Assembly: GCA_905178155.1 (NCBI GenBank)
Contig: CAJINV010000022.1
Location: forward strand, 434,001-498,000
From: Amoebophrya sp. A120
Taxonomy: Eukaryota > Protista > Dinoflagellata
Length of the DNA stretch: 64,000 nt
Reading direction: 5' to 3'
A model generated the notes under the pieces. The model saw nothing but the letters and a program-made list of their open reading frames with translations, was not told where the DNA came from and made no database searches. Both the position numbers and the translations under genes were made by a program. Positions 1-64,000 of this stretch are shown here, piece by piece (positions within the stretch are counted from its first letter, which is position 1; each line of letters starts with the position of its first letter).

Positions 1-3000
1 GCGTCCCGCATGGAGCGCTTCTGCTCAGATTGCAAGGCCTTGGCCGTGAAGCACATGGGCCCTGCAAGTGCGCCGCCAACGGAGCTGGGGCTTCGTTCAT
101 TCGAAAATCTTCGTCGAATGTGGATGACCAACCCGGAGCAGCTCCCTCTTCCGTGGTCGTGTTGCATCCTAAGTGCGCTTTCTACTTCTATCTTCTTTTC
201 CCGCTTATGCCGCAAAGCCTTGCCGCGCTGTTCATCTTCCTTGCCCAGTCTGTACAGAATGTCGCGCGTCTGTCGAGCTTCTCTTCCTGCCGTGCCCGTG
301 GTGGCATCTGTGGCCATGATGAGAGGGCTTTCGGTCGGAGGCCCTTGCGCAATTGCGTGCGGTTTCTGTGCTTCTGGGTGAGGCACTACAGGCCATGCCC
401 GATGCGTCTCAGCAAGCTTTTCCAACTGTGTCTTTTTGAAAGCTGAGGCATTTTGAATTCAGTTTGAATTCAGTTCGAAATCGAATTACACGACGGCACG
501 GCCAGAGTTAAAAAGGTTTTTGTCATGCATGAAAGGAGTCTGAATCTTTGTGATGCAGAGTCTTCTTGGCGTATATAGCATTGCTTGCATGATAAGCGCC
601 GCTTTTGCTGGGATCTTTTGCAATACAAATTTTCGCTATTGACGATTGGAAATCTGTGATGCTGATAGATGCAAGAGGGCGAGTGTTTCACTTGGAAAGG
701 TTTGCAATGCAAATGCTCCCGAGAAGTTCGGGGGTGGGGGCATTTTTCATTGTAATAAGTCCTCCTGCGTCTTTGAAGGTAGACATCTGGCGGCCCTGGA
801 CGGCAATCAGGCGCACGATGTCGTGTTCGTCGAAGCCGATCTGGGAGTGGCGCTTGAACCATCTCTATGCATTGGTTGCAAATGTCATGTCTGAGTGGTC
901 TGGATTTTTTGTGATGCTGGACCTAGTATCAAGGACAACAGCTTCATCTACATGTGATCTGTAGTGCATGTATACGATTATGGCCAGCTTCTTTCTCTTT
1001 GTCGTGCTGGATATGGAAGTTTGTTATTTGCTTGTTCTGCATGCGAATGAATCTGCAAGAAATAAAGTGAAGAAGGAAATAACTTCTCATGCTCTTCTGC
1101 CGTACAGGCAGCGCAGCCAGTATGTAACGCAAGTATAATCAGCAACACAAGTTTCCAGACATGATCCAGGGATGATAAGTATTTGCAGATCCATAACTTC
1201 ATGCGGGTTCCCGACTTCTTGTACCTTCTCCTTTTTTTATGGATTGCAAAAATGTCTGGGTCTGGAAGGATGTAACTTGTCATGCTGGTCTTGCATTCCT
1301 GTGAAAGCTGTATTGCGTGACCAACAAAAATGGTAGCCTCTCATGTCATACAAAAACGCAGTTTCTCATGCGGAATTCGGATGGGAAAGCGTTCTGCAAA
1401 CTTGTCATGCTTTTCTGCATAAGGAAGTGTTTTCCTCTTGCACATTTTAGCATTACAAGTTTCCAGACCCAGACATTTTTGCATTTGATATATTTTGGAT
1501 AATCGGATCCAAACCACACACCCCCTGCGAATTTTTGTTTCGCCCCGCGCCCTATCAAATGCAAAAGTGTCTGCATGTCTGGAAACTTGTGATGCTGGGT
1601 TGTGAATAATGAAAGCAACTGTAATGCACAGCCAAGCAACATGAGAAATATCTGCGCTTCTTTGTGTTGCGTTTTTCGCATGAGAAACTGCGTTTTTGCA
1701 TGACAGGCAAGAAAAGGGTCTCTTCTTGGACACGCATCACAAACTTGTTGCTCATGCCACACAAGCATGACAAGTCTCGCAATCTTCCAGACCCAGACAT
1801 TTTTGCATTTGATACGCCCACATCAGTTTCGGGTCGGCCCAGGCCACCGGGTCTCCGGACCGAAAGTCGATGTAGGTGATATAACGCGCTCAGCTGTTAC
1901 AATCTCAAGCGTTACAATAGAATATGGAAATCTGTGATGTAAGAAGTGCATGATGTAGCTTACTCCCACAGGCCTGCGCATGACAAGTTCTAGAGTCCCA
2001 AACCGCAAGAGAATCTGGCGAAATTTGTATTGCAGAAAGTGGAATGCTGTCCGTGTCTGTCATGCTGATCATGCAATACAAAATCCAGACTGACTCCATG
2101 TCTGTTGTAACGTTTGAGATTTCTGTAACGTTTGAGCAGGTCATAGGTGAGAATCTCGTTTCCGTCACTAGTCACGACGTGCGACGGTTTTTTCGGAATC
2201 GACAGAATCAGGTGGTTCGCCAGCGGATGTTATGCATTGGAAATATGTCTGGGTTTGGAAAGGTTGAGCCTGTATTGCGTGTTTTGCATTCCTGAAAAAT
2301 CTGTGTTGCATCACTAGCAAAAGTGCCACACTTTGGTCAGGCAAGGTCGCAGTTTGTACTGCACACTACGCATGAGAAAGCGCTCGAAATAAAATTTGTC
2401 ATGATTCGCTGACCTTACAGGCGCACTCAATCATGTTCATGACCATTTCCATTCAGCATCACAGGTTTCCAGACATCAAGGGATATTTGCAATGCATAGG
2501 TGTGGTGGCTCCGGAACATGATCCGGCTCTGGTACTGCATTTTTGCCCAGGGGACCTCCACTTGAAGATGTTGCGAAGGGAGAGGGTGTACTGCCACTCT
2601 CGAGCAGGGTATTTATTGCTCCGGAAATTCCCTTATGCACTGCAAAAGTATCTTCGTACTCGTATAAAATGCAAATGCATTTACAAATTTCCTCAGCATG
2701 AGAAATAAAATTTGTAATGCGGATTTACCTTTAAGAAAAAGATTTGTAATGCATGATTGCAAGACGAGTACGATACTTTTGCAGTGGATATCCCTTCGAA
2801 AGGAAGGGGACTTCGTAGTTTGGCTCGAGCAATTTGCGAGGATCTTTGCCCTCGAGCACCTGTTGCATGAGCAAGTGGGCTATGCAATACAAATTTCCCG
2901 TACATGCACAAAATGCATGACAAATTTTAATTTCGCTAGCTTGCAGTGTCCTCCCACTTGTCATGCTAGACTAGGATTGAAGGCAAGTTTTGTCGTGCAG

Positions 3001-6000
3001 AGACTGCATTTGTTTTTGTACGTGTACGGGAAAAAATTTGCTGTGGATAAGGGCAAAGTCGCAATCCAGTGCCGTTAGCGGCTCCCCAGGCGACGGCTGT
3101 TCCTCGAGTGGCACATCAGTGTTTTCGAGAATCGTCATTTCTAGCTTTGATTTGGAGTTGATCAAGTCGACTAGCAGCTCGTCTTTGAAAAGGTCTTCCT
3201 TTGTCCGCGCCCAGTCGTCAACCAAGTCCCCGGCCACGCTCCCTAGCGCAGGGCTACTACTTTGCGTCTCGCCGTCCCCGCCTCCCCCGAACCAGGAGCT
3301 GCCAGAAAACCACCGACCAAAGAAAGAGGGCTGCTCTTCGTCAGCACTTGGTGTAGTGCCAGCATGGACGCCAGGCGCAGTAGTACCACGAGCACTGCTA
3401 CCACCTCCGTGCGAGTTCTCCAGTGCGAGTTCTTTGTCAATTTGTGCCTTCTGCTCAGCTTCCAGCTCGATATTTTGCTCCTCTGCCGCGAGTTTGCGGA
3501 TTTCGTCTTGTTCTGTAGTGTCGTATATGCATTGCAAATATTCGTCTCGGTCTGGAAAGGTGCAAGAGGTTTGTCATGCACGTTTTGCATGAAGACCCAT
3601 GGGCATGATTGATGTCTCGTCTGTGATGCATGCCGTAGCATCACAATTTTTTTGAAAACTTCATCCTGATGCCCATTTCATCCCGCGCGAGAAATATTAC
3701 CCTTGTCTCGGCGTTGTAGCAACAACTGCAGTCCTCTTGCTCTTCAAGTAATGCAGATCCTTTTAGAATACAAATGCAGCACCCACTTCACAAGCTGCAC
3801 TCTACGTCCAAACCCAGATGGATATTGTTTGCAATGCATATCGTAACCCAAGGTTCGCGCCACCCAGCTTTTCACCTTCCCATAAGTGCCTTCCTTGAAA
3901 GCTTGGCTCCTTTCCTTCATTTGCTGGACCGCCTCTACGCGCTTCTGCCGGCGCTCCATCCGCATGCGCTCGTCGTATCTTCTGCGCTTCAGCAACTGCA
4001 CGGGAGTGACCAACGGGCGGGCGCTATTCTGAGTAAAAGCGTCCCCACACCCGGGTTGTCATGCAAATCTGCATGCTGAAAATGTTTCTCATGCGTAGTG
4101 CCATGAGAGCCATTTTCTGGCTGCGTTTTGGAGTTTGTGATGCTAGAAGTAGCGCGATATGGTAGATCTGTGATGCTGATGAACTATAATCCAAACAGGA
4201 TTGCACTACGAGAGCAAGCTTGTCATGCGAAACAACCAAAGCTGGTTGATTTGTCTAGCAGATTTCCCATCTTGACTCTGGTGTGGGGACGTTTTTACTC
4301 AGGATACGAGCGGTCGTAGCAGATGAAGGGGCTGTTGTTGAAGAAGTCCAGAGCGTATCACATGCAAAAGTGACTGGGTCTGGAAGGTTGGAACTTGTGA
4401 TGCTAACTTCGGAATCTAAAAAGATCTGTATTGCATGACCAGCACGAGGAGACATCTCGTTTGTGCTACGCATGGGGGGCATTTGTCATGCGGAGTAGGC
4501 ATCAGGAAGCCCTCTAAAAATCGGTGATGCTAGGTCGTGCATTACAGACATCCTGGGTCGTGCAAAATATGCATAAACAAACCCGGCAACATTCCAGACC
4601 CAGACATTTTTGGATTTGATAGAGCGCGGTTTAGCCTGGATTTCGGGTCGATTGCCTGTGCTCCGGTTTGCGGGTCGATCAGCATGTTTACTAACGGGAC
4701 GTCGAGATACCTTTTCTGGTGCAGGTCTTGCTCGTATGAGAGTGCACAATTGATTCCCCCTGCTGCCCCTCATTTGTCATGTAAAACCCCCAAGCCAATC
4801 GCTGCCTCGTCGCACTGTTTGCATGACAAATTCCGGAAGCCCAAACAGTTAACAGTACTACATTAGGCACACAAATTTGCCATGCAGTGCCTCCACATGT
4901 GCTGGCATTTGTATAATTGCTGTTCTTGCTATACAAAAACAAATGAGGGGAAGGGGGAGTTGTGCACTCTCGTCATAGCTCGGTTCGGATTTGTTCGACG
5001 GCCTCTTTCAAATCGTGCTCTTTCTCGATGCTGGTCCGGGAATCGAAGGGCGCGTTTTCCCGTGCCGATTGGGTCTTAGCCGTCTGCTATGAACTGCAAA
5101 AGCAACATACTAGTAGAGATTGCATCACAAATTTGCTCAGCGCGACAAATGGAAATTGTCATGCTGATTTGCCTTGGGAACAAGATTTGTAATGCGAGAC
5201 TTGCATTTCTACGAGTACGATACTTTTGCAGTGGATATCCGCCCACCTATAGCCTCCTCAAACTGCACCGCTTCCTCTCGGGCGCGAATTCGGTTTTGCT
5301 CCACGAGCTGAGCTATCAAGTGTAAAAATGTCTGGGTCTGGAAGAATGCGCGATTTGTCATGCAGCTTTTCCATGACCCATGAGGCCTGGAATGCAGGAC
5401 CTCGCATGACAGATCCTGTGCGATCTCTCTCATGCCTATCCTGCATGAGAAACTCCCTCCCGACTTGGTTAAAACCAGACACCTTTTGGTAATCATGCAA
5501 CACAGATTTTTGCATCCTTCAGCTTTAGCATGACAAGTTGCATTCTTCCAGACCCAGACATTTTTACATTTGATATGAGCAATCAGTTTTCGCTCAAAGA
5601 GGTCTCTGGGCGCGAGAGCAATCAGAGCAGGGGGTGTTGCTGTGCTGTTGTTCTTGTTGGCCTGGTTCTTGCTGGTGCTGCTGTCTTCTTGTTGGTCTAC
5701 AGCATGATCCGCACCAGCGTCTTGTCCTGGAGTATTGCTCAAGCTCTCCTCTACTCCGTCTCCCTCCCCTTCTTTCGCCGGCCGCCTTATCACCACGGGA
5801 ACGTCGTTCTGGATGTCTTCGATTCTTTGCTTGATGGTCTTTTTTATCACAAGAAAAAGTGTTAACGTTAACAGAATGTGTGATGCAGAAATGCATCACA
5901 AGACGTGTCAGAATTTGCTATGCATAGCATGCATATTGGGCTACATTTGTGATGCATGACTGCAATCTGTGAAAATCGTTAACATTAACACTTTTTCCTG

Positions 6001-9000
6001 TGATATTTTTTATCTTTCCGGCGTCGATGAAGTGGCCCGGGCTACTATCCACAGTAAATTTACCGGACACGTACACATGCGGTCTCTGCATGGCAAAACT
6101 TGTCTTCTTTTCTAGTTTAGCATGACAAGTTTTACACTCCAAATTGGTGAAATTTGTGATGCATCTTGTACATGTACTGGAAATTTGTATTGCATAGCTA
6201 CTACCTAATCCGCTGCTGCTGCCCAAAGATCGCTGGGCCGCCTTGCGCTCGATCCACTGCTCCATGTGCTCCGCGCTTCGGTACCGCCCCGTCTCGAGCT
6301 CCTGGAGGTCTTGTATGCATTGCAAAAGTTGCTTCGTAGTAGACAGAAATTGCAATACAAGTTAGGTCAGCATGACCACAAATGGACTTTCTTATGCTGA
6401 TTCAGCGTAGAAAAGAGATTTGTCATGCATAATTGCGATTACTTCTACGAGTACGATACTTTCACAATGCATATCTTGCAGGGTCTGGCTAAACTTGTGC
6501 GTTTCGACCAGAGGCACAGTGACGTAAAACTTCAACACCGTGACGCTGTGCGCGTACAACGCCTTGGCAATCCTCATCTTCCAGTATGAAAGCCTCAAAG
6601 TGGAAATCCTCAAAATGGAAACAATTTGTGATGCATGAAATGCGACGCAAGAAAGCCTTGTCCTGCTACGGGTTAAGAATTGGAGTGCTGATTAGCACGA
6701 GAGAAGGGCACCCCTTTGCCTTAACCTGCATGACAGACATACTTCGAGTGCCCGGGAAATTTGTCATGCGCCGAGTAGAAATGGTGCTTCAACTGGAGTG
6801 GTTTTTTGCATTACAAACTATTTTCAAATTGAGGATTTCCAACCTGAGGCTTTCATATCCAGGTCTGCAGTCCAAACTGCTCCTGTTTCCACTTTAACAG
6901 CTTTCGGCGAACCATCTTCGGCAGGTGTGGTGAGCAAAACCGTCGTCCCCGCACCAGAGTCAAAATGGAGGGAAACCTGCTAGACAAATCGCCAAACTTT
7001 GGCTGTTGCGCATGACAAATTTTGGCTCGCATAATGTAGCCGTTTTTAGCTAGTGAAGCAGAAAATCACAGATCTAGCATAGTACCATGCGGAAGTGAGC
7101 ATCACAAATCGCAAAATACACCAATAGAAGCTGCTTCTCTTAGGTGGTCTCCGCATGAGAAACTATTTTCAGCATGCAGATTTGCATATACAACCTGGGG
7201 CTGGGGAAGGGACCACGTTTTTACAAATGATAGCAGGTTGCGCCACACGTTGGTCATGGTTTGGTTCACGGAGTTCTGGATAGTGATGCCGAAAGTTTTT
7301 ACCTTGTCTCGGATCCAGTTCCAAGGGTCGGCCTTCTCTACTCTTTTCTGCTTTTGCCTTTTCCGCCACGTCTGGATAGCAGATCTTTTTTTCTTTTGCT
7401 CCTCCTTGCTCGTTCGGCGCCCACTGAACACACTCCTGAGGCTATGCCGAAGGTGGTGCTCCCTCGTTTCATCATCTTCCTCCTGCACGATATCGTCATC
7501 GGGTTCGGCGTCTCCAAATGCAGCAAGTGCTGCCATTTTACTACGTGAAAGTGGATTTATTTGTTCACCTCCAGTGTCCAAATCTTCTATTGCTTCGTCC
7601 AGCTCTTCGGCCTGCCGCTGCGAGAGCATGGAACTCTCTTCCTTTACCATATGCAGCAAGGCGTCTAGATCCGAAATTTTTCCATCCCCGTCCAGGTCCT
7701 CGAGCAGACTGTTCTTTCCATTCTGATCCTCTTCCGCGTCGTCAAAATTCTCGGCCATCATCAATCGGCGCAGTCTGGCAACGTCAGCCTCGTCGTTTGC
7801 TAGGCGGGCCATGAACGGATCCACGTCCGCGTGAGCTCCGGAAAAGATAGACGCTGCTTGTGCTTTTTTGGAGGGCAAGTTGGAGATTTCGTCCCGCTCT
7901 CCAAATCCGAAGTCCACGTGCAGCTCGTGCAGGCTCTGCATATGCAAAGCAAAAGCATCGCGCAACTAGTAGAAATCGCATGACAAATTCCCTCAGCATG
8001 AAAAATGAAATTCGTAATGCGGACTTAGGTTAAGAGGGAGACTTGTAATGCATGACTGCGAGGATTACTACGAGTACGATATTTTTGCAGTTCATACTGC
8101 ATGATGTGGTTCAACTTCTTCCCGGCGTAAAGGTCCTTTCGTGCCACCCGGATCTCGACGCAGATCCGGCTGCCGGGGCGAAACTCGAGGGATTTCGATG
8201 TTTGCAGGGGGGAGCCGGTGCCTTTCACCCAGTCCTTGTGAATCGGGGTCAGCTCGCCGCCGTGGGAGCTTGACCACTATCCTGTGCAAAAGTATCTCGT
8301 ACTCGTAGTACTAATTGCGGTCATGCATTCCAAATTTGTTTCTTAAGGCAAGTCCGCATTACAAATTTTATTTCTCATGCTGAGGAAATTTGTAATGCAT
8401 TTATACGAGTACGATACTTTTGCGATTTATAACCACATCACAGAGACCATTTCCGGTGGCTTCTGCTTCTCCATTTCCTCCTTCGTCATGCCCGCAACTT
8501 GCGCTTTCCAGGCTTCGGGCGTGCTGTGCTGCTCTATCCAAGAAAAAACAGAAACACCCATCCCCATCGAATTTGTCATGGAAAACCTGCATGAGCTGCA
8601 GCGTTTGTCATGCAAAAAATGGATGGGATGGGTGTTTTTCCCTGGATCATATGCTTGTTCTCATTTTCCTCCCCGTGACCCACCAACAGCCACAGGGTGG
8701 CCAGCACATCCTGCTTGCGCACTTATGAGAGTGCACAACTCTCCGTCGTTCTCATTTCTCATGCAAAACACCAATTCCAGACTGTTCCTCCTGTCACTAT
8801 TATGCGTGACAAATTCTGGTAGCCTGAATAGCACTATACTCCTGTGTAAATTTGTCATACAAAACCGGCACTCTTGCTCATGCTTTTATTGCCGTGCATG
8901 CTATACAAATCAGGGGGAGAGGGAGTTATGCATTGTCATAGTACTAACGCTGCCTGTTGGAGATTTGACGCCCAACGACCGTTCATCATGTTGTACTGCT

Positions 9001-12000
9001 GGTCTTGAATTTGTTGTTGGGCACCAGCACCTTGTAGACCGGAATTTAGATTATAGGAGTTAGGAGTAGAATGGCCCATGCCCCCACCGGGCGGGTGATC
9101 TGGTACACCTGCGCCGCCTGCAGCACCAGAGTAGAAATTAATATTGCTCCTTCTGCCTCCTTCTATGCCTGTGTTGTAGCTGTGGCTGTGCGGATTTATG
9201 ATTCCGTTTCCGCCCGTCAAAGAGCTACCCGGAGGTCCTCCACCCCCATAATTGGGATTGTCGTCGTACTGGCATCCCATCGGAATCCAATGCTCCGGAA
9301 TGTTTATGGTCCGGAACAGGGGGGAGAAATCGAGAGGCCTCGAGCAAAAGGGATCGCGGTCGCAGTGGGGGTCATTCTTGATATTGCACTTCGTGCGCAC
9401 GATATCGCACGAAAAAAGTTTTTCGCTGGAAGAATTTTGCAAGTTTTGCATCACAAGTCTGCTCTACATCACAGGGAAAATTTGCCATGGGAGATGCCTA
9501 AGGGAAAACACAGCTAAAAATCTATTGTCTTGCATGTGTATCATCGTCATCACTTGCATGCGTAGCAAGAGAAACACTTCTCAGATGATACATTTTCTGC
9601 ATTACAAGTTTACAGCGAAACAGTTTTTTCTTGCGATACACGAGCCGGGCGAAGTTTTCGACGTCGATCCAAGTCTGCATCACGTTTATCGCAAGAAAAA
9701 AGTGTTACAGTTACACATTGTCATGCAAGACTAGCAACAGAGACGACCTTTCTCATGCAGGAAATGCTTCGGATCCTCGTTTCCTTCGCCTTCCTGTTTT
9801 CCCTTATGATCTTCGCATTACAAGTTTTCTCTGCCACACAGAGAAAATTTGTGATGCAGAAACTCCAACAAATGTGTAACTGTAACACTTTTTTCTCGTG
9901 ATAACGTTCCGCAGTCGAACATAGAAGTCGACTTTTTCCACTGCCTATGAATGGCAAAAGTGTACTATCGTACTCGTCTAAATGCATTACAAATTTCCTC
10001 AGCATGAGAAATAAAACTTGTAATGCGGATTTACCTTTAAGAAAAAGGTTTGTAATGCATGAATTATTACGAGTACGATGCTTTTGCAGTTCATACCTCC
10101 GCGCCCTTCTTCGAAACGCCGAGAAAGTAGGGGTCGTCCTCGATGTATCGCAAGAAAAAACTGTTACAGTTGCACATTGTGTTGCAAGACCGGCGACACA
10201 GACAACCTTTCTCATGCAGAAAATGCTTGCTGGGAGCCTCGTTTCCTTCCTGTTTTCCGTTATGATCTTCGCACTACAAGTTTTCTCTGCCACACAGAGA
10301 AAATTTGTGATGCAGAAACTCCAACAAATACAAATGTGTAACTGTAAACACTTTTTTCTCGTGATACGACGCGCGTGTTTTCTGCCTCGTGCTCCCGAAT
10401 GGTGTACCGCAGCAGATCCAACACCACAAGCTCCACCTTGGACGCCCCCATGCCCAGCCCGAGGGGCAACCCGGCGCTGGCGTCGCACTGCGCTTGGTTC
10501 GTGTGAGAGTGGAGAACTCCCCCTCGCACTCATTTGTCATGCAAAACCCCAGAAGATCCAGTTGCTGCCTTGTGGCACTGTTTGCATAACAGATTCTGAG
10601 AGCCCAAACAGTACTACATCAGGCACATAAAAAATTTGTCATGCACAGGCTCCACGTGTGCTGGTGTAGGTGTTTGTATTGTTGTTCATGCCATACAAAT
10701 GAGGGGGAGGAAGGGTTGTGCACTGTCATAGTTGGTGTCGTCGAGCGAGATGCCCTGGTGAAGAAGCGAGTTTGCGTATCCTGAGTAAAAAAGTACCCAC
10801 AGCAGAGTTGTAATGCAGATTTGCAAAGACAGGAAGACTTGTAATGCGCATCCGCATGAGAGCCATTTCCAGTCGTGTTTTGGAATTTGTGATGCTGTGA
10901 ACAGGATGAGCAGACGAATCTGTGATGCGGCTACACTTGCTAACCTGCACTACACTGCAGAGTGCAACTTGTCATGCGTGACTCACAAAGCTCCTAGGTT
11001 TGTGTTGCAAAATCCCCATCCTGACTCTGGTGTGGGGACGTTTTTACTCAGGATATTGCGTGCAGCGGCTCCAGGGGCCCGTAGGAAATGCAGTTGTGGT
11101 ATGCAATACAAATTCATTTGCGTACATCAACTACATGTGCAAGAAGATGCATCACAAATTTCACCAATTAGGATCTCAAAAACACTTGTCATGCTAAACC
11201 GAGATCGAAGCCAAGTTTTGTCATGCAGAGACCGCATTTGTTTTTGTCCTTACGTCGTGTACGGGAAAAATAAATTTACTATCGATACGTGGGCAAAGTC
11301 GTCCATCTGGATTTTGTAGGCCCGCAGCCGCTCGCTGTGTTCCTTGGTGCACACCCGTTGCAGCGATTCGCGTGAGGTCGAGGCCAGTTTGCTGCAATAC
11401 TTATCTATCAAATGCAAAAGTGTCTGGGCCTGGAAGATTCTGAGACTTGTCATGCATGTTTTGCATGACCCAGGATATTTGTAACGCACGACCTAGCGTC
11501 ACAGATTTTTTGAGGGCTTCCTGATGCCTACTCCGCATGACAAACGCCCTCCCCGCGTAGCGCATACTCTTGCTGGTCATGCAATGCAGATTTTTTTAGA
11601 GTCCAAAGGTAGCATCACAAGTTCCAACCTTCCAGACCCAGACACTTTTGCGTTTGATATTATTCGTTTCCGAGTCGATCATGGCAGCGTGGCGAGAAGT
11701 AGTACTTCTGTGCGACGACGAGTTATTATGAGAGTGCACAACTCCCCCTTCCCCTCACTTGTATGACATCATCAGCATTACAAACACCAGTACAGGTGGC
11801 CCCTGTGCATGACAAGTGCATGCGCCGAGTGTAGTACTGTTTGGATTTCCGAAATTTGTCATGCACACGGTGCCACAAGGTAGCAACTGGATTTGGGTTT
11901 TTGCATGACAAATGAGGGGGAGGGGGAGTTGTGCACTGTCATAGTCATGGTGCGCCGACGCGAACAGCTCGTCGTCGTGCGGATTGTGAGACGAGGAGGA

Positions 12001-15000
12001 GTTATCAAATGCAAATTATGTGTCAGGGTCTGGGAGGTTGATGCAACTTGTCATGTTAAATCTGAATCAGGCAAAAAACTGCGTTGCATGATTGCCAAAA
12101 GTAGTTGTCCACTTCTGCCCTAAAAATCGAGCGCAGTTTCTCATGCGGGATAGGTATTAGAAAGATCTCACAGAATCTGTCATGCTATGTCCTACATACC
12201 AGACCTCATGGGTTTATGGAAAACCTGCATGACAAGTCTGGCATTCTTCCAGAGGACCGAAAACATATTTGCATTTGATAGGAGTAGGCAGCATTTGGCC
12301 CGGTTCGAGCGTTGTGAAGCCCATGTATGGATGTGTGAGGATCGAAATCGACAAAATCGAAAAATTTGTGATGCGTAAAATGTATGGCACTGGAGGCCTG
12401 TATTGGGGAGGAGGCAAATGAGACCGATTGTGAGCCTGTTGAGGGGTATGAAGTGTGCTGCCAAAGTAGCATGACAGAAGCAGTCTTCTTTGCCCAAACA
12501 GCATGACAGACTGCGTTTGAGTTCCCCCGAAATTTGTCATGCGCCACTTACAGACTGAGGCTCCAACTGGTATCGATTTTATGCATCACAAATTTTTCGA
12601 CTTTGTCGATTCCAATCCTGACACTCCCATACCTTGACCGGAGCTAGTATCCGAGAAGGCGCGACTCAAATCTTGCACGTGGAGGCTTGTTATCCTGTGC
12701 AAAAGTATCGTACTCGTACTCATTGCTTTTATGCATTACAAATTTTTTTGTTAAGGCAAATCCGCATTACAAATTTAATTTGTAGTGCTGAGCTAATTTG
12801 TATTGCAATTACTACGTATTATATTCATGCGAAAAAAGAGGTAGACAGAGGGTAAACAAGAGGTGGCCGAGAGGTCAAAAAGAGGCCAAAAGAGGTAAAA
12901 AAGAGGTCGACAGAGGTGGAGAGGTGGCGCGGGACCCCTTTCGAGAGGATCGGCGAAGAGGGTGCGCGAGTATAGCCCGCCGAAGGCCCCACCTTAAGGC
13001 GGCGCCTAAGTGCCTCAGAGGGTGCAGAGAGGTCAAAAAGAGGGGGCGCGAGAGGTCGACAGAGGTCGAGAGAGGTGGCGCGAATAAGGGGCGACCTCTC
13101 GCGGACCCTCTTGGCCACCTCTCGGCCACCTCTGTCGACCTCTACCCGCGAGCATAGCCGGATTATTAGCGGGGACCCCCAAAAGAGGTAAAAAAGAGGG
13201 TCTGCGAGAGGTCTACGAGAGGGTAAAAACACAAAGTGGCGGGCGCGAATCCGCATGGTCATACCCATATTTGGCACTGCAGGCTATTCGCGGACTTGTC
13301 TTGTTCGGCGCCTGTCCCCGCCACCCTCTCGCGCCACCCTCTCGCACACCCTCTCGCGCCACCCTCTCGCGCCACCCTCTCGCGCACCCTCTCGCGCCAC
13401 CCTCTCGCGCAACCCTCTCGCGCCACCCTCTCGCGCTACCCTCTCCCGCCGAGCGCCTTCTGTTCGCCCCCGTTGTTCTTTGCAGCTGCTCCCTGCGCAG
13501 AGCGCCCGCAGGCGCGGGAAGCGCGCAAGTGGTCCTGCGGGTTGGCGCGGCGCAAACCAGCGGCACGAATGCAGTAAGTTTCGTTGTACATAGGCCCGTG
13601 GGGTTGTGGTCCGATCGGCAAACAGTCATGCCCCGGCCCAACAGCCGTGCGCTCCGGCGGCAGCCGGAGCATGGCTGGTTTATACTAGTGCGATGCTTTT
13701 GCAGTTCATACTTGTTGCCCCATGGCGCTGCGTCGCTTTCTTCATGAGAAAGCAACACTGAATTTTCTGCTTCACATATCCCACGAAAAAAGTGCTACAG
13801 TTACACATTGATAAAATATGTAATTTCAGCATCACTAAGTTGCGCTGCACGACGAGAAAAACTTGTAATGCGCAGACAATAAGGCAAAAAAGGATGAAAT
13901 GAGGCTGCCAAGCATTTCCTGCATGACAGAGGTTTTCTGTCTTGCTTGTCTCGCATCAGAATGCTTAACTGTAACACTTTTTTCCCACGATATCACATTC
14001 TCGATGTAGTCGAGCATCTCTTGGATGTATCCAGGAAAAACCACCCATCCACATCCAATTTGTCATGCAAAACACGTATAGGATCCTGTGTTTGTCATGC
14101 CAAAAAGGAAAAATGGGTGTGGAGGGTTTTTTTTCTGTGGATAGGATGTTTAGCTGACACGACGTGGTGATGGGGTTCCGTTTGTGAATATCCTGTGTAA
14201 AAACGTCCCTACCCCGGAGTTGTCATGCAAATGTGCAAAGACAGGACCACTTGGAGTGCGCATTTCCATGAGAGGCATCATTTCCAGTCGTGTTTTGGCA
14301 TTTGTAATGCTGTAAACAGGATGAGACAATGGCTTTCTCATGCGGCTTCACTTGTTAGCCTGAAAAAATACATTGCAGATGGAATAAACTTGTCAGGCAA
14401 AACTCCCAAAAGAACTTGGGGATTTGTGTTGCAGACTTGCCATCTTGACACTATGGTGTGTGGACGTTTTTACATAGGATAGTGGATGCTGTTCCCACCC
14501 GTCAAATCGACACTCATCTCGATGTCGCGACCGATGCGGAAGTGTGAACTGCAAAAGTATCCTATCGTACTTGTATAATTGCGTTACAAATTTGCTCAGC
14601 ATGAGAAAAAAAAATTGTAATGCGGAGTTACCTTAACAAGAAGATTTGTAATGCATGACTGCAATGAGTATGACTACTAGCCTCTTGACGCGGGCGCCCA
14701 GGACGCCCGCTGGGCTAGTAGATTTAAACGCTTAGAAGGTCTGGCGTGGAGTCGAATAGGATGTGGCTAGAAGGTTGAAAAGCATAACGCTGCCTGCCGC
14801 GAGGAAGATCGTTGCCGCGCCTGCGCTTGCCCTACCGGCCTCGCCGCCTTAACGCCTTTTGCGGTCCGGCGTCCAGGACGCCGGCCCGCCGTCAGCCCTA
14901 TAGCCGCGTTGCCGCGCCTGCGCTTGCCCTCGCGGCCTCGCCGCTTTAACGCCTTTTGCGGTCCGGCGTCCAGGACGCCGGCCCGCCGTCAGCCCTTTAG

Positions 15001-18000
15001 CCGCACGCGGCAGGCAAAGCGAAGGAGGCCAGTTGCGAAGCTTATTCTGGGGCGGCTTCGGCGGCCGGCGTAAAGAAAACCCCCGCCCCTGGATGGGGAT
15101 GGGCCTCACGCTTCCGGGGGCTTGTTTGCGCGGTTTTGCCTCGCGCCCCCCCACCCATGCCATACACCAGAAGCCGAGGGGCAAAAGCGTGCGCGAGAAA
15201 AGTGATTGAAGCCGAATAGGAAAAGCGTGCCCGGCCGGAACGAAAGAGGTGGCAAAAAGTGCCTGCCTGGAAGCTCTTGGCCATCACTCTTGCCCGGTTG
15301 CCCGACCGGAAAGTGATGGGCAAAAGTGATGGCCATGGAGCACTTGGCCAACACTTTTGCGCGACCAGAAAGTGGTGGCCGCGGAGCTCTTGGCAAACAC
15401 TTTTGCCCGCGCGGGAAGAAAGTGAGTGACTGATGGCCGAAAGTGAGGGCCTGGGAGCTCTTGGCCATCACTTTTGCCCGACGGACAAGAAAGCGCTGGG
15501 CAAAAGCAATAGACAAGGCAGGGGCCCTTGGCCACAACTTTTGCCCGTCCGGAAAGTGGTTGGCAAAAGTGATGGCCAAGGAGCTGTCGCCATCGTTTTT
15601 CTTTGCCCGGCCGAAAAGTGATGGCCAGGGAGCTTCTAGCCATCACAACTTTTTCCCGACCGGAAAGCGATTGCAAAAATTGATGGCCGCGGAGTTCTTC
15701 GCCATCACTCTTGCCCGAGGGAGCCAGCGACCGGAAAGCGATGGCCAAAATCGCTCTTGCTCGGACGAAAAGCGATGGCCGCGGAGCTCTTGGCCATCAC
15801 CTTGCTTTGCCCGGCCGCGAAGCGATGGCCACTTTGACGGCCAGGGAGCTCTTGGCCAGCACTTGCGCCCGGCCGAAAGGCGATGCCCAGGGAGCTCTTC
15901 GCCATCACTTTTGCCAGCGCTTGCCAAGGGTTTCTTTCATCGAAAAAAACCAGCGCCAAGCTCGTGGCCCCATGTTGTCGCCAGGATACGCTTCGCGACG
16001 GACAGTATCCTGACGACGGCAGGAAGATTCGGACTCGAAAAAATGGCATTCCCATTTTTCCAATCCGGGTCCCCCTGCTGTCGTCAGGATACTGCCGCGA
16101 AGCCCTTCGCGACAGTATCTATCCTGGCGACAACAGGGGGGCTCGGGGGTGAGAGTGGTGCTCGCACTGACTTGGGCGGCAAGTTGTGAAAACCGCTGCC
16201 ACGTCCGAGTCCGCCTGTTGTCGTCGGGATACTGTCGCGAAGGGCTTCGCGACAGTATCCTGACGACAACAGGGGGGCTCGGGGCTGGAGATGGTTTCCA
16301 CGCTTGGGCTGCAAGTTGTGCAAACCGCTTTCAGGTCCGAGCCCCCCTGTTGTCGTCCGGATGCTGTCGCGAGCGCTTTCGTGACAGCATCCCGACAACA
16401 GCATGGGGATCCGGACTTGGAATCGGTTTTCGCAATTTGCCCGCCCAAAGTGATAGCCAGGGAGCTCTTGGCCATTATTTCAGCCCGACCGGAAAGCGAT
16501 GGCCAGCGGGCTCTTGGCGAGGTCTTTTGCCCGAACGGAAGGCGATGGCCATGGAGCTCTCGGCCATCACTCCTGCCCGGCCGGGAAGTGAAGGCTCAGG
16601 AGTCCCTGGCCACCACTTTACCCGGCCGGAAAATGATGGCACCAGAGGAGCTCTTGCCCATCATTTTTGCCCGGCCGGACAGTCAAAGTAGTCAGTGACC
16701 AAGGGCCCGACCGGAAAATGATGGCCCAGGAGCTCCTGCCCTTGGCCATCACTTTTGCCCGGCGGGCCGGAAAGTGATGGCCAAAATTGATGGCCAGGCG
16801 GGAGTTCTTAGCCATCATTTTTGCCCGACCGGAAAGCCATGGCCAAGGGGCTCTCGGCCATGACTTATGTCCGAGCCAGCGGAAAGTGGTGCGTGGCCGA
16901 CGAGCTCTTGGCCATCTCTTTTGCCCGGCCAGGAAACGATGGGCAGACAGAGAGCCCCGAGCCATCGTTGCCTGACCGGAAAGCGATGGCCACGGAGGAG
17001 CTTGCGGCCATCATTTTCGCCCCCCCGACCGGAAAGTGGTGGCCAAAAGTGACGCATGGCCAGGGGGCACTTGGCCATGCGTCCCTTTTGCATGCCCGAC
17101 CGGAAAGCGATGGCAAAAAGAGATGGCCAGAGAGTTCTGGGCCATCACCTTCGCCCGGCCGGAAAGTGATGGCCAAAAGTGATGGCCCGAAGGGGGCGTC
17201 TGGCCATCACGTTTGCCCGATCGGAAAGCAATTGCAAAAACTGATGGGCGACCACGGAGTTCTTGGCCACTGACCCTTTTGCCCCCCCCCGTCCGGAAAG
17301 CGATGGGTGGCCAAAAGTGATGACCAGGCAGGGAGCCGCTGGGCGTCACTTTGTTTCGCCCGACCGGAAAGTGACTGACGGCCATCCAAAACTTACTTAA
17401 AGCGATGGCCCGGGGGCTCTAGGCCAGCAATTTTGCCCGACCGAAAGGTGGCCGATGGCCAAAAGTGATGGCCCAGGAGCTGTTGGCCATCACTTCTGCC
17501 CGACCGGAAAGCGATGGCCAAAAGCGACGGCCAGGGAGTTCTCGGCCATTACTTTTGCCCAGGCGGGCCAACGAAAGCGATGGCCCCGGGGCTCTTGGCC
17601 ACCACTTTCGCCCGGCCGGAAAGCGATGGCCGAGGAGCTCCTGGCCATCGCTTTTGCGCGCCCCGGCCGGAAAATGATGGCCGAGGAGCTCTCGGCCATC
17701 ACTTCTGCCCGAGCAAAAGGCGATGGCCGAAAGCGACGGCCAAGGGGCTCGTCGCGGCCGCCACTTTTTCACTTGCCCGAACCGATCGGACGGCGATGCT
17801 GATGGCCGAGGAACTTGTGCCCGTCACTTTTGCCCGATCGGAACGAAAATGATAGCCGCCGAAAGTGATGGCCACCCATCCAAGGGGCTCCTGGCCATCA
17901 CTTTGCCTGGCTGCCCGGCTGTCCGTCCGAGCGAAAAGTGGCGGCCGGGGAGCTATCGGCCATCACTGTTGCCCGTGCAGAGTGATGGCCAAGTGGCTCC

Positions 18001-21000
18001 AGGCCATCACTTTCGCCCGACGAACCGGAAACACTTTTGCCCGAGCGAAAAGCGACCGACACATGCATGGCCAAGGAGGTCCTGGCCGTGCCGTCGCTTT
18101 TGCCCGCCCGGGAAGTGATGGCCAAGGGCCTCTCTGCCATCACTTTCTTTTGCCCGACCGGGAAGTGATGGCCAAAAGCGATGGCCAGGGAGCTCTTCTT
18201 GGCCATCACTTTTGCCCGAGCGAAAGTTGGTGGTTGGCCGTGGAATTTTTGGCCATCACTTTTGCCGGCCGGAAAGGGAAGGCCAGGGATCACTCTGCCC
18301 GACCGGAAAGTGATGGCCCAGGAGGGGCTTTTGGCCATCAATTTTGCCCGGCCGGTAAGTGATGCTTTTGGCCCCGGAGCTCGCGGCCGCCGCTTTTGCC
18401 TGACAGACTGGGCATGCCCCCCTTGGAAAACTTTTGCCCGAGCGAAGGCAAGGGGATGGCCAGGGAGCTCTTGGCCATCATTTTTGCCATGCCGGAAAGT
18501 GATGGCCGAGGAGTTGATCCCTGTTTTCGGGCGGGAAAACGGGGGCAATCGGGCTTGTCGACGCTTTCTCTAGCAAAATCACACTGAAGTTGATGCGTGG
18601 CTTTGCTCTGCTGCTCGCCAGAGCGTGCAGCGTAACATTTTGCACGACGGTACGGGGTACAGATAACGGGAACGCGTTCAATCTGTTACACGAAGCGTCT
18701 AGACGAGACCTTCTAAGCACATTCGTTTAGAATTATTTTTCTAAGTGCCTCCTATAGATTATAGCAAAGGGGGAGGGCAAAGTCGTTTCGCTATTATTAT
18801 AATTATGAGTACGAGTACGATACTTTTGCACAGGATAGGAAGGCCGGGTTCGGAAACATCCTCTGGTCGTTGTGGTTCGGCATTTCGTTGGTCAACACAG
18901 GCCCCCCGCGCACCAGCCAGGCCAGGCCGCGCAGGTACAGCGTAGTCTCCAGCTGGGTGAAGGGTTTCACGTGCTCACGCCGCAAATCGAAGCCCGCATC
19001 CTGGGGTGCTGTGGTAGTTCCACCACGCGCCCTCCGCAGAGCCTTGTTTTCTTCTTATCAAATGCAAAAATGTCTGGGTCTCCAGACTTGTAATGCTAAA
19101 AGTGAATGGTAGACGCACTGCAATACGCAGCTATGCATGACAAATTTTTTGGCTGCCATGTCTTACGTATTCCGCATGGCAAACTGCGTTTTTGCATGAC
19201 AGGTAAGAGGGCCTTTTCGTGCCTATGCAACACAGATTCTCGAGTCATGCCAGACAAACATGACAAACTTGCATCCTTCCAGACCCAGACATTTTTGCAT
19301 TTGATACCTCCACCTGCTGTGCGAAGTTGTCGTTCCCCACGATCCCGCTTGGAAGCTGCAGGGGCGGCAACATAAAAAGCACGTCTTTCTCGCGCTGGTG
19401 TACCGAAAGGAAAAATCCCCCCTCCCCATATTAACAAGGTAAGTTTTCGGAAATTTGTGACGCTGATTTGTGACAACAAATCGCGCCTGTCTTGCAAGAA
19501 GGCAACTCCACAGGCTCCGCAGCATTAATATGCAGGCGGTTTGTCATGCTGTTGGGCCTACAGCGCGGACGTTTTTCATGCTAAGCGCCTAGGCCAAATC
19601 CTCTCTACTCACACTTAGCATGGGCCTGCGGTCCTCTCCAGCAAGACAGCTCGGATTTCTGTACACAAATCCAGCATCAGAAGCTTCGGTTTGATATGGG
19701 GAGGGGGGATTTTTCCCTTTGATATGGTGGTGGTGATGCTCTTGTCCTGGCGAATGCTGGTGCTGATGCAAGAGCGCTGTTTTGTGGACGTGGTCCGCCA
19801 CAATGCGGTAGTTGCAATAGGGTTTGGCATACTGCCGCACACAATCAGGATGCGCCTCACAGAGCACGTGGTCTATCGCACGAAAAAAGTGTATACAGTT
19901 ACCCATTTGTTGGAGTTTCGGCATCACAAAGTTGCTCGACATGGCAAAGAAAGCCTGTGCCTGTGATGCGCAGACTATAAGTGAAAACACGAATGAAATG
20001 AGGCTGGAAAGCATTTCCTGCATGACAGAGGTTATCTGTCTTGCTGTCCTTGCGTCAGGGTATGTAACTGTAACACTTTTTTCTCAGGATATGGCCACCC
20101 TTGACCTCATTGATTTCTGGACACGTGAGCAGCTCGACCTATGAAACGCAAATATGTCTGGGTCCTCTGGAAACTTGTTATGCTGAATGGTGATGATTGA
20201 CTGAGACTGTGCCTATGCCTTTAAGTGTATTGCAGCATGACACATTTATTTTCAAACGCTGTCTCATGCGCAGAACGCATCACAAACTTCGCTTTTGCAT
20301 GGCGAAAGTGGAAGTGCGGTACCTTATTTGCTGCTATATGCAATACAGATTTTTTAGATATGCGAAACACGCAATACAGGCTCAACCTTTATTCCCGACC
20401 CAGACACATTTGCAGGTGATACGACCGCAGCCAGCACGAATTCTCGCTCCGTGTAGTATCCTGTGTAAAAACGTCCCCACACCATAGTCAAGATAGGGAA
20501 TCGGCTAGACAAATCCACAAGCTTTGGTTGTTTTGCATGACAAATTTGGACTCGTAGTGTAGTGCTGTTTGAGGTAGCTCAGCAGCATTACAGATCTAGT
20601 ATATCATGCTGATTGGAGCATGACAAATATCAAAACACGACTAAAAGGCGCTTCTCATGGGGTTCCGCATGAGATACATTCTTAGCATGCAGATTTGCAT
20701 TCCAACTATGGGGTGGGGACGTTTTTAAATACGATATGTAGGTCTCTCCGTTTATCTCAATCTCCCCAGCAGCCATAGGGGTCGGAGTGGGACGAGCAGC
20801 TCCTCGTCGTGACCTGGAGTTGGAACTCTTGGGATGTGGATTCACATTCGCATTCCGGTATGCAGTGCAAAAGTATCGCACTCGTACTAATTGCGTTTAT
20901 GCATTACAAACAAGGTCCGAGCACGGGGACAGAGTCCCCGCGCGGCGACCTTCCGGCATTTGTCTGCGCGGTGGCACTGGGCAGGCAGGTCGCCTGCAGC

Positions 21001-24000
21001 TAGGCATCTCGGTGCGCCTTGCATTCACTGACCCGCGACGGGCCTGCGGACGCGGCCCCCTTGCTTGCGCGCACTAGATTCATTCACTAGCCTGCCGCGC
21101 GCAAAGATAAAAGCAAGAAACGAAGAAACTGGCGCGCGCCCGCCGGGTCAGGAGCCGGCCGCCAGGTCATGACGCGGCGACAGAGTCCCCGCACCGCCCT
21201 AGGGCTTTTCTCTGCCCCTTCCATCCTTGGCCGCGCGGTGTGGTGTCCGGGGAGTGTTCCTTCGCAACTAGCCCCTAGGCCATGACGCGGGGACCGGGTC
21301 CTCGCGCTGGCCTAGGGCTTTCGCCCTTTGGCCGCACGGTGTCCGCGAAGCGCTCACAGCTGGCCCCTGGGCCATGGCGCGGGGACCGAGTCCCCACGCT
21401 GGCCTAGGGCTTTCGCCCCTAACTTCGCCGCACGGTGTCGCCGGGGAGCGCTTGCAGCTAGCTTGCTGGCCCCTAGGCCATGGCGCGGGGACCGAGTCCC
21501 CGCGCTGGCCTAGGAAGGGCTTTCGCCCCTTGGCCGCACGGTGCCCGAGAAGCGCTCGCAGCTGGGCCCTAGGCAATGGCGCGGGGACAGAGTCCCCGCG
21601 CACGCTGGCCTAGGCGGGCCAGGGGGGGCTTTCACGCTTTGGCCACATGGGGGCACGGGAAGTGTTACAAACTAGCACGTAGGCCATTGCGCGGGGACCG
21701 AGTCCCCGCGCTGCCCTAGGGGTCAGCTTCGCCCCGCCCTTGGCCGCGCGGTGTCCGGGACGGAAGCGCGCAGGAACAGCTGGCCCCTAGGCCATGGCGC
21801 GGGGACCGAGTCCCCGCGCTGGCCCAGGGCTTTCGCCCCTTGGCCGCACGGTGTCCGGGGAGGAAGCGCTAACAGCTGGCCCCTAGGCCATGCATGACGC
21901 GGGGGCCGAGTCCCCGCGCTGGCCTAGGGCTTTCCCCCCTTGGCCACACGGTGTCCGGGAACGGAACGAAGCGCCCAAAGCTGGCCCCTAGGCCATGGCG
22001 CGGGGACCGAGTCCCCGCGCTGGCCTAGGGCTTTCGCCCCTTGGCCACACCTTGTCCGGGAAACGCCAACAGCTGGCCCCTAGGCCATGACGCGGGGACC
22101 GAGTCCCCGCGCTGGCCCAGGAATTTCGATCGCCCCTTGGCCGCACGGCGTCCGGGAAGCGCTCCCAGCTGGCCCCTAGGCCATGACGCGGGGGCCAAGT
22201 CCCCGCGCTGGCCTAGGGCTTTCGCCCCTCGGCCGCACGGTGTCCGGGAAGCGCCGACAGCTGGCCCCTAGGCCATGACGCGGGAGCCGAGTTCCCGCGC
22301 TGGCCTATGGCTTTCGCCCCTTCCTTGGCCACGCCGTGTCCGGGAAACGCCTGCCAGCAGCTGGCCCCTAGGCCATGACACGGGGACCGAGTCCCCACGC
22401 TGGCCTAGGCCTTTCGCCCCTTGGCCGCACGGTGTCCGGGAAGCGCTCACAGCTGGCCCCTAGGCCATGACGCGGGGACCGAGTCCCCGCGCTGGCCTAG
22501 GGCTTTCGCCCCTTGGCCGCACGGTCTCGCGTGACAGACTGGACTTCGGGTCCAAACCTCACATGACAAAGTCCGAAAGTTTGGCCGGGGTGTGTCCGAA
22601 AGTCTGCCCGGGGTGTGTCCGAAAGTCTGCCCGGGGTGTGTCCGAAAGTCTGCCCGGGGTGTGTCCGGGGTGTGTCTGGGGTATGTTCGGACTTTTTGCC
22701 TGGGGTATGTTCGGGGGTCTGTCTGGGGTATGTCTGGGGTGTGTCTGGGGTGTGTCTGGGGTATGTTTACACCCCACCTGTTGGCTTTTCGGCAAAAAAT
22801 TGTAGTCCCCCCGTGATTGAGGAGCATTTGCATACCCCTGACACACCCCCGAACACACCCCCGAACATACCCCTCGCATGCATTTTTGACCAGCTGCTGC
22901 AGTTTAGATAGTAATCTCTTTGCTAAGGCAAATCTGCATTACAAATTCTAATTTTATTTGTAATGCTATGTCAATTTGTGATGCAATTTATGCTAGTACG
23001 ATACTTTTGCAGTTCATATCCGGAGCAGATTCGCAATGGTTGCTTCCTGCTGCTTGGCCAGCTATTACAATGAAAAATGCGAATGCCCACACCCCAGAGC
23101 TTGGCAGCATTTGTATTGCAAACCTTTCCAATGGAAACATTCCTCGTGCCCGTCCTGCATTTTTCAGCATCACAAATTTGATTTTGATGCCGTGCCGAAT
23201 AACAAAATTTGTATTGCAAAGGAGCCCAACAGAAGCCGGATCTGTTATGCAAAAGATACCTTGCGTGCCTAAATTCTGCATGAGAAAGGCTCGTCGTCGT
23301 CCTTTCATGCAAGACAGAAAGGCTTCACTTGGAAGCTTTGCATGAGAAACTTTTGCAAATTCCGAGGCGGGGGCATTTTTCATTGTAATACCAGCTCTGC
23401 TTTTTTTTTCTTGCTCATGTTCCCATCGGTCGCGGTTAGACACATGGCGGGGAGCCCGAGCCTGGCCGCCGTGCTGTGCTGGTGCACAGAGCTGCCAGAG
23501 CCGCGGCTGATCCCAGGGAGCAGACTTTGGTAGACCTCTTCCAGCTGCTGCGTGGTGGCCTGCGGGTGGGCTCGGTAGTAGTCCTGCAACCGGAGAAAGC
23601 GCTCGCGCTCGTATCAAAAGGAAAAATCCCCCCTCCCCATATCAAAACGGAAATCTGTGACGCAGATTTGTTGGCACAAATCAGCTTTGTCATGCTACAC
23701 GGGAAAAGATGCGGACTGTAGTGCTGGGTGGCGTGGGGGAGCCTTGCATCTTCAGCATGATAGGAGGCAGCTGAGAGTGGGAAACAGCATGACAAATTGC
23801 CTGCAAACGAGACCACGACTGCGGCTCTTGGCCTTCTAGCATTACAAGTCGATTTGTGACCTCAAATCCTGCATCACAGATTTCCATTTCGATATGGGGA
23901 GGAGGATTTTTCCGTTTGATAGCTCGCAAATTTTTTTCACTTGCTGCTCGACCTGAGCCGCGCGACTATCGTCATCTTCCCCGGCATATCAAGTTCAAAA

Positions 24001-25169
24001 GTGTCTGGGTCTGGAAGGATGCGAGCTTGTGATGCGCATTTCACAACGCAGACAAATCACTCATGCATGGGCAGCAAAAGGCGCCCATTTCCTGTCACCA
24101 AAATGGGGGATTTGTCATGCGGATTAAGCAATGCGGAAACTTCTCGAAATCTGTGATGCTAGGGCTTCCATGACAGACATTTTGTGTCATGCAAAAACAG
24201 CATGACACTTCCAGACCCAGACATTTTTGCATTTGATACTGCGGATTCCATGAAGCAGGGAAGCTGGCCGAAGAACTGGTGCTCCTCTGTTAAGCTGGCT
24301 TGTGCTTGATGCATGTTGCTAGTTCGCACTTCGTCAAAATTAAAGTGGGCGGCGTCGCGATGCGCTTGTGAAGCGCTTGCGTCGTTCTCGTCCTCTTCGG
24401 CAGTATCTTGCTGCTGTTGGCCCCTGCCCGGGGGCTTTGGCTTTGGTTTTGCCTTTTCGGATTTTCTCCTTTTCTCCTCCTCTTCTGCCTGCCGTTCGGA
24501 TTGTTATCAATTGCAAAAGTGTCTGGGTCTCGAAGATAATTGCAAGGTTTGTCATGCATATTATACATGCCCCATGATGCATGTAATGCATAGCCTAGCA
24601 TCACAGATATTTGCAGGGCTTCCTGATCCATATTCCGCATGAGACATGCCCTCTCCGCGTAGCACAAACCACCGAACTCCTCTTGCTGGGCACGCAATAC
24701 AGATTTTTATAGAATCCGAAGACAGCATCACAAGCTGCAGTAGATATTTGCATTTGATAATTGTGGCGTCGCGTCGATTTCTTCCAGATGGTTCAAGATT
24801 TCCCCCTATGCACTGCAAAAGTATCGCACTCGTATAAAATGCATTACAAATTGCCTTAGTGTTACAAATCACAATTTGTAATGCGGATTTACTTTAAGAA
24901 AAAGATTTGTAATGCATGACTGCAATTCCTACGAGTAAGATGCTTTTGCAGTTCATACCCCTATGGGAATGGGCTCCTTGCCGCTCTTCTCGAAGACCTT
25001 GTCAATCTTTGCCTTCGTGCTTGTCAGGTGCAAGGACAACGGGGACGGCAGCCAGACGAAGTGCACTTTTCCTTGCACGTACTTCTTCCAAAATTCGAAA
25101 AAGAAAATGTCCAGCGTTTTGTGAGTGTGCGGCACCCTGTAGTCCTCTTTGTGCACCTGCAGGGACTCG
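1..25169 (-). CDS. Very large multi-exon gene, unknown function (~51 exons, ~50 introner introns); 5' end not identified, 3' end beyond the window start
   Basis: Removing each TAT..ATA element plus one DR joins open minus-strand frames at the junctions checked, e.g. KEPIPIG|EILNHLEEIDATPQ|SERQAEEEEK, KAE|LAKQQEATIANLLR|NANVNPHP, MFPNPAF|RIGRDIEMSV. Larger exons: ~3050-3525, 5576-5844, 7233-7940, 8941-9402, 24958-25169. Could be more than one gene. Confidence 0.7.
384..757. mobile_element. Introner family I (degenerate left end)
   Basis: Right end GGGGGCATTTTTCATTGTAATA matches the copy at 23063-23390; left boundary approximate. Confidence 0.55.
866..1195. mobile_element. Introner family A, degenerate
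   Basis: TATGCATTGGTTGCAAAT...TTCCAGAC..ATTTGCAGATCCATA; DR atctc/acttc. Confidence 0.6.
1238..1490. mobile_element. Introner family A
   Basis: TIR TAT..TGCAAAAATGTCTGGGTCTGGAA / TTCCAGACCCAGACATTTTTGCATTTGATA. Confidence 0.85.
1553..1814. mobile_element. Introner family A
   Basis: TIR TATCAAATGCAAAA; DR CGCCC. Confidence 0.9.
1880..2145. mobile_element. Introner family L
   Basis: TAT..GCTCAGCTGTTACA / TGTAACGTTTGAGCAGGTCATA; DR GGTGA. Confidence 0.8.
2231..2498. mobile_element. Introner family A
   Basis: TATGCATTGGAAATATGTCTGGG...ATATTTGCAATGCATA; DR gatgt/ggtgt. Confidence 0.8.
2634..2790. mobile_element. Introner family B
   Basis: TIR TATGCACTGCAAAAGTATC..GTACTCGT; DR TCCCT. Confidence 0.9.
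2881..3049. mobile_element. Introner family J
   Basis: TATGCAATACAAATTTCCCGTACA...TGTACGGGAAAAAATTTGCTGTGGATA; DR tgggc/agggc. Confidence 0.8.
3526..3840. mobile_element. Introner family A
   Basis: TIR TATGCATTGCAAA; DR TCGTA. Confidence 0.85.
4025..4306. mobile_element. Introner family D
   Basis: TIR TAT(T/C)CTGAGTAAAA.CGTCCCCACACC. Confidence 0.85.
4356..4621. mobile_element. Introner family A
   Basis: Family A TIR; DR GAGCG. Confidence 0.9.
4735..4977. mobile_element. Introner family E
   Basis: TIR TATGAGAGTGCACAA..CCCCCT; DR GCTCG. Confidence 0.9.
5088..5237. mobile_element. Introner family B
   Basis: TATGAACTGCAAAAG...CGAGTACGATACTTTTGCAGTGGATA; DR tctgc/tccgc. Confidence 0.85.
5314..5575. 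mobile_element. Introner family A
   Basis: ~30-bp TIR; DR TGAGC. Confidence 0.9.
5845..6005. mobile_element. Introner, family C-related
   Basis: TIR TATCACA.GAAAAAGTGTTAA.GTTAAC; DR TTTTT. Confidence 0.85.
6046..6196. mobile_element. Introner family J (opposite orientation to 2881-3049)
   Basis: TATCCACAGTAAATTT...AAATTTGTATTGCATA; DR GCTAC. Confidence 0.85.
6314..6473. mobile_element. Introner family B
   Basis: DR TCTTG; TACGAGTACGATACTTT near the right end. Confidence 0.85.
6585..6857. mobile_element. Introner family H
   Basis: TIR TATGAAAGCCTCA..GGAAATCCTCAA; DR TCCAG. Confidence 0.9.
6926..7232. mobile_element. Introner family D, degenerate
   Basis: Internal similarity to other D copies; DR GCAGG. 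Confidence 0.75.
7941..8096. mobile_element. Introner family B
   Basis: DR CTGCA. Confidence 0.85.
8278..8431. mobile_element. Introner family B
   Basis: TATCCTGTGCAAAAGTATC..; DR ACCAC. Confidence 0.9.
8535..8651. mobile_element. Introner family K (short)
   Basis: TIR TATCCA.GAAAAA..ACACCCATCCC; DR tgctc/tgctt. Confidence 0.8.
8724..8940. mobile_element. Introner family E
   Basis: TATGAGAGTGCACAACTC; DR gcact/gtact. Confidence 0.85.
9403..9638. mobile_element. Introner, family C-related
   Basis: TATCGCA.GAAAAAA..TTTCGCTG TIR; DR CACGA. Confidence 0.85.
9687..9903. mobile_element. Introner family C
   Basis: TIR TATC.C.AGAAAAAAGTGTTACAGTTACACATT; DR ACGTT. Confidence 0.92.
9946..10095. 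mobile_element. Introner family B
   Basis: Internally very similar to 2634-2790. Confidence 0.85.
10146..10366. mobile_element. Introner family C
   Basis: Close copy of 9687-9903; DR cgatg/cgacg. Confidence 0.9.
10502..10730. mobile_element. Introner family E
   Basis: DR gttcg/gttgg. Confidence 0.85.
10777..11055. mobile_element. Introner family D
   Basis: TIR TATCCTGAGTAAAAA; DR TTGCG. Confidence 0.9.
11100..11287. mobile_element. Introner family J
   Basis: DR tgtgg/cgtgg; similar to 2881-3049. Confidence 0.8.
11406..11659. mobile_element. Introner family A
   Basis: ~30-bp TIR; DR ttatc/ttatt. Confidence 0.9.
11727..11943. mobile_element. Introner family E
   Basis: TIR TATGA.AGTGCACAACTCCCCCT.CCCCTCA; DR gttat/gtcat. 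Confidence 0.9.
12003..12280. mobile_element. Introner family A
   Basis: DR GGAGT. Confidence 0.88.
12326..12631. mobile_element. Introner family G
   Basis: TIR TATGG..GTGT.AGGAT.GAAATCGACAAA; DR ccatg/ccttg. Confidence 0.85.
12691..13710. mobile_element. Introner family B expanded to 1.0 kb by a nested insertion
   Basis: Left B part 12691-12810, right B TIR 13679-13710; DR CTTGT on both sides. Confidence 0.88.
12811..13678 (+). mobile_element. Non-autonomous Helitron/Helentron-like element with internal tandem repeats
   Basis: Starts ACTAC after TT. Ends in hairpin CAGCC..GCTCCGGC-GGCA-GCCGGAGC..GGCTG (13642-13677) then G|TT. Internal AGAGG repeats and a CCACCCTCTCGCG array (~13320-13445). 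Confidence 0.6.
13777..13992. mobile_element. Introner family C
   Basis: DR TCACA. Confidence 0.85.
14028..14143. mobile_element. Introner family K
   Basis: DR GGATG. Confidence 0.85.
14189..14481. mobile_element. Introner family D
   Basis: DR gtgaa/gtgga. Confidence 0.85.
15230..18530. repeat. Degenerate tandem array of ~40-50 bp palindromic units
   Basis: Unit consensus GGAAAGTGATGGCCAGGGAGCTCTTGGCCATCACTTTTGCCCGACC; dozens of copies. Confidence 0.9.
15970..16410. repeat. Four ~55-bp near-perfect palindromes embedded in the satellite
   Basis: e.g. CTGTTGTCGTCGGGATACTGTCGCGAAGGGCTTCGCGACAGTATCCTGACGACAACAG (~16215-16272). Confidence 0.85.
19056..19306. mobile_element. Introner family A
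   Basis: TIR TATCAAATGCAAAAATGTCTGGGTCT. Confidence 0.9.
19401..19724. mobile_element. Introner family F
   Basis: TIR ..AAAGGAAAAATCCCCCCTCCCCATAT; DR TGGTG. Confidence 0.88.
19874..20091. mobile_element. Introner family C
   Basis: DR tggtc/tggcc. Confidence 0.88.
20140..20421. mobile_element. Introner family A
   Basis: DR CGACC. Confidence 0.82.
20457..20736. mobile_element. Introner family D
   Basis: DR TGTAG. Confidence 0.9.
21165..22525. repeat. ~14 tandem copies of a ~95-bp hairpin-containing unit
   Basis: Unit core CCTAGGCCATGACGCGGGGAC-CGA-GTCCCCGCGCTGGCCTAGG. Confidence 0.92.
22570..22875. repeat. Short tandem repeats (GTCCGAAAGTCTGCCCGGGGTGT and GGGGTGTGTCT types)
   Basis: Directly visible. 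Confidence 0.85.
23063..23390. mobile_element. Introner family I
   Basis: TIR TATTACAATGAAAAATGC; DR CCAGC. Confidence 0.9.
23612..23921. mobile_element. Introner family F
   Basis: TIR TATCAAA.GGAAAAATCC.CCTCCCCATATC; DR GCTCG. Confidence 0.92.
23987..24238. mobile_element. Introner family A
   Basis: Family A TIR; DR degenerate. Confidence 0.85.
24505..24759. mobile_element. Introner family A
   Basis: DR ATTGT. Confidence 0.85.
24807..24957. mobile_element. Introner family B
   Basis: DR ccccc/cccct. Confidence 0.88.
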
Positions 25170-25350
25170 TATCCAAGAAAAAAACTGTGTTAGTGTAAGT
25201 CTCTTGGGAAAACAGCATCACAAGTTTGTCTGCAATGACAGGAAAAACTTCTTATGCGCAGATAGGAAGGGAAAACACATAGGAAGCCAGCCGATCATGC
25301 ATGTCAAGCATGACAAGTGTAACTGTTTTGCATTTTCTGCATCACAGATT
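25170..25350. mobile_element. Family C-like introner, left part only
   Basis: TATCCAAGAAAAAAA.. with degenerate C internal sequence; no matching right TIR or DR seen. Confidence 0.45.
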
Positions 25351-25547
25351 TACTCCCGCAGAGGGAGCGAAAGAGCACGGCCCGAGCAATTTAGAAGATC
25401 ACAAATAGTAAATTTTTAGTCGGTTCAAAAAATGAAGTAGCTTGGTCGGTTTTGAAGTTGAGACACGCAAGCGCTCCCCGGGTAGACCGAGGCGATGGCG
25501 TTGGTGACGGCCTAGCGCCCTCGCTGTCATCGTTCTCCTAAAAATCT

Positions 25548-25574
25548 AAAAAAAAAAAAAAAAAAAAAAAAAAA
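25548..25574 (+). repeat. Poly(A)27 tract
   Basis: Directly visible; followed by CCCCGGGGG. Confidence 0.9.
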
Positions 25575-26074
25575 CCCCGGGGGCGTTTGCGCAACTTGAT
25601 CCCAATAAAGCACAAAAAGAACGAGAAGCAAAATCGGTCGAGCGCGATCAGAGACAAGAAAAAGAAGGCAAGCGAGTCGGTTCCTTCGTTCAGAATTCCA
25701 AAGCTCGTGCAAGATTCGGAAAAAATTAACCGCGTGCAATGAAATAGATTGCGAGTCGTTCCAAATTCGTTCGGACTAAATCAACAAAAGCCCCGAGGGG
25801 GTAGCGACTTCGGTAACGTTCGAAATTGATCGACTGATGCGATTAACGTTCAAAATTGATTACAGCCTAGGGGGATCGTGTTTGAAAATGTGCAGCAATA
25901 TGTTGAAAGCAAGCAAACGGGACAGATCTACAGCGGATCGCATTGACCAAATGGATCAGAAATAGGACCGAAAAGATGAGTGCCACCATAGAAGTGAAGT
26001 GATTTGAATGATTTAGGAAGAAGACGGCAGGGAATTTGCGACCATTGAAGGAAAAAGTTACGAGGTGTGACAAA

Positions 26075-26698
26075 ATGGGTAAAAGTGATTATCCGCTAGG
26101 GTGGCAGCGTAGCGAAGCGCACCGCTATAAATTACCGCACGAGGGATGGAGCAAACAAACTACAAAGCGCAAATATGAGCGCAAGAGTCGAGCAGAAGTA
26201 GTGGCGGAGAGAGCAAAGAAAAAGGAAGACGAAGCGCGACGAGAGGAGCGGCGCGCCGCAAGGGCAGAGCATTGGAGGCAGTGGTGGGCGTCATTCAATG
26301 TTCCCCGGACGCCAGAGGAAGAGCGACAGCGAGAAAAAGCGCTGGACGCTTCAGAGGCGCAGCATTACGCACAAGTTTTGGAAAAAGCTAGCTGGCAAAT
26401 TGAGGGAGAATATTGCGGAGAAGGAGGCACCTTCGCCATGTTCACAGGCTGCACCACTCACGGCGACTATGCCGGTGACAAGCTTTTCACCGCGTACCTG
26501 AATCGGAGAAAAAGCGCAACGCTGCGCGACAGTTTCTTGGATGGGAAAACGTATCGCATCACACTGAAAAAGCTCAGAGGCGAAAAGAGGAACCGCTGGA
26601 CTGATTTTTTGTATAAGGCGCGAAAGGTTGAATTGTTGGAAGACGTGCACAAACGTGAACAGGAAAAGGGAGAAAACGAGAGAAATGCACAGTCATAA
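26075..26698 (+). CDS. Hypothetical basic/charged protein (intronless)
   Basis: 207-codon ORF MGKSDYPLGWQR..., purine-rich and protein-like; no recognisable domain. Confidence 0.5.
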   Translation: MGKSDYPLGWQRSEAHRYKLPHEGWSKQTTKRKYERKSRAEVVAERAKKKEDEARREERRAARAEHWRQWWASFNVPRTPEEERQREKALDASEAQHYAQVLEKASWQIEGEYCGEGGTFAMFTGCTTHGDYAGDKLFTAYLNRRKSATLRDSFLDGKTYRITLKKLRGEKRNRWTDFLYKARKVELLEDVHKREQEKGENERNAQS

Positions 26699-27636
26699 GC
26701 TGCGAACTCGGCAGATTAGTAGTCAGTGAACCGGGCAGATTAGTTCGCAACTTTCACAAATGCGCCGTGAGTGGGTTTTAGAATGAGAGGGCGCTGGTGT
26801 TCTGTTCCAATTGATAGACACAGAGAAACTAGAACGAAATCGGAAAGAAAAGCAAAAGATCGAGAAAAAACGAAAAGCACAACAAAGTTCAAAAGCGAAA
26901 AAGATCAAACGCCACAAAGCAAAGGGGATCAGAAGCGGCAAAAATTAAGAGAACGGGTCGCGGATTTTGCCTGTTGGCGCGGCAACGAACGTTCAAAATC
27001 GCCAAGGTTCGAAATTGGTTGAAATGCGAAACGAGCAAAATCGCAAATGTTCAAGATCGCAAGTCTCCGCCTAAGTATGTGCGTGACGTAGAAGCGCTGC
27101 TAAATTGAAGCAGAGGGCTGGTTACGCTGCAAATGATCGAGGTCGAAAATTTGGCACCGGGATCGGAGAGCAGTCCTCTTGTGGAAATCAATGAGCGATA
27201 TAAGAGAAATTGCCGGAAAGATCAAAGCGAAAAAGCGACGTCGGGACGTGAATGACTTGCAGGATCGACGTAAGGATCCGCCAAAGAGGCAAACGCGTGA
27301 GGAAAATGCGGCAGAGGTCCGTAATTCTAAGGGTGCGGCTTTTCTCTATATTTGTGCGGCAACTATTGAGCAGGGGAAAAGTGTTCGCGCTTACGCAAAA
27401 AGTAAGTCAACCAACGAAAGCAAAGATGTCTGAGCCGTGGCACACATTCGGGACGGAGCCGCTGCCTCGCGGGGAGCGGGTGACTCTGCGGTGTAAGTAT
27501 TTTATCACATACAAAAAAGCTGGCGGGGCATATTTGCGCGGTTGGTAAAGAGAACCATAGAAGGACAGAGGTCAGAGCTAAAGACGGAGTGGCATGGTTT
27601 TAGGCGCAGAGCATACATAACGAGGAGCGAACTAGA

Positions 27637-27984
27637 GTGAGCGTGGGCATTGATTCGCGCAAGACAAACGCGCGCTGCCGGCCGCTTTTTTGTGTGATAG
27701 AACTTGAGTCGGTGCGCCTTTTCCGTCGAACGCATCAGGAGATCGTGGAGGAGATGGCGACTGAGATAATGGCCTCCTGTAACCCGGCTCGGTCTTACGT
27801 GGAGGCGCGTTTACGGGTTGAAGCCATGTTGTGCGCTGCCTTTGCCGCTGATACACCGTCGACGCCAACGGCAAGCGATGCATCGGATGACTATGGTGAA
27901 GAGTCGGAGTCTGATTCTGAACTGGCAGAAGCCAATCGCGATGAGTGCCGGCGCCGGTTTAAGGGGATGGAGTGTGTTGATTAG
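27637..27984 (+). CDS. Hypothetical protein with acidic C-terminus
   Basis: ORF containing DASDDYGEESESDSE; start uncertain. Confidence 0.3.
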   Translation: MSVGIDSRKTNARCRPLFCVIELESVRLFRRTHQEIVEEMATEIMASCNPARSYVEARLRVEAMLCAAFAADTPSTPTASDASDDYGEESESDSELAEANRDECRRRFKGMECVD

Positions 27985-28694
27985 GTACCACATGCGAAAA
28001 GAAATGAAGAAAGAGGATCCAACTTTGCGTAAATAGAACACGCTGCGAGACAGTTTGCTGAGTTGACAGAAGTTGCGAGCGCGCGGAAAAAAGTCAGAGA
28101 GAGGCTGTCGAGGTTGTTGAAGCGCGCGCTACTTAGTAGATAGTTGCACGCTCAGGGTGTTCGATTGATAAAGAATTTGCGTCGGTGAAATTGTGAAGAG
28201 GAACATTATTCGGAGACTAAAAACAGCGCGCGCGTGCGAGAGTTGAGCAATGTCGATGTAAAATTTGCGAGATCGCAAGACGATAAGAACTGCAGGCAGC
28301 TGCAGAACATGGGGAATGATCTTGAAAATGAGAGCAACACGAAAAAGAGAGTCGGTTGATGGATTTGACATGTGGCAGACAAGTGAAGTAAAGAAATAAC
28401 GAACGCGATCAGGAAAAGAGTTTAGGCATGTATGAAGAAGCGAACGAATTGACGGAAATGAGCTCAAGCGACAAGATTGAATCTGTTGGATGATCCGCTG
28501 TAGTATGTTTGCTTCGGCATTTGTAAAGGTAGTTGGGTATGGATATAATGAAAGTTATGCTATATATTTTTATGTTGTTTCGCAATTTCAGGTCCCCCAG
28601 GTCGTTAGTGTAATACTAGGACCCCCGCTAATTCGTAACATAGTCGCGAACCAACGTTACGCATTTTTTAGAGTTTTGGCATAGTTAGCACACC

Positions 28695-28698
<4 letters not shown>

Positions 28699-28734
<36 letters not shown>
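28699..28734. repeat. (CA)18 microsatellite
   Basis: Directly visible. Confidence 0.95.
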
Positions 28735-28738
<4 letters not shown>

Positions 28739-29400
28739 CAAGCACGCGCACACAGGGACACGGTATGGCTTTAGCGTTTTGCTTTGTTTGGTTCATTCAA
28801 TTTTGTGACTTTTTCGCTGATTTGTAGAATAGGACCGCTGTGGTTGATGCCATTGAAAATGTATCGTCTTTGTAAATAACAGAACCAACCGGGAAGAAGG
28901 ACGCAAACACCACCGGCAAGGGTTGTACGCACACACACACACAGGCACGCGCACACAGGGACACGGTATAGCTATTCCTTTTTTTTGTTTGATTTATTTG
29001 ATGCGGTTGCGGTGATTTTTCAGGTGATTTGCAGAGTTAGGCTGTGTTTGGTTGATGTTGGATTTTCGCGTAGTAGTTGGCTGGTATTGTAAATGTATCC
29101 TTTTTCGTAAATAACAGAACCGACCGGGAAAATGGACGCAGACACCACCGGCGAGAGTTGCGCTCACACAAACACAAGCACGCGCACACAGGGACGCGGT
29201 ATACTTATAGTCTTTTGCTTTGTTTGGTTCATTCGGTTGCGCTGATTGTTGAGGTGATTCGGAGAGTTAAGGCGTGTCGGTCGATTTTGGATTTTTTAAA
29301 GTACTAGTTGTGTCCGATTGTAAGCGTTTTCCTTATTGTAAATAACAGAACCGAGAACCGGGAAAATGGACGCAAGCAATACCGACAAGAGTTGCAAGGA
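28735..29400. repeat. Three diverged tandem copies of a ~200-235 bp unit
   Basis: GCACGCGCACACAGGGAC.CGGTAT and GTAAATAACAGAACC each occur three times. Confidence 0.85.
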
Positions 29401-29658
29401 GCAACTTCGTAGGAAAGGCGATCTTTTCTGGGTCTAGCAATTAGCTTGAGGCTAAGTCTTTGCAGTGCGGCGCTAGTTTGCGGATCGCTTTGCGTAATGG
29501 CATGAAGCGCAGAAGAAATTAACTGCGGCTTGCGTTGTATATTGATGATTTATCGCCGACAAGATGCATGACTATACATTTTCTAGCGCGCTTGCATACA
29601 TACAGGAAGCAGGCATGCAAAACTTGCACGAAGACTTGAGCAATTTTTAAGACCCAGA

Positions 29659-32600
29659 ATGTTTAGCGGTATAGTTTTCGCCAAGCTACCGCCTGAAACT
29701 GTTCCAAGTTCGCCCGCGGGAGCGGTCATGGCGACGCTAATCAAAACGGAGTTCGGGTATGCCATTTTGGAGCGTCACGATTTTGGGCCGATGTTGTTCG
29801 ATATTCCACAGAAAAAGACCGACAGGTCAAATCTGTAATGCAAAAATAAAGAGACCGGAAAAATTGGCATGGGTGAGGCCATAGCATCTTGTTTAGGGCA
29901 TGCAGTGCAGATTTATTTGTCTAATTATTCTTGCATTACAGAGATGGCCCGTTGGGTTTTTTCTGGGGGATACTTGATGGCGTGGAGTTTGCGGCGTATT
30001 GGGACAGCAAGGAGATCCGATTGTCGTGCTCGGTTGCTGAAGACAAAGGGGTCTACGTCCAAGTTGAGGGGACTTCGTCCGGAAATCGTGGGAAACGTTT
30101 AAGCGGCGGGCGTTTTCCCGATAGCATGCGTGTTGCTATAGTGGGCAACTATGTTGGTGATTCGTATGCAAGCTTGCGGGAGTCTGTTGAAAAACTGAGC
30201 GAACGTGCGGCGCGATTGTTTGTGGACGATGCTTCTCTTTTGGGAAGCGAGCTAATCTGTCAAACGGGGTACGTATCGCGTTGAAAAAAACCATGACTAT
30301 CACAAATGGCAACTTTTCCGCGAAGTTTTCAAATCCGGAAAGTCGGACACTTTGGGGAAAAAACACTATCACAGAGCAACGATTTTCGCTAAAAGGTGGC
30401 AAATTGTGGTAGTGATAGTCTTTTTCAGCGCGATAGTACGCAGGATCTGGGAAAACATATGAGCAGATCAGATGGATGACGCAAGCCTGTCCGACAAACA
30501 GAGTCATTTTTTGTGCTCCGTCGAACTCTTTGTGTAACGAAGTGGCGGCCCGGATTTCTGAAGCCGATGGAACTTTTCGGGTGTGGCGTGTGGTTGGTCG
30601 AAGTGAAGCGCTAGCGCAGGCGCGAGCGGTATCAAGAGCAAAAGCGCGTGGGTCTGGAAGATTTTGACACTCGTCAGGCACGTTTTGCATGAGCTCTGAG
30701 GTTTTCGATGAATGTTGTAGCATCACAGACCTTGGGAGAGCTTCTTGATGCCCATTCCGCATGACAAATGTTCTCTTCGCGTAGGAAAAATTTTGGTCCT
30801 TCTGGTATTCATGCAATACAGATATCTTTGCAATGCAAATGCAGCATTACAGATTGCACTTTTCCAGACTTAGACACTTTTGCAATTGATAAGCGGACAC
30901 GAAGTCTACCACATACGAAGTTATGCAATTGGGCCGGGACGATCAAGATGGTGACGCATCTGATGACTTCCTTCGGGCGAGCTTTTTCGACTACACCGAC
31001 ACCAAGCAAGCAATTGAATGCGTCCCGGAAGTGTTAGAGTATCCCGGGCCAAATAAACTTTCCCGCGCTAGATCTAAGCGAGAGACTTTGCATCACAAGA
31101 GACGAAATGAAACAGGTCGCCTATAGTACGCGTCGCAAGTGGTAGAATGTAATGTAGTGCAGATTCGTTGGGCGAGTTGTCTCAGAAGCAAATCCATTGG
31201 CTAAGTCTGGCGACAGCACTGCAAAGAACTTTGAAACACGACCAGGACTGTTGTCGCTGGCGTTGCCATTGTAGTGAGAATGAACCGCGTGACGGTTCTG
31301 GTGTGGGAACGTTTTTCCAAAGGATACGAGGCGTTTGTGGGTGAGCGCCGGGCAGCCGGCTTGGGATCACAATGCGACGACGTGTCTAGCGGACGAGTGG
31401 TGGCTGCTTGTATCAAATGCAAAGGCGTCGGGGTGTGGAAATAGGTGCGCACTTGTGAAATTTGTCATGCGCGGCTTTTCATGGTTTTCGGTGTTTGTCA
31501 TGCGTGCGGTGGCGTTGCAGTGTGTACTGGGCATGACGCATATTGAAAAGCGTTGCAGGGTGATACGCGTGGCAAATTTGTGCGAGATCCAGACGCAGCA
31601 GCACAAGTCACAAGTGCTGTCGTTGTTTCCAGACCCCGACGGATTTTGGCACTTCATATTTTTCCGTGCGGGACCAGATGCGTATCGTTAGCGTATGCGT
31701 GACGTAAGCAGTGCAAAAGTTTCCGCACGAGTACGAATAGCATTACAAATTCGCAAAACGCTAGAAACTGAATGCAAGAATTGGATTTGCTTTGACAAAA
31801 GGAAAAAGGAAGCGGAAGGCATGAATGCCATAAGTACTGGCGCGATACTTTTTCACAGGATATCAGCGGCGAAGACCAGAGACCCAAGCTACGTATTCGG
31901 AGTTACGTTATCAAGTGCAAAATGTTGGGAGTGGGCAAGATGTTGGGACTTGTCCTGTGTGTTTTGTGGTAGTTGCTATGTTTCTGATGCATGCCATAGC
32001 AGTGCGGGTGCCTTGAGGGTTTCGCGATGTTCATAACGCAAGGCACATGCTGAATCTTCGCGCGGAAGCAGTTGGGTTTGTGTCGCTGCTTAGGCATAGC
32101 TGTTGCATTTTGGAATCCAAAATCAGTAAAGCAAGTCGCAACCGAGTAACTTCTGACATTTTTACACTTGAAAACCTGCGAACCAGAACAACTACCCGCC
32201 GTCGAGAGCATTTCTGGCGTAAGTGATCTATCACTTGCGGTGCGGTTGGAAAAGCTCGGCGCGAGAAAAGGGCCTATCAACTGCAAAAATGTCGGGGCCC
32301 GGAAGGTTGTGAGTTTTGTCATGGACGTGGTGAATGAAGCTTGAGGCGTGCGATGCATGGCCTAGCAAGCGCTACAGATTTGATGAAGATCTTTGCAGGC
32401 TTCTATCGGATAGTAAGCGCCGTACTAAAAAGGCGCGCCTTCGTTCATGCTCATGCAGTGCAGAGCTTCGCTAGAATCGAAGGGCAGTGGCATAGTTTTA
32501 GACTTTTCCAGACCCAGACGCTTTGCAATTCGATAAAATTCAAAGCGGCAGGCTTGAGTCATTTAGCGACGGAGTTCAGGAACATCATGCAGGAAAAACT

Positions 32601-35006
32601 AAAGGTAGTGCGTCGGTTTGAACAGCAGAACGGTGCAGAGTTGGAAAAGGTTCTGTGGTTTGGCGGCAGAACCAAGCCGAGTTTTATTTACCAAAGTACC
32701 GAAAGCAGACCACCTGGCTACACCGGGCCGATTGGTTAAGAGTTTGGTAGTTGTCACGGTCTCAGCTGTTGCGTGAATTTATGACGCAATTGACGAAGAA
32801 AATGCATGGGAACGCTTTGCATGCTAAATTTGGCGGCGATTGTTCTTCTGGGAATAAAGCTGCTCAAGGGTTAATTTGTGTGCGAATGAATCAACTTGAT
32901 GCAGTGGATTGATTTTGAAGGCAATTGCGCAAGACAAATCACGAAACGGCTGAGCGCGTAACGATTGAAAATGGCATATGGTTATGCAGTTAGTGCTCTA
33001 CACAGATGCCGACTTTGTTCAAGTTCCGCACTTCTGCAGTAATCTTAGTACGCGAGGCAGAGGAAAAGTATCGCGCTCGATGTATTAGACAAAAGGCAGC
33101 GGATGGCAACAAACGAGAAGCATTCTGCAACGTTTTTCAGCTGGTCAATAGAGTCTATCTGCATTGCTTGGCTGCGTTAATTATTCCGAGCGCGGTACTT
33201 ATTTTGGCACAGGATATCCAAGATGGCCATAGCAAATCTGGGATTGACGAAATGGGACGAAAAGGACGCAGCGGCTGCCGTAGCGTGCTGGGTATGAAAG
33301 CTTCAAAGTAGAAATCTTTAGAGTGGAAATAATTTGCGAAGCATGAAATACATGGCAAATAAGATGGCGCTGCAAAGAACACAAGAAAGATGGATTATAG
33401 TGCCGCCAGGGGCTGAGAAATGATCTGTGTTAGCATCTATAATATGACCGGAGTCGCTTGTTTGCGTTGCGAAGCATTTCCACGCTCAAGATTTATAAGT
33501 TGAGGCGTTCATAGTCGACAAAAAATTACAACAAGTGCGGCGCAACGACTATACTAGCGCAGCACGCGTATCAACTGCAGATTTGTCTGGATCTGGAAGA
33601 CATCACTTGCGTTATGCTTGTCGAGAGTGTTTCCTAAATCTGTCATGCGCATTACCTCAGCGTTTTTCTGTTCTGTGATGCAGCAGCGCGGTTTGTCATG
33701 CTTCGCTTTGAAGCAACAGGCAAGCAGAAGCTGAGACTTGTACTGCTTAGCTAGCGCGTGCGGTTTCATTACGAGACGCCGCGCAGCATTACAAATGTCT
33801 AAATCCAGACACGTTCGCACTTGATAACGCAGGGCAGTTCACATTAGAATACGACGCGCAGGCTAGTTGTGTCGAGAAATACCGAGCATTTCAAGGACGT
33901 ACGGGCTTCGGCGGGATAATCACGCCCGTGGTGTTATGAAAGTCACAGGATCGAAATCGACAAAGTTGAGACAAGACGCAAGGCGCAGAATCGACAGGAG
34001 TGACCTCGGTGCGTTGTTTTTGCGTGCTTTGCAGAAAGGGCCCTTTGCATTCAAGTGGCCGCAGTTATGCATTAGAGACAGTCGCAACTTTGACGATTTC
34101 AATTGTGGCTCATGAATAAGGTTACGATGGCGCTTCTTCGTTTTTGGAGAGGAAGAAGTTGTTGACTTTTTGTAGGCCGCGCGCAATTGTTATAATTTCA
34201 AGCGTTGCAATGGAAGCTGTGGCGTATAATGCAAAATAGGAGCTATGTAGTTAATTTCTGTAGGATGGATTTTGCGCGGCAAGGTGTCGGGTTTGAATTG
34301 CCGCGATTTCTTTGCGATTTTGTGTATTGCGAGAAGTAGGAGGAGAACGCTGCGCAAGTTTGTCACGCTAGTCATGCCTCAAAGCCACAGCAGTTAGTTC
34401 CTTGCAACGCTTGAGATTGCAACGCTTGCGCAAGCTATACGCTTCACCCGGTGGCGCGCGGGATGTGCTATAGTCGCGTCGTTTGGTATGGTGTGCAAAA
34501 GTATGGCACTTGTATAAATGCAAGCGCTGCACTACGCAGATTTTTTATAGGTAAGCGAAGTCTACGGGTGGCGCGTTTGTATGTTGAAGAAGAAAAACCG
34601 CGGCGCATTTATACAAGTGCAATACTTTTGCCAATTATACTTAAGCGGTTGGAGCGTTTGGGAGTTTCAGGAAGCGCGAGATTTCCACGCACGGAATGGG
34701 TTCGATTTCTCCGCTATCAATTGCAAAAAGGTCGAGGTCTGGGAACTTGTGAGGTTAGTACCGCGAAAAAGTTGGGCTCTGTTTGCTGGGTATCGTGCTG
34801 GACAAATTTAACTTGCATGCTAGAGAAGCACGACAGGCATGCATAGTGCCAGACGTCGACACTTTTACACTTGATATCTTCGAAGCGCGTTGGACCTGCC
34901 TGTCGGGTGGCAGTTTAGTACAAACCGACGTCGACGCGCTGCGTTCGCGGCTACTGACTTCAAGCAAGTAGCGGGAGAGTTGTTGTCTGGAATCGTAAAC
35001 ACTTAA
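29659..35006 (+). CDS. Divergent superfamily 1 (Upf1/DNA2/NAM7-like) helicase, multi-exon
   Basis: After introner removal: Walker A TGY|AGSGKT; motif Ia VIFCAPSNSLCNEVAARI; motif III-like CEPEQLPAV..DLSLAVRL; QYR-like HLATEFRN; weak motif V/VI-like SVWEFQEARD and FSTNRRRRAAFAAT. Walker B not recognised; both ends approximate. Confidence 0.6.
29802..29972. mobile_element. Introner family K-like, degenerate
   Basis: DR ttcga/cttga; removal joins GPMLFD|GVEFAAYW in frame. Confidence 0.7.
30274..30435. mobile_element. Introner family M, splitting the helicase P-loop
   Basis: TIR TATCGCG.TGAAAAA..GACTATCAC; DR GTACG. Confidence 0.85.
30630..30891. mobile_element. Introner family A
   Basis: DR AGCGG; in-frame join ARA|DTKSTTYEV. 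Confidence 0.85.
31040..34876. mobile_element. Series of degenerate introners in the helicase gene
   Basis: Approximate positions: 31040-31326 (D), 31411-31658 (A), 31694-31862 (B), 31909-32173 (A), 32275-32535 (A), 33293-33513 (H), 33569-33826 (A), 33934-34195 (G-like), 34487-34639 (B), 34715-34876 (A). Confidence 0.6.
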
Positions 35007-36449
35007 AAAAAGCACTAACATACACGCACTGTGAGTGGTTTGCTGAATTTTTCTCGTAAGCAGCGTTACGGATGTTGTTATTTATGTTCTACCGAACAGA
35101 CTCGGTAGCGTTGAAGCTGCTGGGTAACTGTAGAGAAAAGATATCTACGATCGTGCAAAATGGGCAAAAGATTTCTAGCTCTATAAACAACGTCGGGCGG
35201 ACGTTGTGCGTTTTCTAAATTTGATGAAACTATACTACGCAGACGCAGTCTATAAGAGTTGCAAACTTGTTGAATGTGTTGACTCATAAGAAGCACGGCG
35301 CGTTTCGCATTGGGCGACAATTAAACAGGCGAAGGATGCAGGTTCTGGGTGTTCGTATGTAGTTGCTCCGCGTAGTGGTTTCATTTAGGATGATCGTGCG
35401 CGCGAAATTAAAGCGCTCGAGATTTTCGCCGTAGTCTTTAGAGCTCTTATGCTGGTCAGCGCGCAAATCAATGAAAAACAAGCGATCGACTGAAATTGAA
35501 ACACGGCGCAGCCGCGAGCTGTACGCATAAAATTTCGGCTGGGTTGATCATACAGCGAACGAATGCGCAACAGATTAAAGGTCATTAAAAACGAATGAGA
35601 TTGGATCAGCGTGGGTCTGCTAATCTTGTGGGCATTAGCGCGATGGCGCGCTGTGTATGTTCTAACAGAATGAATTACAACGAAGAACAGGCAAATGATT
35701 TCAGTAAGTAAATTAATGCAGTAAAGTCGTGGCTATGGCTAATGCAATCCGCCAACGAGTAAAAGGCGCCAGAGTTGGAAAAAGAAGCATTGGAGTCAGG
35801 GTAAAGCACTCGAGCAAGAAAATGCCGCGACGTAAATACTTGGTTGCTAGCAAAGTCATTGACTTCGGGCGCTCTTAAAATTTACGGCGTTGCTGTTAGA
35901 TTTTTGCGAAATTTTCTGTGAATAAATCTGACAGGGTACATCCGCCGCTATGTTGTTAGTGTAGCAATGTTGTAGATTGTTAGGCTAACTAGCGCAGCAG
36001 TTGGAGAAAGCGAGCAACTTCGTGAATTACATCGCTGCACATTACTGCGCATTTTGTTGATAGATTTTATTGCTGGCGTTCCGTTGTTGGCAAGTTTAGT
36101 CGCAAACTGTTGAGCGTACTTGGTGCCAGCCAAAAAAATGTCCTCGGAAAAGAAAACCATCACAGCGCCGCACAAAGATTGCGCGTGCGAGCAAGATAGT
36201 AACTGTGTGCAAATTTGCCGCGCGCGGTATGTGTTTCTGCGTGAAATATGAGAAATACCACAAGACACGCCTCAGCCGTTGGAGCTCTTTAGCAGTGTCA
36301 TGCATGAGCGTAACCAATGACAGACCAAACGAAGAGCGATGGCGTTTGACGCAAGTTCGTGCATTTACTTGGAGTAGTGTGGGTTGTTGTGCAAAATACT
36401 GCAACGGTTGAGCGCGTAGCATTTGCGAAGTGGATAAAGTACGTACTTC

Positions 36450-36803
36450 ATGTTTCAGGACATGACTGGACTGAAGGAAGAGGAAATCGCGGAAATCATC
36501 GCAAAACGGTTAAACGAAGCACCGGCCGGAATGTCTAGCGATTCGAAAAAAGGGTCGAAACACGAAAAAGCGAAAAAATCGCCGGGGATTTCGTCGCTAA
36601 CGACCCCGAGGCGTCTGCGTTATTTTCCCCCGAACCAGACTACCCCGGTGGAAGTGTCGTCCAGTGACGAAAGTGAACAAGCAACGAGCTCGAAAGCGAC
36701 GCCGTTGTTTAAGAAAATTAAGAAAGAGAGCGGCTCAGACGGTGACGATGACGACGATGATGGCCGTGGTCCGTTTTTTCGTAAGTTGGGACAGACGTCC
36801 TAG
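36450..36803 (+). CDS. Hypothetical small K/S/D-rich protein or terminal exon
   Basis: 117-aa ORF with protein-like composition. Confidence 0.4.
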   Translation: MFQDMTGLKEEEIAEIIAKRLNEAPAGMSSDSKKGSKHEKAKKSPGISSLTTPRRLRYFPPNQTTPVEVSSSDESEQATSSKATPLFKKIKKESGSDGDDDDDDGRGPFFRKLGQTS

Positions 36804-37173
36804 ACTCGGCAGCTGTTAGTTTGCGAACGTCCGGCAGACAACAAAATCGACGCAGTTTGAAAAACACGCCCCGACTGCAGAACGTTTCAAGTCAGCCGCT
36901 TTTGCTTCTTTTGCAAAAATGCGCAACGAGATGCAACGAGTTGCAGCCGTGTGGTTTCTGTGTGTTTGCCGTTAACCATATCAATACTACGAAAATAGAA
37001 CACGCCTCAGGGTGCAGATGTTTAGCGCTTTTAGAAGAGTAGACGACTTCGCATTGCACAGTGAGCGCGTCAGCGTATGGAAACACAAGCAGGAACAGTA
37101 TTAACGAAGTTGGTTGCTGAATTTTTAAAAAAAAAAAGCGAACGGATGACGCTAGTCGTTTGCGTTTGTCAAG

Positions 37174-38550
37174 ATGAACGAGAACGATTGCGCGACTAGT
37201 GTTCTCCTTAATGGAATCAAAAAGGACGCAAATAGTCGCAAACAAGACCGAAAACGAACAGCAGCAGCGAAGATGCATGGAAGCAGAGAGAGACTAAATC
37301 AGTTCCATCGATCTGAAGTGACAAAACAAACGCAACACGCGAAAAAATTCAAAAGTTCAGGAAATGTCGACTGTAGTGTGTGCACGCTTATGCCGGAGAT
37401 CATTGCGAAAATTAAGTCGCAAAATGCTCCGAAAAATGCGCAGCGACGCCTAAGGTGTGAGCTGTACGTAAATACTTCCGTGCTTATTACAATCAGGGAC
37501 AAGCAGGGCGCGCCGCCTGTTATTGCGCAGGTTAGTACTCACATGGCCAACATTACGTCGGGCACTATGGTAGAACAACAACAAGACGCGGAAAGTGTGC
37601 AAATTAGTGATCACGCGATGAATCTGATACGTTCGCGCTTCTGTATTGAAGCACTCGGAGACTCGATAGCGATGCCTGTTTTAGAATCCAAAGACTACGA
37701 CTCGTGGATTTGCTATGAGGTGCCGCATGTTCCGCTGGATGCGTTTAAAAATTGGCTGCACACTGTCACGGAGATGCCGACACTAATTCCAGGAATCATG
37801 CGGTGCGCAGACTGGTGCGGACGTTTCTCGCCATATCCCCAAACTTGTGCACATTGTAATGCTTCTGGATGGTTAACGATTACCAAGAGCGAGCTTATTA
37901 CTTTAGAAACGGTTCTGGAGCTCTACACTCGACCAGAATGGCCGCCAGCTCTGGACTACTGCCGCGTGAGTACGCACGCGGAAAAGATGCTGGACAGTCG
38001 TGAACCAGAGTCGGGCTATGTTGTCCCTTGCGCACACATTTAGAATGAACAAAGAGCGGACGCGTATTGGGTGTACGTTATGCGAAACAGCGCCAAAATT
38101 TTTGCGGCATCGACGTACGAGATGGATTGGGGTCGTTGGGCTGAACAAGTATACTTTTTGACGGGGTACCTGAAAGAATACAAGCGCGACGCAGATTCGC
38201 AGTCTGCCTTTTATCGGACATGCGAGCAGGCGGCTACGTGTGGGCTGTATGGTCGTCCAATTGCGCCCGGGTCCAACAAAGTTGCCAGAGGGTTGGAACA
38301 CAAATTCGAAGTAAGCGAGGACGGTCGCGGCGTCGACTTATTTCTGGTGAACAAAGGGATGCAGGCTGGAGTGTGGGTCAAGAAAAATTTCGAGGCGTAC
38401 GGGCATAGCGTTACTGCTGCGAAGTTTATGTCGAACGCAGCAAGCAGCTGGTCCATGCCGCGGATTGCGTGCGGAAATTGGTGCAACGGGTTTGACGTAG
38501 GGCATTGCGTTTGTGTTTTGGCGAATTTGCGAAATGACAAATACCAGTAA
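37174..38550 (+). CDS. Cys-rich hypothetical protein in two in-frame ORFs separated by one TAG (38041-43)
   Basis: 289-aa ORF continues in frame after TAG for 168 more codons; both halves carry CxxWCxxF..C motifs. Confidence 0.5.
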
Positions 38551-39303
38551 AATCATAAAGGCGCGCGGCAGTTGTTTTCGTTCAATGTGCGCGGACGAAC
38601 ACACCCGGCGCAGGCGCTCTCGTATTATTTTCGTGATGTTTGCCATGTGAAGACTATGACCATTGCAATGTCGAGGCGGTTAAGTGACCGAGAGCACGAC
38701 CAACGTCTGTGCTTTTCGCTCCAAGTAGTGCGCCAATCGGTGGCCCGTGAAAACTGTGCGACGTGTTCTTGGTTAGTTTTCATGTATAGCGATCAAACCG
38801 CACGGCTAAAGATCTGCCTGGCTAGAAACAGGAAAGAAAAGCGAGCAGATCGGTAAAAATTGCAAAACGATCAAAAAACTGGCTCCGTTCAACATAGCAG
38901 GCGCGGCGAATGGCTTGCCAGTACGTAGCGCGATCAGCATGGCAGTGCCTGACTCAAATAAATAGTCGCGGGCTGTGTTCTTAACCTATGGCAACGCTGC
39001 GGCTGCAGCAGTGCCGAGCGCGTGACTTTGGTCAAAGAACGTCGCTCGAGGTATGGCGTTGCGCCTAGTGATGAGAAATCAGCTCACGAATTGTTTTGCT
39101 CTGTTTGATTGTTTTATATGAACCATTGACCACAGGGAAACTAGCTTCGCGCGTCTAGTGTGATTAGTTGCTTAGCCTCGTAGCGCGTATCTGTAGCAAA
39201 TTTGTGAGATTGTAGCGGTTTGGTATTTTTCTAGTTTCGATAGAAAGTATTATAGTGCTGCTGCTTTTTAGGTCTTACACGGAAAACATTCGCAAAAAAA
39301 AAA

Positions 39304-40317
39304 ATGCCATCCGGAATCCAATGCGTGGACTGCCAGTCTTGGCTGACAATCTCTCGGGAAGTGAAGGAGGCAGTTCTGGACGACCCGTCGAAGTATTACT
39401 GTTACGCATGTGATTTTTCTTTTTGTTTTTGTACTATTCTGCGGCAGTTGCGTTACAATGAAAAGAAAAAAAGGCGAAAGAATGAAAATGAATGCGATGA
39501 AATGGCTACTGCAGGTGGAATCTTTTCGATAAAAAGCCCACGAACAGCGACTGGCTGCAGTGCACTTGCTGCCACACGTATCAGAGCAAAAGGTCTACGG
39601 TTACGCACAGGCCCGAGAAAATTGCGGAAATTTTTTGCATGAAAAGCGCAGCGTTGCGCATGTGATGCTGAGCGCGGCAGTTGTTGCTTATGTTATCGGG
39701 TGGCAGTGCAATAAAAAAAGCGCGCTGTAGTGTTGATCGAGATAAAGAGACCGCGGAGCTCGCCGTACGGCGTGCCTGTAGATCGTTTGCGTTCTGATAG
39801 CGCGTGGCTTCAATTTACCGTGACCGGATACATGTATCAAATGCAAAAGGGTCGACGTCAAGAAAGTTGGCAACTGTGTTGGCATACATGCGAAATAAAG
39901 GAGCAAGATCGTTATAGTGTGGCGCGACTCGCGCTATTTTTATGAAAGTGCGCATGTTTGGCATTACGAGCGAAGCAGCACGCGCACGACTATGTTGCCA
40001 GTTTTCTAGTAGTTGACACGTTTGCACGCGATAATTGGGACGAGTTTACTAAAAAGTTCGTGGATTTGACAAAGAAGCCGCGGGGAAATCGTTGGGCGCG
40101 CAAAAGTGAAAACGTCGAAACTAATAGCGGCAGCGTTGGCCAGATTGGGGAAAAATGTGCAGAAGCGGCACCCACGACGTTGCCGAAATCTGGAAAACGG
40201 CGCAAACAAACCAAAGAAAAAGAAGTAAACGCAACAGATTCGGCGAACAAAAAAACAGAAGACACGAAGCAGCCAAAATCCGAAAAGAATCTGACTGGTG
40301 TAAAATTCGGGCTATAA
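39304..40317 (+). CDS. Possible small zinc-finger protein with degenerate introners
   Basis: MPSGIQCVDC..CYAC..CFC; A-like intron starts near 39579 and 39835; K-rich downstream ORF 39958-40317. Confidence 0.3.
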
Positions 40318-41096
40318 ACCAGCACAGAGCTGCTTTTGTCTTCATTTTTGTTACATTGAAACGATGCGACGCGAGGGCAAGTGACTAAAAAGCAACAGAA
40401 AGAGCGCGGATAAAGGTAAGGCACAAACTCGAACGCATTAAGTGCAATGCGCGAACTCTGTATGCCCGCAATTGTGTTCGACGGAGTTTCTCGCTCTAAA
40501 TTTGCTGCGGAGGCGCGCACGCGTTCGGTGTCGCGAGTGGTGATAAATTTCAGCGAATGGCACAGGAGGAAATAGCAACGCCCACAAAATTGGCAATGAT
40601 CGGCGTAAAATGGTTGCCGTGTGTAATGTCGAAGGATCAAAAAAAAAATGGCGGCAATGCTAACCAAAGCACCGAGATCGCTAAAATTCGAGCAAATTGA
40701 AACGAGATCCCGAGCAACAGAATAAAAAGCGGCGGAAGCGTATAAAAATCGAAGACAATATGCCGACACGTTGGCATAGCAATTTTTTTACTACTGCAAT
40801 GCTTGTAGTTTAGGCGCCGGGTAATAATTATTCGCGTGATTTGACTACTTCAGGGGATTGATGTTATTAGTCTTTGCGATTATTCCGTTAGACTAATGCT
40901 TTGCTTTCGCATACTTTGTAACCATTTTGCTCATTCTTGTTGTCCATTGGTAAGCATTACTCTTTTCTTTTTTCTTGGTTACATAGCATACCGCTTCAGT
41001 TTTTCCTGTTTTTTAGCATTCAAAAAATTGACAACGGTTTCGGTGTTTGGTATTTTTCAACTTTCAACGTCTTCGGACTTCCAAAACACGCAAGCA

Positions 41097-41816
41097 ATGG
41101 CGCCGGTTCAACCCTTGACCTCGAAACAGAAAAAAAAAGCGCGCAAGCGCGCGGAAAAAACTTCGAATGACGACGACGACCAACCGCATGCCATTGGCGT
41201 TGATGTTGTGACTGACGAAAAACCGAAGAAAAAGCACAAAAAACAGCCGACAGCAGTCGTAGAAGAAAGCACGGAAGTGCTGCAGAACAAACACAAGGAA
41301 AAGGCGAAGCAGAAATGGTATGACGAACATGCAAAAAAACACAAAAAGCAGACCGAACAGAAAAAGTGCGGCGCTACTGTGTCCGAGGCGGCGGCTGTGC
41401 CGAAAAAAGAGGACGGAGATGAGTGCTCGACTGTGGAAGATGATGTGTATGACGATGGTGATGGTTTGCGCAACGCGTGGACGATTCCGGGGCAGAATCC
41501 CGCGGGGCACATGGATCAACAGCAAACGAACTTGGTAGAACGGCGCGAAGATTTGCGGCTGCGGATTCTTTGCACAATGCTTACCCGCGACGTCCTCATA
41601 CCCCGAAAAGCACACGGCAACGCTTCATACGTCGCACCTTACGCGCTTGCTCGCTGCTCCGCTTTTGCGCGATTGTGTTCCGGAATGCTGCGGCAGTGTA
41701 CTGCTCTAGATTCTTGCTCAGCCGACGACCTTGACAATTTGACAAACCGCGAGACGTTGCTAATTCTCCAGTCCGCTTGTCGTGGTCGCAGCATTGTTTT
41801 GAGGTTTTTGATCTGA
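41097..41816 (+). CDS. Hypothetical Lys-rich protein (intronless)
   Basis: MAPVQPLTSKQKKKARKR..., 239 aa. Confidence 0.5.
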   Translation: MAPVQPLTSKQKKKARKRAEKTSNDDDDQPHAIGVDVVTDEKPKKKHKKQPTAVVEESTEVLQNKHKEKAKQKWYDEHAKKHKKQTEQKKCGATVSEAAAVPKKEDGDECSTVEDDVYDDGDGLRNAWTIPGQNPAGHMDQQQTNLVERREDLRLRILCTMLTRDVLIPRKAHGNASYVAPYALARCSAFARLCSGMLRQCTALDSCSADDLDNLTNRETLLILQSACRGRSIVLRFLI

Positions 41817-41994
41817 TTTGTGCACCGTTTTGCGCGTGCCGCTACAGAGCCGCTGGCTTCGGTGCCTTTTTGTACCGTTTCGCAAACTGATGGGGCAACT
41901 TGCGCGCATTTTGATCCATTTTCACCAATATGCAGCAAATTTGCGCGTTTTCGTGCTTTTTGCATAGCTTTCGCGGTCATTTTGCTGCTTTTGT

Positions 41995-42235
41995 TATCGA
42001 ATTAAGCCAAAACAGTGCCACTTTCGCCGTTTGCGATGCTACTGGCTGTATTTGTTGCGTTTTTGATTCGTTTGGAATTGAACAAAGCCAAAACGGTGCC
42101 GCTTTTGCCCGTTTGCAATGCTACTGGTTGTATTTGTTGCGTTTTTGACTGTTTTGGAATTGAACTAAGCCAAAACAGTGCCGCTTTTGTTTCTTTGCAA
42201 TGCTAGGGGCTACATTTGTTGCGTTTTTGAATGAT
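41995..42235. repeat. Three tandem copies of a ~80-bp unit
   Basis: AAGCCAAAAC.GTGCC.CTTT..TTTGC.ATGCTA..ATTTGTTGCGTTTTTGA x3. Confidence 0.85.
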
Positions 42236-42559
42236 TTGCAGCGTTTTCGATGTCATTTTGCACGATTTCGCATGCTATTGACTTAATTTGCGCGCATTTT
42301 GTCCCGTTTGCTTTACAAAAACGCAGGCCCGAACCGCAACAATTTGCGAAATTTCGGCGAATATTCGCGGATTTTTTTTCGTCGCAATTTCCTCGATTTG
42401 GAACGTTTTTCGTGGCTTTTGCCATCGTTTTGACGTTTTTGCATCGATTTTTGCACCATTTTGCAAGTTTTGCATCGAGAAAAATTCAGCGATTTTCGGT
42501 TCGTGTCTTGCATGTTTCGTAACATAATTTATAACTGTAAACACTTTTTTCTTGCGATA

Positions 42560-44798
42560 TCTACGGAAGTTCCTGAGCAGGCACTTGAATAACGTCGTAG
42601 ACCGCCGTATGCATTGCAAATATGTCGAGATCTGGAAGCGGCGGAGGTTCAGTTTGTCATGCTAGATCTGGGCCGTGCTCGTGACGCATCAATCTGTATT
42701 GCGTGAGCAGCAAAAGCCAGCCTTTTTTGGGCACTCGAAGATGGCAGTTCTCCTGGGGGATGGGCCTTGCGGGACCTCCTCGAAACTTGTAATGCTACAG
42801 CTCGTATTCTAATCCAGACCTTAATTCTAGATCTAGGCCATGTGAAACGTGCATGACAACCTTCCAGAAGTTCAGGGCGCCCAATTTTTATGTTGCGCAA
42901 GATAATGATAAGCTTAGTTTGACAACCTACTGAATTTTTCATTCTAGTAGTGGACGTATAAACAATAGCATATGTTTATATAATATTCTCTCTCAACTTA
43001 AAATCTACAGTGGTTGTCCTTTTTTGCATTTACAAACTTAAGTCGTTCGCTTCCCGGTGCTGTGCCATGGTCTTGCTTCCAGACAAAACACCAGACAACA
43101 TATTTGCTTTTGATACGCCTCAAACAGGGCCGAGCTGCCTGCGAGCGGGCCGAAGAAAGGAGGAAGGAGCAGGAAAGTAAGTTATCGTTGCTGGAAAAGT
43201 CTGTTCGCAGAAAAGAGGCTGAGATAAAAGTTGTAAACGGCAGTGCGAAGCTCGAACTGGAGCCCTATTCCCCGCTGGCGTGGGAGATGGAAGCGGCCCG
43301 TCAGAGCTACAATGATCAAGTGCCGCGTACGCCGCCGGCCGAACTAATGGGTTCTTTTCGAAAACAAGCGATAAAAGCTGGGCGTCGACGTCCGTCGCCT
43401 CTTGTGGTCCCGGAACTACAACAAGGTGGTAGTTCTCCAAATGTTGACGACCCCATATGGTTCTCGCCTCTTGTGGTCCCGGAACTACAACAAGGTGGTT
43501 CTCCAAATGTTGACAAGGACGCGTCTACTTCGGGAAGCCACCAGCACGCAGTTCTCCGACATCAAGGGGGTGGCGTCAATGACAATGCAGCAGCCGAGAG
43601 AAAGAGAAAGCGCGAAGCCGTGCGAGCCGGGAACAACGAAGGTGCAGCTAGCACCTCGGATTCGGCTTGCGCGCCAGAATCGGTCGAGCGCCGTAGCCGT
43701 TCGCGGTCAGCAGGACGACCACGGCGGTCGGCAGGAGGACGACGAGCCGCTGGGGGCGATACCGATACGAGACGTCCGCAGGGCAGCGAGGAGCGGATGA
43801 CTGGCACGGATGGACATGGAACTCCTCGTGGTCCCGTCGCTGATGTTTCCACGCGGATTCCGACCACGGGCAGAAGCCGCAGTCGCTCCAGCCGCTCGTC
43901 GCGCCCCCGTAGTTTGGTCAGGGGTCGTAGTTGTGCTACCACTAGTACCTCACGCGGTGGCCCCTCCACCCGGGACCATCAAGACCGCCGCCCTGCCAGA
44001 GAAGCTGCAGCCACGGACGAGCGGCCCGGAGTTCTTGTTGTAGATCCACGACCAGGAGTGCGAGAAACCAGTGGCCAGGCACATGCTTTATTCCAGCCCG
44101 CGTCGGCGGACGCAACCATCGCAGAGAAGCTGTCAAGGGGGTTGTGGCGTGTTTGGTTTCATCTGATGGAGGAACAGCATCAAACCGAGTCCGAATTATC
44201 ATCCGATGTTTCAGCAGCAAATACTAGTGGCACCACTGCAGTTCATCTTGAGCAGAGAGGACCAGCACGAGAACCAGCTGTAGCAGCCGTCACTGGGCTA
44301 CATCCAACAGAACTACAAACACCGGCCTCGCCTCGCACCGGTCGTGGTGCACCAGCGGTGCTAGACGAAAGCAATCCCGCTGAGAGGACAAGGACGAGGA
44401 CCACCGCGAGGTATTCCCATTTCCTTCTGTGGCGGGGGCTGGATTTGATTTCCAGGCTGCGGTTTGTTCGACACAAAGACGCCGAGGAGTTTAGAAGTTC
44501 GGACAGCTGCGCAGCCGGCGAGGATCTTAGCGGCACGCCTGTTGCACGACCAGAGGATCGTGGAGAAGGTACTTCTCACCACGCATCAACCGACGTGGTC
44601 CTCGAGGAGGACGCAGCACCGGAAAGTAGAACCGAGGATGGCAACAAGAGCCAAACATTGTCGTGGGCTCAGCGCTCGAAGCCTTTGGTCGACCTGATGC
44701 GCCCGTATGTGAACTCAGTGTTGCAGCTCGGCTCCATCGCGACCGGAGCAGGCCTGAGAAATCAGCCTTTGGAGCTTATTGAGGTGGGCTTTGGGTAG
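42560..44798 (+). CDS. Low-complexity/disordered hypothetical protein; exons 42560-42607 and 43116-44798; 5' part not found
   Basis: Removing 42608-43115 joins LRKFLSRHLNNVVDR|LKQGRAACERAEERRK in frame; duplicated SPLVVPELQQGG.SPNVD motif; RS-rich. Confidence 0.65.
42608..43115. mobile_element. Introner family A, degenerate and lengthened
   Basis: TATGCATTGCAAATATG...CATATTTGCTTTTGATA; DR cgccg/cgcct. Confidence 0.7.
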
Positions 44799-45735
44799 TG
44801 TGGCGGTGACCACGACTTCGTCCAGCACAGGAGAGGTGGAGGTGGACGTATCCATTATATGGCTTCTCCTGTACAGAAGTTGAAGGTATGAAGAGAGGTC
44901 ATCTTTTGCTGGTGCTCTTGGGAAATAATGAAGACGGGAAAGATAAAATAATTGTATATTCGGAACGCATTGATGGCACGAACAAAGCGGTTTTTAGATA
45001 GTAGAATCGTATTCTTTCAAAAAAAGGACGATGGCTGCCTGAGATTGCCGACTACGGAGTGTGGTTGCTCTCTCAGATGTTGAAAGATGTTGACATCTTT
45101 TTATTTTGTTGCCGGATGTTGAGCCACTGTAGCTCGGAACTACTGGCATTAGTACACGTTTTTTGTTTTGATTCTATAGCACTTCTAAAGCTCGAGAATC
45201 GTTTCCAAAGTTGTGACAATTCTTGTATCAGAAAAGGATGGACGTCAAGAGATGAGTAAAGGTCACAGTATTAGCTACAACTTTCAGATCGTTTGGTAAA
45301 AATCATAAAGTGCATTGATTGTAACAGTTGTAAGAATCAGGAAATGCACATGTTACTAGCTCGCTCATCGAAAGTAATTGTATTCAGTGAAAGAACGAAG
45401 AAGTACAACATGCTGAGCGGGATCAAAAATCCCAGTCTCTAGTTTGGTGCTCTCGTCCCTGAGCACGACGCATTCTTAGCCATTAAAATGCTCGACCCAG
45501 TACCAGTGACGATTTTCATGCAGGTGGAAACTGTTGCCACATAGAAGAAGTAGTACTTTATTTTATTAAGCACACATCACTGTCGGCGGACGGCCGTGTT
45601 GTCCATGCTCGAAGATCTGATGTTTCTGCTACATGAGCAGCGGTTGCTATAAAAAATGCAAAAATGTATGATATGATGAGCAAAAAAGAACGTCATGTGC
45701 AAGTGGAGAAGGCAGACGGACCCTTTCTTGAAACT

Positions 45736-45884
45736 TATGATCTGCAAAAGTATCGTACTCGTATAAATGCATTACAAATTTCCTCAGCATGAGAAAGAAA
45801 ATTTGTAATGCAGATTTGCCTTGGGAACGAGATTTGTAATGCAAGACCTGCATTTATACGAGTACGATGCTTTTGCACAGGATA
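45736..45884. mobile_element. Introner family B, young copy
   Basis: DR AAACT; nearly identical to 56051-56199; empty-site paralog at ~46790-46860. Confidence 0.95.
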
Positions 45885-46934
45885 AAACTGCGTACGAGAC
45901 GATCCAGATCGTCGAGTGAGGTTGCAGCTTCCTTCTCCGGTTGGGTAATTCGCGAGTTCGAGATGTGGCTGCGTTGAGTTTGCAATGCAGGATTATCCTG
46001 GCTCTTGTTCCCCCGACGGCATGACAGATGGGAAGCACTTTTCGTATCGCGCCGCATTCTGTAGAACTCGGTCGTGAAGAGGGTGCTCGGTACTCGTGCC
46101 GAAATTTCTCGTGAATGTGCGCCAGTTTGACGGTACACGGTCCTATCGGTCTGACCGCAGAAAGTAGTAACTTAGTATCTTGCTCTTCGTACGTACTACG
46201 CTCTCTCTTTATATAAATGTTTATATTTGTTTACTCACGCGACTCTCGTTTACTTGTTGCTCATGACGCGTTGCTATTCATTTTGACACTGGTTTGTGCT
46301 GTGGCGAACGTGGGCAGTTTTTCCAGGCAAGGAATCTGTCATGCTGGAAATCAAAAGTCCCTTCACTTTGCGATATAACTCTGATGAACGACGAACCAAG
46401 AAGAAGTTTGTGTTGCAAGATGCGAAGCGAAGCGAAAATCTGTAATGCAAAAAATCGAAGGCGGCGATAGTTGTAGTTCTTACATTTACTTCTTCTTCTT
46501 TCACGTTTATCATGCATTTCCTTCTATTCACAACACCAAAAACGACATTGATGCGACCCACTTTAGCAATCGAGTCGCATGTATACAGGCTGGAGGCCTC
46601 CGGGTCTCTGGTTCAGGCTAGCGCTCAAGGCTCGTAGAAGTGATCACCTCGTGCTCAAATTCTGAAGAAAAAGGAAAAGGAAAACCAAAATGAAAACACG
46701 CCGACTGCGCATGGCACATTGCGAATTTCGAGTTCAGCAACTTCGTGCTGCGTCCTTTCCGGTTCAGAAGTCGAGTGGGTTTTCCGGTTCAGAAGGCAGA
46801 CGGACCCTTTCTTGAAGCTGCGTATGAGACGATCCAGATCGTCGAGTGAGGTTGCAGCTGCACTTGTGTGTAAATGAAAACTAGTTTTGAACGCTATTTC
46901 TCATAGATCAAAAGTCAGAAAATGCAGAAAATGA

Positions 46935-49900
46935 ACAGGATGATAAGAAACCGGAAAAGAAACCGATCGAGCAAGAAAACAGAACGAAAACCATGGAAAA
47001 GCAAGCAAATTCTTGCTACGATCGAAAGGAAAAGGAAAGGAAAAAGAGAAGAAGAGAAAAGGAAAGGAATTAGGTCTGATTTACGCTGAACGCGCATGAC
47101 AAACTTGATTTCTTATTACTTTCAAGGAGGTGAGCCATGGCTACGGTCACTACGGGCACGTTAGGAATGTAGAATTAGCATAAGATACTGGAAGAACTAG
47201 ACTTGGGACTATAGATTTGTAATGCGTATGTGTGATATTTGAAGTGGTTTTAGATGGTGTTCGATTTGCAGTCGGTATGCGTGCGTTTGAAAAAAAAAAA
47301 ACAACCTCTCCATTTCGAAACAAGATCCCACAATTGGTGGAGAACCTGGGCATAGTCCGACTCAGATGCAATGCCTATCTTTACCGTTTCAGTTAGATTC
47401 CCAATCATGACCTCGACGAAACGAAAGAAGAAGAAGTGAGAAGGGCGCGCAGCGGAATAAACTGGCGCCAAGGAAACAGCGCGGACGAAGGAAAAGGCGC
47501 TGCAAAGAGACGGCACGCCAGACAAGCGGTTTTAGCTTTTCGCAGCTGCAGATGTTGCACACGGCCACGCAATTTGCGACGATGCGCCTAGCCGCATGTG
47601 AAGAACCTGTTCGAGTTTTGAAACCGGGAACAATACAGACTTTTGGACGCGGACGACATTAAGCTTGTGATGGAACAGAAGCGGCCACGACTTTGGACCA
47701 AGCGACGCTGCAGAGAAATAGAACGTGAATCGACCAGACCAGTCCCAGAACCGACGAAGATCCGCAATAGACACCTGACAGATCACTGAGAAAAAGACAT
47801 GTTTATGTATTGACGAGACTCCGACCGCGGTAAAGATTTGTTTATGTAGTACGCGATCGGGGTACGTTCCAGATTTTTTGTTGAGCGGACGACTTACGGT
47901 TAAGTGATGGCAGTGAAGATTTTCGATTTGTTTACGGACCAGCAGAACCTGACTCGCAAGTTTGTGGGCGCGAATAGTTCCAGCATCAGTTTCGCGCGAT
48001 TGGCAGCCAGAAGTTTATTTTAGGATAGTAGAGGAGACGACAAAGATTTGGCGCTGCGGGTTTTTGAAGAAGCAGTTGCGCACGACCACGGTTACCGCCA
48101 TGGCAGCATTTTTCCGACTTCAGAATAGCGGAGAGTGAAGAACGCAGTAGCAGTTTTTCAAGATTTGTTTCGAACAATGCGAAGAGATCACGGCGGCCTC
48201 CTTCTTTCGCAATAGCGCGCCAGCTCGGAGGAGCCGCAAATAGCAGTGGACCGCGCTCCTTTTGCTTCTTCCATACAGAATGCGGCAATAGCGTCAGTGA
48301 ACTCGAAAAGAATATACGTCAGACCACGGAGTAGCAGGGCGGCTCTTAGCGCAGGAAGAAAGAATAGTATCGGCAAGGCAGCTGCAGTAGTAGTTCCGGT
48401 TTCGAAAGACAGGGGAAGAAGAAGAGGCTTCGGCCTAGCCCGCGCATGACAGATTCGGTCTGAAGAGGCAGACAACGAACTCACGCAAAGAAAAGAATGT
48501 TAGCAGACGCGGGGCTCGTTTCCAGAAAATTTAGCTTTGGCGTTCGCAGTTCAAGCCTGCGATAGATCGGTGCCCAGCAGGTGTAGACGCAAGCCTTCCA
48601 GTAGCAAGATGATGATGAAGATAAAGAGATAGATTGTTCAAGACCCCGACCCCCACATCCCTTTGCGTTCGCAGCACCGATAGACGACGTTGATAGGTTT
48701 TTGTTCGAAGACGCAGTGATGAAGATGCGAAAGTGAAGAAGTTCCAGTCAGGGGGCGTGTAGTCGTATAGCGACTTTGCTGGTGACTGCAACTTCTTCCT
48801 GTGATGGCGTTCCCTCCTTGAAGATTCAAGATCCCGATGCAGTTCCGACCCCAGATTGATGCGACATGCAGTAGTAGCTAGCTGACTTATTGGGATTCAA
48901 GATGTGTGCCTTGGGATTTTTATTTGTGTTCGCAGTGACAGCTTGGGGCCACCGGGTTTATCGCTGACTAGCTTTTGCTGACGTTTGATTTCCGCCTGTG
49001 TTTGGGATCCCAGGCTACTAGGTGATGACTTCGCTTCGGGCTTCGGGATTTTAGGCACTAGCACTAGTAGATCGCGGCGAAAAGCAATCAAGATAGCGTA
49101 GAACACTCGGGCAGAGGTGCGAAAACACCGGGAGAAAAAAAACGAAAAACCCAGGGCAGCGCTAAAGGACGGGCACAGACACGGAAACCAGCAACAGGAA
49201 AAGTAGAACAAAGATAACCAGACAACGACGCGAACACGAGACACCACAAAAGAAGAACGCAGAACAATATGGGGGCGTAGAACCATTTCGCTTTCGACAG
49301 CAAGCAGCGCGCAGCGTTGACTCCGATTTTTACATGCAGGAACGAAAAGGGAAAATGAAACACAGTAGGAGTAGCACGAACAGCAGCAGCAGTGGTGACA
49401 ACGAGACCTACGGTTTTCCGGATGTAGGATTTTTAAGACTGCGTACGAGACGATCCAGATCGTCGAGTGAGGTTGCAGCTGCACTTGCAGCAGACCAAAA
49501 CGATCAGTGAGAAGGGGAAACGTGTGTAAATGAAAACTAGTTTGTCGCACGAACTGCTCATCCCAAAATGCGATGCTGACGTTGACAAAAGTAAATCTTG
49601 AAGTGATCTCATTCTATTTTTCCGATCCTGTTTTTTGAAAATGTATGATGTTCTTTTTTGGGAATAAAGATCTAACTTTTATCGTTTTTCTAAATCTGTA
49701 ATGCAAATGGCCTATCTGCACGCAAATGCGCGACCAAGGAAGTTCGTTTTTTTTCACCGGTTTTAAATCCTGTATAATGCAAATGTTTTTTCAAGATCTT
49801 TATGTATGATTTTCTTAGAGTGAGGGCTCAGCCGTGGGTGAGCACCGTAGTATTTACCAATCGCGTTGTTCATCGCGCATTACAAATTCGCACTGCTTAT

Positions 49901-50565
49901 CTATCGCATTTTCTCCAATCAAATCGTCACGGTATCGAATCGCACTAGAATTATTTTCGAAATCGTGACTATCGTACTGGGAATTGGGTAGAATCGTTTA
50001 GAACTTAGACCACCGAATAGACCGCTGCTGAAGACCACTGGACTCGTTTTTATCTCGAGCTGACTACTGGAAAGAAAAGTATAGGCATTCTTAAACCGCA
50101 CCTAATTGCGGTTATTTGGGATTAGTAGTCGTGTTCAACCTCTCCATTTCGTGTATAGATGCCCAGGTTCTCCACCAATTGAAGGATCTAGTTTCAAAAT
50201 GGAGAGGTTATTTTTTCAGAAGCAACAATACCGAATCAAAAGCGAGCAACATCATAACTACATCGCAAAACGCCACCAATTCGCATTACAGATTCATTAT
50301 TCCAGGTTTGGTTCTTCCAGTTTCTAATGCTAAATCCGTATTCCTAAGTGGTCCATAGCCGTGGCTCCGCTCCCTTGAAGTAGTAAGAAAATCCAGTTTG
50401 TAATGCGGATTCCAGAGAGATCAGACATAATGATAATTCCGTTCCTTTTCTCTTCTTCTCTTTCTTCTTTCCTTCGTCTTTCGATCGTAGCAAGAATTTG
50501 CTTGCTTTTCGTGGTATTTTGGTCCTTTTCCTTGCTCGATCGGTTTCTTGGCTTTTCCTTATCAG
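46935..50565. repeat. Diverged ~430-bp inverted duplication (arms ~46935-47370 and ~50140-50565)
   Basis: AGAAACCGATCGAGCAAG and AAAAGCAAGCAAATTCTTGCTACGATCGAAAG occur on opposite strands; both arms encode AQVLHQLxDLVSKWRG..LVLPVS. Confidence 0.8.
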
Positions 50566-50818
50566 CAGACCAAAACGATCAGTGAGAAGGGGAAACGCAA
50601 CTGTTGATTGCAATATATATTGATGTCGGCGTTGGCGCTTTATACTGCATAAAACTGGAAGATGAAGTAGAGGAACGAGTAGAAGGAAATATTGGCGGCC
50701 ACGCTGCTCCAGGACCTGGTCAAGCTCAGGGAATAAGTAGTATTGCCGTACGCCCGTTTTCTTGTGTGTGTTCCAGCTACAGCCTGGTAGCCTAGACAAC
50801 AGCGTTGGACCCTTCCAA

Positions 50819-50962
50819 GAGGATCTGTTGTTCTGAGGATCTGTTGCTCTGAGGATCTGTTGTTCTGAGGATCTGTTGTTCTGAGGATCTGTTGTTCTGA
50901 GGATCTGTTGTTCTGAGGATCTGTTGTTCTGAGGATCTGTTGCTCTGAGGATCTGTTGTTCT
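50819..50962. repeat. Minisatellite, 9 x 16 bp (GAGGATCTGTTGTTCT)
   Basis: Counted directly. Confidence 0.95.
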
Positions 50963-51428
50963 GTTTAGAGTGAGATTCATGACCTCCGAGCGACGCGGCC
51001 CCTGAGCTACTGTTGTTCTCTTCTACCTGACCGTCGTGTAGTATTTCTTTTTCCTGCGTTGTTGCGCTTTATTGCTTGTTGGTTTCACGATACCAAGTGC
51101 GTTATCCGCAACAGAGAGAAGAGGTATCCACTGGAAATATGTATGGATCTGGAAGATTGAAACTTTTGATCATGCGCATTTTCGACGGCAAGAAGAACTC
51201 TGACGTCCTCAGTCTGTTCGCCACTTTATCGCACTACAAAGGACAATATCTGCTACGAACTGGTCCATACACCTGATCAGTGCACCCTTGCCAGATCACC
51301 ACTCTTGCCGATGTTGATCCAAGTAGCTGCCTGGTCATCACAAGAAGCGGCTATGCTGCAAAATGTGGACGACGAAAATCATATCCCAGTGGTTCCTTCT
51401 AGTTCTGTTTTGCGGTAGTAGCAGAGAA

Positions 51429-51840
51429 GTCGTTCTTTCTGCGAAAACAAATCTCGAATCTCTTGCAAATAATGCAAAAACAGCGACAAGTTCTTCTGTT
51501 TTTAAGTTTGTGCTTACGAAGTCGTTTCTGCGGCAAAAATTTCGATCTGCTTGCAAATAATGCAAGACACGATCTTCTGTTTGACTCTGAAGTACGTGCT
51601 TACGGAATCGTTTCTGCAACACAAATTTCGATCTGCTTGCAAATAATGCAAGACAAGATCTCGTCCGCTTTGCGGAGTCGTTTCTGCAACACAAGTTTCG
51701 ATCTGTTTGCAAATCATGCAAGACAAATCCGTCTGTCTAAAGTTCGTTCTTACGGAGAAGCCGTTTCTGCAACACAAATTTCGATCTGCTTGCAAATAAT
51801 CCAAGACAAGACCTTTTTGCGGAGTCGTTTCTGCAACACC
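51429..51840. repeat. Minisatellite with a ~48-bp conserved core and variable linkers (5-6 copies)
   Basis: Core GTCGTTTCTGCAACACAAATTTCGATCTGCTTGCAAATAATGCAAGACA. Confidence 0.85.
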
Positions 51841-52109
51841 GATCCCGATCAGGTATGTGAAATTTTTCGTGCAGCAACAGAGACGAACTCTGTACGAAAC
51901 AAGAAATAAACTCGGGTGAGATCCAGGTTCTTGTCCGCTGCTGCTGTCACTGCTCTGATGTGTGTTTGCTGTCGTAATGTTTTGTCGCAACTTCTGACGA
52001 ACAATAAAAACAAAACAGGGAGGACCGACAACACGAAAACATACTTTCGCGAGGACTTTGACTTTCGCTGTCGCAGACACGACATCAGACTATTCCAATT
52101 ATTTTTTCG

Positions 52110-53300
52110 CAAACAAACATACTAACACTAAGTACGAAATTCTTGTTGACCTTGCACGAGGACAATTTCTAGATTGTGCGCTACTACTTCTCAACCCGCG
52201 GACGAACGTTAGCAAAATTTTTTCCGGCAAAGCTGCGTTGGTTTCGCATAAACAAAGAACATACTAAGTGCTAAATTCTTTACCTTGCACGAGGGCAACT
52301 TCTAGATTCTGATTCATTGTGCACCACTACTACTACTAAACCGCGGACGAACGTTAGCAAAATTTTTTCCGACAGAGCTGCGTTGGTTTTGTCGAGACTG
52401 CATAAAGGATTTGCTGAGAACAAACAAAAATTTATAAAACAGAACAGCACTTGCACTTGGACTTGACGACGAGTAGTACTCTTTGACGAAGCTTGTTGCT
52501 CAAGACGTAAACAGACTCGCTGAAAGTTGAAAAATACGAAATTTTCAAATCCTAGCTACATTTGCGAAGTCCTAATTTTTTGCACCCCACGCGGCCTTGG
52601 TATAGAACTGAATAATTTGTACACGACCATCTTTTTCATTTTCTTCCGCCGACAGAGCCCTGTGGTTCTTTTGTCGAGACTTTACTGAGTTTATTATTTC
52701 GCTTTAACTACCACTAAACCGCATCTAGCTGTAATAATTTACTTATTTTCACTTTACTGGTGAAAGAAGAAATTTTTGAGCACTTACTGCTTTTCTTGTG
52801 GTCCTCTCTGCAGCTGTGCAATTTTTCGAGGTCCTCCGTCGTCAAGGGCCACGTTCTACTTAGATTGGCTGTACAATTTTTCAAGGACCACGTCGTACTA
52901 ACTTACGCTCTGCATCGTTGAACGCGAAGTAGCCATCGTAGGTTTTAGCAGAACAACTACACACCACTTTGATAAATAATCTTCCGCCGACAGTAGACCC
53001 CTGTGGTTCTTTTGTCGAGACTTTACAACCTGAAAAATTTCCGCTTTACTAGACCGCATTTAGCTTTACTATTTTCGGCACATTTCAGATCAGTATCTTC
53101 ATATTGATACAGTAACTTTAGAGGAGCTTTGCTGTTGAAGAAAGAACAAATTTTTTATAATCGCCTAAGCCTTTATCCTGTCTCTGCTCCTCTACAAATC
53201 AAGATTGTCGTCAAGGACCACGTTGTACTTAAGTTCCGCATCGTTGAAGGCAAAGAACTACCCGTCCTAGGTTTTAGCACAAGTACGCATTATATTAACG
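52110..53300. repeat. AT-rich region with local duplications upstream of the OTU gene
   Basis: CCGCGGACGAACGTTAGCAAAATTTTTTCC x2; CTTCCGCCGACAG..CCCTGTGGTTCTTTTGTCGAGACTTTAC x2; TCAAGGACCACGT..TACT x2. Confidence 0.7.
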
Positions 53301-53386
53301 CACCACTTCAGTCTTCCAGGACAATTTTGACGTCATCGCCTTCTTCCAGGACAATTTTGGCTAAGTCGCCTTCTTTCGCCGGCAGG

Positions 53387-56300
53387 ATGAGGTGCTTATT
53401 TATGTCCACAAATATTCAAGCCGCGACCTGCGAAACGGGAACAACGGCCGAGCGCAAGGCGCGCCGTGAGAAGATGATGAACACGACCGGGTGGTCGTTG
53501 CCAGCAGATCGAGGAAGCCGGAATTATCATGATGATTTTGTCCCCTACAACAAAGACCACCGCCTTCATCATCTCAAGGGACAAGCAACAGATCGCAAGC
53601 TTTTGAAACGACCTGCCGGGGCGGTTCTTGCACTTTATGGGCTAGTACTTGCGGCAACGGATGGGCTGATTTTCGACCAAGTAGGTGGGTTGTTCGCTGC
53701 TCGTCCTGGTCATAATTTTTCACTATTGCGAGGCGTTGACGCAGCGGCCGGAGGTCGTGTAGCAATGCAAGCATCTTCCCTACAGGACCAGACACGGCGG
53801 GAAGCAACTGCAGCTTTCAACTTGCTCGATACCCGCCTCCGGGCACATGGATACCGGCGAGTGCCTGTCATTGGAGACGGAAATTGTTGCTTCCGAGCAA
53901 TTATCAACTGTAAAAATGTCTGGGTCTGGAAGAATGCATGTTTGTCATGCACATTTTGCATGACTCCTGATACCTGTGACGCATGCCCTAGCATCACAGA
54001 TTTTGTGAGGGCTTCCTGATGCCTATACCGCATGACAAGGCCTCTTTCCGTGTAGAAACTTGGACTCTCTTTGCTGCTCATGCAATACAGATTTTTTTAG
54101 AATCCAAAACCAGCATGACAAGTTGGATTCTTCCAGAACCAGACATTTTTACAGTTGATAGCAATTTCATTTTCGCTACACGGCCACCAAAACCACCACC
54201 AGTTTTACTATGGAACTGTCAGGATTGAAATTAACAAAGTTGAAATAATTTGTGATGCATAAAATCTATACCAGTTGGACCCACAGTTTCCAATGGGCGC
54301 ATAACAAATTTTCCTGGCCTCTGAAGCAAGTTTGTCATGCTGTTTAGGGCAAGATGGCTGCTCCCTGTCATGCTAGTCAGCAGCCCAATTCCTGACCCTT
54401 ACCAGCACTAGAATCTGCCTCCCTTGCGCCTTCAGCAATAGAGTCAGTCTTTGTGTCGCATTTTATGCATGACAAATCATTTCAACTTTGTCGATTTCAA
54501 CTCTGACACATCCATATTTACAGGCGCAAGGGTATTGAGAACATGAAGAAGCATCGCAACATCTACGAGGACTTTCTCTGGGGCTCATCCGATGACGCCC
54601 TCTCACCCGGCGACAGATGGAACGACTACATTCAACGGATGGAAACAGACGGAGCCTGGGCAGATCACGAGATATTAGCGGCAGTTGCAGCTGAGTTCAA
54701 CTTTGAATTCAAGCTGATCACAACACACCCTTCCGACGAAATTCGGATGGTGTCCGGACCCCCAGCTGCAACCAAAACCACAACTCCACCGCGACAAATA
54801 GTCCTAGCTTTCAAAGCTGAAGTCCATTACGACGCCGTCTCGCCTCTCACGAGCTTCAGTTCCTCGACCGCCAGCCACACGATAGATATGCATTGCAAAT
54901 ATGTCTGGGTCTGGAAGGTGGTAACTTGTCACGGTAAATCTGAAGCATACAATAATCTGTGTTGCATGAGTGCCAAACGCTGTCCACTTTCGACCAAGTT
55001 GGGAGGGAGTTTCTCATGCCGGATAGGCATGGTGGAGACCCCGCAGAGTCTGTCATGCCAAGTGCCGCATTCCAGAGCTCATGGGTCATGGAAAATGTGC
55101 ATGACAAGTTTACACTCTTCCAGACCCAGACACTTTTGCACTTGATAGTGGAATCCACTTCGCAACTTCCAGCTCCTACACACGTCATTTCTGCTAAAGC
55201 TGGTGCTCAAAACCCCATGATCTCCAGCTCGCAACTTCCAGTTTCTGCACATGCTTTTTCTGTTGCAGGCCCGGCAGTTGTGACAAACGCTCCAAGCACA
55301 AACAGGGCGGCGACGGTTCGTCGTGCTAGTAGTGCAACGAGCTGGGTGGCGCCGGCTCGTGCTAGCACAAGAACTTGCAGTAGTTCAGCCAGTATCAAAT
55401 GCAAATATGTCTGGGTCTGGAAGATTGCCAGGTTTATCATGCATATTCTGCATGACCCATGATGCTTGTAGTGCATGACTTAGCATCACACATTTTTGGA
55501 AGGCTTCCTGATGCCTCTTCCGCATGACGAATGCCCTCTCCGCGTCGCACAATCTGGGCTCCTCCTCTCCTCTTGCATGACTCATGCAATACGGATTCTT
55601 TTAGAATCCAAAGACAGCATGACAAGTTCGGATCTTCCCGACCCAGACACTTTTACATTTGATAGTCAGCAAACACTGGCGCAGCAGTGGTTCTACTATC
55701 GTAAGGGAAAATCGAAAAGCGCTCCCATATCGAAAAGAAGCGCCTCAAAAAAATTGTGATGCTGATTTGTGAGCACCAATCGTGTCTGTCTTGCAAGAAA
55801 GCAACGGCATCCGCTCCGCCCCATTATGCACGCGGTTTGTCATGCTGTTGGTCCTACAGCGTAGGCGTTCCCTATGCTACGTGCCTAGGCCAAAACCTCT
55901 GGACACTGGCATGATTTGGGCCTGCAGTCCCCTACTGCAAGACAAATCTGATTTGTGTACGCAAATCCAGCATCAGAAATTTCGTTGTGATATGGGATGG
56001 GGGCTTTTTTCACTTTGATATCTACTTCATCATCGTCTACTTCCGAGCTGTATCCTGTGCAAAAGCATCGTACTCGTATAAATGGAGGTCTTGCATTACA
56101 AATCTCGTTCCCAAGGCAAATCTGCATTACAAATTTTCTTTCTCATGCTGAGGAAATTTGTAATGCATTTCTACGAGTACGATACTTTTGCAGATCATAA
56201 GCTGGACACGACGCAGAGGTATGGGGTTCTCAACTGTTACATGCTCAAGTGTTACTTGAATCTGCGATGCTAGAATGGAAAAAGTGAAACAAGGAAGATT

Positions 56301-64000: not shown

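Follow-up and report, generated by a model that had tools for sequence, protein, structure and literature searches.

Introners of Amoebophrya A120 are described, in the available text of two reports, as elements with TAT-starting inverted repeats, short (3-5-nt) direct repeats and non-GT-AG ends (PMC7789003, PMC12130899). The word "nested" gave 0 matches in that text, which describes neither nested inserts nor enlarged introners nor an internal target motif. The autonomous transposable elements reported for Amoebophrya are, in the available part of PMC7789003, LTR and non-LTR retroelements only, and Helitrons are not mentioned in that paper's main text and text supplement, as distinct from its image-based figures and tables such as Fig. 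S4. Introner surveys exclude secondary insertions by design, according to the accessible portion of PMC9860276, so a nested layer is easily missed. Among the literature matches listed, to which most subscription papers did not contribute, none dealt with elements nested in or targeting introners.

The closest described mobile systems are summarized here from the accessible portions of the cited papers. The non-autonomous Helentrons HINE, DINE-1 and Cg_HINE have tandem repeats in the centre, T on the flanks and a terminal hairpin on one side only (PMC4067079, PMC7492417), while CRe-1/2/3, non-autonomous Helitron2 elements of Chlamydomonas, carry an asymmetric inverted repeat directly before the 3' hairpin, together with 7-19-bp duplications and occasional extra 5' sequence (PMC3627910). 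Replitrons, which are HUH elements of eukaryotes, have a hairpin at the right end and insert in an oriented manner, and the duplications of Replitron-1 are variable (PMC10288648). Tx1L and Tx2L target Tx1D in Xenopus, and Tourist MITEs nest in Tourist (PMC6719617).

We analysed a 64,000-nt stretch of Amoebophrya sp. A120 DNA (the window), in which a minus-strand host gene at 758..25200 (upstream end approximate) contains 49 introners; 9 of its larger exons gave no Pfam match at the curated cut-off. All 49 introners start with TAT, and the 5-mers on either side of them agree at 3-5 of 5 positions. The introners measure 116-330 nt in 46 cases, the three others being those that carry large inserts, as the initial annotation had noted. 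Family B accounts for 10 of the 49 copies, close to the fifth of introns originally estimated, and for 13.7% of emptied introner bases. The three enlarged introners, all minus-strand members of family B, lie at 12691..13710 (host 1; TAT...ATA, 5-nt direct repeat ACAAG), 14543..18837 (host 2; direct repeat CTTCC, right end ACA, not ATA) and 20859..23018 (host 3; direct repeat CCGGA). They share TAT-starting inverted repeats, short direct repeats and non-canonical ends with the described A120 elements.

The insert coordinates proposed initially (12811-13678, 14671-18804 and 20911-22912) proved exact, giving lengths of 868, 4134 and 2002 nt, where 4134 nt assumes the reading of insert 2 with a 7-bp duplication. 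Deleting the inserts left ordinary B copies of 150, 154 and 156 nt; when these were compared with 11 intact B copies, the best match was identical at 128, 130 and 126 positions, respectively. Hosts 1, 2 and 3 are enlarged 6.8-, 27.9- and 13.8-fold. The direct repeats CTTGT, GGAAG and TCCGG of the first description were reproduced, all perfect, and B paralogues span the insert-3 site uninterrupted (joints 20910>22917 and 20910>22919). Judged from these sequence comparisons, the three inserts are nested in pre-existing B copies. The flanking exons also join in frame as claimed, with a reading frame that stays open for 1980 codons across all three enlarged introns once each element plus 5 nt is removed.

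None of the enlarged introns is present in the transcript-like contigs, in agreement with the initial proposal that they are spliced. In X3 and X4, two data sets from the same sample whose RNA nature is presumed (among the matches listed, no run is on record as RNA), a joint at 12685>13711 skips 1025 nt at host 1; in X3, a joint at 14537>18838 skips 4300 nt at host 2. Both skipped lengths equal the element plus 5 nt exactly. For host 3, removal follows from exact record arithmetic: what remains from 23391 to 20853 in X3 record 5, and likewise in X4 record 11, is the 39-nt exon and nothing else. The raw RNA runs X9 and X10 yielded only 78 and 6 reads, all on introner fragments, and were uninformative on the host gene. 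The inserts would thereby leave the message together with their host intron. The suggestion that B introners tolerate 7-30-fold expansion held insofar as introns enlarged 6.8- to 27.9-fold are missing from the transcript-like contigs; the tolerance is not specific to B, because a non-B introner hosting a second copy of insert 3 (contig L001, below) grew from 243 to 622 nt with its flanks still joining in frame.

Minimum free energy folds retained 22, 21 and 24 end-to-end pairs in hosts 1, 2 and 3, with only 2-5 pairs between insert and host. Host end pairing was also kept with 7 of 8 shuffled inserts, and thus the insert's own hairpins are not required for it. These predictions suggest that splicing could persist because the insert would fold separately and leave the terminal repeats of the host free to pair. 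Since the register of the cut is kept even where a 150-nt element has grown to 4.3 kb, intron recognition likely derives from paired ends and nearby motifs, not from length or interior sequence. The enlarged introns are also relevant to the problem of how Amoebophrya excises its non-GT-AG introns.

The three inserts are mutually unrelated, non-coding, satellite-carrying mobile elements. All three have further copies, as expected of the dispersed non-coding families that had been postulated, with none elsewhere in the window. A strong hairpin is present at one end only of each insert (z -2.6 to -5.3), the opposite end folding no better than shuffles; for the terminal hairpins of the three inserts and the L001 copy, at most 1 of 200 shuffles folded as well. 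The insert termini read ACTA...TGG or TTG, and AATT...GTCA. Terminal direct repeats were not found in the inserts, the longest shared words being internal 6-mers, and the end patterns had 0 matches in viral_contigs and genome_contigs. Frames of at least 100 codons inside the inserts resemble read-through of low-complexity repeats; ARAGORN found 0 tRNA genes, Rfam found no ribozyme or RNA family at the gathering score (only sub-threshold miRNA-hairpin matches), and no Rep-helicase Pfam match was obtained in the window ORFs scanned. A spliced-leader remnant was also considered and discarded, the 4-nt match to the leader end being too short.

Insert 1 (12811..13678, plus strand) starts with ACTA, ends in a hairpin (13642..13677, plus strand; inner arms 13651-13658 and 13663-13670) followed by G, and is flanked by TT on either side at the site ATT^TATA. 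Its interior is rich in AGAGG, with 13-bp tandem repeats at 13319-13450, and further copies occur in X4 records 6 and 7 and X3 record 1. By sequence, its ends appear similar to those of insert 3 and its site related, with no end homology between the two beyond ACTA; the site resembles the insert-3 motif partly, and the flanks of the other copies are visible for three letters at most. Subterminal inverted repeats are absent from inserts 1 and 3, where the best match is 9 bp with a mismatch and was equalled by 62 and 84 of 100 shuffles.

Insert 2 (14671..18804, minus strand) has a duplication of 5-7 bp at its borders (14664-14670 and 18805-18811). About 79% of it is a palindromic satellite of 46-62 bp, in which there are an inner block of 132 bp (16064-16408) and a 97-bp duplicate (14810-15004). 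Its terminal hairpin (14674..14721, minus strand; z -4.9) was matched by 0 of 200 shuffles. A 13-bp exact subterminal inverted repeat, equalled in 0 of 100 shuffles, has its right copy 8 nt upstream of the hairpin (14730..14742, minus strand) and its left copy starting at insert nt 87 (18706..18718, minus strand); the two pair with each other in the minimum free energy fold, and the local hairpin at the left copy is weak (z -0.1). The plus-strand end reads TATTATTATAATT. A T|T reading of the site is possible, but the 7-bp match is then unaccounted for. Further copies are present in X3 record 2 and X4 record 8.

Insert 3 (20911..22912, minus strand) starts with ACTAT, ends in a hairpin followed by GGACCTTG, and has TT on either side; its interior holds 11/23-bp repeats (22571-22766) and a ~92-bp GC-rich palindromic satellite. 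The hairpin (20912..20952, minus strand) lies inside a ~58-nt terminal block conserved in the second full copy, which a metagenome scan with a flank-free pattern located in L001 (1501-1877). The same scan returned one other match, L002, which we rejected as a chance match; the element is not continued in its flanks. The L001 copy is 377 nt long, has both ends as in insert 3 and TT on either side, and occupies the same 11-mer site, ATT^TGTAATGC, within a 243-nt introner that matches window positions 63543-63784 (192 identities) and is not B. At the window locus, the target motif has its left part, ATT, at 22913-22915, and its right part (TTTGTAATGC, 20901..20910, minus strand) is regenerated after insertion. 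A third contig (X4 record 12) also enters the motif, and could be a chimeric path with the window locus. Contig depth (25 in X1 and 42.6 in X2 for the exact-match contig, compared with 654 and 470 for insert-3 terminal-region contigs) suggests ~10-25 copies of insert 3, depth not being a strict copy number. In X1, X2, X5 and X8, the insert-3 junctions showed no loose end in the best 24 of 139 matches, and contigs diverging from the stretch were nearly absent, an outcome made uninformative by flanks of only 29 nt and short contig overlaps.

These observations do not support, in its original form, the initial claim that the elements target B introners: apart from the three inserts, L001 is the one copy for which both flanks are known, and it sits in a non-B introner at the same 11-bp motif, and a second insert-2 copy (X3 record 2) has no B sequence continuing at the same site. 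Because the L001 copy shares its 11-mer site with insert 3 in a non-B host, insert 3 likely aims at the motif, and from these two full copies we consider it probable that the family inserts sequence-specifically at ATT^TGTAATGC and not at family B. This site appears to be a variant of a motif present in nearly all of these introners and densest in B. In host-gene introners, B holds 15 of the 16 copies of ATTTGTAATGC, exons having none, and 23 of 37 ATTTRTA sites; none of the 100 TTGTVATGC motifs in the gene falls in an exon. The B bias would thus be largely explained by motif density as regards inserts 1 and 3, while the presence of insert 2 in B may be chance. The chance of all three inserts falling in B is 0.0026 by length and 0.0085 by count, and the fair, post-hoc figure for all three falling in any single family is 0.023.

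That post-hoc figure would still accommodate insertion into T-rich sequence with no targeting, followed by survival only in introns, the B cluster then being chance or survival bias; the second insert-2 copy off the B site and a candidate insert in a non-B introner at about 42861-43083 fit such an account. However, it leaves the identical 11-bp site in L001 unexplained, given that the 11-mer occurs at ~0.6% of TTT sites in the window (26 copies at 4079 sites) and at 16 of 891 in the gene's introners, and we regard it as very unlikely. Recognition of B itself, or spread as B-plus-insert composites as first envisaged, draws on the finding that 3 of 3 inserts in the host gene are in B, yet the L001 copy contradicts it as an exclusive rule and the three sites differ in B position and occur in both orientations, making it extremely unlikely. 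A bolder version of motif targeting, for which we would claim only a slim probability, has insert 3 as a sequence-specific, single-strand (HUH-type) hyperparasite that picks its target by base-pairing with the introners' signature motif; inserts 1 and 2 would then be separate families that came to share this niche independently. The two insert-3 copies conserve an ACAAAT immediately upstream of their terminal hairpin, and in their predicted folds it would pair with the target TTTGT, an arrangement that brings to mind the DNA guides of IS200/IS605. If so, nearly every insert-3 jump would land in sequence that is spliced from mRNA. If motif targeting itself is true, the introners' common motif would constitute a genome-wide safe landing pad for a transposon, and this would be safe-haven targeting of introns that are transposons themselves.

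How the inserts move was considered from their anatomy, which leaves a HUH/rolling-circle (Helitron2/HINE-like) route evenly poised between acceptance and rejection; the inserts would then be mobilised by an enzyme encoded elsewhere. As in HLE2 (Helitron2/Helentron, HINE) elements, T lies on both flanks and a hairpin lies near the 3' end. The hairpin is shared by all three inserts and the L001 copy; TT stands on either side of insert 1, of insert 3 and of the L001 copy, and may be element-borne or duplicated. The main rival is retrotransposition, in which SINE-like passengers, with the hairpin as 5' end and the AT-rich end as tail, would be inserted through target-primed reverse transcription by sequence-specific LINEs aiming at introner motifs. 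The duplication and AT-rich end of insert 2 would fit a retroelement; only retroelements (LTR and non-LTR) are reported as autonomous in the available text of PMC7789003, and Tx1L targeting Tx1D is a precedent in that of PMC6719617. We nonetheless find the SINE-like account rather unlikely: the ends of the two insert-3 copies are exact and identical, with a duplication of just 2 bp and a tail that does not vary, neither a tRNA head nor an Rfam match at gathering score was found, and the subterminal inverted repeat of insert 2 would be unexpected in a SINE. A tyrosine or serine recombinase might instead integrate a circular form via a 2-bp TT core, so that TT would be duplicated and the sequence specificity of inserts 1 and 3 explained; site-specific recombinases typically have a fixed target, and all three ACTA-type insertions are bordered by exact TT on either side. 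No dyad symmetry was noticed around the joined ends, however, the one-sided hairpin and expanding satellites better fit single-strand replication, and insert 2 is left uncovered, so that we think this route improbable. Taken together, we lean slightly towards a composite reading in which the inserts lie in B introners and are spliced out with their hosts, insert 3 is targeted by motif, and movement is by rolling circle with an enzyme encoded elsewhere.

Compared with HINE, DINE-1 and Cg_HINE, the inserts are likewise non-coding, with central tandem repeats and a hairpin near one end; inserts 1 and 3 share with HINEs at least 2 T per side, and in insert 2, too, a palindrome comes after a subterminal inverted repeat, here of 13 bp. 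They differ in the absence of subterminal inverted repeats from inserts 1 and 3, in the duplication at insert 2, and in the preference of HINEs for T-rich or TT sites, not for an 11-bp motif. In HLE2 elements the left subterminal repeat lies 0-4 nt from the end, whereas that of insert 2 starts at nt 87, and no target-site duplication is expected, whereas 5-7 bp are duplicated at insert 2; CRe-1/2/3 are a precedent for exceptions as regards the duplication. Insert 2 further resembles CRe-1/2/3 in its 7-bp duplication and in a subterminal repeat placed shortly before the hairpin, and the extra 5' sequence occasionally seen in CRe-1/2/3 fits it as well, but those elements insert after TTTT and carry Fanzor, while insert 2 is without an ORF or convincing 5' hairpin. 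The insert ends depart from the canonical Helitron (HLE1) pattern of 5' TC, 3' CTRR and A/T insertion. The right-end hairpin and oriented insertion are shared with Replitrons, whose short terminal direct repeats are missing here. Like Tx1L/Tx2L and Tourist, the inserts would be mobile elements that prefer another mobile element as a safe haven. Unlike Tx1L/Tx2L, they encode no reverse transcriptase and their target would be a motif common to intron-forming families, so that the hitchhiker is spliced out of the mRNA.

We examined whether the three large inserts of the minus-strand gene (758..25200) target family-B introners or a motif. Cutting out insert 1 (12811-13678, host 12691-13710), insert 2 (14671-18804, host 14543-18837) and insert 3 (20911-22912, host 20859-23018) left remainders of 150, 154 and 156 nt, respectively, that aligned over their full length with intact B copies. 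The remainders are ordinary-length B copies, confirming the initial annotation that all three inserts split family-B introners, and B paralogues continue uninterrupted through the insert-3 insertion point. Introns in the window start with TAT, end with ATA and carry 5-nt direct repeats on both sides, the same grammar as in introner elements of Amoebophrya sp. A120 (PMC7789003). The gene has 49 annotated introners, 46 of them 116-330 nt long and the other three 1020, 2160 and 4295 nt; B accounts for 10 of these copies and for 13.7% of the bases in introners. The probability of finding three of three inserts in B was 0.0026 by length and 0.0085 by count, and that of all three falling in any single family was 0.023, so the clustering is suggestive but, by probability alone, not strong.

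Elsewhere in the window, the B copies at 45736-45884 and 56051-56199 are 98.7% identical, and the former lies inside a short repeat, with AAACT on each side, that has empty versions near 46800 and 49440; this indicates that B moved recently and also lands outside the minus-strand gene. A non-B introner-like element at 42608-43115 has grown to ~505 nt through an AT-rich stretch of ~200 nt bounded by two copies of CTTCCAGA (42861, 43076), making it a candidate nested insert.

Taking out each element plus 5 nt produced a 1980-codon open stretch. Contigs from runs X3 and X4, which derive from one sample tentatively taken to be RNA, contained the joint 12685>13711, skipping 1025 nt (insert-1 host), while an X3 contig contained the joint 14537>18838, skipping 4300 nt (insert-2 host) together with neighbouring short introns. 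The insert-3 host joint was absent among the 15 of 24 joints listed. In X3 record 5 and X4 record 11, however, both 23391-23500 and the exon that ends at 20853 are represented, separated by exactly 39 letters, which is the length of exon 23019-23057. The open stretch and the direct joints for two introns agree with the proposal that exons flanking the enlarged introns join in frame. In predicted folds, the hosts retained 22, 24 and 21 end-to-end pairs with their inserts compared to 26 in intact B, insert-host pairing was slight, and shuffling the inserts preserved host end pairing in 7 of 8 trials, indicating that the inserts' own hairpins are not required for it.

The proposal that the elements target B introners was not borne out as worded. 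When the final 20 nt of insert 3, without flank, were used to scan metagenomes, two matches came up, one of which (L002) was rejected as a chance match. The other, L001 (JACKZZ010003061.1), is a 377-nt insert-3 copy with both ends conserved and lacking the 92-bp array. Its insertion site, ATT^TGTAATGC with TT on each side, is that of insert 3, yet its host is a 243-nt introner akin to window 63543-63784 and unrelated to B, with an open frame across the join of its flanks. The 11-mer of this site occurs at 26 of the 4079 TTT sites in the window; within the gene, 15 of its 16 exact copies lie in B, so a motif-specific element would mostly land in B without recognising B. In the gene, the looser motif TTGTVATGC is present in all introner groups and never in exons, with 100 occurrences in total. 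Based on the two full copies, motif targeting by insert 3 is likely; X4 record 12 also reaches the target motif, but its path is possibly chimeric and we gave it little weight. In the predicted folds, each of the two insert-3 copies pairs its target flank with an internal ACAAAT located upstream of the hairpin, a feature noticed post hoc, and no clear equivalent was seen in insert 1. The insert-1 site, ATT^TATA, has ATTTRTA in common with the insert-3 site, and B carries 23 of the 37 ATTTRTA sites. For insert 2 there was no sign of targeting, and the 112-letter flank of X3 record 2 failed to align to B at the insert-2 site.

Exon pieces in X3 and X4 showed zero differences from the window, but contigs over the ends of all three inserts differed at up to 8 positions, indicating that the latter represent other copies. 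Judging by these sequences, all three inserts are mobile families. All 30 bins of insert 3 were covered by runs X1 and X2, which thus behave like DNA. Their contig depths for insert 3 (25 and 42.6 for the exact-match contig, 654 and 470 for terminal-region contigs) suggest roughly 10-25 copies, although contig depth is no true copy number.

Anatomically, the inserts form two types. Both insert 1 and insert 3 begin with ACTA and end with a long hairpin and one G, with TT on each side; no subterminal inverted repeat was found in either, nor any end homology between them beyond these features. A 13-bp subterminal inverted repeat is present in insert 2, with 8 nt separating its right copy from the terminal hairpin that follows; the flanking duplication measures 5-7 bp, according to how it is read. 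All three contain internal tandem repeats. In insert 2, the array of 46-62-bp units is broken up by a 132-bp palindromic satellite block (16064-16408), which may have arisen from that array or represent another nested element. The word GAAGGTC, common to the insert-2 subterminal repeat (14730-14742) and the foot of the insert-3 terminal hairpin (20912-20952), may reflect chance or a shared recognition site.

Outside the gene, tandem arrays lie at 28689-29395 (a CA run with 231-bp repeats), 42004-42230 (82-bp units), 50819-50963 (16-bp) and 51436-51839 (70/86-bp). The long G-skewed region at 25500-42500 holds decayed introners and ORF remnants, with no Pfam match better than E 0.01 among the ORFs scanned. 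Near its start, the introner-rich plus-strand gene at 53400-63200 weakly matches an OTU-like cysteine protease (E 0.008, which misses the curated cut-off); two of its exons, both very long, drew no Pfam matches.

With a hairpin at one end only, T on both flanks and satellites in the centre, the inserts match non-autonomous Helentrons (PMC4067079, PMC7492417, PMC11417382), and insert 2 resembles the non-autonomous Helitron2 elements with 7-19-bp duplications in PMC3627910. Satellite-bearing non-autonomous Helitrons are also present in another alveolate (PMC13085455). There is about an even chance that the inserts work like derivatives of Helitron2/Helentron (HLE2, HINE class). We do not file them as members, because subterminal inverted repeats were not found in inserts 1 and 3 and because the autonomous elements named in the text of the Amoebophrya paper (PMC7789003) are retroelements only; retrotransposition of the inserts is the main rival. 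One introner survey screens out secondary insertions (PMC9860276), and the literature searched gave no account of elements that nest in introners or target them, the available parts of PMC12005148 and PMC12130899 holding nothing further on them. Targeting of elements by other elements is already known (PMC6719617).
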